DNA of 35,981 nt. It comes from a virus. Taxonomy: Duplodnaviria > Heunggongvirae > Uroviricota > Caudoviricetes. Under the pieces are notes generated by a model. It worked only from the letters and a program-made list of their open reading frames with translations. It was not told the origin of the DNA and searched no databases. This document shows positions 1 through 35,981 of the stretch, piece by piece. The stretch is from positions 1 through 35,981 of the IMG/VR virus record IMGVR_UViG_2563366990_000012, one strand, 5' to 3'. The translations under genes were made by a program, and so were the position numbers. How positions within the stretch are numbered: the stretch's first letter is position 1; each line of letters starts with the position of its first letter.

Positions 1-1362
1 ATGTTTAAACCGGAACTCCTTTCCCCGGCGGGAACGCTGAAAAATATGCGTTACGCTTTCGCTTATGGCGCAGATGCTGTTTATGCGGGCCAGCCGCGTT
101 ACTCCCTGCGTGTGCGCAACAACGAATTCAACCACGAAAATCTTCAGCTCGGCATCAATGAAGCCCACGCGCTGGGGAAAAAGTTTTATGTCGTGGTCAA
201 CATTGCACCGCACAACGCCAAGCTGAAAACCTTTATCCGTGACCTGAAACCGGTGGTGGAAATGGGGCCGGATGCGCTGATTATGTCCGATCCAGGGCTG
301 ATTATGCTGGTGCGTGAGCACTTCCCTGAAATGCCGATCCATCTCTCGGTACAGGCTAACGCCGTGAACTGGGCGACGGTGAAATTCTGGCAGCAAATGG
401 GCCTGACCCGCGTGATCCTCTCTCGCGAGCTGTCGCTGGAAGAGATTGAAGAGATCCGCAATCAGGTGCCGGATATGGAGATCGAGATCTTCGTTCACGG
501 TGCGCTGTGCATGGCCTACTCCGGTCGCTGCCTGCTCTCTGGCTATATCAACAAGCGCGACCCGAACCAGGGTACCTGCACCAACGCCTGCCGCTGGGAG
601 TACAACGTCCAGGAAGGGAAAGAAGATGACGTTGGCAACATCGTACACAAGTACGAGCCAATTCCGGTGCAAAATGTTGAGCCGACGCTGGGTATCGGCG
701 CGCCAACCGACAAAGTGTTTATGATCGAAGAAGCCCAGCGTCCGGGCGAGTATATGACCACGTTTGAAGATGAGCACGGCACTTACATCATGAACTCGAA
801 AGATCTGCGCGCCATCGCCCATGTTGAACGCCTGACCAAAATGGGCGTGCATTCGCTGAAAATCGAAGGCCGTACCAAATCTTTCTACTATTGCGCACGC
901 ACCGCGCAGGTTTACCGTAAAGCTATCGATGACGCCGCTGCGGGCAAACCGTTCGATACCAGCCTGCTGGAAACGCTGGAAGGTCTGGCGCATCGTGGCT
1001 ATACCGAAGGTTTCCTGCGTCGTCATACCCACGACGATTATCAGAACTACGAATACGGTTATTCGGTTTCTGACCGCCAGCAGTTTGTTGGTGAGTTTAC
1101 CGGTGAGCGCAAGGGGGAGCTCGCGGCGGTAGCGGTGAAAAATAAATTCTCCGTTGGCGACAGCCTTGAGCTAATGACGCCGCAAGGCAACATTAACTTT
1201 ACCCTTGAGCATATGGAAAACGCCAAAGGTGAAGCAATGCCGGTCGCACCAGGCGATGGTTATACTGTGTGGCTCCCGGTGCCGCAGGATCTCGAACTGA
1301 ATTACGCGCTGCTGATGCGTAATTTCTCCGGTGAAACCACGCGTAACCCCCACGGTAAGTGA
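1..1362 (+). CDS. yegQ: U32-family peptidase-like protein YegQ (23S rRNA 5-hydroxycytidine synthase RlhA), 453 aa
   Basis: Full-length ORF starting MFKPELLSPAGTLKNMRYAFAYGADAV, recognised as E. coli YegQ; the known chromosomal neighbour of cyaR and the P2 locI site. Confidence 0.9.
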   Translation: MFKPELLSPAGTLKNMRYAFAYGADAVYAGQPRYSLRVRNNEFNHENLQLGINEAHALGKKFYVVVNIAPHNAKLKTFIRDLKPVVEMGPDALIMSDPGLIMLVREHFPEMPIHLSVQANAVNWATVKFWQQMGLTRVILSRELSLEEIEEIRNQVPDMEIEIFVHGALCMAYSGRCLLSGYINKRDPNQGTCTNACRWEYNVQEGKEDDVGNIVHKYEPIPVQNVEPTLGIGAPTDKVFMIEEAQRPGEYMTTFEDEHGTYIMNSKDLRAIAHVERLTKMGVHSLKIEGRTKSFYYCARTAQVYRKAIDDAAAGKPFDTSLLETLEGLAHRGYTEGFLRRHTHDDYQNYEYGYSVSDRQQFVGEFTGERKGELAAVAVKNKFSVGDSLELMTPQGNINFTLEHMENAKGEAMPVAPGDGYTVWLPVPQDLELNYALLMRNFSGETTRNPHGK

Positions 1363-1446
1363 TTAATTTCGATTATTTTTCCCGGATGAAAAATTCTTAG
1401 AAACCGATCACATACAGCTGCATTTATTAAGGTTATCATCCGTTTC

Positions 1447-1533
1447 GCTGAAAAACATAACCCATAAAATGCTAGCTGTACCAGGAACCACCTCCTTAGC
1501 CTGTGTAATCTCCCTTACACGGGCTTATTTTTT
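1447..1533 (+). ncRNA. cyaR: CyaR (RyeE) CRP-dependent Hfq-binding sRNA
   Basis: Sequence GCTGAAAAACATAACCCATAAAATGCTAGCTGTACCAGGAACCACCTCCTTAGCC followed by terminator hairpin and T-run matches my recollection of CyaR; lies in the yegQ-ogr intergenic region as in E. coli K-12. The 3' end overlaps the prophage att core. Confidence 0.8.
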
Positions 1534-1534
1534 A
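1507..1534. repeat. Prophage att core, left copy (ogr-proximal, attR-type junction); 28-bp direct repeat AATCTCCCTTACACGGGCTTATTTTTTA
   Basis: Exact 28-bp identity with 34153..34180; flanks read gtAATC.../...TTTAcgcg here versus taAATC.../...TTTAtaca at the right copy. Overlaps the cyaR terminator. Confidence 0.9.
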
Positions 1535-1597
1535 CGCGTAATACAATGAAATAAAAGGATTTATTTCTGGTCACGTCCACACATTGACCACATCGAC

Positions 1598-1621
1598 AAA
1601 AAAGCCCCTCGACTGAGGGGC
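1598..1621 (-). terminator. Rho-independent terminator downstream of ogr
   Basis: Minus-strand hairpin GCCCCTCAGTCGAGGGGC followed by TTTTTT (plus strand aaaaaagcccctcgactgaggggc). Confidence 0.7.
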
Positions 1622-1634
1622 TTCCTGTTTGTAA

Positions 1635-1853
1635 TTACATCCACATAATTTGCTGCCCTGACGGCAACGGGTGCGGTCTTACGGCGTGGACTTCTCCCGG
1701 CTTCACGATGTATCGCTGTACCGACTCATAAGTGATGAACGTGGCGCTGCAATTCACGTTCTGGCACTGGTGATAACGCTCTTTTGTCGTGTCAGTGATA
1801 TAGCGACTTGTACGCGCATGTGCGGCATGCTGGCATAAAGGACAATGAAACAT
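1635..1853 (-). CDS. ogr: Ogr late-gene transcriptional activator (zinc finger), 72 aa
   Basis: MFHCPLCQHAAHARTSRYITDTTKERYHQCQNVNCSATF with the Cys4 motif. The track ORF 1635..1916 was trimmed to the internal Met to match the 72-aa Ogr length. Confidence 0.9.
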   Translation of the reverse strand: MFHCPLCQHAAHARTSRYITDTTKERYHQCQNVNCSATFITYESVQRYIVKPGEVHAVRPHPLPSGQQIMWM

Positions 1854-1934
1854 CGCGAGCACCTCTTCCGGTTTTGTTGATGGTGCCATTTTAGTTAATT
1901 TATCCTTATAAAACAAACAGATAAAACAAAAACA

Positions 1935-3098
1935 TCACTCATCATCTTCTGTTTCGTACTCCACATCAGAAAGCCTGACCTCAAGCTCCAAGGACGTCGT
2001 GAAGCCGCTATTATTCAGAAAATGTGTCACCTTAGTGATTGTCCAGTCCTGCTCGTCTATGACGCGCTTAAAGCCTGACACTTTGACCGGCGTTTCCGTG
2101 TAAATATCTGCCCGACCAGTAGCCAGACTGATGGAGAACTCCGCAACGCCCCGTTGCAGCTTATCCCACTTCGCCTGAGCGGCGCGCATGGCCTGTGCTT
2201 TCGTGGCATATACCGTGGTCAGGGCAAAAACGTTGTCAGCCTCACCAGCCATGTATTCACCTTCGCGCGCTTCCGGTACTTTTGGCGCTTTCTTCTGCGT
2301 GACTGGTTTCGCTTTCGGGTGCTCCAGTGCGCGCAGGTGTTTCTCTTTCTTTTTGCGTTTCAGTTTTACCTTCTGCTTTTGTGGCTTCGGGTCTTTGGTG
2401 TGTAACCACTTTGCCGTTACGCCGGTATAGGCTCCACGGTCAGCAATCGCAAAATGATGGCGGTCGCCGTCGCTGCGGGTTATGGTGACCTGCGGGATTT
2501 TTTTACCGCTGGCCGTCACCCCCTGCCCCGCTTTGAGAAACAACAGTTTTCCCATTTTTACCGACACCTCACCGCCGTTGCGTTCTGCAAGACGGGTCAG
2601 GAATTTCGCATCAGACTCCTGCGACTGGTCGATGTGCGGGATTTTAATTCCGGCCAGTGACGGAGCGACACTGGCTTCCAGCCTGTTACGGGAGGCTATC
2701 GCCTCAACAATCGCACCGAGCGTGGTGTCATGCCAGGAGCCTTCACGGCGGGAATTGAGCGTCCCGCGAAAATCTGCACTCCGGGCGCGGATGGTGACCA
2801 CATCCGGTGCGCCCCGGTGTTCAACCTCATCAACGGTAAATTTCCCTTTGCATACCAGGGCAAAACCTTTCCAGCCGATATACACCGTCAGGACAGCGCC
2901 ACGAACCGGCAGCCCGACCTGCCCGTCGGCATCGTTCAGTTCAATATCAAGCTGGTCAGCCTCAAAGCCCCGGTTATCCGTCAGGGTCATGCTCATCAGT
3001 CGGTCGCTGATATTGCCGGAAATATCCCTGCTGTCGAGCATCAGCATGTAATCCGGCGTCAGCGTACTGCCTGCATCAAATGTCAGTGCATCCAGCAT
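1935..3098 (-). CDS. D: Tail protein gpD (late control D), 387 aa
   Basis: Length and position match P2 D, immediately upstream of ogr; N-terminus MLDALTFDAGSTLTPDYMLMLDSRD. Confidence 0.9.
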   Translation of the reverse strand: MLDALTFDAGSTLTPDYMLMLDSRDISGNISDRLMSMTLTDNRGFEADQLDIELNDADGQVGLPVRGAVLTVYIGWKGFALVCKGKFTVDEVEHRGAPDVVTIRARSADFRGTLNSRREGSWHDTTLGAIVEAIASRNRLEASVAPSLAGIKIPHIDQSQESDAKFLTRLAERNGGEVSVKMGKLLFLKAGQGVTASGKKIPQVTITRSDGDRHHFAIADRGAYTGVTAKWLHTKDPKPQKQKVKLKRKKKEKHLRALEHPKAKPVTQKKAPKVPEAREGEYMAGEADNVFALTTVYATKAQAMRAAQAKWDKLQRGVAEFSISLATGRADIYTETPVKVSGFKRVIDEQDWTITKVTHFLNNSGFTTSLELEVRLSDVEYETEDDE

Positions 3099-3577
3099 TA
3101 TCCCGCCCCCGTCATACCCGTGAATCTGGTCGCCATACTGCCAGCCTTACCGATGAGCGATTCCGCCTGTTTACCGATATCGCCATAAAGCGCGGCCAGT
3201 GATTCATCAACGCGGGTGAGCGACAGCGTAAAATCAATTTTTCGGGGTGTGCCGTCTGCAAAGAAAATACTTCCTGTTTCACTCACCCTGCTGATGACAT
3301 ACATGCCGTAAATCATGCCGGTGCCATCCAGCAACGGCCACGCCCGGCCTTCCTCTGCCATCAGCCTGAGCGTGGTCATCGTCAGCTTGCCGCCGGTCAG
3401 TTCTGGATAAAGCACACCGGCAAGCGTGATGTTTTCCTCACCCACACCGAGAAACTGGTAGGCGTCCCGTTTACCGATACGGGAATTTGACGGCCAGCGA
3501 TAATCTGATTCACGCTGCATGGTCTGGTGTGGCAGCGTCTGGCGCATAAAAACAAACATACCTAACGCGAGCATCAT
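3098..3577 (-). CDS. U: Tail protein gpU, 159 aa
   Basis: Position between T and D, length matches P2 U; stop overlaps D start. Confidence 0.88.
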   Translation of the reverse strand: MMLALGMFVFMRQTLPHQTMQRESDYRWPSNSRIGKRDAYQFLGVGEENITLAGVLYPELTGGKLTMTTLRLMAEEGRAWPLLDGTGMIYGMYVISRVSETGSIFFADGTPRKIDFTLSLTRVDESLAALYGDIGKQAESLIGKAGSMATRFTGMTGAG

Positions 3578-3591
3578 TTTTCGTCACCTCC

Positions 3592-6039
3592 TTAACCGTC
3601 ATGCATCATGCTGGCACGGGCGCGCGCACGTTTATCCCGCTCGTATTTTTCGAGCGCATCCTGTAACTGGCGGTCAAGCTGTGTCCCCGGCGCAGTACCA
3701 CCCGTCAGGCTGATGTGATATTCGTTTTTACTCTGGTCCACATAAGAGCGGCCAGCCGGTGCCGTGACCGGCTGATAAGCCTGATAGCCTGCATAAGAGC
3801 TGGTCGCCGGAATATAACCACCGGTGCCATACGTGGCGGCATGAGTTCTGGCGGCGGTCTGGTCAAGTGTGTCTGACTCTTTGTTGATAACACCGAGTTT
3901 TTCCAGTACCCAGTCAATACCGCTGCGCAGTTTGTTGAACGCATTAAGCGGCAGCATCAGCGCGTCAGCCAGTGCCTGCCCGAACATGACGCCCGTGTCA
4001 CGGCAACGGTTCAGGGTGTCCTGTGTGGCTTTAACCGGAGCAATCAGGTTTGTAAACCACTGCCACGCGGCCTGTAACTTTTCGCCCAGCCAGTCAAACA
4101 CCGGCTTAAGTGGCGTGAACAGCTCCCCCACCGGCGCAAATGCCGCTTTCAGCCCTTCAACCACACCGCCAAAGAATGCGCTGACAGGCTCCCAGTATTT
4201 ACGGATAAGCAACGCCCCGGCGACAATGGCAGCCACCACGGCCACAACCGGCCAGCTAATCGCACCGATGGCCGTCATAACGGCACTACCAACCGTCGTG
4301 AAGATTGCCCCCATTGCGCCTGCTGCCGCGATAATGGCATTGATGCCGGTGATAACCGGCCAGGCTACAAGGCCAATGGCACCGATGATGCCAGTCAGCA
4401 CCAGTGCACCGCCGGCAATGATGCCGATGGTTGACGCCAGTGATTTGTTTTTCTGTATCCAGCCGTCGAGTTTTAACACATACTTTGTGGCCGTCTGCGT
4501 GAGCTTACGCAGTGCGCCTTCCTGCTGGTCAAACAGGTCAGTCCCCACCGCCTCATAAGCGGACTGAAACTCCTTAAAGTCACCGCCGAGATTGTCCTGC
4601 ATAATATTTACCAGCTCTGAGGTCTTCCCGTCCGAGGCTTTAAACGCAGCGGTCAGTTTGTCCAGCTTTCCGGTTGAGGCGACAGTCATCAGCACGGCGG
4701 CGGCTGAGCTGGCCTCCTCCCCGAAAATGGTTTTCATGTATTCAGCCTGCTGGGCAGTACCGAGCCGGTTTTTCTCAAAACTGGCCTGCATTTCTTTCAG
4801 AATGGTAAATACTGGTCGGGTGTTTCCCTTGCTGTCTGAGGTTTTCACTCCAAGCTCTTTGAGTGCATCCCATGCTTTTCCCGTCGGTGCCTGCAGGCGG
4901 CTTAACACGGCACGGCTTCCCGTCCCCGCCATTGAGCCTGTGATTTTTGCATCATGCAGCGCCCCGACCATTGCGGCGGTTTCTTCAATGCTGACACCGG
5001 CATTTTTTGCCACAGGTGCGGCATAGGTCAGCGCATCGCTCATGCCGTCAAAATCGGCGGCGGTTTTGTTCATCGTCATGGAGAGAACATCCCCGATATG
5101 AGCGACCTTATCGTTTGAAAGCTGAAAGGCGGATTTCATCCCCATCAGCAGGGCGGCGTTTTCTTCCATCGTGCGGCGGTTCGCCAGCGCCATATTCAGC
5201 GTGACCGGCGTTGCCGCCTGAATGGCATCAACATCCCCACCCGCTTTCGCGATGATTATCTGTGCACCGGCCGCATCATCCGCCGAGGCGGCGGTATTGT
5301 CGCCGAGCTGGCGCGCCTGTTTGCGTAGTGCGGTCATTTCGGCGGAGTCTTTTGCCACACCCAGCACGGCCTGCAATTCTGAGTTTTTCTGCGCAAACTC
5401 ATAACCGGACATCAGCAACTTAACTCCGGCCATCGTTTCCGCCGCCGCAATCCCCACACCGGCAGCGCCCACTGAGGCCATATTTCCGGCCAGTTCCTTT
5501 CCGGCCTGATAACGCTGTTTTACTGCATTAAGTTTTGCCTGTTGCGCACTGACACGCGCCAGCGCGTCACGCTGCCGGTTAAGCTGTGCGGTGGTTTCAC
5601 TGATACGGTTTTTCAGTCCCTGCTCATCATGTGCAAGATTGCGGGTATTAATTCCCACAGCGGCCAGTTCCCGCTGCTGGCGCTTAACGGAATCCGTCAG
5701 GCGGTTATATTTCGCCTGTAAGTCCTCCGCCGCACGCTTTGCGGATTCCAGCACTTTCGCCTGAGCACGGGTCGGACGTTCAGTGTTTTTAAACTGTGTG
5801 GCAAGTGCTTCGGCTTCCTGCCGTGCCTTTTCAAGTGCATGACCAGTCACGGCAAGCTGTGCGCTGGTCTTGCGAAATCCCTCAATACGGGATGCGTGAC
5901 CGTTCAGCTCGCGCAGTGATTTTTGTGTTTCCCGGATATCCCCCGACAGCGACTTACTCGCTGTACGGATGGATTTAAACGGGCGGGATGCCTGGTCAAC
6001 AGCCCTGAGCAATACCTGTAATTTTACATTGTTACTCAT
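3592..6039 (-). CDS. T: Tail tape measure protein gpT, 815 aa
   Basis: Long coiled-coil/Ala-Gly-rich protein with hydrophobic glycine-zipper central region; position after E/E'. Confidence 0.92.
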   Translation of the reverse strand: MSNNVKLQVLLRAVDQASRPFKSIRTASKSLSGDIRETQKSLRELNGHASRIEGFRKTSAQLAVTGHALEKARQEAEALATQFKNTERPTRAQAKVLESAKRAAEDLQAKYNRLTDSVKRQQRELAAVGINTRNLAHDEQGLKNRISETTAQLNRQRDALARVSAQQAKLNAVKQRYQAGKELAGNMASVGAAGVGIAAAETMAGVKLLMSGYEFAQKNSELQAVLGVAKDSAEMTALRKQARQLGDNTAASADDAAGAQIIIAKAGGDVDAIQAATPVTLNMALANRRTMEENAALLMGMKSAFQLSNDKVAHIGDVLSMTMNKTAADFDGMSDALTYAAPVAKNAGVSIEETAAMVGALHDAKITGSMAGTGSRAVLSRLQAPTGKAWDALKELGVKTSDSKGNTRPVFTILKEMQASFEKNRLGTAQQAEYMKTIFGEEASSAAAVLMTVASTGKLDKLTAAFKASDGKTSELVNIMQDNLGGDFKEFQSAYEAVGTDLFDQQEGALRKLTQTATKYVLKLDGWIQKNKSLASTIGIIAGGALVLTGIIGAIGLVAWPVITGINAIIAAAGAMGAIFTTVGSAVMTAIGAISWPVVAVVAAIVAGALLIRKYWEPVSAFFGGVVEGLKAAFAPVGELFTPLKPVFDWLGEKLQAAWQWFTNLIAPVKATQDTLNRCRDTGVMFGQALADALMLPLNAFNKLRSGIDWVLEKLGVINKESDTLDQTAARTHAATYGTGGYIPATSSYAGYQAYQPVTAPAGRSYVDQSKNEYHISLTGGTAPGTQLDRQLQDALEKYERDKRARARASMMHDG

Positions 6040-6459
6040 TCGTGCTTCCGCTTCGCCGGAGCGCCTTTTCGCGCCATGTGATGAGTTCGGTCAGGCTCAT
6101 GGGATACAGTTCTGATGGCGGCCAGTGAAATATCACTGCCACATCTGCCATCAGGTCATCGACCGACAGATTTTTCGGAAACGTCACTGCACCGAGTTCG
6201 GAGACAAAAAACCGACCACCTTACCGGCCAGCGCCACAAGGTCAGGCAGTTCCAGCGCGGCGACCTCCTGCTCGGTCAGCATCGGTGCCGTCATGCGCGG
6301 CAGCACCTTAATCAGTGCATCGACTTCGGAGTTTGCGACCGCAGCCAGACTGACACCGCGCAGCGTCCCGGCATTAGGTTTCATCAGCGTGACCTGTTCG
6401 ATAACCTGCTCACCACGCTTGACCGGATTGTCCAGGGTAATCACATTTTCTTTGTTCAT
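6032..6459 (-). CDS. E': gpE+E' tail assembly chaperone, -1 programmed frameshift product
   Basis: I translated the -1 frame by hand from the slippery site at 6205..6213 (minus-strand GGTTTTTTG): it stays open (VSELGAVTFPKNLSVDDLMADVAVIFHWPPSELYPMSLTELITWREKALRRSGSTNE) to a TAA at 6032..6034, overlapping the T start codon. Confidence 0.75.
6184..6459 (-). CDS. E: Tail assembly chaperone gpE, 91 aa (zero-frame product)
   Basis: MNKENVITLDNPVKRGEQV... ends 19 nt after a GGTTTTTTG slippery heptamer; position between FII and T. Confidence 0.88.
   Translation of the reverse strand: MNKENVITLDNPVKRGEQVIEQVTLMKPNAGTLRGVSLAAVANSEVDALIKVLPRMTAPMLTEQEVAALELPDLVALAGKVVGFLSPNSVQ
6205..6213 (-). promoter_or_regulatory. 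Programmed -1 ribosomal frameshift slippery site (G GUU UUU UG) for E/E'
   Basis: Plus strand caaaaaacc = minus GGTTTTTTG, located at codons Gly-Phe-Leu near the end of E. Confidence 0.75.
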
Positions 6460-6515
6460 GGTTTTCTCACTTCTGAATCGGGGTTAACCGGTCAGCCAGG
6501 CTGACCGGATGAAAA

Positions 6516-7034
6516 TCACAGGCCGATATTGCGGCGGTGTTGCTCCAGCCGGTCGACGCCGTTCACCTTCTCAATCATGTTGATGGTGTCGATTTCGACC
6601 AGCTCCTTACCGTCCATCGTCAACTTGAAATAAGTACAAATCACCGGGAGTTTCGATTCGGTATCCTCTCCCTGTTTACCCTCTCCGGTATCGACTTCTT
6701 TCTGACGCCCACGCATGACCACTTCGACGGCCACCGTTTCGCCGGTATCGTCGCGCTGGTAAGAACCAGCAAAACGAATCGGTACGGCATCAGCACTGGT
6801 TGCAGCGTAAAGCTCCCAGATAACCGAATCCGGGAATCCACCGAGCGACCACTCCATTGACAGAGCATCATCATCAAGGCCGAGGTCTACCGGTGCGCTG
6901 CCGTTCATCCCCGCACCGCGATAGTTTTCGAGCTTACGGGTCAGTTTTGGCAGCGTGACGGACTTTGCAACGCCCTGATAGCTGTAGCCGTTCAGAAAGA
7001 CGTTCATTAACTTGAGTTTGCGCGGCATTGCCAT
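6516..7034 (-). CDS. FII: Major tail tube protein gpFII, 172 aa
   Basis: Position and length match P2 FII, directly downstream of FI. Confidence 0.9.
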   Translation of the reverse strand: MAMPRKLKLMNVFLNGYSYQGVAKSVTLPKLTRKLENYRGAGMNGSAPVDLGLDDDALSMEWSLGGFPDSVIWELYAATSADAVPIRFAGSYQRDDTGETVAVEVVMRGRQKEVDTGEGKQGEDTESKLPVICTYFKLTMDGKELVEIDTINMIEKVNGVDRLEQHRRNIGL

Positions 7035-7046
7035 CGGTCAGGCTCC

Positions 7047-8237
7047 TTAATTGCTGTTAACCGAAGTGACCAGACTTGCCAGGTATCTGGAAGTAATACG
7101 CTGGCGCAGGGTCAGGTTTTCGAGAGGAGGCACCGGGGTATAGTCGTAGTCGATATACAGTTTTCCGGCCTTGAGGGTTTCCGCATCGTTGGATTCTTCG
7201 CTGAACCAGCATGTGCCATCCACGATATAACCGTTGTTTTTCAGTTCACGGAATTTGGCATTGATGCCGTCAATGATGTCGCGAATCAGCGTTGCGGTGA
7301 TGGGCTTATCAATAGCCCACATGTGCGCCTCAGCCATCGTGTCGGCCAGTACCTGCGCGGTGCGTGTGTAGCTTTCAAAGAGGAACAGCGGGTCATCAGA
7401 GCAGGTACGGTTACCCCAGAAACGGAAACCGTCGCGGCGAACCAGCGTTGTGACGCCTGCCTCGTTCAGCAGGTCAGCATCAGTGCCTGGCTTCTGCAAA
7501 TCCCAGAAGACGGATGCACTGATGCCGGTAACACCGTTCACCCCGACGTTGGACAGCGTTTTATGCCAGCCCTGCTCCTGGTCGATTTTAGCGCGCAGAC
7601 CCAGCGCACGAGCGGTGGCATACGCGGTGGCGGTGGTACTGGTAACCGTATCCCATGCGAGGAAATCCGGCCAGATAACCATCAGCTCACGCTGGCTGAA
7701 ATTCTGGCGGTAGGCTTTCACCTCGGAAATGGTTTTACAACCCCATGCGCTGATATACCCGAAGGCATTCAGTTCCTGGCATACCGATGCCAGTGCGACG
7801 GCGACCTCTTTGGTGTCCAGTCCCGGTACGCCGAGAATGCGCGGTTTAACGCCGGTAACCGACTCAGCCCCCATCAGGGCTTTCAGTCCGGTGTACTGAC
7901 CGTTTTCGTCGGTGGTGCCGATAATATTGGAAACAGTCTGCGCGAGTTTCGTTTCCTCGTCGTCGCCGGTGCCGTCTTCCACGCGCACAACAACGGTGAC
8001 CGGTTTTGACTGGTCAGCGATGGCCTGTAACGACGCCGCCAGCGTGCCTTTTTTACCGGCCTTTGCAATTGCGCTCTGCACATTGGTAATCAGCACAGGT
8101 TTATTGAGGGGGAATGTTTCCGCATCCGCATCGCTGGCCGTGCAGACCATGCCGACAATGGCAGTGGATACGGTGGAAATGACGCGGGTGCCGTCGTTAA
8201 TCTCCAGCACCTGCACGCCGTGATGATAGTCACTCAT
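7047..8237 (-). CDS. FI: Contractile tail sheath protein gpFI, 396 aa
   Basis: MSDYHHGVQVLEINDGTRVISTV...; the track ORF 7047..8351 was trimmed to the Met that gives the P2 FI length. Confidence 0.9.
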   Translation of the reverse strand: MSDYHHGVQVLEINDGTRVISTVSTAIVGMVCTASDADAETFPLNKPVLITNVQSAIAKAGKKGTLAASLQAIADQSKPVTVVVRVEDGTGDDEETKLAQTVSNIIGTTDENGQYTGLKALMGAESVTGVKPRILGVPGLDTKEVAVALASVCQELNAFGYISAWGCKTISEVKAYRQNFSQRELMVIWPDFLAWDTVTSTTATAYATARALGLRAKIDQEQGWHKTLSNVGVNGVTGISASVFWDLQKPGTDADLLNEAGVTTLVRRDGFRFWGNRTCSDDPLFLFESYTRTAQVLADTMAEAHMWAIDKPITATLIRDIIDGINAKFRELKNNGYIVDGTCWFSEESNDAETLKAGKLYIDYDYTPVPPLENLTLRQRITSRYLASLVTSVNSN

Positions 8238-8330
8238 CCGTCTAACTCCGTGGTTAATGGGTGAGTGGTATTTTCTGTTGTGCAGAGCATGAGACGCTAT
8301 TTGACCTGGCTGGTCAGTGGATGAAACAAC

Positions 8331-8357
8331 AGATAAAGAAAAGGCGGACAATCCGCC
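8331..8357 (-). terminator. Putative rho-independent terminator between the Z/fun-position cargo and the FI late promoter
   Basis: Minus-strand hairpin GGCGGATTGTCCGCC followed by a T-rich tract (TTTTCTTTATC). Confidence 0.45.
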
Positions 8358-8649
8358 CGCCTGTCATGATTTGTACTCACTTATTTCCCGACTGACAATT
8401 TACATAGCCAAAACGCTATCAAATCTGACAGTCTGCTTTGAGCGAGAAGCGGAAGTTCAATGTGATAAAGCTCAGGAACATTGTCGTTGATGATGATAAA
8501 GAGGATCAGACTAACTTAGCACTTCTCATCACGTTGATAAGGCATAGAAACTGCAAACACTATTGTGAATATAATTTCACTATAGTAAATTAAAGTAAGC
8601 TCTTTTCGTTCGTTATTACATAAAATAAAGTTCTCTCTAAGGTTGAAAA

Positions 8650-9093
8650 ATGTTAGATATCAGAATGTCACGACCATCTGAAGCATCAGAGATCATACAA
8701 ATCTGGAAGAGTTCAGTGGATGCTACCCACGACTTTCTTACAGGTCATGACCGACAAGAAATCGAAAAAGAAGTTATCGGCTTTTTCTCAGAAACTCCTG
8801 TATGGGTTGCAACAAATCAGGATGACCAACCGCTAGGATTTATGTTTTTGCATGAGGGGCATCTGGAGGCACTTTTTGTAGCAGGCTCTGCTCGCGGACT
8901 TGGCGTCGGAAAACGTTTGATATCTCATGCACTGGCGCTGCATCCAGAGCTAAGCGTTGATGTAAATGAACAAAACCAGCAGGCTGTAGGGTTTTATCAG
9001 CATATGGGTTTTCAGGTATCAGGGCGTTCCGATCTGGATAATCAGGGAAGGCCATACCCCTTGTTGCATCTGAGAATGGCCAATAACATGTAA
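8650..9093 (+). CDS. GNAT-family N-acetyltransferase, 147 aa (cargo at the Z/fun position)
   Basis: Acetyl-CoA binding motif region ...EALFVAGSARGLGVGKRLISHAL... and QQAVGFYQHMGF typical of GNAT folds; about 40% GC versus about 55% for the backbone. Confidence 0.75.
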   Translation: MLDIRMSRPSEASEIIQIWKSSVDATHDFLTGHDRQEIEKEVIGFFSETPVWVATNQDDQPLGFMFLHEGHLEALFVAGSARGLGVGKRLISHALALHPELSVDVNEQNQQAVGFYQHMGFQVSGRSDLDNQGRPYPLLHLRMANNM

Positions 9094-9113
9094 CCAATGT
9101 GGCAGAGAAGATA

Positions 9114-9698
9114 TCATTGATTTTTTTGGCTAAAAGCCACGATGTAAGAACAGCTCTGCTCACTATCTGGATTGCTCATTTGGTACTCGCTTGCAAAGGT
9201 AAGGGCAAGACAGTCACCGGCACGTAAATGATGGGTCTGATTTTTGACTCGAAAATCAAGGCTGCCACTCATCATCCAAAGCGTTTGCCCGGAAAGATGC
9301 TCATTTGCGGAGGCGGGTATCGTCAGCTCACCCATTGCAGGGATTTCAACTTTGATCAGTTCCGGGCATGCCCCCGCAGGAGACAAAGACCAACGGGTGA
9401 TGCCTGATTGCTCATCCGTCCAGTGCTGTTGCTGATGAGCAAAACGAACCAGGGAATTCTGATGTTGCTCAAGCTCTGCAAAGAGTTTAGATAGCGTTAC
9501 ATTCATGGCGTTGGCCAGGCGGCTAAGGATAGTTGCACTAGGGCTGGAGATGCCTCGTTCAATCTTACTAATCATGGCCTGACTGACGCCCGATCGTTGA
9601 GCAAGCTCTGTTACAGTCAAATTGCGAGCCTTCCTGTGTTTAAGCAATAAACGTGCAATATCGCTATCTACTATCTGATTTTTAAATTTTTTATCCAT
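9114..9698 (-). CDS. XRE-family HTH transcriptional regulator with C-terminal cupin domain, 194 aa
   Basis: N-terminal HTH LLKHRKARNLTVTELAQRSGVSQAMISKIERG plus a C-terminal cupin-like segment. Start trimmed to MDKKFKNQ, which is preceded by GAGAGGG. Confidence 0.75.
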   Translation of the reverse strand: MDKKFKNQIVDSDIARLLLKHRKARNLTVTELAQRSGVSQAMISKIERGISSPSATILSRLANAMNVTLSKLFAELEQHQNSLVRFAHQQQHWTDEQSGITRWSLSPAGACPELIKVEIPAMGELTIPASANEHLSGQTLWMMSGSLDFRVKNQTHHLRAGDCLALTFASEYQMSNPDSEQSCSYIVAFSQKNQ

Positions 9699-9933
9699 TT
9701 CCGCCCTCTCTTTCACCAACCTGATTATGCCATTACATAAATTGGCCTGAAATAAATGATTTTGTAAGTCTGTAAATTCACTACTCCTAAGCGCGGCACT
9801 TCGTTTATACGCACCTATAACCTTAAAATATGAGTTGGTAAGCTTAACGTCCGCTTTTGGCACATAGCGGACTGTCAGATTAGGCTTTACTCTGTGCTAT
9901 AGATATGTAAGCTCACACCAGAGATCATACAAC

Positions 9934-10461
9934 TTATTGCGGCATTTCCGGCCATTCGGGATTTGCAGGATCCACACGACTGACCAGAACGCTGTAGCGT
10001 TCCCATGCTTCCAGTCGGCTGCGTTCCTCATCCGTCGCCATATTCAGCCTGACAGCGCGTTCCAGCGGCAAAATCACGGATTCAGCTTCGGAAAGTAAAG
10101 CTGCCTTTTGTGATTCTGCCTGTTGCTCCTGTTCATCTGCCGTATAAATCCGCTTAATCACGGCACCATCCTTAAACATCCATTTACCTGAGTCATCAGC
10201 ACGTCGGTTGGAGGTAATATCAGGAACCTCGACAACGCTGAAACCTTCAGGGTTAAGCGTTGAAGCATCTCTGGTGATGCCGACAATTATATTATTCTCG
10301 TCGTAAACAATCTTTATCGTGTCTTCCTGAAAATTACTTACTTCCTCATACCAGTTTTTTCCCTCTTCGGACCATAACCAGATAACATCAAAATTTTTTG
10401 TCAGTTGATATTGGGCAACAGTTTTTGGATTACCCGCAGTAATATTTTTTAAATGCTGCAT
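9934..10461 (-). CDS. G: Tail fiber assembly chaperone gpG, 175 aa
   Basis: Immediately downstream of H; length equals P2 G. Confidence 0.85.
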
Positions 10462-10464
10462 AAA

Positions 10465-12510
10465 TTACACCTGTGCGACGTTATACCATGTGCCATTGAT
10501 GTATTTTTGTATTGGCCTGAATACTGCGGGGTCATCACCATCGACTTCACCGACAATACCAAGCCCGGTAATTACGTGCCCTGCTTTCTCATACATCACC
10601 CCTTTCTGCATGGTCTGGACAACACGTGTGCCAAGTCTGATATCTCTCACATAGCGGGAATCAAAGTTACCGTAATCCGAGGGATTAACACGCCCCGTAA
10701 TATTTATGGTCTTATTACTTTGAATGCTTCCGGAAACAAAGCGCATAACATGGACGTTATTAGCATAAACATCCAGATTACCATCGCCATTTTGTTTAAA
10801 TCCGGTGTCGTTATCACCAAGAACAATAGAGTTCCCACCCAACGCGTTATTCGTGCCAAGTGCCAGCCCGCCATCAATCCTGGCACCATTACCAACAGAC
10901 ACAACTCCTGTTCTTAAGTTGATGCCGAATGGCCTTAATGACCCAATATCTCCATTTTCACCCTCATTTTCTCGTGTAGGAATGATATACAGGTTTTCTT
11001 CAGAACGGCGAAAAATAGCACCAAAAGATGAATTAAATATCCTCAGCGCATTGACTGTAGATATTTTTACTTCACTACTGAAAAGGGCTTTAACAAGAAC
11101 ATACAGAGCATCCCATTTAAGATTCATCAGGTCTTTTGTTGTGGTGCTCTGGCGACTTCTCCATTTGAAATATTCATTGCCGTTGTCACCTGTTTCAAAC
11201 CACATATATGAATCAGTATCGCTGTCGGCATCATTTTTAAATCCAATCTTTGCCCAGTCAGTATTTCGAATCCAGGCAAGGATTGAGTCGTTTTCAAAAG
11301 TAAGCCCGCCGGACAAGGTATCGCCATTTTTTTGCACGGCGTTCCCGGCTCGGTTTACCGTTTCCTGTAAACCGAGATATTCGATAACGGCGGCAACGGT
11401 CGATTTAGCCAGAATATCCCGCCCGACTTTTGTCAGGGTCGCCAGGCTGGCAACATCATTCCCCGTAAAATACGGAAACCTGTCTGCCGCAGTAGCAAGC
11501 CCCGCCAGCGCCGTCAAAGTGGCATCTTTCGGTTGCTTACCCGCAAGCGCATTAGTCATGGTGGTAGCAAAATTCGGGTCATTGCCCAGCGCCGCCGCCA
11601 GCTCGTTCAGCGTATTCAGTGCGTCAGGCGACGAGTCTACAAGGGCGGCAATCGCGGCCATAACGAAAGCCGTGTTTGCGATCTGAGTATTATTCGTTCC
11701 CTGTCGCGCAGTTGGCGTCGTTGGCGTTCCGGTCAGTGCAGGGCTGTTTAATGGCGCTTTCTTGTTCGTTTCATCCATTACCGTCTTAACGGCTTTTGGT
11801 GTTGCGGCGAGCGTTTCAGACATGCTGTTGGTCGCACTACTTAGCTGGACAAGACCTTTTCGCGCTGTGGTAGCGTCCTGTGCGGTATATTTCCCGTTAG
11901 CAAGGTCATACGCGGCCTTTACCGCTTTCGGCGTTGCGGCCAGTGTTTCAGACGTGCTGTTGGTCGCACTGCTTAACTGAGTAAAACCTTTGGCGGTCAG
12001 CGAGGCGTCCGGGTGACGTCGTGACTGTTCGTGCTCTGCAATTTTGTCATCAACGTAATCCTGTGTCGCCATCACCGTTGTGGTGTCAATGGTCAGCTCC
12101 ACCGAGGCCACACTGCTGACGATGATGACCATGCGACAGGTCTGCGAACGCCCTGAGCCTTCGGCAAGAGCTGGCTTATAACTTTCGGCCATGTTCGCCA
12201 CGGCAATTAACGTTCCCGCATCATCGTACAGGCCAAGCTCACGCATCCAGAAACCGCCCACCTCCGGCGGAATAACCAGCTCTGCGATAATATAATTACT
12301 GTTTCGTTTGTCCTGGCTGATTTTGTTCAGCGTATGTCGCCAGACTTCGTGGATAAGCCCGGTCTGTCCGGCATCCGGGACAGGCAATTTACCACCGCCA
12401 TCCCCGACGGCCATCGTGGTAATGTTGACCTTCCGCCCTCCCGGTGCGGTTGCCGCTGCCAGCTTTGCTGCACCGGCAGTGGTGATAACGGTTTTGAATT
12501 TTGTGCTCAT
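10465..12510 (-). CDS. H: Tail fiber protein gpH, 681 aa
   Basis: N-terminus MSTKFKTVITTAGAAKLAAATAPGG, internal phage fiber repeats (SETLAATPKAVK twice), C-terminal receptor-binding region. Confidence 0.9.
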   Translation of the reverse strand: MSTKFKTVITTAGAAKLAAATAPGGRKVNITTMAVGDGGGKLPVPDAGQTGLIHEVWRHTLNKISQDKRNSNYIIAELVIPPEVGGFWMRELGLYDDAGTLIAVANMAESYKPALAEGSGRSQTCRMVIIVSSVASVELTIDTTTVMATQDYVDDKIAEHEQSRRHPDASLTAKGFTQLSSATNSTSETLAATPKAVKAAYDLANGKYTAQDATTARKGLVQLSSATNSMSETLAATPKAVKTVMDETNKKAPLNSPALTGTPTTPTARQGTNNTQIANTAFVMAAIAALVDSSPDALNTLNELAAALGNDPNFATTMTNALAGKQPKDATLTALAGLATAADRFPYFTGNDVASLATLTKVGRDILAKSTVAAVIEYLGLQETVNRAGNAVQKNGDTLSGGLTFENDSILAWIRNTDWAKIGFKNDADSDTDSYMWFETGDNGNEYFKWRSRQSTTTKDLMNLKWDALYVLVKALFSSEVKISTVNALRIFNSSFGAIFRRSEENLYIIPTRENEGENGDIGSLRPFGINLRTGVVSVGNGARIDGGLALGTNNALGGNSIVLGDNDTGFKQNGDGNLDVYANNVHVMRFVSGSIQSNKTINITGRVNPSDYGNFDSRYVRDIRLGTRVVQTMQKGVMYEKAGHVITGLGIVGEVDGDDPAVFRPIQKYINGTWYNVAQV
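11780..11985. repeat. Imperfect ~138-bp tandem duplication inside H encoding the repeated fiber motif
   Basis: DNA segments GCGGCGAGCGTTTCAGACATGCTGTTGGTCGCACT and GCGGCCAGTGTTTCAGACGTGCTGTTGGTCGCACT about 138 bp apart; the protein shows a duplicated LSSATNS(T/M)SETLAATPKAVK motif. Confidence 0.7.
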
Positions 12511-12520
12511 TATTCCTCAC

Positions 12521-13051
12521 TTATCCGGGGTAAACCGTAATTACATCGCCGTCGTAAGCCACACCACCGGCGAACAGGTAGCCGGGAATGTCCCGGGTAA
12601 TGTTCAGGCCAATAAGGTGGCGGCTTGCAGGTTTGGCATCAGCAATCAGCCGTTCCATTTCCTGATACATTGCCTCTGTGATGCCACTTTCCAGTACACC
12701 AATATCAAGCCGGAAGGTGCCCGGCGGGTCACTGGTTTCCCACCACTCCGTCACGTTGATGAGATAGCCCAGCGGCTCCACCACACGCCGGATTGCACCT
12801 ATAGTGCCTTTATGACAGTGGATGAAATAGGCATCGCGGATAACAGCGCGTTTTGTCGCTTCCGGCCACTTTTCATCCCATCTGTCGACCGAAAACGCCC
12901 ACGCCAGCCACGGCAGCAGATTTGCCGGACAGGAGTCCGGGTTCCACAGCTCACGAATACTGACCGGTGTTTTTTCAATTTCCGCACAGGCTTTTGCGGC
13001 GGCGACCTCAAGCGGTGATGAGCCGGTCGGCAACAGTCGCGAATCACTCAT
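12521..13051 (-). CDS. I: Baseplate assembly protein gpI, 176 aa
   Basis: Position and length match P2 I; overlaps the J stop. Confidence 0.88.
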   Translation of the reverse strand: MSDSRLLPTGSSPLEVAAAKACAEIEKTPVSIRELWNPDSCPANLLPWLAWAFSVDRWDEKWPEATKRAVIRDAYFIHCHKGTIGAIRRVVEPLGYLINVTEWWETSDPPGTFRLDIGVLESGITEAMYQEMERLIADAKPASRHLIGLNITRDIPGYLFAGGVAYDGDVITVYPG

Positions 13052-13952
13052 CCGAGCCTCCGGTCACGACGCGGTATTCGGTACAGAAAGACGCCTGCGT
13101 ACTGTTGAGCACGATGTCGGCCAGTGGTGCGGCCAGCTCGACACGCTGCACGCCTTCCACATGCAAAGCGGCATAAATGGCAGACAGACGGATGTCGCGC
13201 CCCAGCCGGTGCTGTGCCGTGATGTACGCTTCCAGTTTTTTCACGGCGGCAGCGCGTATGGGTTCGCTTTCGGGACCAGGGTAAAGGTAAAGCGTGGCGT
13301 TTATCTGGTATTCAACGATGGCGGCAGACTGCACGGTCACGCGGTCGGCCACCGGCCTGACGTCCTCGCCATTAAGGGCGTTACGCACCACCGCCAGCAG
13401 GTCTTCGGATGCGACACCGTTATTTTCACGTGACAGCACAGAGATGGTGACGCAGGCCGGAGACGGACTGGTGACAGAGATATCCGCGACACGCCCGTCA
13501 GCACTGCGACCATGATACTGATAGGCACCCACCGACCCGGCGACGCTTAAACCTTCAAAGGCCTGCTGAATACGCAGACGATAATCGGTGTCAGATTCCA
13601 TCACGGCCGGTGTCGGCGGGATGGTCGAATCATCTGCCGGGGTGATAGTCAGACGCGTGGTGTTGTAATTGGCACCAATCACATCAAGGTCATTACCCGC
13701 GGCACAGGCCAGCATCACCGCCCGTGCGGCCTCATTCACACGCTGACGCCAGAGAAGCTCACGATAAGCATTTTCCTCCAGCAGTTTGACGAGAGGCTCA
13801 GATTCCAGCGTCAGGGTACGGGCGACCGCCTCCTGCTGGTCTTCCGGGTAAAGGGAAATCAGTGTCGCCTTGCGTTCGGCGAGAATGGTTTCAAAGTCCA
13901 GCTCCTCGACCACATCCGGTGCGGGTAGCTGGTTCAGGTCGATAATCGGCAT
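13044..13952 (-). CDS. J: Baseplate assembly protein gpJ, 302 aa
   Basis: Position and length match P2 J. Confidence 0.88.
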   Translation of the reverse strand: MPIIDLNQLPAPDVVEELDFETILAERKATLISLYPEDQQEAVARTLTLESEPLVKLLEENAYRELLWRQRVNEAARAVMLACAAGNDLDVIGANYNTTRLTITPADDSTIPPTPAVMESDTDYRLRIQQAFEGLSVAGSVGAYQYHGRSADGRVADISVTSPSPACVTISVLSRENNGVASEDLLAVVRNALNGEDVRPVADRVTVQSAAIVEYQINATLYLYPGPESEPIRAAAVKKLEAYITAQHRLGRDIRLSAIYAALHVEGVQRVELAAPLADIVLNSTQASFCTEYRVVTGGSDE

Positions 13953-13956
13953 GGTT

Positions 13957-14304
13957 TCAACTCACAGGGATGGTTAACGAAAGTGGCTGGCCGGTGTCGT
14001 TGTGCTGGCCGGTTAACGTGACCGTCATTCGCCCGTCAAAACTGCGCGCCGTGGTGACAGATGACAGCGTGACGCGGGGTTCCCATTTCAGCACCGCCAT
14101 GTAACAGGCGACCTTAATCTGCAACTCAAGCGCCGGGGTCTGCGGCTGGTCAATCATTGATGCCAGCAACGAGCCGTAATCACGACGCATCACCCGTGAG
14201 CCGACCGGTGTACGCAGGATATCGCCGATACTCTGGCTGATATGCTCAAGGTCAGTGACAGTCAGGCCATTACTGCGATTCATTCCGAGATAACGAGCTG
14301 TCAT
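13957..14304 (-). CDS. W: Baseplate protein gpW, 115 aa
   Basis: Position and length match P2 W. Confidence 0.88.
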   Translation of the reverse strand: MTARYLGMNRSNGLTVTDLEHISQSIGDILRTPVGSRVMRRDYGSLLASMIDQPQTPALELQIKVACYMAVLKWEPRVTLSSVTTARSFDGRMTVTLTGQHNDTGQPLSLTIPVS

Positions 14305-14936
14305 AAAGGACTCCCGGTTGTGCCGCCGCTGTCGCCGGGGTGTTTGTGGGTATGCAGTACCTTACCGTTTGATGAGAGTTCACCGCCGGTGTGTTCAATG
14401 TTGCCACGCATCGTCCCGCCCTTCTGTACTTCCAGCGTGCTAGTAATCAGCCTGTTGGTGCAGACCACCTCCGGTGTGTCCAGGGTGATGCGAGTTGACG
14501 CTTTCACCATGACCACCGGCACCGTGGCAGTAACAGAATCAGAAGCCGTCACGCTGGCCGTTTTAATTCCGCTTACCGTGAGTGCACTGGTTTCGGGTTC
14601 ATACTCAATCACCGCCCCGTCAGGGAAACGGATATGCAGGGCATCCGCCGACGCAGACGGCGCGGGGTTATCGCCGGAATAAATCCCCGGCAGAACGAAC
14701 GCCGTGTCAAGTTCACCACCCACGGCCAGAATCAGCACCTGTTCCCCCACGGAAGGTGCCCACCATGTGCGCGAACGCCCGGCGCGATGGGTCAGCCACT
14801 GAAGCCAGTCGGTGCACATGCCGCCGGTCTGCACACGGCAGCGACCGGCGTTAAGGTCGGTTTCGACGACAAGGCCGGTACGAATCATGTTGCGCAGTGC
14901 GCGCGCGAGTTCCTGAATATTTGCGAGAGTGTTCAT
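14301..14936 (-). CDS. V: Baseplate spike protein gpV, 211 aa
   Basis: MNTLANIQELARAL...; track ORF trimmed by six codons to the P2 V length. Confidence 0.88.
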   Translation of the reverse strand: MNTLANIQELARALRNMIRTGLVVETDLNAGRCRVQTGGMCTDWLQWLTHRAGRSRTWWAPSVGEQVLILAVGGELDTAFVLPGIYSGDNPAPSASADALHIRFPDGAVIEYEPETSALTVSGIKTASVTASDSVTATVPVVMVKASTRITLDTPEVVCTNRLITSTLEVQKGGTMRGNIEHTGGELSSNGKVLHTHKHPGDSGGTTGSPL

Positions 14937-15019
14937 GCGTGTGAGATTGCACAATATATAAAAGTTATGCTATCTGGATTCATTTGTAGAACGACCATAC
15001 AACATTCGAGGAGAGCGTA

Positions 15020-15805
15020 ATGTTCAGTGATAATGTGATTAATGCGTGGTGGTTTATCTCTTTGTATCTATTTTTATTAATAGCATTAACATTTGTTACC
15101 TTTGGTAAAAGTAATCTTATGAGGTTTATTGCACATCATTTCAATCTTGAGTATTCAGACAGAAAGTTAAAAATGCTCGACAAAAAATGGCGCGACATTC
15201 AACTATTTAAAACAATTAACGGAATCAATGTATCAGGCATCGAAGATGTGAGAATGATACAGCAGGGGCTGATTGATGGAAAACTAAAAACATCGTATTT
15301 TTTCCTTACTCGCTTCTGGGGTGACATAACAAAACCACCACACATAATTAAAACAATAATTGTAATTCTGGCCAGTATTATTTATATTCTCTTCGCATGT
15401 TATATACACAACAAACAATCCGCTATAGTAAGAGATGCCATAGGCATACCATATAAAAATATGATGTACTATGTTTATAGTGACAAAGTTCTTTTATCCT
15501 TCAAAAATAAAACAGTTGAACTTAATAAAACTTATAGCCTTGCCGATTGCAAGACCCTGCAAAACGTATTTATAAAAGACACACTTCCTGAAATCGCCTG
15601 CAATAAGCTCTTACAGCTAAACGAGGAGGACTCCGAATGGTTAAGTCAGGAGATTAAAGATAATAACAGCCACAAAAAAGCATTATTAATACTATCCCTC
15701 GTCTATTTCATTTCAGGCCTGCTTATATTCCTGTCATATACAAAATTCCTTTACGCCAATAAGAAGGTTTTAGAATACAAAGCATCAAATAAAAACCACT
15801 CATAA
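15020..15805 (+). CDS. AT-rich predicted membrane protein, 261 aa, at the P2 orf30 position between V and S
   Basis: AGGAGA 5 nt upstream of ATG; three hydrophobic segments (AWWFISLYLFLLIALTFVTF, IIKTIIVILASIIYILFACYI, ALLILSLVYFISGLLIFLSY); about 28-30% GC; opposite strand to flanking late genes. Confidence 0.7.
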   Translation: MFSDNVINAWWFISLYLFLLIALTFVTFGKSNLMRFIAHHFNLEYSDRKLKMLDKKWRDIQLFKTINGINVSGIEDVRMIQQGLIDGKLKTSYFFLTRFWGDITKPPHIIKTIIVILASIIYILFACYIHNKQSAIVRDAIGIPYKNMMYYVYSDKVLLSFKNKTVELNKTYSLADCKTLQNVFIKDTLPEIACNKLLQLNEEDSEWLSQEIKDNNSHKKALLILSLVYFISGLLIFLSYTKFLYANKKVLEYKASNKNHS

Positions 15806-15811
15806 ACCTCT

Positions 15812-15846
15812 AAACATTGAGCGACCAGCACGGCCGCTCAATGTTT
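15812..15846. terminator. Bidirectional hairpin terminator between the membrane-protein cargo gene and S
   Basis: Perfect 12-bp inverted repeat AAACATTGAGCG ... CGCTCAATGTTT with an 11-nt loop, followed by AATT. Confidence 0.6.
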
Positions 15847-15876
15847 AATTGCGCATCAGCCTCTGCCTGGATAAAA

Positions 15877-16329
15877 CTAACGCTCAAGGTGAGCCAGGAT
15901 AGTCTCTTCAATCATCTGCACATCCTCACCGGTAAAGCCGAGCAGGGGACGCGCCGGATAATCAATTTTCTTACCGTCTTTCCGGTTTTCTTCCGACAGG
16001 CCGAACTGATGCACGCTGGCGATTTTTGGTGACTTCCCGCCGTAAAATTCCATTGATGCCTGTTCCGGGCTGGCGCGGATATGCAAAAAGCGACTGGTGA
16101 TAAGTTTCGCAAACATTTTTCGCTTAACACGACCGGTCTTTTTTCTGGCGCTCTGCTGCTGGCGTGGCGCGTAGGGTGTGCCGTCCGGGGCTTTCTGTGC
16201 CATCACCCGACGCTGCTGACTCTGACGCAGACGTTTCGCCAGTTCGGTACTCAGTCGTCGACGCCCTGACGGTGACAGCGACTCAATCAGTCCGGTCAGC
16301 CGGTCTTCAAAACGCTTAAACTCATTCAT
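15877..16329 (-). CDS. S: Tail completion protein gpS, 150 aa
   Basis: Position and length match P2 S. Confidence 0.88.
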   Translation of the reverse strand: MNEFKRFEDRLTGLIESLSPSGRRRLSTELAKRLRQSQQRRVMAQKAPDGTPYAPRQQQSARKKTGRVKRKMFAKLITSRFLHIRASPEQASMEFYGGKSPKIASVHQFGLSEENRKDGKKIDYPARPLLGFTGEDVQMIEETILAHLER

Positions 16330-16789
16330 CCCACTTGCTCACCAGTTCGCCATTGATATACAGCTCCATCGGGCGGGTAACCGGCTCCGGCGGCGGAGGT
16401 TCCGGGATATTCTTCACATGCAGCGCGCCGTCAACCTCACTGACCAGCGTGCGCTCGGTCAGCATCAGGCTGATGCTGATATCAAAGCTGCTGTCATTGT
16501 TGATGTCTGCATAAAACGTGAAGCCCTTTTTCTGGCCTTCGTCGGTGGTCATGATGTCGGGCTGATTTTCCCGCAGCCACGCCAGCACCGGCACAATGAG
16601 CAGGTCAAAATCACCGGTAAAGTCGGTCACAATCACATTGAGCGTGTAACGCTTTTCGAATGACATAGACGTCGCCAGTGTGGAGGCAATACTCCCGTTA
16701 TCCACGAATATCCGCAGCATCTCGGGACTGGTTTTCAGCACCGTGACGGCATCAGTCAGCGCCCTGCGCAGGCTGTCGGGTTTGAGCAT
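16322..16789 (-). CDS. R: Tail completion protein gpR, 155 aa
   Basis: Position and length match P2 R. Confidence 0.88.
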   Translation of the reverse strand: MLKPDSLRRALTDAVTVLKTSPEMLRIFVDNGSIASTLATSMSFEKRYTLNVIVTDFTGDFDLLIVPVLAWLRENQPDIMTTDEGQKKGFTFYADINNDSSFDISISLMLTERTLVSEVDGALHVKNIPEPPPPEPVTRPMELYINGELVSKWDE

Positions 16790-17042
16790 CGTTTTCGTCC
16801 TGACAGTGTTTAATCATTTTTACCTGGCTGGCACAGCGTGCCAGCGCGTTCTCAAGCAGCCGGATATCGGCACTTAAATCGCCGTTCTTCTGCGGGTCAC
16901 TGCCCGGCATCGGGCAAAGACTCACTTTCGGGCAGGCGTTGTGGACAATCACTGGCGTCTGCGCAGGCCGGGCGCTGGTGCAACCGGCGCACAGCATCAG
17001 GCAGGTCAGCACCGTACCAGCGGCGAAAATCTTCGTTTTCAT
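16752..17042 (-). CDS. lysC: LysC outer-membrane lipoprotein spanin (Rz1-like), 96 aa
   Basis: MKTKIFAAGTVLTCLMLCAGC lipobox signal in an alternative frame overlapping the 3' part of lysB, extending into R as in P2. Confidence 0.75.
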   Translation of the reverse strand: MKTKIFAAGTVLTCLMLCAGCTSARPAQTPVIVHNACPKVSLCPMPGSDPQKNGDLSADIRLLENALARCASQVKMIKHCQDENDAQTRQPAQGAD

Positions 17043-17322
17043 TGAGTAACCTCGTGATGGTTTTCTCGCGCTGTGCTTCACGCTTCGCGGCGTTCTCCAG
17101 TTCCTGACGCAGTGCCACCTGCGCCAGCTCGTTTTTGTCTGCCCTGGTGATGGCAACATGAAGCTGATTTTTCAGCATGGTGATGGTCGTCTGCTGTTCA
17201 CTGGCGACGTTATTCGCCCTGTCCAGCGAGGCGCGCAGGCTGGCATTTTTGTGTTTCACCAGAAACAGACCGGCCACCGCCAGCGATAACAACACGACCA
17301 GCACAATCATCAGCTTTGACAT
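16897..17322 (-). CDS. lysB: LysB inner-membrane spanin (Rz-like), 141 aa
   Basis: N-terminal TM segment MSKLMIVLVVLLSLAVAGLFLV followed by a coiled-coil periplasmic domain. Confidence 0.85.
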   Translation of the reverse strand: MSKLMIVLVVLLSLAVAGLFLVKHKNASLRASLDRANNVASEQQTTITMLKNQLHVAITRADKNELAQVALRQELENAAKREAQREKTITRLLNENEDFRRWYGADLPDAVRRLHQRPACADASDCPQRLPESESLPDAGQ

Positions 17323-17735
17323 AGTTCCCGCCCCTCAAGACGCTGACGACAGGCTTTACGTATCAGCCGGAAAAACAGCGACGCCACAAGATAAATCAGC
17401 GCGGTAAAAATCCACCCGGCAGCGACCAGCGAGATAAACGTCGCCACCATCACCACCAGAGCCGCCGCCCGTCTGCGCCACGGCACCGGCTGCAAAAACA
17501 GCGACGTGACAATCTTCACGGCCAGCGATTCCGGCGGCAGCTCCCGCCCGTAGAGTTCCAGCACATACTCCGTGGCATACACGCCGACACCACCGGCAAC
17601 CACACAGATAACCGTCGCCAGAATCGCCCAGGTGGCGACAAAACTGACGGCCACGCTCTGCGGGTAAATCAGGGACAGTGCCAGCATCAGCGCCAGCGAC
17701 ACGTTCAGCATCAGTGAAAGGGATAATTTCTTCAT
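17310..17735 (-). CDS. lysA: LysA lysis timing membrane protein, 141 aa
   Basis: Multi-TM hydrophobic protein in the P2 lysA position. Confidence 0.8.
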   Translation of the reverse strand: MKKLSLSLMLNVSLALMLALSLIYPQSVAVSFVATWAILATVICVVAGGVGVYATEYVLELYGRELPPESLAVKIVTSLFLQPVPWRRRAAALVVMVATFISLVAAGWIFTALIYLVASLFFRLIRKACRQRLEGRELCQS

Positions 17736-17749
17736 GGTGTTTACTCCGT

Positions 17750-18247
17750 TTAAGCCGGTACGCCGCCGGCGGTACGCCAGACGGTGACCAGTTTTTCCAG
17801 TGAATGCTCACGCTGACCGTAACCGGCACCCGGCAGGGACGCCCAGATATTGCGACAGCGTGAAATGGCGCGCTCAATGCGTCCCGCCCGGATGTCATCC
17901 AGTGCACCGCGTTCGCGGATCAACTGAATGGCGAGCCTGTCCTGTGACAACGGACTGAAATCCGGCAGGGCAAGCTGTTTGCGGTAGTGCGGCCAGAACA
18001 GGTAAAGCTGCTGATAGCGACCGGAGGCCGTGGATTTTTCACCGCGACGGTTAAACACCTTCGCCGGTCGGCCATGCGCGAACGGGTGATCACTGTAGTC
18101 GGTGAAAATTTCCGGCTTTCCGTCCAGTCCGGTGACTATCACGTCATAGCCCCGGTTTTTCGTCAGCGGATGATTCGCCGTCCCTTCGGACACGGCCAGC
18201 ATGTCGAGAAAGGCGGCGATATTCTGATGCGTGTTAATTACCGGCAT
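17750..18247 (-). CDS. K: Endolysin gpK (lysozyme-family/transglycosylase), 165 aa
   Basis: MPVINTHQNIAAFLDMLAVSEGT... between holin and lysA. Confidence 0.88.
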   Translation of the reverse strand: MPVINTHQNIAAFLDMLAVSEGTANHPLTKNRGYDVIVTGLDGKPEIFTDYSDHPFAHGRPAKVFNRRGEKSTASGRYQQLYLFWPHYRKQLALPDFSPLSQDRLAIQLIRERGALDDIRAGRIERAISRCRNIWASLPGAGYGQREHSLEKLVTVWRTAGGVPA

Positions 18248-18528
18248 TACGGTTTCCCCCTGCCCTTAAAGCGGCGCTGAATGGCAATCTCAATCACCTG
18301 ATAACCGGCGATACCCAGCATGGAACCGATGCCGCACACCGCAGGCAGTGACAGGTCAGGAAACTGCACCAGAACAACACCGGCAACCATCGAGACAAAA
18401 CCGCCGAGCAACATGCGCCCGATAAACAGACGCGGGGTGATGGGTTCACCACCGGCAAGCACCTTGCCGACAACAATCAGCACCCCAATCATGAAAAGCG
18501 ACAGGACGCTTTTTTCTTCTGCTGTCAT
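18247..18528 (-). CDS. Y: Holin gpY, 93 aa
   Basis: Small protein with hydrophobic segments and a charged C-terminus (QRRFKGRGKP), upstream of the endolysin. Confidence 0.85.
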   Translation of the reverse strand: MTAEEKSVLSLFMIGVLIVVGKVLAGGEPITPRLFIGRMLLGGFVSMVAGVVLVQFPDLSLPAVCGIGSMLGIAGYQVIEIAIQRRFKGRGKP

Positions 18529-18531
18529 GCG

Positions 18532-18735
18532 TTACTCCCACAGATTGACAGTTTCAGCCACGGGCGCGGTCTGAACGTCGGGCAGTTCGACGGCGGTGCC
18601 GTGTGGCAGCACCGCACCCAGTTCAGCCAGTCCCGGATTTGCGGCGAGCACGGTCTCAACCACGCCCTCAGTGCGCCCGTAATACCGGACACAAATGGCG
18701 TCGAGCGTGTCGCCCTGTAGCGCAAAGGTCTTCAT
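18532..18735 (-). CDS. X: Tail protein gpX, 67 aa
   Basis: MKTFALQGDTLDAICVRYYGRTEG...; track ORF trimmed to the P2 X length. Confidence 0.85.
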   Translation of the reverse strand: MKTFALQGDTLDAICVRYYGRTEGVVETVLAANPGLAELGAVLPHGTAVELPDVQTAPVAETVNLWE

Positions 18736-19244
18736 CAGATTTGACTCACGATGCAGCGCGGCTTGTCCTGGATACGCGCCACCGCCCAGCGCATATCCCG
18801 CCACAGTTCATCAATGGTGCTGTCAATGCTGTCGGCCTTCTTGTCGCCTTTCGCACTGGCATCCACGCCGCGATAACGCTCATAAAGCGACGCGGTCGCC
18901 ATCGCACACACGGCGCGCTCGTAGTAAAAAACTTTGATGCTTTCACCGTCGATGTCGTCCGCCGGAACGTCCGCCAGACGCGTAAAACCGGCGGCAATTT
19001 TCTGTTCGCGGTACTCGTACAGCTCCGCATTCGTTTCAGCCATGCCTGACTTGATGGCCTCACGCAGACGGGCGGGGGCGACGGTCTGCTCAAGGCGCAT
19101 ACGTTCCCGGACGCGCTTCGGGTCGATATCGGGAAAAAAGAACGTGTTTTTAATCACCGGCTCGTCGCCTGCCGGTTGCGGGATGACCACCGTACCCTCA
19201 CCGGACACGGGAGCCTCCTTTCGCGGAATAATCAGCGTCATCAT
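18735..19244 (-). CDS. L: Head completion/stabilisation protein gpL, 169 aa
   Basis: Position and length match P2 L after trimming the track ORF. Confidence 0.85.
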   Translation of the reverse strand: MMTLIIPRKEAPVSGEGTVVIPQPAGDEPVIKNTFFFPDIDPKRVRERMRLEQTVAPARLREAIKSGMAETNAELYEYREQKIAAGFTRLADVPADDIDGESIKVFYYERAVCAMATASLYERYRGVDASAKGDKKADSIDSTIDELWRDMRWAVARIQDKPRCIVSQI

Positions 19245-19343
19245 GACTACCTCTGAAAAGTCGGGCGGTGGACGCCGGTGCAGTGTCAGGTAATTCACCG
19301 TCACTGACCGGCGTGCCGCCCTGGCGCGGGGCGCATTCGGTTG

Positions 19344-20087
19344 TTAACTGGCTTTCTTTTTCGGGCGTCCACGTTTTGCCGGTGTCACGCTCCGGGTCTT
19401 ACGCGGGACACGGGTGGCCGCTTTGGGCTGCGGCTCCGGCTTCGGTTTCAGCTCCCGCTCCAGTCGTTCAATCTCTTTTTTGACGCCTGCCTGACAGTCG
19501 AGCTGTGTCGCACGTTGCAGGTGAGCCAGCGCACCGGCGGCATCACCACCATCACGCAGAAACAGACCGGTGATTTTGTGCAGCTTTGCGCGCACTTCAT
19601 CAGGCATGTCAGCCGTGGCGGTCAGTTCAAGGGTCTCCGTCAGCAGGCGGATATCCACAGATTCACCGGCAGCGTGAGCGCGCATGGCCGCGAGTGCGAC
19701 CTCCTCGGTGAACATGTACGGCGGGGTGCGGCGGTGTTTACCCGGCATGGTCAGACCGTACTTCAGGGCATAACGGGCAATCTCCAGCGCACCGGCAATA
19801 TCGCCGGTATCCAGACGCCACAGCATGACCGTCATCAGAATGTCATCCTGTGCACCTTTGCCCTGCTCCAGCACACCGTTCACCCACGGCAACCAGAACG
19901 GCAGCAGCTCGCGCTTTTTCGCGGCCTTAAGCTCTTTTGAATAAATCGCTTTCAGTGTGCGCTGGTCTGCGGCCAGCTTAACCAGCATCTGCTCATAGAC
20001 AGTTGCATGTCGCAGCGGGGCGGCTTCCCGCTGCGCGGTCATCGCTGCCGAGACCCGCATCATGTGGCGCTGTGCGGGACTCGTCAT
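19344..20087 (-). CDS. M: Terminase small (endonuclease) subunit gpM, 247 aa
   Basis: Position and length match P2 M; basic C-terminus. Confidence 0.88.
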   Translation of the reverse strand: MTSPAQRHMMRVSAAMTAQREAAPLRHATVYEQMLVKLAADQRTLKAIYSKELKAAKKRELLPFWLPWVNGVLEQGKGAQDDILMTVMLWRLDTGDIAGALEIARYALKYGLTMPGKHRRTPPYMFTEEVALAAMRAHAAGESVDIRLLTETLELTATADMPDEVRAKLHKITGLFLRDGGDAAGALAHLQRATQLDCQAGVKKEIERLERELKPKPEPQPKAATRVPRKTRSVTPAKRGRPKKKAS

Positions 20088-20090
20088 CGG

Positions 20091-21164
20091 TTACGCTCCC
20101 GGCTCTGCGGTCGCCTTAGCCGGTGTGGAGAAATCACCGACCTTAATTTTTTCCACCAGACAACCGGCGGCGTAGTCTTCCACTACGTAATCAATGTTCA
20201 TTGACTCGTAGTTCTCCACGCGGTCGAGTTTCGGGTTTTCCACAATCACGCGGCGATGGCTGTCATCCATGTAGTAGATGGACAGGTTTTCCAGCTTCGT
20301 GATGAGCATCGCATCCGCCGGGAAGTACGGGACGCGTACCGCCGGCAGGTTACCGATGCGTTTCTGGCTGATGATGACGTCAGCGGCCAGCATTTCGCTG
20401 TTGTCCTGCTCCTTGTTAACGATGGGGAAATACTTGTCCGCCAGTAACTGACGTCCCACAATCACCACAAGGTCAGGGTCTTCCTGATACCACGGCTCAA
20501 TCAGGTTATTGGTCGCATCCATCACCAGTGCGTCAAGGCTGGCATAATCACCGCCCTTGCCCACGCGGATGACCTCAGAGGTGGTGTGCCCTTCCTCGTC
20601 AGTGACCTTGCTCATCACGCGCGCCGGAGCTTCATTGCGGTATTTCTGCAGCCAGCCGACTGCCACATCCTGCAGCATCGGATTGCTGCTGCGGTCAGAG
20701 GTTTCGGCACGCTTCACGCCGTTAAAACCGGCCATGATGAAATCAAGGGACTGGCGTTTGATAATGGCGTTACGGATACGGAGCTGGAAATCCTGATAAC
20801 GCGCCCACAGGTCCAGCGTTTTGTAGCGGATATAAAAATCGAAGTTAATCTGGTCGCATTCGTACTTGTTGGACGCCAGCTTCGAGAAGTCCTTCGGCTG
20901 ACGCTCGGTGCCACCGGCGGTGTCGGTGGTGCTGGCAATGGAGCCGGTGACACCGATGCCAATTTTTTCCCCTTTCATTTCGCTGACCGGCACAATGTTG
21001 ATGCGGGTCAGAAAGTCAGAGGACTCCTGCATGGTGTTCATCAGGGTCTGGGTGACCGACGGTTCAACGGTGAATTTTTTCGACACATCACCGGCGTCGA
21101 TGCCGTTCAGTTCGGCAACACGGGACAGGTAGGCATTAAATTTAAAGCGGGTTTCCTGGCGCAT
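20091..21164 (-). CDS. N: Major capsid protein gpN, 357 aa
   Basis: Position and length match P2 N. Confidence 0.92.
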   Translation of the reverse strand: MRQETRFKFNAYLSRVAELNGIDAGDVSKKFTVEPSVTQTLMNTMQESSDFLTRINIVPVSEMKGEKIGIGVTGSIASTTDTAGGTERQPKDFSKLASNKYECDQINFDFYIRYKTLDLWARYQDFQLRIRNAIIKRQSLDFIMAGFNGVKRAETSDRSSNPMLQDVAVGWLQKYRNEAPARVMSKVTDEEGHTTSEVIRVGKGGDYASLDALVMDATNNLIEPWYQEDPDLVVIVGRQLLADKYFPIVNKEQDNSEMLAADVIISQKRIGNLPAVRVPYFPADAMLITKLENLSIYYMDDSHRRVIVENPKLDRVENYESMNIDYVVEDYAAGCLVEKIKVGDFSTPAKATAEPGA

Positions 21165-21222
21165 AGTTTTTCCTGAAATTAAGGGTTAATCGTGAAGGTT
21201 TTCCCGGACTGACTGACGCCGG

Positions 21223-22077
21223 TCAGCAGTTCGTCATCAGGGCGTCACCGCCACCACCGGTGGCCTTGCTGCGGCGCTGCTGGGTCAGACTTTCGGTGTG
21301 GTCGAGACTGTTTTTCAGGCGGGTGAATGCCTGGCTGGTTTCATCCGCCCTGTCAGTCACCTCCTGCTTAAGTGCGGAAAAGGCGGTTTCCATCTCAGCG
21401 AGGCGCTGCTCAGTGGCGCTCAGTTTTTCCTGCACATGTTCAGCAACAGCGGTCACCGCGTCATGCACGTCATTCAGACGGGCATCATCGCTGGCCTGTT
21501 TGCGGCCAAAAATGGACTTCACCTTTTCGGTCAGGGCGGTGAACACGGTTTCAGGCAGGTCTTCAAATTCCAGCTCAACAGGCGTTGCCACTGAAATCAG
21601 GTTTTCAGGGCTTAATTTGAAGCGGTTCAGAGGGTTGTGTTTTGCCGTGCGGCAGAATTCCAGGTATTCCGTGCCGAGGCTTGCCGGGTCATCGGTGACG
21701 GCCAGCCCCACCAGATAACATTTGCCGGTGTTGGCAAAGTTCGGCTGAATTTCCATTGAGGTATAGACCTTCTGCGCGGCCTTGTTCATCGCGATAAGGT
21801 CATCGGTCGGGGTGATTTTCGCAAACAGCGCCCATTTGCCTTTCAGCGCCGAATCATCGTCAATCTTTTCGGCCTTCAGTTCGACCACATCACCATAACG
21901 TTTAAAAATACCGTCAGGCAGGATGCCGCGCAGATGTTCCAGGTTAATACGGCAACCATAGACACGCGGGTCAAAGGTTTCGGCCATTTCCTGAATATCC
22001 TGCGCACTGATGACACGCCCGTCACAGGTGTCACCCTCAACGCCGATACGAAAGAATTTTGAGACTTTTTTTGCCAT
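21223..22077 (-). CDS. O: Capsid scaffolding protein/protease gpO, 284 aa
   Basis: MAKKVSKFFRIGVEGDTCDGR...; track ORF trimmed to the P2 O length. Confidence 0.88.
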   Translation of the reverse strand: MAKKVSKFFRIGVEGDTCDGRVISAQDIQEMAETFDPRVYGCRINLEHLRGILPDGIFKRYGDVVELKAEKIDDDSALKGKWALFAKITPTDDLIAMNKAAQKVYTSMEIQPNFANTGKCYLVGLAVTDDPASLGTEYLEFCRTAKHNPLNRFKLSPENLISVATPVELEFEDLPETVFTALTEKVKSIFGRKQASDDARLNDVHDAVTAVAEHVQEKLSATEQRLAEMETAFSALKQEVTDRADETSQAFTRLKNSLDHTESLTQQRRSKATGGGGDALMTNC

Positions 22078-22250
22078 TGTCAGGAGTCCTGAATAGTGAT
22101 TAGAGGAGTCACATGTCGGCATCAGTTTCCCGACGATGCGCATCCTCCGCCATCAGTCCCGGATGGCTTATCACTGACACAACAGCACCTTAGCGAATCG
22201 CGGGACGCGACTCAGTAGCCTTGCCGTGTATTTATCACGGCGAGGTATTC
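22078..22250. promoter_or_regulatory. Divergent late promoter region (PO leftward for O-N-M-L-X-lysis-R-S; PP rightward for P-Q), expected Ogr-dependent
   Basis: Intergenic region between divergent O and P genes; assignment from P2 organisation. I did not identify an exact TGT-N12-ACA Ogr element. Confidence 0.5.
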
Positions 22251-24023
22251 ATGACCATCACCACAGACACCACTCTTTTACACGACCCGCGTCGTCAGGC
22301 GGCGCTGCTGTACTGGCAGGGATTTTCCGTGCCGCAGATTGCCGCCATGTTGCAGATGAAACGCCCGACGGTGCAGAGCTGGAAACAGCGCGACGGCTGG
22401 GACAGCGTTGCCCCCATCAGCCGTGTCGAAATGAGTCTGGAAGCGCGGCTGACCCAGCTCATCATCAAACCGCAGAAAACCGGCGGGGACTTCAAGGAAA
22501 TTGACCTGCTGGGACGCCAGATTGAACGACTGGCACGGGTCAACCGTTACAGCCAGACCGGCAACGAGGCAGACCTTAATCCGAACATTGCTAACCGCAA
22601 CAAAGGTGGGCGTCGCAAACCGAAAAAGAATTTTTTCAGTGACGAAGCCATCGAAAAGCTGGAGCAGATTTTCTTTGAGCAGTCTTTCGACTATCAGTTG
22701 CACTGGTATCGCGCCGGGCTTGAGCACCGCATCCGCGATATCCTGAAATCCCGCCAGATTGGCGCGACGTTTTATTTTTCCCGCGAGGCGCTGCTGCGCG
22801 CCCTGAAAACCGGTCATAACCAGATTTTTCTGTCGGCCAGTAAAACGCAGGCGTATGTGTTCCGCGAATACATCATCGCCTTTGCCCGGCTGGTTGACGT
22901 TGACCTGACCGGTGACCCGATTGTCCTGGGCAATAACGGCGCAAAACTGATTTTTCTCGGCACCAACTCCAACACCGCACAGAGCCATAACGGCGACCTG
23001 TACGTCGACGAGATTTTCTGGATCCCGAATTTTCAGGTACTGCGTAAGGTGGCATCAGGTATGGCCTCACAGAGTCACCTGCGTTCGACCTATTTCTCCA
23101 CCCCGTCCACGCTGGCGCACGACGCCTACCCGTTCTGGTCGGGTGAACTGTTTAACCGGGGACGCGCCAGCGCCGCCGAACGCGTGGAAATCGACGTCAG
23201 TCATAACGCCCTTGCCGGTGGACTTCTCTGTGCGGACGGCCAGTGGCGGCAGATTGTCACCATTGAGGACGCCCTGAAAGGCGGCTGCACGCTGTTCGAC
23301 ATTGAGCAGCTCAAACGCGAAAACAGCGCCGACGATTTTAAAAACCTGTTCATGTGTGAATTTGTTGACGACAAGGCGTCGGTGTTCCCGTTCGAGGAGC
23401 TGCAACGCTGCATGGTCGACACGCTGGAAGAATGGGAAGACTATGCGCCGTTTGCCGCGAATCCGTTCGGCTCCCGCCCGGTATGGATTGGTTACGACCC
23501 GTCACACCGTGGCGACAGCGCCGGATGCGTGGTACTGGCACCGCCGGTGGTGGCCGGTGGCAAATTCAGAATACTTGAGCGTCACCAGTGGAAAGGCATG
23601 GACTTTGCCACTCAGGCTGAATCCATCCGCAAACTCACCGAGAAATACAACGTCGAATACATCGGTATTGATGCCACCGGCCTCGGTGTCGGCGTGTTCC
23701 AGCTCGTGCGCTCGTTCTATCCCGCCGCACGCGACATCCGCTACACGCCGGAAATGAAAACCGCAATGGTGCTCAAGGCAAAAGACGTCATCCGCCGTGG
23801 CTGTCTGGAATATGACGTCAGCGCCACCGACATCACCAGCTCGTTTATGGCTATCCGCAAGACCATGACCAGCAGCGGACGCAGCGCCACCTATGAGGCC
23901 AGCCGCAGCGAGGAAGCCAGCCACGCCGACCTCGCCTGGGCGACCATGCACGCCCTGTTAAATGAGCCACTCACCGCCGGTATCAGCACCCCGCTGACAT
24001 CCACCATTCTGGAGTTTTACTGA
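22251..24023 (+). CDS. P: Terminase large (ATPase) subunit gpP, 590 aa
   Basis: MTITTDTTLLHDPRRQAALLYWQGFSV...; track ORF trimmed by 10 codons to the P2 P length. Confidence 0.92.
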   Translation: MTITTDTTLLHDPRRQAALLYWQGFSVPQIAAMLQMKRPTVQSWKQRDGWDSVAPISRVEMSLEARLTQLIIKPQKTGGDFKEIDLLGRQIERLARVNRYSQTGNEADLNPNIANRNKGGRRKPKKNFFSDEAIEKLEQIFFEQSFDYQLHWYRAGLEHRIRDILKSRQIGATFYFSREALLRALKTGHNQIFLSASKTQAYVFREYIIAFARLVDVDLTGDPIVLGNNGAKLIFLGTNSNTAQSHNGDLYVDEIFWIPNFQVLRKVASGMASQSHLRSTYFSTPSTLAHDAYPFWSGELFNRGRASAAERVEIDVSHNALAGGLLCADGQWRQIVTIEDALKGGCTLFDIEQLKRENSADDFKNLFMCEFVDDKASVFPFEELQRCMVDTLEEWEDYAPFAANPFGSRPVWIGYDPSHRGDSAGCVVLAPPVVAGGKFRILERHQWKGMDFATQAESIRKLTEKYNVEYIGIDATGLGVGVFQLVRSFYPAARDIRYTPEMKTAMVLKAKDVIRRGCLEYDVSATDITSSFMAIRKTMTSSGRSATYEASRSEEASHADLAWATMHALLNEPLTAGISTPLTSTILEFY

Positions 24024-25057
24024 TGAGCAAGAAAAAAGGGAAAACACCGCGACCAGCGGCAAAAACAATGACCGCCAGCGCCCCGAAAATGGAGGCATTC
24101 ACCTTTGGTGAGCCGGTGCCGGTACTCGACCGCCGTGACATTCTGGATTACGTCGAGTGCATCAGTAACGGCAGATGGTATGAGCCACCGGTCAGCTTTA
24201 CCGGTCTGGCAAAAAGCCTGCGTGCTGCCGTGCATCACAGCTCACCGATTTACGTCAAACGCAATATTCTGGCCTCAACATTTATCCCGCATCCGTGGCT
24301 TTCGCAACAGGATTTCAGCCGCTTTGTGCTGGATTTTCTGGTGTTCGGTAATGCGTTTCTGGAAAAGCGCTACAGCACCACCGGTAAGGTCATCAGACTG
24401 GAAACATCACCGGCAAAATATACCCGCCGTGGTGTTGAGGAGGATGTTTACTGGTGGGTGCCGTCCTTCAACGAGCCGACACCTTTCGCGCCCGGCTCCG
24501 TGTTTCACCTGCTGGAGCCGGATATTAATCAGGAGCTGTACGGCCTGCCGGAATATCTCAGCGCCCTTAACTCTGCCTGGCTGAATGAGTCGGCCACGCT
24601 GTTCCGCCGCAAGTATTACGAAAACGGCGCGCATGCCGGATACATCATGTACGTCACCGATGCCGTGCAGGATCGCAACGATATCGAAATGCTTCGCGAA
24701 AACATGGTGAAGTCGAAAGGCCGCAATAACTTTAAAAATCTGTTTCTCTATGCCCCACAGGGGAAAGCCGACGGCATTAAAATTATCCCGCTCAGTGAAG
24801 TGGCAACGAAGGACGATTTTTTTAATATCAAAAAAGCCAGCGCCGCTGACCTGCTGGACGCGCACCGCATCCCCTTTCAGTTGATGGGCGGCAAGCCGGA
24901 GAACGTCGGGTCGCTGGGTGATATTGAGAAAGTGGCAAAGGTCTTTGTCCGCAATGAGCTTATCCCGTTACAGGACAGGATCCGCGAGATAAACGGCTGG
25001 CTCGGTCAGGAGGTCATCCGCTTTAAAAACTACTCACTGGACACTGACAACGACTGA
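24023..25057 (+). CDS. Q: Portal (capsid vertex) protein gpQ, 344 aa
   Basis: Start overlaps the P stop (ATGA); length equals P2 Q. Confidence 0.92.
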   Translation: MSKKKGKTPRPAAKTMTASAPKMEAFTFGEPVPVLDRRDILDYVECISNGRWYEPPVSFTGLAKSLRAAVHHSSPIYVKRNILASTFIPHPWLSQQDFSRFVLDFLVFGNAFLEKRYSTTGKVIRLETSPAKYTRRGVEEDVYWWVPSFNEPTPFAPGSVFHLLEPDINQELYGLPEYLSALNSAWLNESATLFRRKYYENGAHAGYIMYVTDAVQDRNDIEMLRENMVKSKGRNNFKNLFLYAPQGKADGIKIIPLSEVATKDDFFNIKKASAADLLDAHRIPFQLMGGKPENVGSLGDIEKVAKVFVRNELIPLQDRIREINGWLGQEVIRFKNYSLDTDND

Positions 25058-25062
25058 ACATC

Positions 25063-25084
25063 GCCGCCTGCGGGCGGCTTTTTT
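25063..25084 (+). terminator. Rho-independent terminator after Q
   Basis: Hairpin GCCGCCTGCGGGCGGC followed by TTTTTT. Confidence 0.75.
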
Positions 25085-25226
25085 ACACCCCGTCATCACG
25101 CCCTCACACGCTCACCACCGCACAAAACACCCCGCAGACACACCAACGCCTCAACGGGCAGACTAAGCGCCGTCACGACGCGCTCAGACGCTGAAAAAAT
25201 AAAATCAGCACCACCGCCAGCGCGCA

Positions 25227-25245
25227 GTGCTTTCCCCGCCTCGCC
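25227..25245. other. P2-type cos site (19-nt cohesive end sequence GGCGAGGCGGGGAAAGCAC, present here as its reverse complement)
   Basis: Exact match to the P2 cohesive end as I recall it, in the expected place between the Q-proximal end and the old/tin-position cargo. Confidence 0.8.
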
Positions 25246-25392
25246 CGCCCGCTTCATGCAGGGCTTTAAATGCAGTGCAGCAGTAATGGTTAGAATGCGC
25301 CAGCACTGATGTTAGATACCAGAACTGGCATTTAAAAATGAATGCAAATAAATGCACCAAACTAATTACTTACTGACAAAAAATAAGTAAAA

Positions 25393-26277
25393 TCAGGCGC
25401 AAGTTGGCATTGAGACCCCTTTCAGGGTATTAGGAATAATTATTTCAGGAGAAAAAATCATCACTTCCTCTCCAGATTTTTTGAGATGCGCTGTATATTG
25501 CAATGAATACTCAACTTGCGGAAATCCATTATAAATATCTTTAATTTCCTTAGCGTTATCATAAGAAACAAGCCAATTTGGGAAATTAATTTCTGTGAGT
25601 TTCTTCATAACCAATACATGGTCATCATGCTCATAAAAATTCCTGTAAAGCCCTTGCCCTTTAATATAGTAAGGAGGATCCAAATACAAAAGAATTTTAT
25701 TTTTATCCACCTTTCCCATATTATCCATAAAATTCAAGGCATCAAGAAAATCCAAAGCATCCAGATTAGTTACTACTATTCTTTGATTATAATTTGCTAT
25801 CTTCTCAATTCTTGAAATTAAATCCGCCCTGTTAAAGCGAACATCCATTTTCCATTTTCCATTTTGTGATTTCCCGCCTATAACCCCCGCCTTGAGAATA
25901 CCTGAACGATTTGTTCTATTTAAGAAAAACGCAGCAAAGCCAACCTCAAGCTTAGTAAACTCAGAAGGATTCGAAATAACATAGCGATGAAAAGACCATT
26001 CATCCATATCTATCTTTGCTCGGCTAATAAGTCGGCAAAGCTCATCAGTATCACTAACAACAGATGACCAAAAAGAATAAACAGCAAAATCTGCATCATT
26101 TATATAGATTTTACGGACATACTCTTCCAATAATAATTCTAAAGCCACCCCTGCACCACCAGCGTAAGGTTCTGCATATGCTCCATCATTCAACGAGTTT
26201 TTTTCAATAACATCTTTTAAAAAGTAAGATAACTTACCTTTCCCGCCGGGGTATCTTAATGGAGTATAAAATTTCAT
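25393..26277 (-). CDS. Dam-family (alpha-class, D12-like) N6-adenine DNA methyltransferase, 294 aa
   Basis: N-terminal PLRYPGGK and SAM-binding EPYAGGAGV motifs, catalytic DPPY (LLYLDPPYYIKG) near the C-terminus; GAGG 6 nt upstream of ATG; about 33% GC. Confidence 0.85.
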   Translation of the reverse strand: MKFYTPLRYPGGKGKLSYFLKDVIEKNSLNDGAYAEPYAGGAGVALELLLEEYVRKIYINDADFAVYSFWSSVVSDTDELCRLISRAKIDMDEWSFHRYVISNPSEFTKLEVGFAAFFLNRTNRSGILKAGVIGGKSQNGKWKMDVRFNRADLISRIEKIANYNQRIVVTNLDALDFLDALNFMDNMGKVDKNKILLYLDPPYYIKGQGLYRNFYEHDDHVLVMKKLTEINFPNWLVSYDNAKEIKDIYNGFPQVEYSLQYTAHLKKSGEEVMIFSPEIIIPNTLKGVSMPTCA

Positions 26278-26314
26278 AAATCCCTCTCATTCCTGATTTT
26301 GTAGTTTATCAGTT

Positions 26315-26332
26315 TCTGGACATCCATGTCCA
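26315..26332. promoter_or_regulatory. Perfect palindrome CTGGACAT-CC-ATGTCCAG between the ParB-like gene and the methyltransferase gene
   Basis: 8-bp arms and 2-bp centre in the 70-bp intergenic spacer; candidate operator or attenuator hairpin. Confidence 0.5.
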
Positions 26333-26346
26333 GATGTAGACAAATC

Positions 26347-27852
26347 TCACTCACTCCAAATAAGGCTTAATAACAACTCAAAGTTATCCCACTCAGTGTT
26401 GACAGCCTCTTTTGAGGGAATTAAGTGTGGGTTATGTACATACTGCTGCAATGAACCATCATGTTTAGTTATTTGGCTCGAGAAAGTTATTACAGCCGTA
26501 CATTGACTCCCCGTCATCTTTTTATTTTCCCGAAGGAAATTAGCACACATTTTAACCTTATCATGAAGCCCTGGAGTTCTATGTGGTTCCTTAAATTGTA
26601 ACTTGTTTTCTTCAACAAAAGTGCTTACAGAGAGATCTATAAATATTCTCAACAATATTGAGATAGCATTAGGGGTGTTATCAAATGTCAGATGCGACTT
26701 AAGCTCATTAAATATTCTAGAGCATTTCTTATGCCCTCTAAAATTAAATTTCACATAAGATGGCACCAACACATTACGATCTACTTTAGGAGGAGTTTTT
26801 CCCTTGTTTTTATTCTGTTCCGTACCCGAAACTTTAGATTTACTCTCTTCTGTGCCTACATGTCTAGAATAATCATCTTCCTGTTTATCCACACCTGTAT
26901 TCTTTAAGGCATCACCTTCTGAAAGACCTACTTTCTTTACACTCACAGATGCATCATTTTTGTCAATAGAATCATGTTTTTTCTCTGTAAGAAAAGATTT
27001 AGGCTCCAGTAAACTCCACGGCTTATCTAAAAGAGATTCTGAAGGTTTTATTTTTTGTTCAATAATAAATGTAACCCTGTCATCTTGGCTACGAATCCTA
27101 TTAACAGTAAAACAAGCCTTACCTTTATCATCCTCTTCAATCATTACATCTAAAATATTTTTTAATTGTGCACAAAAACGTTCATAAGGCTGATATGAGT
27201 ATAGAACTCCATTAATGCTTTTTAAATTAAAATAATCCCTCACCTTTAAATCACCAAAAAGACGCGTGATGTTTGTGATTTTTAAAAGTCTTTTTTTAGC
27301 AATTATCTCTTTATATAAATCAGTATTGAACTCTATAAATGTAAGTATTTGATTACCAAATGACTGCTTACCCATCCTAGCCAGATGTCGTGCTTTTTCT
27401 GTTGCAGTCCATTCAACTCTTCCAACTCCAGCATTTTGACCAGTATGCTTTAAATTGACCCAATGCTCATATTCATCATCGTCAAAAAGAACGCAGTTAT
27501 CTATAACATTAATATCTTTAAGCTGAGTAATCTTAAGTTTTTCAAAAGCTTTCCGTGCTTTTTCTGTTGGTGCAAGTCTAGGAGAGTGTAAAAGTTTAAG
27601 GGCTGTAACTCGACGATTACCTTCAGCAACGACGAAAAACCCAGATTCCTCTTCACTAGGATAAACTAATATGTTTTCAGACGGATCTAAACCTTTCGAA
27701 GCAATATCTTTAGCCAAGCGATAAATGCGGTCGTACTGCAAGTCAAGCATCTTGGCAATAGCATCACGCTGATTTTCTGCTGACGTCGGGAAACGAGGGT
27801 TATCAACATCCAAAAGTAACTTATTGATATTCATTGATTTTAGTTGATTCAT
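26347..27852 (-). CDS. ParB/Sulfiredoxin-like domain protein with a large uncharacterised C-terminal region, ~501 aa
   Basis: N-terminal ParB-like motif (LLDVDNPRFP ... FFVVAEGNRRVTALKLL), Lys/Glu-rich low-complexity linker, about 170-aa C-terminal domain. Start placed at MNQLKS, 7 nt after AGAGGA; the ORF could start up to 27921. Confidence 0.7.
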   Translation of the reverse strand: MNQLKSMNINKLLLDVDNPRFPTSAENQRDAIAKMLDLQYDRIYRLAKDIASKGLDPSENILVYPSEEESGFFVVAEGNRRVTALKLLHSPRLAPTEKARKAFEKLKITQLKDINVIDNCVLFDDDEYEHWVNLKHTGQNAGVGRVEWTATEKARHLARMGKQSFGNQILTFIEFNTDLYKEIIAKKRLLKITNITRLFGDLKVRDYFNLKSINGVLYSYQPYERFCAQLKNILDVMIEEDDKGKACFTVNRIRSQDDRVTFIIEQKIKPSESLLDKPWSLLEPKSFLTEKKHDSIDKNDASVSVKKVGLSEGDALKNTGVDKQEDDYSRHVGTEESKSKVSGTEQNKNKGKTPPKVDRNVLVPSYVKFNFRGHKKCSRIFNELKSHLTFDNTPNAISILLRIFIDLSVSTFVEENKLQFKEPHRTPGLHDKVKMCANFLRENKKMTGSQCTAVITFSSQITKHDGSLQQYVHNPHLIPSKEAVNTEWDNFELLLSLIWSE

Positions 27853-27873
27853 CAACATATCCTCTGTTGAATC

Positions 27874-27906
27874 TTTATGATAAAAATTAATTATTTTTAT
27901 CATAAA
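27874..27906. promoter_or_regulatory. 33-bp inverted repeat (13-bp perfect arms TTTATGATAAAAA / TTTTTATCATAAA) in the 5' leader of the ParB-like gene
   Basis: Read directly from the sequence; centred about 35 bp upstream of the preferred start codon. Confidence 0.55.
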
Positions 27907-28208
27907 TGATAGCGTAAACATAGTCTTATGAACGACATCAGCCCTGAAGCTTCAAAACTATCATTTACGTTTGCGAGGCACCATCTATCACATTGATTTA
28001 TAATAAGTATCTTTATCTTCACTGCATTGCTCTCAAAAAATCACATAGATGGAAATTCCCCGTTGACACACTCCCAAGTGATGCAGATACATTTCAAGTG
28101 CTTCATACACATGATAACGGCTATCCCCCTAAATTCTGTGCGTTTCTTTTCCCTCCAGCACAAGGTTGAAATATCTTGCGTGCAGCTTTACTTTGTGAAT
28201 CTTTGTCA

Positions 28209-30494
28209 TTATATCCGCGCCATTACTGTTGAGAATCCCGGCCACTCATCAGCGACCGGGTACGTGAATTTTTTCCCGTCATAATTTACGGTCGCGCCAC
28301 GCGCCAGCGCCTCAAGCTCCCATCGCTGCGGCCTGATACCGTTCTGAGCAAGGTCAACGCGGATACGGGTAATTTGCATTCTTTCCGACCGGGTCAGTCT
28401 GGCCGATGGTGCAATTTCATGTGGTTTTAACGGGCTTCCGTTTCTCTGCTGACGATTTGGGGTTCTCAGCCCGTATTTTAATGCGCCCCTGAGCGCCCTC
28501 ACGACCTCCGGGTCATTCCATTCGATAACACCGTCATCAACCAGATTAAGCACTGCTGCGGCGTGTTCAGAAGGTGTGGGAGCCGGTAACGAAGTATCAC
28601 CACCGGTGAGCTTTCCACAGTTATTGACAGGACTCCGAGGCGCGGCGATGCCGCTTTTTAAAGTCAAAGGCTGAACGACCGGAACTTTCGGCACAATGCG
28701 CCAGTCCGTCGTTCTGGTGATACGAATATGACGCGCGCCGAGATGCGGCGCGTAAATGCCGACCACTCTCTCGACCTCTTCCTCGTACTCGTTAACGTCA
28801 TCCGAGGGGCTACGGGCGACCCTGACAGTCTGGCAATCGCGCGGGACATTTGCCCCACCCTGCGCGCTGATATACAGCGCAAAATCGCCACTGTCTGCGG
28901 CAGCGCGTGCAGCCTCGACGCGTTCGTCAAACTCATCAGCAATGCTGACGCCGCGAGGCAATTTGCGTAGTTCACGGTAAGCCCCCATTGTCGGCAGGCC
29001 AACCGTTTTAAATTGAGGAATGCGCCACGTTGACGCCCATGCGGTAACAGCCGCGGCAGTGTCTTTCAGCGGCCTGCCGGTGTCGTTATCGAGCTGACCA
29101 TCCAGTGCATAGCCATCGATGTTTTTTGAAATGTATTTCGCGATATATCCCGCAGCACCGCCCCGGTTAAGGTGTTTTGCCTGAAAACGGTTTCGCGCGG
29201 CTCCTCTTTCGTCGCCATCCTCTTTGAGCGCGTAGCGACGCATGATTTCGATAATCTGATTACGCTGGCGTGGATTACAAAAAAGCATCATATGCCAGTG
29301 CGGCGTTCCGTCGTGGTGTGGCTCGACGACACGCAAACCGTAGACCTGTAAATCATTATCCTTGAATGCCGTGCGCATCAGGCTCCAGATGCGGCAGAGA
29401 TAACGCTGCGCATCCTTTGGATTAAATGCCTCATCGTTCCAGCCGTGATTAAGCTGCACGGTTTTACTTTCGCCTTTTCCGACCTGACGTGTCGGGTGAT
29501 ACTTTGACGGTGCGGTCAGCGTGATAAACATCCCCACATCGCCCTCTGCGGCGGCGTAACGCTCAATACCGGCAATGGTGTTCATCAGCTCCATCCGGCG
29601 AATTTCAGGATTAGAAATACTGCCCATCACCTTACTGATAAGGTCGATGCGCTCGCCGGTTTCCCTGTTTTCGAGGTCACACGATTTAAGAAATTCCAGA
29701 TTTGCCTGGCGGCGCGCACGCACATCACGAATGGCATGTTTACTGGCATAAGGAGAACGGTCTTTATTGACCTCCCCGACAGCAATCAGTAACGCCTCAT
29801 GCCAGCGCATACGCTGGCCTTTAAGCTGACTAATCCACCACTCATCGTTAAACAGACGGGCAATGGCAGAATATGCCTGCCTCGTGGTCATCTGCCCTTT
29901 ACGGTATTTTTTCCAGTAGAGCGGGGAAATATTGAAAGCACGTGCAGCGCCAGCGACATGACCATACAGGTGAGTCTGCGCCTCATCCGTAAACAGCGAT
30001 TCTTTTTCGCCATGTGCATCCACCCAGGCATCGCAGAGTTCCTCATACATCATGAAAAGCTGCGATGAGATACGGGCGGCAAACTTTTTCAGCTCCTTGT
30101 CATTCATTCCAGGCAGGCGCGCATAATGGTCACGCTCTGCCAGAAACAGCAACGACGCGTCGGTGTTCATTTCATGGCGCTGATTCACGCGCTCAATGCG
30201 CGGCCATAAACGACGCTGAAAAGTGGATGTGAGGAAATAAAACCCGTGCACCGGGCTTTTATTGCGCCGGATGTAGTCATAACGTGAAGTAAACAGCGAG
30301 CGCAAAAAGTAAGGCAGGCGGTTAATCGTGGATAAAACACCTTGCACCTGACGCATCTCGTCACGTGTAAGGGGTCTTTCGCGCCCGACAGCCTCGCGTG
30401 GCGCGTTCCATGCATAAGCACCGGTAATCGCCTTACCGGTGCCTGCGGCAAATGCTGACGGAGGGACAAAACGCCCGGAGGCTTTAACGGCCAT
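28209..30494 (-). CDS. A: Replication initiation protein gpA (rolling-circle nicking endonuclease), 761 aa
   Basis: MAVKASGRFVPPSAFAAGTGK... with HUH-type endonuclease region (PHWHMMLF) and active-site tyrosine region (GYIAKYISKNIDGY); track ORF trimmed by 14 codons. Confidence 0.92.
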   Translation of the reverse strand: MAVKASGRFVPPSAFAAGTGKAITGAYAWNAPREAVGRERPLTRDEMRQVQGVLSTINRLPYFLRSLFTSRYDYIRRNKSPVHGFYFLTSTFQRRLWPRIERVNQRHEMNTDASLLFLAERDHYARLPGMNDKELKKFAARISSQLFMMYEELCDAWVDAHGEKESLFTDEAQTHLYGHVAGAARAFNISPLYWKKYRKGQMTTRQAYSAIARLFNDEWWISQLKGQRMRWHEALLIAVGEVNKDRSPYASKHAIRDVRARRQANLEFLKSCDLENRETGERIDLISKVMGSISNPEIRRMELMNTIAGIERYAAAEGDVGMFITLTAPSKYHPTRQVGKGESKTVQLNHGWNDEAFNPKDAQRYLCRIWSLMRTAFKDNDLQVYGLRVVEPHHDGTPHWHMMLFCNPRQRNQIIEIMRRYALKEDGDERGAARNRFQAKHLNRGGAAGYIAKYISKNIDGYALDGQLDNDTGRPLKDTAAAVTAWASTWRIPQFKTVGLPTMGAYRELRKLPRGVSIADEFDERVEAARAAADSGDFALYISAQGGANVPRDCQTVRVARSPSDDVNEYEEEVERVVGIYAPHLGARHIRITRTTDWRIVPKVPVVQPLTLKSGIAAPRSPVNNCGKLTGGDTSLPAPTPSEHAAAVLNLVDDGVIEWNDPEVVRALRGALKYGLRTPNRQQRNGSPLKPHEIAPSARLTRSERMQITRIRVDLAQNGIRPQRWELEALARGATVNYDGKKFTYPVADEWPGFSTVMARI

Positions 30495-30759
30495 ATGAGC
30501 CAAAAGCCTCAGAACAACGCTTGCTGAGTTGCTCAACCTGCGCGTTTAAATCAGCAAAAGACTTTGCGCTTCCGGTCAGAATATCGTGATGCATCAGGCC
30601 GGAAACGAGCTGGCTTAATTTCGGGTAATAACCAACCACCGCCAGCCATTCCTGCCCGGCGTTTTTACCGCTTTCCGCTCTCTTTTTCTCGTGGAGAATA
30701 AACTGAAAGCTGTCACTGGTAACGACATAACGTTCGCCAATTTCGATACGAATACTCAT
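30484..30759 (-). CDS. Hypothetical early protein (P2 orf83 position), 91 aa
   Basis: Compact ORF directly upstream of A, overlapping stop/start junctions with neighbours. Confidence 0.6.
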   Translation of the reverse strand: MSIRIEIGERYVVTSDSFQFILHEKKRAESGKNAGQEWLAVVGYYPKLSQLVSGLMHHDILTGSAKSFADLNAQVEQLSKRCSEAFGSYGR

Positions 30760-30980
30760 GCCATTCTCCGGTAATGCTTGTTTTTTGCTTCAAAGACTGA
30801 CTGGCAGGAAACACAACGCGTGGCTGACGGATAAGCTGCACGACGGGCAGCAGGTATTGGCGCGTCACACTCTTCGCAAACCAGCGCAGAAACACCGCAA
30901 TGTTTTACCCTTGCCGCGTTAATCTGGCGCTCCAGTAATTCAGCCTGTTGTTCCTGAATAAAATCTATGTTGTCCGGCAT
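30756..30980 (-). CDS. TraR/DksA-family C4 zinc-finger protein (P2 orf82 position), 74 aa
   Basis: CEECDAPIP ... CVSCQ four-cysteine motif. Confidence 0.7.
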   Translation of the reverse strand: MPDNIDFIQEQQAELLERQINAARVKHCGVSALVCEECDAPIPAARRAAYPSATRCVSCQSVFEAKNKHYRRMA

Positions 30981-31285
30981 TACCAGCTCCTTTTGTCGTT
31001 CAGCTTCTTAAATTCATCAGCGCAATAGCTGGCGATTTCTGTCGTTAATTTTGTCAGTTCATCCACGGATGAAATTTGCTTGTGGAATACAGCACGTTTA
31101 ACAAGTAAATTGACCACATCAGACAGGAGGTTTAATTCATTCTGATAAATCGCGATAACAGATTCAGTTATGTCGCGCTTTTCTTTATCAAGACAAAGTT
31201 GAATAAGAGACAAATCACCATTTTCCATAACGGCGATTTTTAAGGCGTTATTCAGTAATACAACTGAATGAGAACAGGACATCAA
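30980..31285 (-). CDS. Hypothetical early protein (P2 orf81 position), 101 aa
   Basis: ORF with start/stop overlaps in the early operon. Confidence 0.55.
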
Positions 31286-31506
31286 AGTACCTCCCCGCGA
31301 GACAATCCGATATTGTGAAATTTTTCCGACTCCTGACTGAGCAGCTCGACTATCTCCACGCGGGATAACTCCGCCTTTGTGATGTGGCGAATCATGGCGT
31401 CAAGATGAGAAGAAAAGCGCGTAGCTGCATCTGCCTGTGCTTCGGTTCTGGCCTGTTGCAGCAGTAATGCGTATTTACCGCACTGATTTTCAGAAACTGT
31501 ATGCAT
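31282..31506 (-). CDS. Hypothetical early protein (P2 orf80 position), ~74 aa
   Basis: ORF in early operon order; start uncertain (MHTVSENQ chosen). Confidence 0.5.
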
Positions 31507-31569
31507 GACTTTCTCCAGGCAAAAAGAAGCCCCGCACAATTAAGTGCGTTAAAAACTCTGGTTAATTAC

Positions 31570-32076
31570 TTAATGCAGATATTGCTCTGGTTTTACCGAT
31601 GTCAGAATTGTCGGTGCATACTCAAACAGACTGAATAATTCACGTAATGCACGGAATAAAGCATCACGCCAGTAACATGATTCTTCATTAATTCGCCAGT
31701 ACGGCTGGTTGAATTCTTTTTCTGTCAGTCGTGCGTGCATAAATAAAGTACGACGCTGGCTGACTGTTAAAAAACTAATATATGCATACTCACTTGCACC
31801 AACCTGACGGCGTTTTGAGAATGCCCCACGCAATTCATCAATTGCACATACCAGTCGTTCACGTTCGACGTCGTTCATTTCTTCAAAACGCATCGTTGCG
31901 TGACGCTGTTTTAACTGCGCATGAAAGCAAACCGTTAGCCGTTCGCGTTCCATCATCTGATTATAATAATCGCATGTCTCCTGCCAGCGAGGGACGGCCA
32001 GATGCTTACCAATTATCCGGCGCATAGTTGCTGGCTGTTTTTCAACGAGATTGAGCGTCATCACTGTCATTTCCAT
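31570..32076 (-). CDS. B: Replication protein gpB, 168 aa
   Basis: Position between cox/orf78 and orf80, length similar to P2 B. Confidence 0.8.
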   Translation of the reverse strand: MEMTVMTLNLVEKQPATMRRIIGKHLAVPRWQETCDYYNQMMERERLTVCFHAQLKQRHATMRFEEMNDVERERLVCAIDELRGAFSKRRQVGASEYAYISFLTVSQRRTLFMHARLTEKEFNQPYWRINEESCYWRDALFRALRELFSLFEYAPTILTSVKPEQYLH

Positions 32077-32261
32077 ACCCTCCGGCTTTTCAGAAAGGTC
32101 AGAGCCTTTTTTAACGGACTCTGTTTTTTGGTGCGGATAATGATTCCCTTACGCCCCTTACCGTGGGTGATGGTGAAGTCAATCGCCCTGGGGCTTTCGT
32201 TACGCAATAACTGAGCAATACAACGAGGCTCATTCATACGGTTCTCCTTAACGTGGTTCAC
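32067..32261 (-). CDS. Small basic hypothetical protein (P2 orf78 position), 64 aa
   Basis: Short ORF between cox and B; start uncertain. Confidence 0.4.
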   Translation of the reverse strand: MNHVKENRMNEPRCIAQLLRNESPRAIDFTITHGKGRKGIIIRTKKQSPLKKALTFLKSRRVWK

Positions 32262-32523
32262 CGAGACCTAACCACATCAACCAGCCGTCACGAATCTCTT
32301 TAGGACGGCTTTCATAAGCCAGTTTTAGTCCGTTATTCCATGCCGGAAGGTATACCCAATATTCACCAGCACGCCCCGATACTGACTGAGGGTCAGTAAT
32401 CTCAATAACTGGTAATTTCCCTTTCTCAATCATACCCCTTACAGCTCTTGGAGTTTTACCAATGAGTTTTGCAAACTCCTGATAAGGCACGGCATCAGTC
32501 ACGCTTACAAGCTGTCTATTCAT
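32248..32523 (-). CDS. cox: Cox excisionase / Pc repressor, 91 aa
   Basis: PYQEFAKLIGK...GKLPVI...GRAGEYWVYLPAWNNGLKLAYESRPKEIRDGWLMWLGLGEPR closely matches P2 Cox as I recall it. Confidence 0.9.
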   Translation of the reverse strand: MNRQLVSVTDAVPYQEFAKLIGKTPRAVRGMIEKGKLPVIEITDPQSVSGRAGEYWVYLPAWNNGLKLAYESRPKEIRDGWLMWLGLGEPR

Positions 32524-32644
32524 CTGCTACGATTCTCCCTTAGTGCTTCTAATGGCTCCTAATGGCTAATTATTGCCTAAAAGGATAACTCCAGAAGCAC
32601 AACATTTCACACTATCAGCAAGAAATTACGCAATCGGAGTAATT
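32524..32644. promoter_or_regulatory. Pe/Pc divergent promoter-operator switch region between cox and C
   Basis: Contains the direct repeat CTAATGGCT at 32549..32557 and 32559..32567, consistent with P2 C repressor binding direct-repeat operators. Confidence 0.55.
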
Positions 32645-32944
32645 ATGTCAATAGACGTTTCGGAGAAGTTGAAGCTAATCCGTGAATCTGAAAGGTTAAA
32701 CCGTAAAGAATTCAGTGAATTAACTGGTGTAGCCTACAGCTCACTTTCGAGCTATGAGAGCCGGTCAAAAAACGCTGGAGTTGAAGCCATAATGAAGGTC
32801 TTACAACATCCTAGATTTACTAAATATACTTTGTGGTTCATGACTGATCAGGTAGCTCCAGAAGCCGGGCAAATTGCGCCCGCTCTCGCACACTTTGGGC
32901 AAAACGAAACAACGTCGCCCCACTCCGGTCAAAAGACTGGTTAA
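32645..32944 (+). CDS. C: Immunity repressor C, 99 aa
   Basis: C-terminal half FTKYTLWFMTDQVAPEAGQIAPALAHFGQNETTSPHSGQKTG matches P2 C; start trimmed from the TTG-initiated track ORF to the in-frame ATG at 32645. Confidence 0.88.
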   Translation: MSIDVSEKLKLIRESERLNRKEFSELTGVAYSSLSSYESRSKNAGVEAIMKVLQHPRFTKYTLWFMTDQVAPEAGQIAPALAHFGQNETTSPHSGQKTG

Positions 32945-33059
32945 CAATTTATCGTGAATATATTCATCACAAGTGCCTACTATTGGTGGCTAAATTTCAG
33001 CCACCACGAAAAAAGCGATTAGTAGTAGCAAAAAAAAGTACCACTCGGAGGGTTTTCTG

Positions 33060-34073
33060 ATGGCAATCAAAAAACTCGATGATGGTCGATATGAAGTGGA
33101 CATCCGCCCTACTGGACGTAACGGAAAACGCATCCGTAGGAAGTTTGATAAGAAAAGCGAAGCTGTCGCTTTCGAAAAATACACGTTGTACAACCACCAC
33201 AATAAAGAATGGCTATCAAAACCAACAGACAAACGACGTCTGTCGGAACTGACACAGATCTGGTGGGATTTAAAGGGTAAACACGAAGAGCATGGGAAAT
33301 CTAATCTTGGAAAAATTGAAATCTTCACAAAAATAACGAATGACCCATGCGCATTTCAAATCACGAAATCCCTTATCAGCCAGTACTGCGCCACCCGAAG
33401 AAGTCAGGGTATTAAACCTTCGAGTATCAATCGTGATTTAACATGTATTAGCGGCATGTTTACAGCCCTGATTGAAGCGGAGTTATTCTTTGGTGAGCAC
33501 CCTATCAGAGGGACAAAGAGGCTTAAGGAGGAAAAACCAGAAACAGGCTATCTCACACAGGAAGAAATTGCCTTACTGCTTGCTGCTCTTGACGGCGACA
33601 ACAAAAAGATTGCGATTCTTTGCCTGAGCACTGGAGCACGTTGGGGAGAAGCAGCTCGTTTGAAAGCAGAAAATATCATCCATAACCGCGTCACGTTTGT
33701 TAAAACGAAAACAAACAAACCACGCACCGTCCCGATCTCAGAGGCTGTTGCCAAAATGATCGCGGATAACAAACGAGGTTTTTTATTCCCTGATGCTGAT
33801 TACCCTCGCTTCAGACGAACAATGAAAGCAATAAAACCGGATTTGCCAATGGGGCAAGCCACACATGCACTAAGGCACAGCTTTGCCACTCATTTCATGA
33901 TTAATGGAGGAAGTATTATCACGCTACAACGGATACTAGGTCACACGCGGATTGAGCAAACTATGGTTTACGCTCATTTTGCGCCAGAGTACCTTCAGGA
34001 CGCCATTTCTCTTAATCCGCTAAGAGGTGGTACTGAGGCCGAGAGTGTCCACACAGTGTCCACAGTAGAGTAA
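33060..34073 (+). CDS. int: P2-type tyrosine integrase, 337 aa
   Basis: C-terminal catalytic region with ...HALRHSFATHFM... and ...LGHTRIEQTMVYAHF... (R-H-R-Y signature); adjacent to the att core. Confidence 0.92.
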   Translation: MAIKKLDDGRYEVDIRPTGRNGKRIRRKFDKKSEAVAFEKYTLYNHHNKEWLSKPTDKRRLSELTQIWWDLKGKHEEHGKSNLGKIEIFTKITNDPCAFQITKSLISQYCATRRSQGIKPSSINRDLTCISGMFTALIEAELFFGEHPIRGTKRLKEEKPETGYLTQEEIALLLAALDGDNKKIAILCLSTGARWGEAARLKAENIIHNRVTFVKTKTNKPRTVPISEAVAKMIADNKRGFLFPDADYPRFRRTMKAIKPDLPMGQATHALRHSFATHFMINGGSIITLQRILGHTRIEQTMVYAHFAPEYLQDAISLNPLRGGTEAESVHTVSTVE

Positions 34074-34152
34074 CGTTTAAGGGCTTTCAGTGGTAATTTA
34101 TGCCGCTCAAACCCGCATTGTACCGTTGAAAGCCCCTACTGGTGACACCCTA

Positions 34153-34180
34153 AATCTCCCTTACACGGGCTTATTTTTTA
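34153..34180. repeat. Prophage att core, right copy (int-proximal, attL-type junction)
   Basis: Exact 28-bp repeat of 1507..1534. Confidence 0.9.
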
Positions 34181-34349
34181 TACATAAACCATAGAGACGG
34201 ATTGATCCCAGGTCACCGTCTTCCATTGACCACATCGATAGAATCTCCCTTCATAGCACGATGCCTTTCACTTATTGGCATCGTGCTCGCACAGGTTCCG
34301 GTTACGCACAGCCAGAACGCGCATGTTTGATGCTTACCAAAAAATATTC

Positions 34350-34667
34350 TCACTCTCCACATTTGAATGTCAGACGAGCGACGCCATGTAATCCTGCACC
34401 TTCTGTCTTCAGGTCAACTATCTGCATTTTTTTGCCCTGAGTAACACAGAAATGAACTGCATCATTTTTTACTATATTTTCTGCACCAGATATTCTACCC
34501 CTGGCTAAAGAAGCTTCGGCTTCGGTGTAGTATTGGTTATCGAGTTTACGCTGAATATTACTTTTATATGCAAGACCAAATTTACCGATACTTGTCTCAT
34601 CATTATGTACAGCACACCCAGACATAAGAAAAACACTAATTAATGATATAGCAGCTATCTTTTTCAT
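34350..34667 (-). CDS. yegR: Small exported protein YegR, 105 aa
   Basis: MKKIAAISLISVFLMSGCAV signal/lipobox-like N-terminus; host neighbour of yegS. Confidence 0.8.
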   Translation of the reverse strand: MKKIAAISLISVFLMSGCAVHNDETSIGKFGLAYKSNIQRKLDNQYYTEAEASLARGRISGAENIVKNDAVHFCVTQGKKMQIVDLKTEGAGLHGVARLTFKCGE

Positions 34668-35081
34668 CTCACCTTCCCCCATTAAATACCAACGACACGC
34701 TCTGGTGTTTAAATATAATAATGGCATGATTATTATAATTGAATAGGATTATAATAAATGTTCTGTACAACATTTCCTACATAAGTAGGAATTACATACA
34801 CGGATGCCCTTCCAGGTAACCCCATGGGGGGGTTAATATATTTTTAATAGTATATTGAAGATGCCACTGTTTAGTTGAATATTAGGTATATGTTCTTTTT
34901 TGAAATTTACCGGTGGCTACCGTTAATATTCGCTGTTCCCATTGCAAGCTCCTGGTGGTAACCACTGAATCCTCCATACTTGAACTGACTTTTTATCCTC
35001 CGACTTTCATCCTGTTCTGACTCCACCTTTTCTTTTCTGCTCTACACTATCTACAGTCCAATCATAAAGGCACATACGATC

Positions 35082-35981
35082 ATGGCAGAATTTCCCGCCA
35101 GCTTACTGATTCTTAATGGCAAAAGTACTGACAATCTACCCTTGCGCGAAGCAATTATGCTGTTGCGTGAGGAAGGAATGACGATCCATGTGCGGGTCAC
35201 CTGGGAGAAAGGCGATGCCGCACGATATGTAGAGGAGGCACGGAAGTTGGGCGTCGCAACGGTGATTGCCGGTAGTGGCGATGGCACCATTAATGAAGTT
35301 TCTACGGCGTTGATTCAGTGTGAGGGGGATGACATACCCGCGCTGGGAATTTTACCATTAGGAACCGCCAATGATTTTGCCACCAGTGTAGGGATTCCTG
35401 AGGCACTGGATAAGGCGCTGAAACTGGCAATTGCCGGTAACGCCATTGCGATAGATATGGCGCAGGTCAATAAACAAACCTGTTTTATTAATATGGCGAC
35501 AGGCGGGTTTGGGACGCGTATTACCACAGAAACGCCGGAAAAATTAAAAGCCGCGCTGGGTGGCGTCTCTTACATCATTCATGGCTTAATGCGCATGGAC
35601 ACTCTGCAACCGGACCGTTGTGAAATCCGCGGTGAAAACTTTCACTGGCAAGGTGACGCCCTGGTCATTGGTATTGGTAACGGGCGTCAGGCCGGTGGCG
35701 GTCAACAATTGTGCCCGAACGCGTTAATTAACGATGGCTTGCTGCAACTGCGCATTTTTACCGGCGATGAAATTATTCCGACTCTCGTATCAACCTTAAA
35801 ATCTGACGAAGATAACCCGAATATTATCGAAGGAGCTTCGTCGTGGTTTGATATACAAGCCCCACACGAAATCACTTTTAATCTTGATGGCGAACCGTTG
35901 AGTGGGCAAAACTTCCATATTGAAATACTTCCGGCGGCGTTGCGTTGTCGATTACCACCAGATTGTCCATTGTTGCGTTAA
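35082..35981 (+). CDS. yegS: Lipid kinase YegS (DAG-kinase-like fold), 299 aa
   Basis: [15 protein letters not shown]... with GGDGT-type motif ([11 protein letters not shown]); full length. Confidence 0.9.

Follow-up and report, generated by a model that had tools for sequence, protein, structure and literature searches.

The window (the whole stretch of 35,981 nucleotides that was analysed) begins and ends in host DNA. On the left, the host gene trhP is followed by the small-RNA gene cyaR, the 3' end of which adjoins a P2-like prophage; on the right, the prophage is followed by yegR and yegS. The main features are listed here by their positions in the window, with the strand where one applies.

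1–1362, plus strand: trhP (yegQ), the host gene that precedes cyaR, with Peptidase_U32 domains and the annotation trhP/yegQ in the matching E. coli records
1447–1533, plus strand: cyaR (ryeE), a small-RNA gene of 87 nt
1498–1525, plus strand: intrinsic terminator hairpin of CyaR (11 bp stem and 6 nt loop), found by folding, by a terminator scan, and in the Rfam structure line; the U-tract then runs to 1533
1507–1534: att core copy 1, at the ogr-proximal junction
1535–34152: body of the P2-like prophage (blastn against AF063097, 95–97% identity)
1601–1624, minus strand: Rho-independent terminator of ogr and the F operon
1635–1853, minus strand: ogr, late gene activator of 72 aa (100% amino acid identity to P2 Ogr; Pfam Ogr_Delta)
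32248–32523, minus strand: cox, excision directionality factor and repressor of Pc (Pfam Phage_Cox, E 1.7e-42; 84% identity to P2 Cox)
33060–34073, plus strand: int, tyrosine integrase of 337 aa (100% amino acid identity to P2 Int; Pfam Int_N, PF24624, and Phage_integrase, PF00589)
34153–34180: att core copy 2, at the int-proximal junction
34350–34727, minus strand: yegR, from the annotation of matching records (105 aa in the K-12 annotation, which would give 34350–34667)
35082–35981, plus strand: yegS (lipid kinase), placed by annotation and synteny; in E. ruysiae and Kluyvera, this is the host gene immediately after the core

The earlier note had recognised cyaR at 1447–1533, and alignment with the E. 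coli K-12 gene (b4438) bears this out, with 87 of the 87 bases identical. The Rfam family CyaR_RyeE (RF00112) matches the plus strand at 1445–1530 with a score of 100.7 bits (gathering score 47; E 3.5e-19) over the full length of the model (positions 1–85 of 85), and it is the sole RNA family that Rfam finds in the whole window. The gene lies downstream of yegQ/trhP, as it does in K-12, and the 67 bases of its promoter region (1380–1446) are identical to those of K-12 except for a single base at 1389.

The 32.6 kb between the repeats are collinear with P2 and circularly permuted at attP. Most P2 proteins, including almost all of those annotated as essential, align here over their full length and without stop codons; among the others, the tail-fibre protein H aligns with P2 H over its C-terminal 195 aa only, at 52% identity, and the match of orf91 to P2 is confined to its first 23 residues. 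The listing of open reading frames also contains a longer ogr frame that reaches 1916, and this is an artefact of the listing. At the ends of the prophage, ogr adjoins the left copy of the core, and int, which encodes the tyrosine integrase, adjoins the right copy.

Three segments of P2 have been replaced, namely the fun(Z) slot (8458–9844), the tin/old slot (25246–28127), and the immunity region (32502–32814), and a search with the P2 proteins against the window found no match to fun(Z), tin, or old among the prophage sequences. The tin/old slot contains instead, on the minus strand at 25393–27921, a two-gene PD-Lambda-5 defence system, which consists of PD-Lambda-5_A (524 aa; PADLOC E 6e-168) and PD-Lambda-5_B, a D12-class N6-adenine methyltransferase of 294 aa (E 1e-121). 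In the fun(Z) slot (8650–9863), a GNAT acetyltransferase gene on the plus strand (8650–9093; 147 aa) converges with a gene on the minus strand for an HTH_3 protein (9114–9863; 249 aa), and the pair may be toxin-antitoxin-like or defence cargo. The tail-fibre gene H is a mosaic (10468–11085 and 11785–11991), of which the C-terminal part alone aligns with P2 H; it contains a 75-nt imperfect direct repeat, the copies of which are 132 bp apart (repeat family D1). This mosaic structure suggests a different host-range module. Over the immunity region and its flank (32502–32944), the C-type repressor (an HTH_3 frame at 32573–32944) is 65% identical to that of P2 and Cox is 84% identical. Because the C repressor and Cox are no closer than this, the prophage is probably heteroimmune to P2 and, given the same divergence, the regulation of its excision may differ from that in P2.

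The two junctions share a 28-mer, AATCTCCCTTACACGGGCTTATTTTTTA, which occurs exactly twice in the whole window, at 1507–1534 and 34153–34180, both times on the plus strand and with 0 mismatches. None of 100 dinucleotide-preserving shuffles contained a match to it, and a repeat search of the window recovered the same pair (family D5). The ends of the repeat are sharp: the preceding base is T in one copy and A in the other, and the following base is C in one and T in the other. The annotated attP core of P2 (AF063097, 24356–24382) consists of the same 27 bases, so that the repeat is this core plus one base. Phage and host therefore share a core that is present as direct repeats at both ends of the prophage. 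The copy at 34153–34180 had been described as partial; it is a complete copy of the core, and it is partial only as a copy of cyaR.

In terms of the RNA, the repeat corresponds to nucleotides 61–87 of CyaR: it starts with the final 2 nt of the 5' half of the terminator stem and continues through the 6-nt loop and the complete 3' half to the end of the U-tract. The 9 nt with which the 5' half-stem begins (1498–1506) lie outside the repeat and are found in the host DNA only. The proposal of the earlier note that the core coincides with the terminator stem and U-tract of cyaR consequently holds for the 3' half of the stem and the U-tract, to which the loop must be added, but not for these 9 nt of the 5' half. 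The combination of a terminator hairpin and a U-tract is the Hfq-binding 3' module of small RNAs.

The two copies of the core differ in their capacity to fold. At the left junction, the terminator hairpin has a folding energy of −15.9 kcal/mol (z −5.7; no shuffle folds as well), whereas the right copy, in the same 40-nt frame, gives −3.5 kcal/mol (z +0.5). The terminator scan detected the site at 1498–1525 and no terminator-like site at the right junction. The right copy lacks the 5', or ascending, half of the CyaR stem, and the terminator is accordingly predicted to form at the left junction only and never at the right copy. The idea that the right core might serve as a terminator of the int transcript, or as a CyaR-like 3' module, was rejected on the basis of the same folding energy, the same z value, and the empty scan.

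Another terminator lies close to cyaR on the phage side. The Rho-independent terminator of ogr and the F operon is annotated in P2 at 24265–24288, and the same hairpin was found here at 1602–1623. Since it is located between the late phage genes and cyaR, it would be expected to shield cyaR from antisense late transcription.

The protein-binding sites that surround the core in P2 can be placed on the window. The IHF, Int arm, and Cox sites annotated in P2 map to it without gaps and in the P2 order, with a few substitutions in the IHF region, as follows.

1532–1565: predicted IHF-binding region of the P arm (homology to P2 24324–24357, gap-free alignment with few substitutions)
1569–1596: P-arm Int arm-type sites, GTCCACA at 1575–1581 and GACCACA at 1586–1592 (identical to P2 24293–24320; motif matches)
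34039–34065: P'-arm Int arm-type sites, GTCCACA at 34047–34053 and again at 34058–34064 (maps to P2 24470–24496; motif matches)
34063–34136: predicted Cox-binding region (homology to P2 24399–24472)

The arm-type heptamers (GTCCACA/GACCACA) are paired in both arms, 11 bp apart. On the evidence of the alignments and motifs, both arms, the IHF site of the P arm, the Cox sites on the P' side, and the cox gene thus appear to be in place. Because the P arm adjoins ogr, the left (ogr-side) junction is attR (POB'), and the int-side junction is attL (BOP'), in the lambda-style convention.

These features almost certainly represent a prophage of the P2 type (Peduovirus) that is complete and occupies the classic P2 site of E. 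coli, where the core is the 3' end of cyaR, the gene for a CRP-activated small RNA. Judging from the anatomy of the site and from the biology of P2, Int and host IHF would have recombined the 27–28 bp core of attP with the identical core of the chromosome. The product would be two direct copies of the core, with the ogr side joining the 5' part of cyaR from the host to the core; in the window, this join restores the hairpin, the U-tract, and the full 87-nt RNA sequence exactly. By analogy with P2, excision would require Int, IHF, and Cox at both junctions. The 5' two-thirds of cyaR would still be of host origin, and what lies to the right of the crossover would be phage-derived. In principle, the share of CyaR that is phage-derived ranges from 0 to 27 nt and is set by the crossover point within the core; the identity of the two cores means that this point cannot be read from the window. 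For the same reason, CyaR is unchanged base for base. The suggestion that integration rebuilds the 3' end of cyaR is therefore supported, in that the repeats bracket a complete P2-like prophage, the RNA sequence is unaltered, and the excised site is known elsewhere (see below). For annotation, cyaR should be entered as intact, and the boundaries of the prophage are 1507/1535 and 34152/34180.

The excised site was reconstructed in silico by joining 1100–1534 to 34181–34800 (1055 bp) and was searched for in 5,426 complete E. coli genomes. In two other genomes of E. coli, the match is 100% identical over the full 1055 bases, and in 4565 of the 5426, a single place covers 80% or more of the site. 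The junction on the ogr side (cyaR-core-ogr-D) is present in 1125 of these genomes and that on the int side (int-core-yegR) in 812. From these two counts, a P2-type element at the cyaR site is common and occurs in roughly 15–21% of complete E. coli genomes.

When one genome per species is considered, cyaR ends in the exact core in Escherichia, Shigella, many Kluyvera species, and some Enterobacter hormaechei, and the synteny trhP-cyaR...yegS is conserved in all the genera with the exact core. In the genera other than Escherichia, this core is followed by different inserts of 0.7–2 kb before yegS. Kluyvera is among the genera that carry such inserts between core and yegS (loci L006, L007, L011, L014, and L022), and in Enterobacter hormaechei B56 (499–2500 of locus L004), the insert terminates in an imperfect second core, CCCCCTTACGCGGGCTTATTTTTTA. 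Since these genera have differing inserts after the same exact core, the 3' end of cyaR seems to have been used repeatedly as a landing site beyond Escherichia. In the same set of species representatives, five genomes titled E. coli or Shigella flexneri (ECDA1023, SFBU0723, ECMA0423, ECGI0523, and SFBU1023) gave fragmented and frameshifted matches to trhP, yegR, and yegS, with unusual divergence. This observation suggests that they are error-rich assemblies rather than separate species.

Another explanation of the two cores could be that they are the scars of an old integration and that the prophage is a fixed resident that does not excise, with dead att sites. P2-type prophages are classically non-inducible and seldom excise. 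Moreover, decayed remnants are found at this same site, both in K-12, in the form of the cryptic prophage PR-X, and in the 820-bp segment described below, from which it would seem that decay in place is frequent. However, both cores are perfect, the arm, IHF, and Cox regions match those of P2, Int is 100% identical to its P2 counterpart, cox is intact, and the P2 genes that were matched have no stop codons; a dead resident is therefore unlikely. A different route of entry could be homologous recombination with a resident ogr-D' remnant of the K-12 type, rather than recombination by Int between cores. The junction on the ogr side appears to be present without that on the int side in roughly 300 of the 5426 E. 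coli genomes (a figure obtained as the difference between the two counts), as is the case in K-12, and such remnants would provide incoming P2 phages with homology. The window, however, contains no duplicated ogr/D segment and has exactly the structure core, prophage, core, and its joined flanks are 100% identical to the site in two genomes that have no ogr-D' remnant, which makes this route very improbable.

Nothing beyond the existence of the repeat itself suggests that the second copy arose by chance or that part of cyaR was duplicated locally without any link to phage integration. This explanation is refuted by the absence of any match in the 100 shuffles, by the identity of the repeat with the annotated attP core of P2, by the position of the second copy immediately after int, its P' arm, and the Cox sites, and by the presence of the excised site in other genomes together with the collinearity with P2.

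At the right junction, the match to P2 does not stop at the end of the core but continues to 34238. Two stretches in the host flank are concerned here.

34181–34240: putative fossil P arm in the host flank (repeat family D2; alignments with the P2 P arm)
34939–34996: putative fossil P'-proximal sequence and dead att core, which together form the right end of an 820-bp segment (local alignment with the window's own P' arm and core)

The first of these keeps one arm-type site, GACCACA at 34228–34234, and a 15-nt exact block, CATTGACCACATCGA. Its alignment with the P arm has a score of 25, compared to a shuffle mean of 3.9 (sd 1.8), and this score was reached by 0 of 2000 shuffles. The same sequence comes after the core where the site is unoccupied (E. 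coli, Shigella, and a cryptic lineage of Escherichia) and after the half core in K-12. A third, partial core, AATCTCCCTT, was considered at 34241–34250 and rejected: other Escherichia read ATTCCCCCTT, TCCCCCTT, or ACCTCCTT at this place, and the stretch aligns with the start of the ogr terminator of P2 and not with the core.

The second stretch, when aligned with the window's own P' arm and core, reaches a local score of 26 (shuffle mean 15.7, sd 2.2), and 7 of 3000 shuffles score as high. A better-preserved copy exists in Escherichia sp. MOD1-EC7003, where 46 of 59 positions are identical and the score of 49 is reached by 0 of 3000 shuffles. The extent of the segment between the two stretches can be seen by comparison with other species. 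The distance from the core to the start of yegS is about 100 nt in three Kluyvera species and also in E. ruysiae, which has a P2 prophage of its own and was compared at the int-side junction. The window has 820 additional bases (34181–35000), absent from E. ruysiae and Kluyvera, between the core and the sequence that adjoins the core in E. ruysiae.

The "empty" site of E. coli consequently looks like a decayed P2-like element, with a live core, a fossil P arm, yegR, a fossil P' side, and a dead core in that order, and the present prophage looks as if it were in tandem with it. We consider it likely that the core which P2 uses in E. coli is the still live core of a decayed P2-like prophage, 820 bp long, that is missing from E. 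ruysiae and Kluyvera. The chromosomal target would then not have been pristine: the incoming phage would have recombined with an intact core at the left end of a decayed P2-like remnant containing yegR. If this is true, whatever part of the cyaR terminator lies to the right of the crossover is phage-descended in all E. coli and was so before the species diversified, and yegR is either a leftover of the old element or a gene trapped inside it. An extension of this idea, in which the strong preference of P2 for the cyaR site is partly due to the arm-type site retained in the fossil arm, is much less likely, and we regard it as doubtful.

Attempts to recognise yegR as a phage gene did not uphold that possibility. 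A tblastn search against 50,697 phage records gave two records only, ON470606 and AY639599; the latter is a 2.4-kb fragment, and the former annotates its own match as YegR and has a match that also spans the chromosomal flank. The Pfam search assigned no Pfam family to yegR. A search of the available literature found no description of the yegR segment as a prophage fossil, which does not in itself establish novelty. The modestly new point is thus an evolutionary one, namely that the site has been used repeatedly and that the target in E. coli is what is left of an older P2-like element with yegR; this reading is a small addition of modest interest that is probably true.

The placement of a prophage at the terminator of cyaR, on the other hand, is correct but already known, and as such it raises no new question. 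The groups of Haggård-Ljungquist and Bertani reportedly sequenced the 27-bp core of P2 and its attachment sites around 1989–1992, including locI, the name given in the P2 literature to the preferred attachment site in E. coli. A passage in Bobay et al. (PMC3603311) refers to ryeE in E. coli as an earlier-known phage target, citing Wassarman et al. 2001. A table in the E. coli W genome paper (PMC3032704) also gives "cyaR RNA" as the site at which Wphi2 (P2) is inserted in strain W, ogr-D' in K-12, and P2*B in strain B.

The closest known system is P2 itself at its attP and preferred site. The 27-bp core is identical, Int is 100% identical, the Int arm, IHF, and Cox sites are in the same order, and the chromosomal position, between trhP(yegQ)/cyaR and yegR/yegS, is the same. 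The prophage in the window differs from P2 in its probable heteroimmunity (C 65% and Cox 84% identical) and in the other cargo that occupies its fun(Z) and tin/old slots. E. coli W and E. coli B likewise have P2-type prophages at the cyaR site (Wphi2 and P2*B, respectively), a likeness that is drawn from their table entries (PMC3032704), but these are other strains.

The cryptic prophage PR-X of K-12 (ogrK-yegZ, or "ogr-D'") has the same left junction. The K-12 RefSeq record draws it across the last 18 nt of cyaR, and positions 1380–1560 of the window, which include cyaR and the core and run into the P arm, match K-12 at 180 of 181 bases. PR-X, however, is only 629 bp long (ogr and a fragment of D) and ends in a half core, TACACGGGCTTATTTTTTT, whereas in the window the phage is complete (32.6 kb) and both cores are full. 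In K-12 (2290–2330 of locus L025), this half core is fused to the middle of gene D. An origin of this end at a core-like pseudo-site in gene D was considered, but the sequence of gene D at the point of fusion (2130–2160 in the window) has only a weak similarity to the core. Because the half core is fused to the middle of gene D, the endpoint of the deletion in K-12 would seem to lie inside the att core, and the deletion was possibly due to an aberrant event mediated by Int.

More widely, the locus resembles the integration of elements at the 3' ends of tRNA, tmRNA, and other small-RNA genes, such as ryeB/sdsR in Salmonella, where again the 3' end of a structured RNA falls within the core and the element brings a replacement copy so that the gene survives (PMC3603311; PMC3333887). 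The target in the window differs from the tRNA cases in that it is the terminator of an Hfq-type small RNA and not a tRNA acceptor or T-arm. It is otherwise a textbook case of a temperate phage that lands in the 3' end of a structured RNA and brings the replacement with it, which leaves the global regulator CyaR undamaged.

What the first reader, a model, noticed from the sequence alone, without database searches (positions are those of the whole stretch)
8400..9900. GNAT acetyltransferase and convergent XRE-HTH/cupin regulator in the Z/fun tail-module hotspot
The G-FI intergenic position, where P2 carries the Z/fun exclusion gene, holds a 147-aa GNAT acetyltransferase and a convergently oriented 194-aa HTH-cupin regulator, both lower in GC than the flanking tail genes. 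Small GNAT enzymes in mobile elements include tRNA-acetylating toxins, so this pair could be a regulated abortive-infection or exclusion cargo.
Basis: partly seen in the sequence, partly recalled or inferred. Interest (0 to 1): 0.6.

Follow-up and report, generated by a model that had tools for sequence, protein, structure and literature searches.

The report
Regulated acetyltransferase cassette in P2 hotspot
A P2-type prophage carries, at its known cargo hotspot between two tail genes, a widespread two-gene cassette (a YjaB-family acetyltransferase plus its own small-molecule-sensing repressor) that looks like ordinary accessory cargo, not a toxin or a known anti-phage system.

Summary
Between tail genes FI and G of a P2-like prophage lie a 147-aa GNAT (8650-9093, +) and a convergent 194-aa XRE-HTH/cupin regulator (9114-9698, -).

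The toxin or abortive-infection reading is not supported. The GNAT belongs to the YjaB family of E. coli lysine acetyltransferases (NCBIfam equivalog, 229 bits against a cut-off of 134; 54% identity to PDB 2kcw). It shows no similarity to AtaT/TacT-type toxins, has no antitoxin-like partner and hits nothing in PADLOC.

The pair is an old, strongly conserved module (dN/dS 0.05-0.10). It occurs on chromosomes of Serratia, Klebsiella aerogenes, Edwardsiella and Acinetobacter, on Pantoea plasmids (published as 'Onion Virulence Region C') and in two lambdoid phages. A tandem operator-like motif upstream of the GNAT is kept wherever the regulator is present and is missing in Proteus, which lacks the regulator.

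Best reading: a ligand-released XRE-cupin repressor controls an N-acetyltransferase, as in Pseudomonas PA1884/PA1885. The substrate is unknown.

The 1.46-kb cassette is bounded by the inverted-repeat hairpins already reported for the P2 Z region. The same elements bound other cargos in P2-like and lambdoid phages and separate cassettes in plasmid and chromosomal arrays.

Verdict: a new member of a known kind, of modest interest.

The parts
8422..8457 (+). Left arm of the cassette's terminal inverted repeat. It contains the L-type hairpin GTCTGCT-TTGAGCGAGA-AGCGGAA (8431-8454).
   Evidence: A 36-nt inverted repeat, 83% complementary to 9846-9881. It marks the left limit of identity with the same cassette in E. 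coli M15 (from 8425) and in phage Evi (from 8430). P2-EC67, with a different cargo, shares the backbone up to 8445, and GenBank annotates an inverted repeat there.
8558..8590 (+). Operator-like tandem motif: CACTATTGTGAAT (8558-8570) and CACTATAGTAAAT (8578-8590), 60-90 nt upstream of the GNAT start. It overlaps a weak sigma-70-like TTGTGA-N17-TAAATT.
   Evidence: This is the one block upstream of the GNAT that stays essentially unchanged from E. coli through Serratia to Acinetobacter, while the surrounding sequence diverges completely (alignment A1). It is present in all 9 loci checked that carry the regulator and absent upstream of the Proteus GNAT, which has no regulator. That it is an operator, and the promoter assignment, are inference: the promoter scan found nothing at 9 of 12 matches or better.
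8650..9093 (+). YjaB-family GNAT N-acetyltransferase, 147 aa.
   Evidence: NCBIfam NF007807 (PRK10514) equivalog, 229.5 bits against a cut-off of 134. 54% identity over 141 aligned residues to E. coli YjaB, PDB 2kcw. AlphaFold model pLDDT 84, with 2kcw the top Foldseek hit at TM 0.86. Acetyl-CoA motif R82-G-L-G-V-G87 and Tyr116, equivalent to the catalytic YjaB Y117, are both present.
9114..9698 (-). XRE-HTH / cupin transcription regulator, 194 aa, convergent with the GNAT.
   Evidence: HTH_3 60.9 bits. Full-length alignment to the PuuR profile at 42 bits, well below its ortholog cut-off of 211. AlphaFold model pLDDT 88 shows five helices followed by a beta-barrel, with best PDB match 1y9q. 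No histidine is invariant in the cupin half of alignment A4.
9846..9881 (+). Right arm of the terminal inverted repeat. It contains the R-type hairpin GTCCGCT-TTTGGCACAT-AGCGGAC (9849-9872).
   Evidence: 1 match in the window against 0.01 expected by chance. As single-stranded DNA the region folds at -9 kcal/mol, z = -3.15. It marks the right limit of identity with the M15 copy (to 9883) and the Evi copy (to 9872). The same element bounds at least 37 different cargos at this position in other P2-like phages.
8342..8362 (-). Terminator-like hairpin with a T-run on the late-gene strand, between the cassette and FI. It belongs to the P2 backbone, not to the cassette.
   Evidence: The only terminator-like site found in 8200-10000. 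It lies outside the region shared with non-P2 copies of the cassette.

Best explanation
The insert is a self-contained 'sense-and-acetylate' accessory cassette, a moron giving lysogenic conversion, and not a toxin or a dedicated anti-phage system.

Proposed mechanism: the XRE-cupin protein binds as a dimer or tetramer to the tandem CACTATWGTRAAT sites that overlap the GNAT promoter and keeps the gene off. A small molecule bound by the metal-free cupin domain releases it. The YjaB-type enzyme then transfers acetyl from acetyl-CoA either to an amine on that molecule or a related one (detoxification or modification), or to lysines of cell proteins.

The 1.46-kb unit entered the P2 Z/fun position through its hairpin-containing inverted-repeat ends. 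These ends also carry it in lambdoid phages, plasmid arrays and chromosomes.

Shown: gene identities, family membership, conservation of the pair, conservation and co-loss of the upstream motif, purifying selection, and the cassette boundaries.

Inferred: repression, ligand release, the substrate, and any benefit to the lysogen.
For: Enzyme:
- YjaB-family membership by profile, sequence and fold, with the acetyl-CoA motif and the catalytic Tyr intact.
- YjaB is an experimentally supported lysine acetyltransferase and was not growth-inhibiting when overexpressed (PMC6199490).

Regulator:
- XRE-cupin architecture.
- In Pseudomonas this family consists of local, ligand-released repressors of neighbouring enzyme or transporter genes. 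One member, PA1884, has the neighbouring GNAT PA1885 as its only target (PMC7901475).

Linkage:
- The convergent pair, 20-99 nt apart, is kept in E. coli (4 contexts), Serratia, K. aerogenes, Edwardsiella, Raoultella, Pseudescherichia, Leclercia, Pantoea and 4 Acinetobacter species.
- Six of 6 regulators at >=60% identity in the genome scan have the GNAT next to them; 0 of 74 regulators at about 40% identity do.
- The upstream motif is present in 9 of 9 loci that have the regulator and lost in Proteus, which lacks it.

Selection:
- dN/dS is 0.05-0.10 at dS of about 1 for both genes, and every copy checked is intact.

Distribution points away from defence:
- The pair sits at a fixed locus in many assemblies of S. 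marcescens and K. aerogenes (it is indexed in 529 and 391 blocks of the assembly collection), with metabolic neighbours.
- The GNAT has no PADLOC hit.
Against: No experiment on this pair exists and the substrate is unknown. The regulator-operator link rests only on conservation and co-loss.

The genes are convergent, whereas most characterised XRE-cupin units are divergent or co-directional. No copy of the motif was found upstream of the regulator itself.

The promoter scan found no site at its threshold.

The cassette sits in a hotspot where many sibling cargos carry defence-type domains (PMC13586616). It has been captured by three kinds of temperate phage, which would also fit a role in phage competition.
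Confidence: 0.6

Rival explanations
1. Anti-phage or exclusion cargo. The regulator holds the acetyltransferase off until infection or a stress signal. The enzyme then acetylates a phage protein or a host factor and blocks the superinfecting phage, with or without killing the cell.
For: The position is the one where P2 carries the T5-exclusion gene fun(Z). Five of 10 cargo proteins from the same position in other P2-like phages hit PADLOC models: TIR, Aga REase, AbiGi, a protease and PDC-S33. A 2026 survey places about 16% of P2 defence systems in the tail-gene hotspot (PMC13586616). The cassette recurs in two lambdoid phages.
Against: The GNAT has no PADLOC hit at E<=1. The nearest characterised relative is a housekeeping-type protein acetyltransferase. 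The module is stably kept at fixed chromosomal sites in several species, among metabolic genes. XRE-cupin regulators characterised so far respond to metabolites. None of 91 Z/fun inserts sampled from IMG/VR holds this cassette, and only 4 of 5,426 complete E. coli genomes carry it in a P2 prophage. This prophage already has PD-Lambda-5 at its main hotspot.
Confidence: 0.15
2. Type II toxin-antitoxin module of the GNAT class (like AtaT/AtaR, TacT/TacA, KacT/KacA or ItaT/ItaR). The GNAT would acetylate charged tRNA and the HTH protein would neutralise it.
For: Only generic features: a small GNAT next to a DNA-binding protein on a mobile element.
Against: No toxin chain is matched at E<=1 by sequence or appears among the top 50 fold matches, while YjaB matches at 1e-49 and 1e-18. 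The partner is a 194-aa XRE-cupin encoded on the opposite strand downstream, not a small upstream co-transcribed RHH/DUF1778 protein. In Proteus mirabilis the GNAT is kept without the regulator in many assemblies, which a toxin could not tolerate. YjaB overexpression is not toxic.
Confidence: 0.03
3. A neutral hitch-hiker. The cassette works as a regulated acetyltransferase in its chromosomal and plasmid homes, but in this prophage it is just the product of a recent hairpin-mediated cassette swap and gives nothing to phage or lysogen.
For: The window copy differs from the chromosomal copy in E. coli M15 by a single synonymous change in the two genes, but by about 2% from the other P2-borne copies. 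That points to recent, independent arrival. The cassette is very rare at this position.
Against: Both genes are intact in all four other P2-borne copies, which come from the USA, Japan and Mozambique. P2 capsids leave little room for useless DNA (established knowledge of P2 packaging; also noted in PMC9122126).
Confidence: 0.15

Closest known systems
E. coli YjaB (PDB 2kcw), a GNAT lysine acetyltransferase (Christensen et al. 2018, PMC6199490)
   Same: Same length (147 aa) and 54% identity over 141 aligned residues. Same NCBIfam equivalog model, the same fold (TM 0.86), and the acetyl-CoA motif and catalytic Tyr are conserved.
   Different: This is a separate paralogous clade, 80-95% identical across many Enterobacterales. 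It is mobile and always travels with a dedicated regulator. Chromosomal yjaB is monocistronic with no such partner.
Pseudomonas aeruginosa PA1884 / PA1885, an XRE-cupin repressor whose only target is the neighbouring GNAT gene (Trouillon et al. 2021, PMC7901475)
   Same: The same two-part logic: an XRE-HTH + cupin regulator next to a small GNAT, described as a local unit exchanged horizontally.
   Different: Here the genes are convergent. No binding or expression data exist for this pair.
P2 fun(Z) and the other Z-region morons flanked by inverted repeats (Nilsson et al. 2004, as summarised in PMC8987985; GenBank AJ512685)
   Same: The same position between G and FI, and the same flanking inverted-repeat elements. 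P2 itself keeps degenerate copies of both hairpins.
   Different: The cargo is unrelated. Fun(Z) is a single exclusion gene on the late-gene strand. Here the cargo is a regulated enzyme pair that is far commoner outside phages.
Pantoea ananatis 'Onion Virulence Region C' (Stumpf et al. 2018, PMC5817063)
   Same: The same two genes (444-nt 'yjaB', 585-nt 'puuR'-like) at 86.5% DNA identity with the same convergent layout. There the cassette sits in an array delimited by the same hairpins.
   Different: It is plasmid-borne. It is linked to onion pathogenicity only by a presence/absence correlation in 10 strains, and it has never been tested on its own.
GNAT toxins of type II TA systems (AtaT, TacT, KacT, ItaT)
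   Same: Only the GNAT fold and the small size.
   Different: No detectable specific similarity. The partner, gene order and strand are all different. The GNAT survives without its partner in Proteus.
E. coli PuuR (putrescine-responsive HTH-cupin repressor)
   Same: The same domain order, with an alignment covering almost the whole protein (residues 11-180 of the 185-position profile).
   Different: The score is 42 bits against an ortholog cut-off of 211, so it is not an ortholog. Nothing points to putrescine as the ligand.

Membership tests
YjaB family of GNAT acetyltransferases (NCBIfam NF007807 / PRK10514) | Whole-protein score above the curated equivalog cut-off | tested here: met
   229.5 bits against a cut-off of 134, aligned over residues 1-144 of 147.
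YjaB family of GNAT acetyltransferases (NCBIfam NF007807 / PRK10514) | Full-length sequence and fold similarity to the solved YjaB structure | tested here: met
   phmmer E 5.5e-49 and 54% identity. Foldseek E 1.8e-18 and TM 0.86, with the next-best hit at E 1.5e-10.
YjaB family of GNAT acetyltransferases (NCBIfam NF007807 / PRK10514) | Acetyl-CoA-binding R/Q-x-x-G-x-G/A motif and the catalytic tyrosine (YjaB Y117) | tested here: met
   R82-GLGVG87 and Y116 are present in the window protein and invariant in the 21-sequence alignment A3. Y117 is required for YjaB activity (PMC6199490).
YjaB family of GNAT acetyltransferases (NCBIfam NF007807 / PRK10514) | Acetyl-CoA-dependent N-epsilon-lysine acetylation of proteins | not testable with these tools
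   Requires an enzyme assay or an acetylome measurement.
GNAT-type toxin of a type II toxin-antitoxin system (AtaT/TacT/KacT/ItaT) | Specific sequence or structural similarity to the toxin clade | tested here: not met
   No toxin chain among the 28 PDB sequences matched at E<=1, and none among the 50 best Foldseek matches.
GNAT-type toxin of a type II toxin-antitoxin system (AtaT/TacT/KacT/ItaT) | A small RHH/DUF1778 antitoxin gene immediately upstream in the same operon | tested here: not met
   The only ORF upstream is a 51-aa TTG ORF with no family hit that overlaps the conserved non-coding motif. The real partner is a convergent 194-aa XRE-cupin.
GNAT-type toxin of a type II toxin-antitoxin system (AtaT/TacT/KacT/ItaT) | Growth arrest on expression, relieved by the partner protein | not testable with these tools
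   Only indirect evidence: YjaB overexpression was not growth-inhibiting, and Proteus keeps the GNAT without the regulator.
XRE-cupin local repressors (Trouillon et al. 2021) | N-terminal XRE-type HTH followed by a C-terminal cupin barrel | tested here: met
   HTH_3 60.9 bits. Cupin_2 reaches only 17.2 bits (below the cut-off), but the AlphaFold model (pLDDT 88) has the barrel and its best PDB match is 1y9q, the template used for this family.
XRE-cupin local repressors (Trouillon et al. 2021) | A conserved neighbouring enzyme or transporter gene that forms a transferable unit with the regulator | tested here: met
   The GNAT is adjacent in every locus whose regulator is >=60% identical.
XRE-cupin local repressors (Trouillon et al. 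2021) | A palindromic operator in the neighbour's promoter, repression, and release by a ligand | tested here: inconclusive
   A deeply conserved tandem motif, each copy with a CAC-N4-GTG/GTA core, lies upstream of the GNAT and is lost together with the regulator in Proteus. Binding, repression and ligand response were not tested.
Known anti-phage defence systems (PADLOC-DB v2.0.0) | A match of the effector protein to a defence-system model | tested here: not met
   The GNAT has 0 families at E<=1. The regulator matches only generic XRE-HTH models (HTH_VI, capH, RmrA N-termini, control proteins).
P2 Z-region moron flanked by inverted repeats (Nilsson et al. 2004) | An insert between G and FI bounded by the conserved inverted repeats | tested here: met
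   The 36-nt arms at 8422-8457 and 9846-9881 are shared with P2-EC67 and with P2 itself. The published description was read only through PMC8987985 and the GenBank annotation.
Integron gene cassette (attC-bounded) | An attC site with R''/L''/L'/R' boxes recognised by an IntI integrase, and an intI gene or attC cluster nearby | tested here: inconclusive
   Arrays of cassettes separated by R-hairpin + 15-18 nt + L-hairpin resemble attC arrays. GCTTAAC fits RYYYAAC, but GTTCAAT does not fit GTTRRRY. No integron integrase lies within the fetched flanks. No attC covariance model was available.

The most novel reading that the evidence does not exclude
The GNAT/regulator pair may be one cassette of an integron-like exchange system that has been described only in part.

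Two different 24-bp palindromic sites flank each cargo: L, GTCCGCT-TTGAGCGAGA-AGCGGAC, and R, GTCCGCT-TTTGGCACAG-AGCGGAC. An unidentified recombinase would swap whole cassettes between any two L...R loci. This would create the Z/fun hotspot of P2-like phages, moron hotspots of lambdoid phages, and cassette arrays on Pantoea plasmids and Klebsiella chromosomes.

The exchange junction maps inside the invariant GGCAC core of the R site. Bases to the left of the core follow the cargo and bases to the right follow the backbone.
Probability: 0.25. Interest if true: 0.6.

Novelty: new member of a known kind. Interest (0 to 1): 0.3.

Why it matters
If the best reading is right, the finding corrects a tempting inference: not everything sitting in a phage defence hotspot is a defence gene. 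It also gives a compact, portable inducible-acetyltransferase module whose ligand and substrate could be found with simple screens. The module recurs in uropathogenic E. coli (next to sitABCD), in Serratia and Klebsiella aerogenes, and in onion-pathogenic Pantoea.

The more general point concerns the cassette ends. The same hairpin elements bound dozens of unrelated cargos, many with defence-type domains, in P2-like and lambdoid phages, and they separate cassettes in plasmid and chromosomal arrays. A 2026 survey of P2/P4 hotspots (PMC13586616) states that the recombination process that swaps these cargos still needs to be elucidated. These sites are a concrete candidate for it.

Tried and rejected
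1. Toxin-GNAT reading. PDB sequence search at E<=1, NCBIfam, and Foldseek on an AlphaFold model found no toxin relatives.

2. Known defence system. PADLOC gave nothing for the GNAT and only generic HTH hits for the regulator.

3. Arsenic link. The pair lies beside an ars operon in Acinetobacter haemolyticus and beside an ArsP_1 permease in Serratia. tblastn of those genes against 12 other loci found none, so the adjacency is coincidental.

4. Ligand clue from distant regulators. The roughly 40%-identical relatives in alpha- and beta-proteobacteria and actinobacteria never have the GNAT (0 of 74), and their neighbours are heterogeneous.

5. Hairpin as a structured RNA or DNA element. 87.7% of stem cells pair, but this is not above the shuffle control, and only one compensatory change was seen. 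Structure is therefore unproven, and the element may be a protein-binding palindrome. Rfam has no matching family.

6. Promoter scan. No site at >=9 of 12 matches in 8200-10000. The promoter proposed here matches only 8 of 12.

7. An operator copy upstream of the regulator. None found.

8. The 51-aa ORF at 8438-8593. No family hit, and it overlaps the conserved non-coding motif, so it was treated as spurious.

9. Decay of P2-borne copies. This was suspected from 125-aa database entries. The RefSeq copies in strains JNE25-003 and 300444 are intact, so those entries are alternative gene calls.

10. Nilsson et al. 2004 could not be read because it is not held in the library. Its content is taken from a review and from GenBank AJ512685.
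Full report
WHAT IS THERE

The window is an E. coli-type chromosome segment. It runs yegQ (1-1362), the CyaR sRNA (1445-1530), a P2-like prophage 96% identical to P2, then yegS.

The tail genes lie on the minus strand: T 3592-6039, E/E', FII 6516-7034, FI 7047-~8237, G 9934-10461, H 10465-12510, then I, J and W.

Between FI and G, where P2 has fun(Z), sit two genes:
- a 147-aa GNAT gene at 8650-9093 (+);
- a convergent gene at 9114-9698 (-) for a 194-aa protein with an XRE-type HTH and a cupin domain.

The longer GTG-initiated ORF (to 9863) is not the gene. RefSeq uses the ATG at 9698 in all relatives, and conservation among orthologues starts only about 60 nt upstream of it.

The cassette is 43.6% GC, against about 56% for FI and T. 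Gene G and the 3' half of H are equally low.

THE ENZYME

The GNAT matches the NCBIfam equivalog model for YjaB (NF007807) at 229.5 bits, against a cut-off of 134. Its next-best model, the YiaC-type NF007853 (PRK10562), scores 66 bits against a cut-off of 125.

It aligns end to end with E. coli YjaB (PDB 2kcw) at E 5.5e-49 and 54% identity. An AlphaFold model (pLDDT 84) finds 2kcw at E 1.8e-18 and TM 0.86, eight orders of magnitude ahead of any other structure.

The acetyl-CoA motif RGLGVG and the tyrosine equivalent to YjaB Y117 are present and invariant among relatives. Y117 is required for YjaB's acetyltransferase activity in cells (PMC6199490).

- no AtaT, TacT, KacT or ItaT chain is matched at E<=1 by sequence or appears among the 50 best fold matches;
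- PADLOC has no model that matches the enzyme;
- in the screen that defined YjaB as a lysine acetyltransferase, four other GNATs inhibited growth on overexpression but YjaB did not.

THE REGULATOR AND ITS LINK TO THE ENZYME

The regulator has HTH_3 (60.9 bits) and a sub-threshold Cupin_2 hit. Its AlphaFold model (pLDDT 88) shows five helices followed by a beta-barrel, and the best PDB match is 1y9q. 1y9q is the template used to define the XRE-cupin family in Pseudomonas. No histidine is invariant in the cupin half, so the barrel is more likely a ligand sensor than a metal enzyme.

In Pseudomonas these proteins are local repressors of neighbouring enzyme or transporter genes and are thought to be released by a metabolite. 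One of them, PA1884, has the adjacent GNAT PA1885 as its single target (PMC7901475).

Three observations tie this regulator to this GNAT.

1. The convergent pair is conserved wherever the regulator is >=60% identical:
 - four different E. coli contexts, Serratia marcescens, Klebsiella aerogenes, Edwardsiella piscicida, Pantoea and Acinetobacter haemolyticus;
 - all six such loci in an independent genome scan: Raoultella, Pseudescherichia, Leclercia and three more Acinetobacter species;
 - none of the 74 relatives at about 40% identity has the GNAT.

2. The non-coding DNA upstream of the GNAT has diverged beyond recognition between E. coli and Acinetobacter, except for one block: CACTATTGTGAAT-N7-CACTATAGTAAAT at 8558-8590. 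It is found at the same distance from the GNAT start in all nine loci that carry the regulator. It is missing upstream of the Proteus mirabilis GNAT, where the regulator gene is absent.

3. Both genes evolve under strong purifying selection, with dN/dS of 0.05-0.10 at dS of about 1.

I therefore read the motif as the operator, overlapping a weak promoter (TTGTGA-N17-TAAATT). The pair would be a ligand-gated acetyltransferase unit. Binding, repression and the ligand are inferred, not shown. The promoter scan found nothing at its threshold, and I found no second operator in front of the regulator gene.

WHERE ELSE THE MODULE LIVES

At DNA level the 1.46-kb unit occurs at 97-99.7% identity in 13 of 5,426 complete E. 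coli genomes, four of which carry it at the same P2 position. Other homes:
- the lambdoid phage Evi, between replication genes and the Q-type antiterminator genes;
- a chromosomal island of mouse E. coli M15;
- an 81% version beside sitABCD in many E. coli;
- the inducible lambdoid phage PhiR29, beside an omptin gene, where the depositors already labelled the genes 'putative N-acetyltransferase YjaB' and 'Xre-family with cupin domain';
- Pantoea megaplasmids. In P. ananatis PNA 97-1R the two genes are the published 'Onion Virulence Region C', correlated with onion pathogenicity in a ten-strain comparison but never tested alone (PMC5817063).

In Serratia marcescens and K. aerogenes the pair sits at one fixed chromosomal site in very many assemblies, among metabolic genes.

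This distribution is that of a useful accessory metabolic or detoxification unit, not of a patchy defence system. A sample of 91 Z/fun inserts from IMG/VR falls into 37 cargo types and none is this cassette. Five of ten sibling cargo proteins tested carry defence-type domains. This cassette is thus an unusual occupant of a defence-rich site. The prophage already carries PD-Lambda-5 at its main, cos-proximal hotspot.

THE CASSETTE ENDS

The insert is bounded by a 36-nt inverted repeat (8422-8457 and 9846-9881, 83% complementary). Each arm contains a 24-nt palindrome with 7-bp arms GTCCGCT/AGCGGAC and a conserved centre. The centre differs between the two ends: TTGAGCGAGA on the left (L) and TTTGGCACAG on the right (R).

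Identity with the non-P2 copies of the cassette stops at these elements. P2-EC67, which has a different cargo, shares the backbone up to the same elements, and GenBank annotates them as inverted repeats. P2 itself keeps degenerate copies around fun(Z).

This agrees with Nilsson et al. [quoted passage not shown] I could not read the original paper.

What I can add:
- The R element is found in more than 120 viral contigs. The DNA to its left is hypervariable and the DNA to its right falls into a few conserved backbones, both P2-like and lambdoid.
- Between neighbouring cassettes the elements form a composite, R + 15-18 nt + L. Examples are E. coli M15, K. aerogenes, many viral contigs, and a clear array on the Pantoea plasmid: ASCH | metallophosphoesterase | GNAT + regulator.
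- Within R, centre positions 1-3 vary with the left-hand DNA. Position 10 follows the right-hand backbone: A in 14 of 14 lambdoid sites, G in 22 of 25 P2 sites and never A. The exchange junction therefore lies in the invariant GGCAC core.

A covariation test does not demonstrate a folded structure, and no recombinase was identified. Whether exchange is site-specific or uses the elements as short homologies is open.

The window's copy is almost identical to the M15 chromosomal copy, yet about 2% different from the other P2-borne copies. This suggests recent and repeated exchange.

COMPARISON WITH KNOWN SYSTEMS, AND VERDICT

The enzyme is a member of the YjaB family: every sequence-level criterion tested is met, and activity is untestable here. 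The regulator is a member of the XRE-cupin class. The unit works like PA1884/PA1885, but homology to that pair was not tested.

It is not a GNAT toxin-antitoxin module, because two defining features were tested and not met. It is not a recognised defence system. It is a Z-region moron of the kind described in 2004.

I rate it a new member of a known kind, with interest 0.3.

The most novel reading still open, at a probability of about 0.25, concerns the cassette-exchange elements and not the cargo.

Noticed in passing
window 25393-27921 (- strand): The cos-proximal old/tin hotspot of this prophage holds a complete PD-Lambda-5 defence system. Protein A (26347-27921) scores 557 bits. Protein B (25393-26277) scores 403 bits and is a D12-class N6-adenine methyltransferase. 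The region is 34.8% GC.
   Followed up: partly
window 1-1530 and 35082-35981: The prophage is integrated between yegQ (Peptidase_U32) with the CyaR sRNA (1445-1530, Rfam 100.7 bits) and yegS (DAGK_cat/YegS_C), with CyaR directly abutting the phage end. From memory, not checked here, this is the site where E. coli K-12 keeps the P2 remnant ogrK.
   Followed up: partly
window 15020-15805 (+ strand): A 261-aa ORF on the strand opposite the late genes, between V and S, which is the third known P2 moron position (orf30). It is 33% GC and has no Pfam or PADLOC hit.
   Followed up: partly
window 8431-8454 and 9849-9872; L002 5965-6030; L014 7165-7230 and 8535-8954; L319 1988-5321; more than 120 IMG/VR loci (L019-L138): A 24-nt palindromic element (GTCCGCT-N10-AGCGGAC) comes in two types with different conserved centres. 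It bounds variable cargo in P2-like and lambdoid phages. As an R + 15-18 nt + L composite it separates small cassettes (ASCH, metallophosphoesterase, GNATs, His_Phos_1, DUF7661) in arrays on a Pantoea plasmid and the K. aerogenes chromosome. The exchange junction maps inside the invariant GGCAC core. No recombinase was identified.
   Followed up: partly
window 10465-11300 and 9934-10461: The 3' half of tail-fibre gene H (42.5% GC) and the assembly gene G (45.1% GC) are as GC-poor as the cassette, while the 5' half of H is 55% GC. This fits a horizontally exchanged host-range module directly abutting the cargo site.
   Followed up: no
L003 7414-7866 (E. coli 95-3322) and L014 7245-7793 (K. aerogenes): In two chromosomal contexts a second, unrelated GNAT gene lies within 1.2 kb of the pair: a 'GNAT family N-acetyltransferase' in E. 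coli and an Acetyltransf_3 gene in K. aerogenes. The Pantoea plasmid (L319) also has a further GNAT about 3.7 kb upstream. It is unexplained whether acetyltransferase cassettes cluster for a reason.
   Followed up: no
L011 5001-5821 (Proteus mirabilis): Proteus mirabilis keeps the GNAT (84% identical) at a fixed site near mutS, without the regulator and without the upstream tandem motif. This is a natural 'regulator-less' variant that could be used to test constitutive expression.
   Followed up: partly
L001 4388-4408 (phage Evi): A third, shorter GTCCGC...GCGGAC palindrome (21 nt, with a 9-nt centre between the 6-nt arms) lies inside or next to a gene annotated as antiterminator Q, about 1.6 kb from the cassette in the lambdoid phage Evi. 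Its significance is unknown.
   Followed up: no

What the first reader, a model, noticed from the sequence alone, without database searches (positions are those of the whole stretch)
14937..15876. Very AT-rich membrane-protein moron between V and S (P2 orf30 position)
A 261-aa protein with three predicted TM helices, a good ribosome-binding site, roughly 28-30% GC and opposite orientation to the surrounding late genes, followed by a perfect 12-bp-stem bidirectional hairpin. The composition marks it as horizontally acquired; small membrane proteins in prophage late regions are often superinfection-exclusion or abortive-infection factors.
Basis: partly seen in the sequence, partly recalled or inferred. 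Interest (0 to 1): 0.55.

Follow-up and report, generated by a model that had tools for sequence, protein, structure and literature searches.

The report
Phage P2 orf30 membrane-protein gene
This is the long-known but still function-less accessory gene orf30 of phage P2, an AT-rich three-helix inner-membrane protein that sits in the same slot of P2-like prophages across enterobacteria, evolves much faster than its neighbours, and is most plausibly (not proven) a prophage protein that excludes other phages.

Summary
A 261-codon ORF (15020-15805, +) with 33% GC lies between tail genes V and S (54-59% GC), on the opposite strand. It has a GAGGAG ribosome-binding site, three hydrophobic helices and a 13-bp hairpin downstream. 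GC is 33%, not 28-30%.

The gene is not new. It is phage P2 orf30 (85% amino-acid identity to AAD03281.1, annotated "nonessential"; full-length match to phrog_2407), and the window is a complete P2-like prophage. About 29% of E. coli genomes with a close P2-type V/S region carry it; most of the rest have an empty slot.

What I add:
- An exhaustive profile search found 42 clusters, 17-34% identical.
- In 10 of 11 contexts examined the homologue sits next to V, divergent from it, always at 30-35% GC.
- Its divergence is uncorrelated with that of V.
- Predicted topology is N-out/C-in, with a conserved cytoplasmic loop and a periplasmic loop carrying exactly two cysteines in all 25 members.
- dN/dS is about 0.3 in the loops and about 1.2 in TM1 and TM3.

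There is no match to any known defence, exclusion, lysis or virion family, and no significant fold match.

The exclusion or abortive-infection reading is plausible by analogy with P2 fun(Z), tin and old, but untested (about 0.4).

The parts
15020..15805 (+). orf30 coding sequence (261 aa plus TAA stop), the ortholog of phage P2 Orf30
   Evidence: ORF listed. It is 85% aa identical to P2 Orf30 (AAD03281.1) and 95% to the Peduovirus P2 record OU784549. It matches phrog_2407 over 1-261 of 261 positions, E 1.6e-141. GC is 33%. dN/dS is 0.3-0.6 across 8 alleles, all intact.
15008..15013 (+). Shine-Dalgarno sequence GAGGAG, 6 nt before the ATG
   Evidence: Read from the sequence. Comparable purine-rich sites precede the homologues in all other loci.
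14937..15019 (.). 83-bp V-orf30 intergenic region. It holds the late promoter PV (- strand) and whatever promoter drives orf30 (+ strand).
   Evidence: The P2 record annotates the activator (Ogr) binding site for PV at positions that map to window 14978-15005 (offset taken from the alignment). The window has TGT-N11-ACA there. The only sigma-70-like candidate for orf30 is weak: TTGCAC (14947-14952), 18 nt, TATCTG (14971-14976). I read it by eye, it falls below the scan thresholds, and it overlaps PV.
15041..15103 (+). TM helix 1 (aa 8-28)
   Evidence: Kyte-Doolittle peak 2.13. Helix in the AF2 model. dN/dS 1.22 for codons 1-28.
15104..15337 (+). Loop 1 (aa 29-106), predicted cytoplasmic. It is the most conserved part of the family, with the motif D-x-Q-L-F-K-x-x-N-G-I-N-V-x4-D-[AV]...G...F...F/W-G.
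   Evidence: 12 of its 78 columns are >=70% conserved; G68 and G87 are invariant. dN/dS 0.34. The K+R bias supports a cytoplasmic side.
15338..15409 (+). TM helix 2 (aa 107-130)
   Evidence: Kyte-Doolittle peak 2.63. No column is conserved at >=70% in the family. dN/dS 0.70.
15410..15676 (+). Loop 2 (aa 131-219), predicted periplasmic: a four-stranded beta-sheet plus helices, with a conserved Cys pair (C177 at 15548-15550, C194 at 15599-15601).
   Evidence: All 25 family members have exactly two Cys in this loop. C194 is invariant and C177 is 96% conserved. AF2 secondary structure. dN/dS 0.27.
15677..15739 (+). TM helix 3 (aa 220-240), followed by a lysine-rich cytoplasmic tail (aa 241-261, 15740-15802)
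   Evidence: Kyte-Doolittle peak 2.51. dN/dS 1.19 for TM3 and 0.32 for the tail. The tail has 5 K/R against 1 D/E.
15811..15847 (.). Bidirectional hairpin (13-bp stem) between the convergent stops of orf30 and S. It is a likely terminator for both the O operon and orf30.
   Evidence: Folding: -21.2 and -28.0 kcal/mol, z -6.0 and -4.6. Annotated in P2 as the putative rho-independent terminator of the O operon. The U-tracts are short, and the simple terminator scan did not call it.
14301..14936 (-). Flank: gene V (baseplate spike), divergent from orf30
   Evidence: 97% aa identity to P2 gpV. P2 annotation.
15877..16329 (-). Flank: gene S (tail completion), convergent with orf30
   Evidence: 98% aa identity to P2 gpS. 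P2 annotation.

Best explanation
Identity (near certain). The feature is the phage P2 accessory gene orf30 in a complete P2-like prophage. It is a self-contained cassette of ribosome-binding site, ORF and bidirectional terminator. The cassette sits between the end of the O late operon (S) and the Ogr-dependent promoter of the V operon, and is read against the late genes.

Product (inferred). The product is an inner-membrane protein with three TM helices. The N-terminus is predicted to lie in the periplasm. A conserved loop of about 78 aa faces the cytoplasm. A loop of about 89 aa with a beta-sheet faces the periplasm and is probably held by one disulfide (C177-C194). The lysine-rich tail is cytoplasmic.

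Function (inferred; the confidence figure refers to this part). It is a non-essential 'lysogenic-conversion' gene that the prophage carries to act at the cytoplasmic membrane against other phages. It would either block genome entry (superinfection exclusion) or abort infection. This parallels the other reverse-oriented, AT-rich, non-essential P2 genes fun(Z), tin and old.

Not shown. Neither the target nor the timing of expression (lysogen or late) is established.
For: Identity.
-.

A functional protein rather than junk.
- Eight alleles are intact and indel-free, with dN/dS 0.3-0.6 overall and 0.27-0.34 in the loops.
- The exhaustive profile search gives 42 clusters at 50% identity, about 25 of them full length, with invariant G68, G87, C194 and I212.
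- The AF2 model built from the 25-sequence alignment is confident (pLDDT 81, pTM 0.71).

Topology.
- Three hydropathy peaks.
- The K+R bias favours N-out/C-in in 23 of 25 members, and every member has exactly two Cys in loop 2.

Accessory, arms-race-like behaviour.
- The gene is present in 460 of 1583 E. coli genomes with a close P2-type V/S region; most of the others have an empty slot.
- Homologues hold the same V-proximal slot in 10 of 11 contexts, yet are only 21-39% identical where V is 55-83%.
- Their divergence is uncorrelated with that of V (Spearman -0.06; 0.10 and -0.18 for the two halves of V), so the cassette is shuffled relative to the backbone.
- One locus carries tandem paralogues (L010).
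- Intact copies survive in degraded prophage remnants of E. coli B and Serratia rubidaea.

Analogy within P2.
- fun(Z) has the same layout: reverse-oriented, between a late-operon terminator and the next Ogr-dependent promoter. P2's record says the cloned gene blocks T5, and that tin and old block T-even phages and lambda.
- The old/tin slot of this same prophage carries a recognised defence system, PD-Lambda-5.
Against: - No phenotype has been published. I found only 'nonessential' and 'unknown'. Surveys of P2 hotspots do not treat this slot.
- PADLOC gives no hit. Pfam gives no hit to any exclusion, Abi, holin or immunity family, either for this protein or for 25 relatives.
- No fold match is significant.
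- Expression in lysogens is unproven. The P2-type allele has no sigma-70 promoter above scan thresholds, and its upstream region overlaps PV and the Ogr site.
- A 33% GC tract is a likely target of H-NS silencing in E. coli (general knowledge).
- Classical work obtained double P2 lysogens by superinfection (my recollection). If so, orf30 does not fully exclude P2 itself.
- dN/dS of about 1.2 in TM1 and TM3 can be mere tolerance of hydrophobic swaps in an anchor, so it is not proof of diversifying selection.
Confidence: 0.4

Rival explanations
1. Lytic-cycle helper. orf30 would be switched on late, together with V, through the shared Ogr site, in the way P2's divergent PP and PO promoters share one activator region. 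Its product would act in the producing cell's membrane, for example by tuning lysis or envelope state, or by preventing superinfection or re-adsorption during the late phase.
For: - In 10 of 11 contexts the family member is glued to the PV side of the slot. Extra cargo, where present, goes between it and S.
- In L002 and L023 a TGT-N12-ACA site is centred 55.5 nt from the V start.
- In L002 and L007 a -10-like AATAAT ends 17-18 nt before the homologue's start codon. That places it about 53 nt beyond the site centre in L002, roughly mirror-symmetric to PV (my arithmetic).
- P2's PP and PO share one activator region.
- The lysis genes lie just upstream in the O operon.
Against: - In P2 and in this window the ATG lies only 18 nt beyond the Ogr half-site. 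A mirror-image late start would therefore fall inside the ORF (my arithmetic).
- The gene is non-essential and absent from most close relatives, including viable phages.
- There is no similarity to holins, antiholins or spanins.
- Intact copies are retained in remnants that can no longer grow lytically.
Confidence: 0.2
2. Host-directed lysogenic conversion unrelated to phage defence. The membrane protein would change envelope physiology, for example through stress tolerance, transport, surface structure, or immunity to colicins or other membrane-damaging toxins. The lysogen would then be fitter.
For: - It is a three-TM inner-membrane protein whose most conserved part is a cytoplasmic loop, which suggests a conserved cellular partner.
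- It is retained in domesticated remnants.
- It is remotely related to DUF6216, a general family of uncharacterised membrane proteins. One slot homologue passes the Pfam threshold (28.9 against 27.3 bits), and 10 of 25 relatives hit it weakly.
- One subfamily (P0017) lies on short contigs with no phage genes in view.
Against: - 10 of 11 contexts are P2-like prophages.
- Extreme divergence and shuffling are more typical of conflict genes than of physiology genes.
- There is no match to any transporter, enzyme or known immunity family.
Confidence: 0.15
3. Functionless or merely structural cargo. The AT-rich insert would be tolerated because the site is neutral, perhaps serving only as a spacer or terminator (or an H-NS-bound insulator) between two late operons. 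The ORF itself would be silent.
For: - The gene is dispensable and the slot is usually empty.
- Promoter evidence is weak in the P2-type allele.
- AT-rich DNA is commonly silenced by H-NS (general knowledge).
- The cassette does supply the O-operon terminator in P2.
Against: - Purifying selection acts on the loops (dN/dS about 0.3) and all eight alleles are intact.
- The protein family has invariant residues and a conserved Cys pair at 17-34% identity.
- A strong Shine-Dalgarno site precedes every member.
- Empty-site phages have their own terminator hairpin, so the ORF is not needed for termination.
Confidence: 0.08
4. Conserved virion or assembly component, for example a membrane-associated assembly factor for the baseplate spike encoded next door.
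For: Its position directly next to V is constant across the family.
Against: - It is annotated non-essential in P2.
- It is absent from viable phages with near-identical V and S: fiAA91-ss, P37, pro483 and PhiR44_1.
- It is on the opposite strand to the late operons.
- Its divergence shows no covariation with that of V.
Confidence: 0.02

Closest known systems
Phage P2 Orf30 (AAD03281.1, AF063097 9439-10224; PHROG family phrog_2407)
   Same: It is the same gene. It is 261 aa and 85% identical (95% to another P2 isolate). It occupies the same position and orientation between S and V, with the same downstream hairpin and the same PV/Ogr region upstream.
   Different: It is only an allelic variant. 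Differences concentrate in the TM helices. No function is known for the reference gene either.
P2 fun(Z), tin and old (the proven lysogenic-conversion and exclusion genes of P2)
   Same: All are non-essential, AT-rich and read against the late or early genes. All sit at replaceable slots between operons. fun(Z) in particular lies between a late-operon terminator and the next Ogr-dependent promoter, exactly as orf30 does.
   Different: There is no sequence relationship. I know of no evidence that they are multi-pass membrane proteins (not checked here). Their exclusion phenotypes (T5, T-even phages, lambda) are recorded in the P2 annotation, whereas orf30 has none. In this window those two slots hold other cargo: a GNAT plus an HTH-cupin pair, and PD-Lambda-5.
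Inner-membrane superinfection-exclusion proteins of other phages (T4 Imm, HK97 gp15, P22 SieA) and membrane Abi components (lambda RexB, SieB). The comparison is from my own knowledge of these systems.
   Same: They are small, prophage- or phage-encoded inner-membrane proteins that are dispensable for growth, often AT-rich morons, and fast-evolving.
   Different: No homology was detected. Pfam, which as far as I recall holds models for several of these, gave nothing at E<=10 for this protein and nothing relevant for 25 relatives. PADLOC gave nothing. Orf30 is larger, and its most conserved part is cytoplasmic, whereas an entry blocker would be expected to work from the periplasmic or membrane side.
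Pfam DUF6216 (PF19723), an uncharacterised integral-membrane family
   Same: One slot homologue (P0024, Sodalis) matches full length above the gathering threshold (28.9 against 27.3 bits). 10 of 25 relatives give weak hits over the same architecture.
   Different: The window protein itself gives no hit. The family has no known function, and the one paper in the library that names it concerns an unrelated wastewater community, so the link adds no mechanism.
Immunity proteins of pore-forming colicins (3-4 TM helices). This is an analogy only, from my own knowledge.
   Same: They are small multi-pass inner-membrane proteins. Their specificity is reported to reside in the TM helices, which are the most variable parts here too.
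   Different: No sequence or fold match exists; a single relative hit the colicin-K immunity model at E 0.11, which is noise. There is no toxin partner in the locus.

Membership tests
P2 Orf30 / phrog_2407 | Full-length sequence match to the family profile and to the P2 reference protein | tested here: met
   phrog_2407 matched over 1-261 of 261 positions, E 1.6e-141. 85% identity over 100% of P2 Orf30. All 25 aligned relatives hit phrog_2407.
P2 Orf30 / phrog_2407 | Location between tail genes S and V of a P2-like genome, on the strand opposite to the late genes | tested here: met
   for the window. The same holds in 10 of 11 contexts of relatives.
Moron (autonomous accessory cassette in a prophage late region, as defined for HK97 and lambdoid phages; definition from my own knowledge) | Composition distinct from the flanks, and presence/absence polymorphism with clean boundaries | tested here: met
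   33% GC against 54-59%. Compared with the empty-site phage, the difference spans exactly V-start to S-stop. 460 of 1583 E. coli genomes with a P2-type V/S region are occupied.
Moron (autonomous accessory cassette in a prophage late region, as defined for HK97 and lambdoid phages; definition from my own knowledge) | Own terminator | tested here: met
   Strong hairpin at 15811-15847, annotated as a terminator in P2. Termination itself has not been measured.
Moron (autonomous accessory cassette in a prophage late region, as defined for HK97 and lambdoid phages; definition from my own knowledge) | Own promoter, active in the lysogen | tested here: inconclusive
   No sigma-70 site above threshold lies upstream in the window, only a weak candidate that I read by eye (TTGCAC, 18 nt, TATCTG). 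Better candidates exist in relatives, for example L002 with TTGATG, 17 nt, AATAAT. Expression cannot be tested with these tools.
Known anti-phage defence systems (PADLOC-DB v2) | Match to a model of any known or candidate defence protein | tested here: not met
   0 families at E<=10. As a positive control, the same library recognises PD-Lambda-5 A and B elsewhere in this prophage.
Known superinfection-exclusion, Abi membrane, holin or immunity protein families in Pfam | Sequence match to the family model | tested here: not met
   The only hits are sub-threshold noise: DUF6535 at 18.9 against 23.9 bits, and Comm. Scanning 25 relatives gave only DUF6216 repeatedly. NCBIfam gave nothing.
Pfam DUF6216 (PF19723) | Score above the gathering threshold | tested here: inconclusive
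   The window protein has no hit. Relative P0024 scores 28.9 against 27.3 bits over its full length, and 10 of 25 relatives hit weakly. This is consistent with remote homology, not with direct membership.
P2 virion or assembly proteins | Conserved in all functional members of the phage group | tested here: not met
   Absent from viable phages with 96-97% identical flanks. Annotated 'nonessential' in P2.
Any solved or predicted structural family | Significant fold match for a confident model | tested here: not met

The most novel reading that the evidence does not exclude
The Orf30 family would be a dedicated module that travels with the spike promoter of P2-like phages. It would protect the lysogen's inner membrane against puncture or genome delivery by contractile tails, whether from heteroimmune P2-like phages or from R-type tailocins. 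Specificity would lie in the hypervariable TM helices, as in immunity to pore-forming colicins. The conserved cytoplasmic loop and the disulfide-bonded periplasmic domain would form a constant scaffold. That would make the S-V slot a third P2 'defence' locus, overlooked until now and occupied by one diversifying family rather than by mixed cargo.
Probability: 0.12. Interest if true: 0.65.

Novelty: already known. Interest (0 to 1): 0.35.

Why it matters
P2 is a textbook phage, and orf30 is one of its very few genes that still has no function. P2-like prophages sit in about 29% of complete E. coli genomes (1583 of 5426), and orf30 itself in about 8.5% (460 of 5426). The two other variable slots of P2 have become rich sources of new anti-phage systems, but the S-V slot has not been examined in the surveys I could read.

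This analysis shows that the slot is held by one ancient, fast-diverging, consistently AT-rich membrane-protein family with a defined topology and conserved residues. That turns a 'hypothetical protein' into a directly testable candidate: which phages it excludes, when it is expressed, and what loop 1 binds.

If the gene turns out to have no defence role, it remains an ordinary, already catalogued accessory gene.

Tried and rejected
- **Family libraries.** Pfam, NCBIfam and PADLOC scans of the protein gave nothing usable.
- **PDB sequence search.** A profile search found one chance hit, E 0.25.
- **First structure model.** The AF2 model from five close alleles was too poor to use (pLDDT 54). 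The 25-sequence alignment fixed this.
- **Word-indexed protein searches.** They found only close alleles and a few relatives. The exhaustive HMMER search was what revealed the family.
- **Co-evolution with the spike.** I tested whether Orf30-like divergence tracks that of V, whole or by halves. There was no correlation, so I dropped co-evolution with the spike as support for the exclusion idea.
- **Other cargo in the slot.** I tested the L018 and L019 genes and the L009 DUF4062 protein against known defence families. PADLOC gave no hits; one has a weak HNH hint.
- **Rfam.** The region gave only a sub-threshold spurious miRNA hit on the hairpin.
- **Literature.** Searches for orf30, its accession numbers, DUF6216 and P2 hotspot surveys found no functional data. 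The key 2004 paper on P2 variable regions is not in the library.
Full report
**1. What is at the coordinates**

The window holds an ATG-initiated ORF at 15020-15805 on the + strand, 261 aa long.
- It lies between two genes on the - strand: V (14301-14936; the ATG used in P2 gives 211 aa) and S (15877-16329).
V is 59%, S is 54% and the whole window is 51%.
- GAGGAG sits 6 nt before the ATG.
- Hydropathy gives three clear peaks, which I place at about residues 8-28, 107-130 and 220-240.
- Downstream, 15811-15823 pairs with 15835-15847 in a 13-bp perfect stem. Folding energy is -21.2 kcal/mol on the + strand and -28.0 on the - strand (z -6.0 and -4.6). No shuffle out of 200 folds as well.
- At this base composition an open frame of 261 codons is very improbable by chance, about 2e-9 by my arithmetic.

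**2. What it is**

The gene is phage P2 orf30.
- The 2.1-kb stretch W'-V-ORF-S-R' matches P2-type phages end to end at 92-97% DNA identity.
- The protein is 85% identical to P2 Orf30 and 95% identical to that of another P2 isolate.
- P2's GenBank record lists "orf30, nonessential" in exactly this position and orientation. It also annotates the hairpin as the putative terminator of the O operon, and places the activator (Ogr) binding site of the PV promoter between orf30 and V.
- The protein matches PHROG family phrog_2407 (unknown function) over its full length.
- A blastn map of the window against P2 shows a complete P2-like prophage, from about 1507 to about 34238. Only the known replaceable slots differ.

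The literature I could read gives Orf30's function as "unknown". It names the orf30 site, with Z/fun and the TO region, as a place where P2-like phages carry foreign genes (PMC3091744; PMC6823313). Recent surveys of P2 defence hotspots deal with the old/tin and Z/fun slots and a few others, and do not mention orf30 (PMC9122126; the 2026 preprint; the 2024 iLund4u preprint).

**3. Distribution and boundaries**

- Among 5426 complete E. coli genomes, 1583 have a closely related V/S region. Of these, 460 carry orf30, always annotated "hypothetical protein" in the rows listed.
- Most of the rest have V and S adjacent, spanning 1227 bp.
- A few carry unrelated AT-rich genes in the slot. L018 holds a 247-aa protein. 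L019 holds a 246-aa protein with a weak HNH hint, the same size (741 bp) as the slot ORF described for phage R18C. Neither matches the Orf30 profile or PADLOC.
- In the empty-site phage fiAA91-ss the whole 66-bp V-S spacer differs from the window, and homology resumes exactly at the V start codon and at the S stop.

**4. A larger family in a fixed position**

The word-indexed search found only four clusters, all >=74% identical. The exhaustive profile search over 1.84 billion representatives found 42 clusters at E<=1e-3. About 25 are full length (239-271 aa) and 17-34% identical to the window protein.

I looked up the genomic context of eleven subfamily representatives.
- In ten of them the homologue lies immediately beside V, divergent from it, in a P2-like prophage or remnant.
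- These ten are E. coli (L002), an enterobacterial metagenome contig (L003), Yersinia (L007, L008), Gibbsiella (L009), a Logan contig with two tandem paralogues (L010), Pectobacterium (L021, L022), Sodalis (L023) and Serratia (L026, L027).
- Where the slot holds additional genes (a DUF4062 protein in L009; ORF6N and two small ORFs in L021), they lie between the Orf30-like gene and S.
- Only the P0017 subfamily sits on short contigs with no visible phage genes.

Every homologue is 30-35% GC, in backbones whose V gene is 54-63% GC. Pairwise identity among Orf30-like proteins is 21-39% where V is 55-83% and W is 53-75%. It is uncorrelated with V identity (Spearman -0.06 over 28 pairs; 0.10 and -0.18 for the two halves of V over 45 pairs).

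The gene is therefore not a one-off foreign insertion in P2. It is an old, slot-specific family that is either evolving extremely fast or being exchanged among P2-like phages independently of the backbone. Its AT-richness is a maintained property.

One member (P0024) passes the gathering threshold of Pfam DUF6216 over its full length, and 10 of 25 members hit that family weakly. This makes the family a divergent branch of an uncharacterised membrane-protein family. The only paper in the library that names DUF6216 concerns an unrelated wastewater community.

**5. The protein**

Alignment of 25 members and per-region statistics show where conservation lies.
- It is concentrated in loop 1 (residues 29-106). 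Twelve columns are >=70% conserved, including invariant G68 and G87 and near-invariant Q61 and D76.
- Loop 2 (131-219) is the next most conserved. C194 and I212 are invariant and C177 is 96% conserved.
- TM2 and TM3 have no conserved column.
- All 25 members have exactly two cysteines in loop 2.
- The K+R bias of the helix flanks favours N-out/C-in in 23 of 25 members.

The inferred topology has a periplasmic N-terminus, a cytoplasmic loop 1, a periplasmic loop 2 with one disulfide, and a cytoplasmic lysine-rich tail.

With the 25-sequence alignment AlphaFold2 gives a confident model (pLDDT 81, pTM 0.71). It has three long helices, a helical loop 1, and a four-stranded sheet plus two short helices in loop 2. 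The five-allele alignment had given pLDDT 54.

No fold search gave a significant match.
- Foldseek against PDB gives best E 0.05 with TM <=0.21.
- Foldseek against BFVD gives best E 0.055.
- AFDB was unavailable.

Sequence libraries gave nothing for defence, exclusion, lysis or immunity.

**6. Selection**

Eight alleles (the window, P2 and six other phages) are all 261 codons with no indels.
- Pairwise dN/dS is 0.26-0.61 for orf30. It is roughly 0.06-0.22 for V and 0.2 or less for S, at similar dS.
- By region, dN/dS is 0.34 in loop 1, 0.27 in loop 2 and 0.32 in the tail. It is 1.22 in the N-terminus plus TM1, 0.70 in TM2 and 1.19 in TM3.

The protein is under purifying selection in its soluble parts. 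Its TM helices change freely, which is the reverse of the usual pattern for membrane proteins. This may reflect anchor helices that tolerate any hydrophobic residue, or diversifying selection on contacts within the membrane. Eight sequences cannot separate the two.

**7. Regulation (inferred only)**

In the window, as in P2, only 83 bp separate the two start codons. The Ogr site of PV maps to 14978-15005, directly before the orf30 ribosome-binding site.
- No sigma-70 promoter passes the scan thresholds.
- A weak candidate that I read by eye (TTGCAC, 18 nt, TATCTG; 14947-14976) overlaps the PV core. If real, it would be occluded when PV is active.
- In relatives with longer spacers there are better candidates 17-26 nt before the start codon, for example L002 with TTGATG, 17 nt, AATAAT.
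- Their position is also roughly mirror-symmetric to PV about the Ogr site. A late, Ogr-assisted divergent promoter, like P2's PP/PO pair, therefore cannot be excluded for those alleles.
- In the P2-type allele a mirror-image start would fall inside the ORF.

Whether orf30 is expressed in lysogens, late, or both is open.

**8. Most likely function, and rivals**

I commit to the following, at about 0.4. Orf30 is a dispensable prophage membrane protein that acts against other phages at the inner membrane, either blocking entry or aborting infection.

The support is circumstantial.
- Its architecture parallels fun(Z), tin and old, which P2's record lists as exclusion genes.
- It shows presence/absence polymorphism, extreme divergence that is unlinked from the backbone, and tandem duplication in one locus.
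- Intact copies persist in degraded remnants of E. coli B and Serratia rubidaea.
- The neighbouring replaceable slot of this very prophage carries a recognised defence system.

Against it:
- no phenotype has been reported;
- there is no homology to any known system;
- expression is unproven;
- the most conserved part is cytoplasmic, which is not what a pure entry blocker would predict.

The rivals are a late lytic-cycle helper (0.2), host-directed conversion unrelated to phages (0.15), silent or merely structural cargo (0.08, disfavoured by purifying selection) and a virion or assembly component (0.02, refuted by viable empty-slot phages).

**9. Comparison with what is known, and novelty**

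As a sequence object this is already known: it is P2 orf30, catalogued in PHROGs, and its site is known to be variable. It cannot be filed under any known defence, exclusion, lysis or immunity family, because every testable membership criterion failed.

I did not find the following in the literature available to me:
- the breadth of the family;
- its strict V-proximal anchoring and constant AT-richness across Enterobacterales;
- the topology with a universal periplasmic Cys pair;
- the inverted conservation pattern, with loops constrained and TM helices free.

These points sharpen the question but do not answer it.

**10. Verdict**

Novelty: already known gene, function open. Interest is 0.35. 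The finding is ordinary in the sense that it rediscovers a textbook phage's orphan gene, but it is a well-defined, cheap-to-test candidate for a third accessory or defence locus in one of the commonest prophage families of E. coli.

Noticed in passing
window 25246-28127 (ORFs 26347-27921 - and 25393-26277 -): The old/tin slot of this prophage (GC 32-37%, no P2 homology) carries a two-gene PD-Lambda-5 defence system. Component A is 524 aa (E 6e-168). Component B is a 294-aa D12-class N6-adenine methyltransferase (E 1e-121).
   Followed up: partly
window 8458-9844 (ORFs 8650-9093 + and 9114-9863 -): The Z/fun slot holds two convergent genes instead of fun(Z): a 147-aa GNAT acetyltransferase and a 249-aa XRE-type HTH protein with a weak cupin C-terminus. 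This might be a toxin-antitoxin-like or regulatory pair. PADLOC gave no hit for the GNAT.
   Followed up: partly
window 1-1506, 34239-35981; 32502-32814; 9845-11085: The prophage ends map to about 1507 (P2 attP core side) and about 34238, with host DNA outside. The region between cox and int (the immunity repressor C region) has no blastn match to P2, which suggests a different immunity type. The distal tail-fibre (H/G) region is only 86% identical or unmatched.
   Followed up: no
L024 (E. coli B, NZ_CP117044.1 2110404-2111943); H113 (E. coli C); L027 (Serratia rubidaea): Degraded P2-like remnants keep V plus an intact orf30-like gene while neighbouring genes are truncated. In E. coli B, S is cut and abuts a portal fragment; the partial match in E. 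coli C (H113) looks similar but I did not fetch it. In S. rubidaea only ogr, V, the orf30-like gene and an S fragment remain. This is compatible with selection for retention, but three cases prove nothing.
   Followed up: partly
L010 6001-6771 and 6900-7658: Two tandem Orf30-family paralogues (P0028 and P0046; GC 30% and 33%) occupy the slot beside V on one Logan contig.
   Followed up: partly
L009 6877-8214; L021 5800-7440; L018 641-1384; L019 715-1455: Other cargo is seen in the S-V slot of P2-like prophages. The items are a 445-aa DUF4062 protein (GC 34%), an ORF6N-domain protein with two small ORFs, a 247-aa AT-rich protein with no family, and a 246-aa protein with a weak HNH_5 hit. The last is the same length (741 bp) as the slot ORF reported for phage R18C. 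None is recognised by PADLOC.
   Followed up: partly
L005 / L006 (metagenome contigs, 3.4-3.7 kb): The P0017 subfamily of Orf30-like proteins lies on short contigs next to a GNAT-type acetyltransferase, with no phage genes in view. It is the only context of the eleven that is not a V-S slot.
   Followed up: no
window 14936 / P2 10308: P2's record puts the PV transcription start at the same coordinate as the first base of the V start codon. The Ogr site is centred 55.5 nt from the V ATG in P2, L002 and L023. Taken literally, V would be translated from a leaderless mRNA, or else the annotated start or the +1 position is off.
   Followed up: no

Follow-up and report, generated by a model that had tools for sequence, protein, structure and literature searches.

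Which system do the two AT-rich genes between cos and the replication gene of this P2-like prophage encode, and how might they act? The original prediction saw in them a candidate undescribed defence or epigenetic system. The cassette is in fact already known, and is essentially the reference allele at its reference location. We put the probability that it is an allele of PD-λ-5 at about 95%. PD-λ-5 is a two-gene anti-phage system from a P2-like prophage of E. coli ECOR7 that was found, cloned and validated by Vassallo, Doering, Littlehale, Teodoro & Laub 2022 (Nat Microbiol), and that entered the PADLOC and DefenseFinder libraries in 2022-2023 as 'PD-Lambda-5'. All coordinates refer to the window, i.e. 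the whole stretch of 35,981 nucleotides that was analysed (Table 1).

The locus and its two genes

The cassette site, between cos and replication gene A, is the P2 orf91/tin/old hotspot, and the prediction of two co-directional AT-rich genes at this place held. Low GC (0.31-0.40) spans about 25250 to 28130 in the composition of the window, against 0.52-0.60 on both sides, and the neighbours fit, with the terminase and portal genes on one flank and the replication endonuclease on the other. Next to the portal gene we read a 19-nt sequence that we take to be the P2 cos core. At the opposite end, the orf91/DUF3850 remnant, annotated in RefSeq as a frameshifted and incomplete DUF3850 pseudogene, is the scar left by cargo replacement. 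The cargo island matched none of 50,697 phage records, while its flanks do match P2-like phages. The window has another AT-rich island near 15 kb, which we considered as extra cargo and rejected, as it is the ordinary P2 orf30 homologue.

Table 1. Features of the PD-λ-5 locus and its surroundings (window coordinates; aa numbers follow the 501-aa PD-λ-5A).
Feature	Position	Strand	Details
Terminase P	22221..24023	+	One flank of the cassette
Portal Q	24023..25057	+	Same flank as terminase P
Presumed 19-nt P2 cos core (cohesive end, reverse complement)	25227..25245		GTGCTTTCCCCGCCTCGCC, read in the window
AT-rich cargo island	25250..28127		GC 0.31-0.40, flanks 0.52-0.60
PD-λ-5B gene, D12-class (Dam-family) N6-adenine DNA methyltransferase, 294 aa	25393..26277	-	Catalytic motifs intact
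A-B intergenic spacer	26278..26346	-	69 bp; A and B on the same strand
PD-λ-5A gene (501 aa + stop)	26347..27852	-	ParB-type N-terminal module, disordered linker, HEPN-like C-terminal domain
PD-λ-5A aa 353-501, HEPN-fold domain	26350..26796	-	Non-canonical active-site signature
PD-λ-5A aa 291-352, linker	26797..26982	-	Variable, acidic, low-complexity, predicted disordered; pLDDT 30-38
PD-λ-5A aa 126-290, helical middle region	26983..27477	-	W131..H136-T-G-x-N-x-G142-x-G..W148 loop (invariant); conserved T193/R197 helix
PD-λ-5A aa 1-125, ParB/Srx NTP-binding fold	27478..27852	-	Box I-like N18-P-R20; Box II (P-motif) E77-G-N-R-R81
23-codon in-frame 5' extension of the ORF	27853..27921	-	Probably untranslated
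Upstream non-coding region of the PD-λ-5A gene	27853..28127	-	Native promoter region
orf91/DUF3850 remnant	28128..28209	-	26 codons, reading MTKIHKVKLHARYFNLVLEGKETHRI, then stop
P2 A-type replication endonuclease	28209..30536	-	Other flank of the cassette

The long ORF of the larger gene (26347..27921, minus strand) counts 524 aa from its first ATG. Homologues and family profile alike start at M24 of this ORF, RefSeq annotates the same 501-aa CDS (WP_001072651.1, 'ParB N-terminal domain-containing protein'), and a GAGGA ribosome-binding site lies upstream of the ATG-TTG-ATG at the M24 start. All three point to M24 (27852) as the true start, in agreement with the length of about 501 aa first proposed. 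The native promoter must sit in 27853..28127, given that the equivalent 272 bp upstream of A sufficed in the promoter-less vector of the reference clone. A promoter-like TTTACG-17-AATAAT is found at 27918..27890 (minus strand), overlapped by the 5' extension of the ORF. Promoter-like sites around the cassette are no more numerous than expected from shuffles, and promoter and terminator scans of the region are uninformative because their counts equal that expectation.

Identity with PD-λ-5

Both proteins match their PADLOC profiles over the full length. The larger one hits PD-Lambda-5_A (PDLC03998) at 6.3e-168, with aa 24-523 of the long ORF aligned to profile positions 1-465 of 466, and the methyltransferase hits PD-Lambda-5_B (PDLC04018) end to end at 1.4e-121, as well as MTase_II at 3e-103. 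The methyltransferase is identical to RCQ13838.1 of the ECOR7 reference at 292/294 positions (99.3%), the two substitutions relative to the reference being A180V and V288G. These matches overturn the views that the system was undescribed and that the large protein had no named defence counterpart, since it is PD-λ-5A. The proposal of a defence cassette is borne out by the same matches and by the protection that the ECOR7 system confers (Vassallo et al., 2022).

The two loci are alike in gene content, order, orientation and span length, and nothing substantial differs. The genes span 2460 bp here, the same as in the reference (ECOR7 QOWS01000001:264599-267059; RCQ13837.1 and RCQ13838.1), and occupy the same P2 hotspot, with portal/cos on one side and replication gene A on the other. 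With HHpred, Vassallo et al. placed ParBc at aa 6-89 and saw hints of a HEPN type at aa 388-418 and 469-498, coordinates that also agree with a protein numbered to 501 aa. The equal span, this shared numbering and membership of an E. coli cluster of 408 members with at least 90% identity suggest indirectly that PD-λ-5A is a close match to ECOR7 RCQ13837.1. Public assemblies contain the identical PD-λ-5A sequence in 657 blocks, ECOR7 not being among the ten placements listed, and 22 complete genomes are natural carriers.

The experiment that had been proposed for this locus, cloning about 25300..28200 under the native promoter and challenging with a phage panel, has already been done by Vassallo et al. 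(2022) with an equivalent fragment, which took in 272 bp of upstream sequence before A and 428 bp of downstream sequence after B, under its native promoter in MG1655 delta-mrr. ECOR7 PD-λ-5 protected broadly, against all but one of 10 phages and most strongly against T-even phages, a breadth that is unusual for 2.5 kb. Phage resistance is known for the ECOR7 allele, and is predicted from sequence for the allele described here. In Table S1 of that work the entry for the reference system reads 'Escape plaques: No'; the screen had itself selected for this absence, so that arguments drawn from it are weakened. The class of PD-λ-5 (Abi vs direct immunity) is shown in figure panels and not in the text, legends or tables of the paper, whose text does not name the gene(s) required for defence either. 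When the searchable library was queried for later work on the mechanism of PD-λ-5 or for a new name, it yielded only citations of the 'compact RM/Abi' idea, and the ParB/HEPN plus methyltransferase architecture is described neither in the P2 hotspot paper (Rousset 2022) nor in a 2025 ParB-CTPase survey.

Protein architecture, homologues and related systems

Pfam and NCBIfam gave nothing useful for the large protein, a per-member Pfam scan of the A family yielded only weak DUF5677, DUF4145 and Csm6-HEPN hints, and a PDB sequence-profile search with the family alignment returned chance matches only. In Foldseek comparisons, the best structural matches of the N-terminus are KorB and ParB (probability 0.99-1.0), with alignments covering 210-306 columns and hence extending past the Srx core. 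The original assignment to the ParB/Srx type is supported, and its GNRR motif is read directly in the sequence; N18-P-R20 and G78-N-R-R81 are invariant in the family alignment. As modelled, the N-terminus resembles the NTP-binding DNA clamps ParB and KorB, with which it has the fold and both motifs, Box I and Box II, in common. It departs from these CTP-dependent clamps in that PD-λ-5A lacks a ParA partner, shows nothing recognisable as the C-terminal dimerisation domain of ParB, is fused to HEPN, and carries an invariant KH-T-G-x-N-x-G loop in place of the Box III region. The nucleotides bound by ParB folds include CTP, ATP or GTP (2025 ParB-CTPase survey).

Homology to a plasmid-partition protein, which was to count against a defence role, was looked for: the score with TIGR03454 is 14.2 bits, far below the cut-off of 201.5, and the genes around PD-λ-5A encode the methyltransferase, portal and replication functions, with no parA among them. 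Together with the HEPN fusion, this led us to reject PD-λ-5A as a plasmid-partition ParB. Beyond the ParB module, aa 126-290 may hold an HTH-like DNA-binding part; the AF2 model of this region is confident save for aa 141-144, and H136, G142, W148 and R197 show 100% conservation. The columns of aa 291-352 vary in length and cannot be aligned among homologues.

The C-terminal domain has the four-helix HEPN fold. Its signature consists of R402-x3-(E/D)406 in helix-2, a conserved pair of basic and acidic residues, and Y471-x-H473-N474 at the end of helix-3, where H473 occupies the canonical HEPN His position and is 95% conserved. Rx4-6H is absent from the helix-3 end, with no Arg 4-6 residues upstream of H473 except in a minor clade. 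The string 'RTPGLH' (aa 425-430) was considered as an HEPN Rx4H and rejected, as it lies within the helix-2/helix-3 insert and is conserved only in a close subfamily. HEPN families with the His and without the Arg exist, e.g. Parep1/8 and c2405 (Anantharaman 2013). With the canonical Arg missing, the domain may lack catalytic activity and serve, for instance, in regulation or oligomerisation.

The smaller protein had been taken for a Dam-family methyltransferase with PGGK, EPYAGGAG and DPPY motifs, and we read them as P10-G-G-K13, E36-PYAGGAG-43 (SAM-binding) and D200-P-P-Y203 (catalytic), with a Pfam PF02086 match at 3.6e-16. The Dam orthologue model TIGR00571 ('dam') scores 47 bits, below its cut-off of 114.85. 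The use of a delta-mrr host in the reference work points to a non-GATC site, and PD-λ-5B is presumably active in vivo and non-GATC-specific; here we assume that Mrr would restrict the new m6A pattern of B and that such a host was therefore required.

A search for homologues established that the A-B pairing is obligatory. A D12 methyltransferase is adjacent in 52/52 full-length A homologues, found among 78 viral loci, in 45 cases co-directional, with spacers of 8-111 bp, and in 7 convergent. A and B co-diverge (rho 0.85). Desulfoluna, a Vibrio prophage and a MAG carry the pairing as well, and locus L003 places it outside prophages. Wherever downstream sequence is available, an intact full-length A has a D12 methyltransferase nearby: at L080 the adjacent one has decayed and a second lies 2.9 kb downstream. 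The A protein of L076 lacks the HEPN domain, and a gene for a separate ATPase-Toprim protein stands between those for A and B, a replacement that fits an exchangeable effector on a constant core of sensor and methyltransferase. The 52/52 pairing with its co-divergence, the L076 variant and the ParB/KorB clamp likeness are what the present analysis adds to the known system.

Three kinds of known systems invite comparison. Those described in Anantharaman 2013 share the combination of a ParB-superfamily protein, HEPN and a DNA methylase, and a multi-pronged defence logic; here it is compressed to two genes, without an hsdR/S-type restriction complex, and the HEPN domain lacks Rx4-6H. PD-T4-2, an E. 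coli defence system from the same screen as PD-λ-5, also pairs a ParB-superfamily protein with a HEPN protein, but it splits the modules over two proteins, uses DUF262 (DGQQR type) as its ParB-type domain and lacks a methyltransferase. Type II R-M systems with D12 (Dam-family, alpha-class) methyltransferases likewise have a stand-alone D12 enzyme beside its partner, co-directional or convergent. PD-λ-5A differs from their nucleases in having no PD-(D/E)xK, HNH, GIY-YIG or PLD fold; no recognised restriction-nuclease fold appeared in it, with no Pfam match and structural matches to ParB/Srx and HEPN only. The PD-λ-5 reference further differs from these systems in its lack of escape plaques and its activity on T-even phages.

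How the cassette may act

The R-M-like or methylation-dependent logic suggested at the outset is supported as the leading idea. In the version that we favour, tentatively and at somewhat less than even odds, the methyltransferase marks self, the ParB module senses and HEPN is the effector. PD-λ-5B would be an active non-GATC N6-adenine methyltransferase that tags resident DNA as self. PD-λ-5A would be a sensor-effector fusion, in which the ParB/KorB-type N-module binds a nucleoside triphosphate via the invariant NPR and GNRR motifs and the helical region after it binds DNA, the protein engaging DNA that lacks the mark. Engagement would license the C-terminal HEPN-like domain (H473 plus R402 and E/D406) as a metal-independent RNase, which would halt translation and phage development, leading to an abortive or growth-arrest outcome and not to classical DNA restriction. 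T-even phages resist most R-M systems, so that their strong restriction, together with the lack of high-frequency escape plaques, is easier to reconcile with an RNase or Abi output than with DNA cleavage at specific sites. Handles for a study of mechanism are the confidently modelled ParB/KorB-like sensor module with its invariant NPR and GNRR, the HEPN-fold domain with a conserved triad (R402, E/D406, H473) instead of Rx4-6H, the strictly co-inherited methyltransferase, and the natural variant in which HEPN is swapped for an ATPase-Toprim effector.

ParB-superfamily domains can nick DNA, nicking members of the ParB/Srx group being known, and the N-domain of PD-λ-5A may then be the true effector. 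A compact 'RM + Abi' arrangement is the reading of Vassallo et al. (2022) themselves, repeated in PMC10799925, which we regard as possible though doubtful. The first line would be the ParB-like domain, a restriction DNase nicking or cutting incoming DNA that is unmethylated, and the second line HEPN, a PrrC-like RNase that fires only once restriction has been blocked or overwhelmed. So strict a linkage to a methyltransferase is what R-M systems typically show. Among the arrangements in Anantharaman 2013 are fusions of ParB to HEPN as well as operons in which a HEPN gene stands with a ParB nuclease and a DNA methylase, and the PrrC analogy was itself proposed there. However, no recognised nuclease-specific residues set the N-domain apart from NTP-binding ParB clamps, and its best structural matches are CTPase clamps. 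The phages restricted best are those that withstand most R-M systems, and the epigenetic escape plaques expected of restriction are not recorded in Table S1. Locus L076, moreover, gains another nuclease-type partner upon HEPN loss, suggesting that the N-module alone is not a sufficient effector.

The methyltransferase linkage, kept even at L080 through the second copy, would also suit an addiction module of toxin-antitoxin type or a phage-benefit epigenetic cassette, with A as a toxin curbed by B or as a KorB-like regulator of B, the best structural match KorB being a transcriptional repressor clamp. The main role would be prophage stabilisation or the shielding of P2 DNA from host restriction, with phage exclusion as a side effect. 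Anti-restriction is often the role of phage-borne methyltransferases, and the 2025 ParB-CTPase survey speculates on it for ParB-methyltransferase fusions. We consider this unlikely, since the A-B pair is also found outside prophages, and both the conservation of a HEPN effector and its exchange for ATPase-Toprim are traits of defence systems.

Host DNA is degraded by T-even phages, against which protection is strongest, and A could conceivably be a nucleotide-gated alarm for the destruction of self DNA instead of a foreign-DNA sensor or a restriction enzyme. Methylated deoxynucleotides from the B-methylated chromosome would bind its ParB/Srx pocket, the fold being a versatile nucleotide binder, and switch on a non-canonical, Arg-less HEPN RNase; the methyltransferase would then make the danger signal and not a self-protection mark, which would account for its being obligatory without epigenetic escape. 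A recent precedent is the PUA-Cal-HAD defence system of ECOR28, reportedly triggered by m6-dAMP from phage-induced chromosome degradation. We find this reading very unlikely, as it is purely analogical with no sequence feature pointing to a methylated-nucleotide pocket, E. coli Dam already makes m6-dAMP so that a dedicated methyltransferase seems unnecessary in this host, and the helical region past the ParB core looks like a DNA-binding domain.

A known defence cassette beside cos

The original prediction described two co-directional AT-rich genes near cos in a P2-like prophage, and this was confirmed in full at the sequence level: both are minus-strand ORFs, every motif it named is there (GNRR in the large protein; PGGK, EPYAGGAG and DPPY in the methyltransferase), and GC is 0.31-0.40 across ~25250-28130 against 0.52-0.60 either side (window composition), with P2-like prophage genes on both flanks. 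The large gene likely starts at the ATG at 27852 (M24 of the long ORF), giving a protein of 501 aa, because the PD-Lambda-5_A family profile and the homologues begin at M24, RefSeq holds a 501-aa CDS in identical DNA, and a GAGGA ribosome-binding site stands before ATG-TTG-ATG. Upstream, the start of an orf91 remnant overlaps the stop of the P2-type replication gene A (TAATG). Its 26 codons are all that survives, the remainder of P2 orf91 having been replaced through cargo insertion.

Features of the window and of the large protein (PD-λ-5A, 501-aa numbering)
Feature	Position	Strand	Length	Remarks
P2 orf30 homologue	15020..15805	+	261 aa	97% identity with P2
Terminase P and portal Q	end at 25057	+		P2-like flank
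cos core	25227..25245		19 nt	sequence read in window; presumably P2 cos
Methyltransferase ORF (PD-λ-5B)	25393..26277	-	294 aa	
Large-protein ORF (PD-λ-5A)	26347..27921	-	524 aa	counted from first ATG
orf91/DUF3850 remnant	28128..28209	-	26 codons	DUF3850/ASCH-like; RefSeq pseudogene in identical prophages
A-type replication endonuclease	28209..30536	-		flank beyond orf91 remnant
HEPN helix-2	aa 394-415 of PD-λ-5A			R402-x3-(E/D)406, conserved throughout the sequences listed
HEPN helix-3 end	Y471-x-H473-N474 of PD-λ-5A			
HEPN helix-4	aa 481-498 of PD-λ-5A			

The pair had also been proposed as a candidate undescribed defence or epigenetic system, its large protein unmatched, from sequence alone, to any named defence protein. 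That it is a defence cassette holds, and that it is undescribed does not: in the PADLOC search that had been suggested, the large protein matched PD-Lambda-5_A (PDLC03998; 6.3e-168, profile positions 1-465 of 466) and the methyltransferase PD-Lambda-5_B (PDLC04018; 1.4e-121), both end to end. PD-λ-5 is among 21 systems obtained by functional selection across 71 E. coli strains (Vassallo et al., 2022; PMC9519451). It comes from ECOR7 (QOWS01000001:264599-267059; RCQ13837.1 and RCQ13838.1, labelled 'ParB/HEPN, methyltransferase') and was cloned with its native promoter on a low-copy vector that has no promoter of its own, in an MG1655 strain deleted for the mrr region, where the pair conferred broad phage resistance and no high-frequency escape plaques were recorded (PMC9519451). 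The cloning and phage challenge that had been called for were thus already carried out on PD-λ-5 by Vassallo et al. (2022), with a positive result.

The window methyltransferase is identical to RCQ13838.1, the PD-λ-5B reference, at 292/294 positions (99.3%), and the two genes span 2460 bp versus 2461 by the authors' coordinates. Their HHpred matches for PD-λ-5A (ParBc aa 6-89, DUF4145 aa 388-418, HEPN_RiboL-PSP aa 469-498) agree with the 501-aa numbering, and the upstream end of their clone, 272 bp 5' of the PD-λ-5A gene, falls at the island boundary, the orf91 remnant. We infer, rather than read from an alignment, that the window's large protein is the equivalent of RCQ13837.1. Since both component profiles match, the genes are adjacent, the location agrees and the methyltransferase shares 99.3% identity with its reference, the cassette is a PD-λ-5 member, and hence an already known defence system.

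At ≥99.8% identity the cassette was found in 22/5,426 complete E. coli genomes, with an unchanged genomic context in each genome listed; the exact PD-λ-5A protein occurs in 657 blocks of public assemblies, and no deposited phage genome carried the cassette among 50,697 records. Two E. coli loci, L012 (GCA_020221435.1) and L014 (GCA_025638545.1), hold the exact PD-λ-5A and the methyltransferase in prophage remnants with the adjacent portal/terminase missing. The methyltransferase is followed in L012 by an Ogr/Delta gene and then a PFL/glycyl-radical gene (host pflB-like), and in L014 by a P2 capsid gene. In these two loci decaying prophages keep the cassette.

Domains of the two proteins

A confident AlphaFold model of PD-λ-5A was obtained from 44 aligned homologues that share 29-78% identity with the window protein. 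Its pLDDT averages 79.6, and confidence drops over a long stretch only at aa 291-352, a disordered linker. Residues 1-290 match ParB/KorB CTP-dependent clamps (Foldseek probability 0.99-1.0, 210-306 alignment columns). Conservation was scored over 63 non-redundant family members with identity down to ~25%, and 100% was reached by N18 and R20 (ParB Box I-like 'NPR'), G78-N79-R80-R81 (Box II / P-motif), H136, G142 and W148 in a K-H-T-G-x-N-x-G-x-G loop, and R197 on a short helix in the helical region after the ParB core. The ParB fold binds CTP, ATP or GTP, varying by protein (PMC12704722), and the invariance of the Box I and Box II residues implies that this module would bind a nucleotide; its KorB/ParB-like helical extension suggests that it would bind DNA as well. 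A partition ParB was rejected: the protein reaches 14 bits where the cut-off is 201.5, is HEPN-fused and has no ParA.

The C-terminal part was mapped onto the HEPN topology of Anantharaman et al. (2013). It has the HEPN fold, with H473 at the canonical catalytic His position (95% conserved), and it lacks the Rx4-6H motif, the Arg of which is absent. Such a His-without-Arg pattern exists in other HEPN families, Parep1/8 and c2405 (Anantharaman et al., 2013). An RTPGLH string (aa 425-430) was discarded as an Rx4-6H candidate, lying in the helix-2/helix-3 insert and being conserved among close relatives only. Conservation of R402, E/D406 and H473 within the fold suggests a putative RNase site, working and non-canonical.

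PD-λ-5B is a D12-class methyltransferase (PF02086) with intact motifs. It falls under the NCBIfam 'dam' cut-off (47 bits vs 114.85), and its closest solved relative is 7m6b (2e-12). The Mrr enzyme attacks DNA with certain m6A patterns and leaves Dam-methylated DNA alone. PD-λ-5 was cloned in a delta-mrr host (PMC9519451), and we infer that PD-λ-5B is active in vivo and produces a non-GATC m6A pattern.

Gene pairing, natural variants and a proposed mechanism

Among 78 IMG/VR loci, a D12 methyltransferase is directly adjacent to 52/52 full-length PD-λ-5A homologues, co-directional in 45 (gaps 8-111 bp) and convergent in 7. The convergent pairs (gaps 11-123 bp) are in the distant loci L053, L054, L055, L057, L067, L069 and L077, and co-transcription is therefore not needed for the pairing. 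The order of large gene then methyltransferase is kept in Desulfoluna (47% identity), in a Vibrio prophage (38%), where the locus adjoins a cI-type repressor, and in a MAG (29%), where phage genes are absent nearby. N-terminal-only matches are mostly longer ORFs whose C-termini diverge, and in these the methyltransferase again comes next downstream. Identities of the two proteins to those of the window co-vary (Spearman 0.85, n=40), PD-λ-5B being more conserved by 18 points on average. On the strength of this order, adjacency, co-variation and the N-terminal-only matches, the two genes form a unit; where downstream sequence was available, no intact full-length PD-λ-5A lacked a nearby D12 methyltransferase. 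Truncated versions of 333 and 280 aa (L062:1705-2706 and L063:1722-2564) comprise the ParB module only, with HEPN missing and no methyltransferase within 2.5-4 kb, and are probably decayed remnants; that of L062 is flanked by two tyrosine-integrase genes.

Two loci depart from this architecture. In L076:3983-7742 (UViG_3300005264_001020) the large protein is 365 aa long, ending with the ParB-type module and lacking HEPN. A separate 538-aa AAA_15/ATPase-Toprim protein, which matches the PADLOC models for ATPase-Toprim, GajA and AriA, is encoded next, and a PD-Lambda-5_B methyltransferase comes third. PADLOC has no dedicated model for this three-gene variant, which looks like an effector swap. 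Because the separate ATPase-Toprim protein replaces HEPN here, the variant suggests that the C-terminal domain of PD-λ-5A is an exchangeable effector on a constant core of ParB module plus methyltransferase. A DUF4062 protein is encoded directly upstream. In L080:3950-9013 (UViG_649633047_000001) a full-length PD-λ-5A precedes a stop-broken D12 methyltransferase pseudogene (~5590-6050), with an AAA_15 ATPase (561 aa) and an intact D12 methyltransferase downstream. Two methyltransferase-linked modules may be stacked here, and the downstream methyltransferase might compensate for loss of the upstream one.

Computational catalogues have listed ParB, HEPN and methylase together since 2013 (Anantharaman et al., 2013), and our literature search turned up no work on the mechanism of PD-λ-5. 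The system is compact and unusually broad, and the value of the locus lies in its bearing on mechanism, conserved residues and natural variants being direct handles for tests. We favour, with a probability of roughly 0.4, a model in which PD-λ-5B would mark self DNA, the ParB-type module would sense and engage unmarked DNA in a nucleotide-dependent manner, and this engagement would license the HEPN domain to cleave RNA, leading to growth arrest or abortive infection. Such a model would explain the strict methyltransferase linkage, the missing epigenetic escape and the activity against T-even phages, which have DNA that most restriction enzymes fail to cut. The main rival, 'compact RM + Abi', was put forward by the discoverers of PD-λ-5 and takes the ParB domain for a DNase and HEPN for a PrrC-like back-up; Anantharaman et al. 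proposed the like where HEPN genes lie within R-M systems, and for this cassette we hold it to be somewhat less probable than the favoured model. Two minor alternatives are a module for addiction or regulation and a nucleotide alarm derived from the methylome, the latter with a precedent in m6-dAMP sensing by a PUA-Cal-HAD system. A classical Type II R-M system was rejected, as its partner protein would have a restriction-nuclease fold, whereas PD-λ-5A has none.

Low-GC regions elsewhere in the window

A second sharp AT-rich island (14950-15850, GC 0.32-0.36) adjoins the tail-completion S gene (15877..16329, minus strand) and, on its other side, baseplate spike V, as annotated in matching P2 records. 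It is not new cargo, since its orf30 homologue is standard P2 content; the protein has hydrophobic, membrane-like segments and matches no Pfam or PADLOC family. In the last 5 kb (31000-35981), beyond the early genes upstream of replication gene A, GC falls to 0.41-0.44; either the prophage's immunity/integrase end or neighbouring host DNA may lie here.

Follow-up and report, generated by a model that had tools for sequence, protein, structure and literature searches.

Prophage remnants at attachment (att) sites are already known, and one of them is the ogr-D' remnant of Escherichia coli K-12 at cyaR. Going by the title of their 1992 paper, Barreiro and Haggard-Ljungquist reportedly described a cryptic P2 remnant (ogrK and a truncated gene D, yegZ) at this site in K-12. 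In streptococci, the CIME-type elements that lie beside ICEs are att-flanked, decayed integrative elements associated with site-specific accretion. The attachment sequences of P2 itself provide a second point of reference. [quoted passage not shown] Such repeats are a general Int-binding motif of P2-type integrases, independent of the core site, and for function of P2 attB the core alone has been described as sufficient (PMC3448106). The P2-type ogr-proximal arm has the layout GAAATAAAAGGATTTATTTC...GTCCACACATTGACCACA.

Here we compare with these systems a block of ~815 bp that lies between cyaR and yegS in E. coli and contains the gene yegR. On comparative evidence we consider positions 34180-34994 of the sequence analysed to be, with a probability of roughly 0.8, the fossil of a P2-type integrated element that has become fixed in E. 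coli, 34180-34239 being what would remain of its ogr-proximal arm. This is an ordinary kind of feature and involves no new mechanism. Full-text literature searches, whose reach did not extend to the 1992 paper by Barreiro and Haggard-Ljungquist, returned no description of the yegR block as an att-bounded fossil.

The window, by which we mean the whole 35,981-nucleotide stretch that was analysed (IMG/VR record IMGVR_UViG_2563366990_000012), includes a P2-like prophage that fills the interval between two copies of the 27-nt P2 core, AATCTCCCTTACACGGGCTTATTTTTT, at 1507-1533 and 34153-34179 (Table 1). The ogr gene adjoins the left core and int (33060-34073) the right core. The terminator of cyaR overlaps the P2 core in the window sequence, such that the left copy doubles as the 3' half and U-tract of the CyaR terminator. 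On the plus strand the resident ogr-proximal arm has two Int arm-type repeats, CGTCCACA at 1574-1581 and TGACCACA at 1585-1592, which on the minus strand read TGTGGACG (1574-1581) and TGTGGTCA (1585-1592).

Table 1. Positions of host, prophage and putative fossil features, counted from the first nucleotide of the window.
Feature	Position	Strand	Remarks
yegQ (trhP)	1-1362		
cyaR (CyaR/RyeE sRNA)	1445..1530	+	Rfam RF00112, 100.7 bits, E 3.5e-19
Core copy 1, ogr-proximal junction of resident prophage	1507..1533	+	27/27, direct repeat
ogr-proximal attP arm of resident P2-like prophage	1534..1597	+	block conserved in 36-39 unique P2-type arms
int-proximal arm repeats of resident prophage, TGTCCACA x2	34046..34064	+	conserved in 23 int-proximal arms
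Core copy 2, int-proximal junction of resident prophage	34153..34179	+	27/27, direct repeat
Probable fossil ogr-proximal arm	34180..34239	+	45/60 identical to 1534-1597
AATCTCCCTT	34242..34251	+	exact copy of core positions 1-10; 12/5000 shuffles give a shared word that long
Perfect 11-bp hairpin: AGCACGATGCC, 11-nt loop, GGCATCGTGCT	34255..34287	.	-24.7 / -23.3 kcal/mol, z -4.7 / -4.6
yegR, 105-aa predicted lipoprotein (lipobox LMSGC)	34350..34667	-	sole gene inside the probable fossil; GC ~31-38%
Probable fossil int-proximal arm stub, TTCCCATTGCAAGCTCCTGGTGGTAACCACTG	34936..34967, ~33 nt	+	compare GTACCGTTGAAAGCCCCTACTGGTGACACCCTA at 34120-34152
Decayed distal core, AATCCTCCATACTTGAACTGACTTTTT	34968..34994	+	18/27; abuts ancestral yegS upstream sequence
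Ancestral cyaR-yegS spacer	34995..35081	+	homologous to post-core DNA in island-free species
yegS (lipid kinase), host gene	35082..35981	+	

The flank immediately to the right of the right-hand core resembles the ogr-proximal arm, as a sequence-only reading of the window had proposed; both of the strings that it quoted are present at their positions, and the pairwise alignment that had been set beforehand as the test goes far beyond chance. When 34180-34239 is globally aligned to the resident arm (1534-1597) the two are in register with 45 of 60 positions identical, a score that none of 3000 shuffles reaches, and the homology spans the full 60 nt from the core through CATCGA. When the 107 nt that follow the left core are aligned locally to the 170 nt that follow the right core, the score is 38, against 15.4 +/- 2.3 for dinucleotide shuffles (0/5000 reach 38), and the same score is reached by none of 758 real windows of this sequence. 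A repeat search of the window finds the pair as an ungapped direct repeat of 54 nt with 70% identity (1557-1610 and 34199-34252), only 4 nt off the register of the 27-nt core repeat. Similarly, a profile made from 36 independent P2-type ogr-proximal arms has its hit in the flank at that position (E ~6e-4 when the island is searched, ~1 when scaled to 5 Mb). A search for homology between the right-hand flank and the phage arm beyond these 60 nt found none. The similarity is not part of the att duplication of the resident prophage itself, an explanation against which the sequence-only reading had warned.

One Int arm-type repeat is intact in the flank, TGACCACA at 34227-34234 (TGTGGTCA on the minus strand); it lies 48 nt from the core and matches the tgTGGaCa consensus at 7/8 positions. 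The second repeat, the counterpart of CGTCCACA, has been destroyed and reads CGTCTTC at ~34217-34223 (GAAGACG on the minus strand), and the A/T-rich block GAAATAAAAGGATTTATTTC is partly retained as GACGGATTGATCCC, most of the block having been lost. A functional arm has at least two direct arm-type repeats beside the core and the flank has one that is intact; most likely, therefore, it is now inert DNA and not a working arm. Co-option of the arm, in which TGACCACA, at a near-native distance from the core, would bind the N-terminal domain of P2 Int and influence use of the site, strikes us as improbable. Such an arm could aid site preference or modulate excision, given that the int-proximal junction resembles a weak attP. 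The repeat itself is close to consensus and a 14-nt sequence, ATTGACCACATCGA, is invariant in all of the E. coli flank variants seen while the neighbouring spacer takes deletions; however, E. coli diversity is too low for this invariance to be a sign of selection, the other repeat and most of the A/T-rich block are gone, and P2 attB is described as needing the core alone (PMC3448106).

Comparison with 50,697 phage records by blastn identified only two matches to 34181-34349, ON470606.1 and AY639599.1, both of which include host flank; hence, at the sensitivity of blastn, there is no free phage arm among these records that is closer to the relic than that of P2. ON470606.1 is a prophage deposit that continues past the attachment core through yegR, yegS and a DeoR-family repressor gene (gatR) (L216 2898-5802), and AY639599.1 extends beyond the core into host flank with part of yegR.

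The segment 34100-34700 is present in 5419/5426 complete E. coli genomes, and most of the matches start exactly at the core. At the unoccupied sites of O157:H7 F8952, 5283, 097H6 and LS4 the cyaR core is followed by the arm-like flank, yegR and yegS in that order. The relic is not peculiar to this strain and forms the normal right flank in nearly all E. coli, empty sites included. There is next to no probability left for a recent, strain-specific remnant of the kind represented by ogrK/yegZ in K-12, or for a chance resemblance: these drew on the initial resemblance and nothing more, chance is refuted by the shuffle and real-sequence controls, and a strain-specific origin by the occurrence of the flank in ~99.9% of complete E. 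coli genomes, also where the site is empty.

Most E. coli strains lack 12-16 nt of the arm relic; the long form seen in the window occurs in 143 of the 5426 genomes, and another long form, ATGCATAAGCTGTAAATACGGATTGATCCCTGGTCACC, shares 48/60 positions with the P2 arm. The longer variants are closer to the phage arm than the common form with the 12-16-nt deletion, which is the pattern expected of a decaying copy. Two other variants concern the flank. In LS4 (L005 ~1700-1870) an AT-rich insertion of ~170 nt, which follows CTTACCAAAAAAT, separates the hairpin region from the yegR stop codon, and the same two-piece match is seen in a sizeable subset of E. coli genomes. At the empty site of 097H6 (L004 1488-1500), the phage version ACGCGTAA replaces ATGCATAA over the 8 nt next to the core and precedes the ordinary short host flank; this variant is also found in four IMG/VR contigs. 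In strains with ACGCGTAA the similarity of attP and attB extends 8 nt beyond the 27-nt core, and exchange with an earlier prophage may have left its mark at some empty sites.

In K-12 (J53) the cyaR core is followed by a full P2 arm, ogrK, a truncated D, the partial core TACACGGGCTTATTTTTT, the arm-like flank and yegR, in this order. The flank lies to the right of the ogrK-D' remnant, so that two generations of relic stand side by side in this strain; the equivalence that had been suggested between the relic and the K-12 ogrK/yegZ remnant does not hold, since K-12 possesses both. The remnant of J53 ends in a hybrid junction (L001 2440-2480; window ~2135-2160) at which gene D continues through GGAGAACTCTGC and is followed by core positions 10-27 (TACACGGGCTTATTTTTT). 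By eye, the D interior at this junction, GAACTCCGCAACGCCCCGTT, matches the core at ~10/20 positions, which means that the K-12 deletion may have used a pseudo-core or microhomology.

The far boundary of the block was located with an outgroup sample of 80 yegQ loci, one from each of 80 species of Enterobacteriaceae, among which 77 have a recognisable core. At 46 of these 77 loci yegS starts within 150 nt of the cyaR core; island-free loci include those of Escherichia sp. E1V33, Klebsiella, Kosakonia and Citrobacter amalonaticus. The interval between core and yegS is ~881-902 nt in E. coli and the additional ~815 bp (34180-34994) are situated exactly at the core boundary. Ancestral DNA resumes at 34995 (ATCCTCCGACTTTCATCCTGTTCTGAC...) in the outgroup alignment, which thereby fixes both boundaries of an insertion that is absent from the orthologous site in 46/77 loci. 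The relic continues past 34349, and the outgroup comparison places its far boundary at 34994. The age of the insertion is only loosely bounded by this sample, whose Escherichia loci include those of E1V33 and E. albertii.

Citrobacter, Enterobacter, Trabulsiella and Scandinavium have prophages in which a P2-type ogr arm with the same blocks of conserved sequence lies next to cyaR, and the blocks recur in 36-39 unique viral contigs. Since the flank is absent from the outgroups and the arm is conserved in phages of several genera, the arm is a phage property and the E. coli flank a copy. Homology alone gives no direction, and the reverse would be that the P2 ogr-proximal arm was itself copied, through aberrant excision, from E. 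coli DNA downstream of cyaR. We regard this as very improbable: the orthologous site lacks the flank in 46 other species, another Escherichia included, several genera without the flank have P2-type prophages in which the arm is conserved, the arm repeats are a general Int-binding motif whatever the core site (PMC3448106), and the host copy is the degenerate one. Together, the arm alignment and the outgroup genomes support the earlier suggestion that the site once held an older P2-like element, now almost entirely deleted. The companion suggestion, that the present prophage inserted into the surviving core, is also supported. At cyaR the core does not differ from that of attP, with 27/27 matches both at unoccupied E. 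coli sites and at the two junctions of this window.

Enterobacteriaceae have an insertion hot spot at the 3' end of cyaR: 31/77 loci of the sample (L006-L085) hold an insert at the core. The inserts occupy the first 100-4400 nt after the cyaR core and several have decayed distal cores. Among them, a block of 625-633 nt recurs in six loci titled Enterobacter (L006, L064, L069, L074, L079, L081), and blocks of 0.75-0.83 kb follow the core in Kluyvera. At the island-bearing loci of other genera, distal cores are found 78-88 nt from the yegS ATG and match at 16-25/27 positions.

Direct copies of the core bound the E. coli block, the proximal copy at 27/27 and the distal copy, at the ancestral boundary, at 18/27. 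The distal copy (34968-34994) is 88 nt from the yegS ATG, the position of the distal core in E. albertii. When both strands of the window are searched for core matches of at least 18/27 there are four, namely the two true cores, 34968-34994 and a chance site at 3555. A 60-nt alignment to the phage int arm and core, anchored at the boundary, has 39/59 identical positions and a score of 19, against -9.4 +/- 4.1 in shuffles, none of which reaches 19 in 20000. A profile of 23 int arms has its best match in the island in the exact register of the stub, at an E value of 0.27 that is not significant alone, and the score obtained by unconstrained local alignment is reached by 121/5000 shuffles; the stub counts only because it is in the correct register. 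Further to the left of the stub, comparison with the resident prophage did not detect int-arm homology. The decayed core and the int-arm stub abut ancestral DNA at 34994, and this places yegR inside the fossil.

The DNA between the two stubs provides no sign of phage genes. The interior (34240-34935) is without DNA or protein similarity to the resident prophage, a search for residual P2 genes (int, ogr, D and others) found none between the stubs, and tblastn of Int together with blastx of the island against all resident-prophage ORFs produced nothing better than E ~1. Its description as a 'P2-like phage' is consequently carried by the att arms only, and any element with a P2-type int/att module would leave identical scars. 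GC content is 0.31-0.39 in the island compared with 0.44-0.55 in yegS.

yegR is almost confined to E. coli and occurs in none of the 80 Enterobacteriaceae yegQ loci. Relatives of YegR, which are 45-82% identical, are found in unrelated surroundings, chromosomal or IS-associated, and none has a P2 context; the distant homologues are flanked by IS in Enterobacter, or lie beside mug/fdn, glsA/nfsB or MerR loci. For this reason yegR is unproven as phage cargo, and its sequence context is compatible with its being either cargo of the ancient element or a later arrival. Comparison of the island with the surroundings of YegR homologues detected no DNA similarity, and YegR was not found in genuine phage genomes. 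YegR matches the PHROG family phrog_21109 (E 6e-72), a match that we set aside as probably derived from over-extended prophage records, and three apparent homologues of 76-88% identity proved to be error-ridden assemblies of the same E. coli locus. A Pfam scan of YegR returned nothing above threshold; precomputed tables list PF27694 YegR. In metagenome and NCBI contigs (L210-L213; gene at 3001-3318 in L210), homologues of 76-82% identity lie between glutaminase and nitroreductase/ivy genes and are always trailed by an unannotated ORF of 108-110 aa, which is absent from E. coli yegR.

Closer to the arm relic, the string AGAATCTCCCTTCA, which had been taken for a degenerate partial core, does represent a true core fragment of 10 nt, but it probably does not mark the far end of the insertion as a whole. 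The copy (AATCTCCCTT) stops at 10 nt, with 15/27 matches by eye across the full core length, and it is polymorphic among E. coli, with AATCCTCCTT in its place in K-12-type strains. A model with a single insertion event leaves the fragment at 34242 unexplained; AGAATCTCCCTTCA/AATCTCCCTT may have arisen by chance, or it may be a middle core between two fossils laid down in succession. Tandem accretion of two fossils would require that an older element left the core, the yegR segment, the int stub and the distal core, and that a second P2-type phage then entered the cyaR-proximal core and suffered a deletion from just past its ogr arm to its int-proximal core, of which only AATCTCCCTT (34242-34251) would survive. 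A copy of the left half of the core directly after the arm relic is unlikely by chance (12/5000 shuffles), and the tandem arrangement, a new element to the left of an old relic, exists both in the window and in K-12. Nonetheless, we think it rather unlikely that there were two fossils: beyond the 10-mer, which itself varies among E. coli, the core is unrecognisable (the ~15/27 by eye), the sequence after it is not arm-like, and at least two extra deletions are needed. We rejected the idea that AATCTCCCTT and the adjacent CATAGC form a hybrid core from Int recombination with a secondary site, because the left neighbour is the ogr arm, whereas such a product would need either cyaR or an int arm there.

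The hairpin at 34255-34287 occupies the place where phage arms have the ogr terminator. It lacks a U-tract on both strands and lies ~60 nt past the yegR stop codon. In E. coli it is single-copy, with a stem that is mostly kept and a loop that varies by strain (TTTCACTTATT vs TTTCACGTAAC).

Returning to the preferred reading, that of a single P2-type fossil, we infer integration, deletion and differential decay from comparative anatomy. In an ancestor of E. coli, a P2-type Int would have recombined the phage core with the CyaR terminator, producing the arrangement cyaR-core / ogr arm ... int arm / core-yegS. One or more internal deletions would then have taken out all recognisable phage genes, so that the arms were cut down to ~60 nt on the ogr-proximal side and ~33 nt on the int-proximal side, where the distal core also remained; between the arms there would be a low-GC segment of ~700 bp in which yegR is either cargo or a later arrival. 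The distal core, no longer part of a gene, would have drifted to 18/27, whereas the cyaR-proximal core would have stayed at 27/27 because it is the CyaR terminator, and being still perfect it would still serve as attB. Finally, present-day P2-like phages, among them the prophage seen here and the phage from which the K-12 ogrK-D' remnant descends, would have integrated in the proximal core and so pushed the fossil to the int-proximal side. Only a small probability attaches to the fossil being active today, whether (a) through the surviving repeat, which might favour the cyaR site or tune excision, or (b) through recombination of the 18/27 distal core with the proximal one. Barreiro and Haggard-Ljungquist (1992) are said to have found secondary P2 sites in use at 17-20/27 matches. 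Were the distal core to recombine, the resident P2 could at times take the yegR block with it on excision, and the fossil would be a cis-mobilisable cargo cassette.

On the preferred reading, the textbook 'empty' P2 integration site would be cyaR plus an ~815-bp prophage fossil that encloses the orphan gene yegR. A stretch of 'core' E. coli chromosome would thus be re-labelled and the origin of yegR placed in context. The calling of prophage boundaries at cyaR is affected, since phage records and a PHROG family include yegR through over-extension, and with three cores in tandem the att-site repeats at this locus need careful interpretation. The locus would also exemplify a core within an sRNA terminator that stays usable while its twin decays.

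A parallel relic is present at the cyaR-yegS site of E. albertii NBRC 107761 (L008 6534-9902). This is att-bounded, 3.3 kb long and contains cdtA-cdtB-cdtC (by Pfam, CDtoxinA, Exo_endo_phos and CDtoxinA). Its P2 ogr arm is cut within the first repeat and ~75 nt of int arm remain at the other end. The distal core, 88 nt before yegS, matches the relic's own proximal core at 25/27 positions and has 4 mismatches to the core of the window.

Compared with the ogr-proximal arm of P2 attP, the fossil arm has the same position, the same spacing from the core and one intact tgTGGaCa-type repeat; it differs in having its second repeat destroyed and part or all of the A/T-rich block deleted, and in lacking the ogr terminator that phages have after the arm. 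Like a CIME-type element, the fossil is a gene-poor, att-flanked remnant beside a functional att site, where a newcomer adjoins it to give a tandem array of three cores. The likeness is one of architecture, three cores in tandem, the partners here being a P2-type phage and its fossil and the distal core being heavily decayed (18/27). The K-12 remnant has the same integration site and orientation, is likewise a P2-type element reduced through internal deletion, and lies between a perfect cyaR core and a damaged one. Unlike the fossil, it is young, close to the resident phage, present in some strains only, and retains ogr and part of D; the fossil has no phage gene, only arm stubs of 60 nt and 33 nt at ~66-75% identity, is fixed across E. 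coli, and within K-12 lies to the right of the remnant. The cdtABC island of E. albertii shares with the fossil a cyaR core, a truncated P2-type ogr arm, cargo without phage genes, an int-proximal arm stub and a degenerate distal core 88 nt before yegS, although it is better preserved and larger, and has a toxin operon instead of yegR. It appears to be an independent insertion, and it is the same architecture at an earlier stage of decay. A decay series can thus be read at one site, from the intact prophage through K-12 ogrK-D' and the E. albertii cdtABC island to what is probably its last stage, the yegR island of E. coli.
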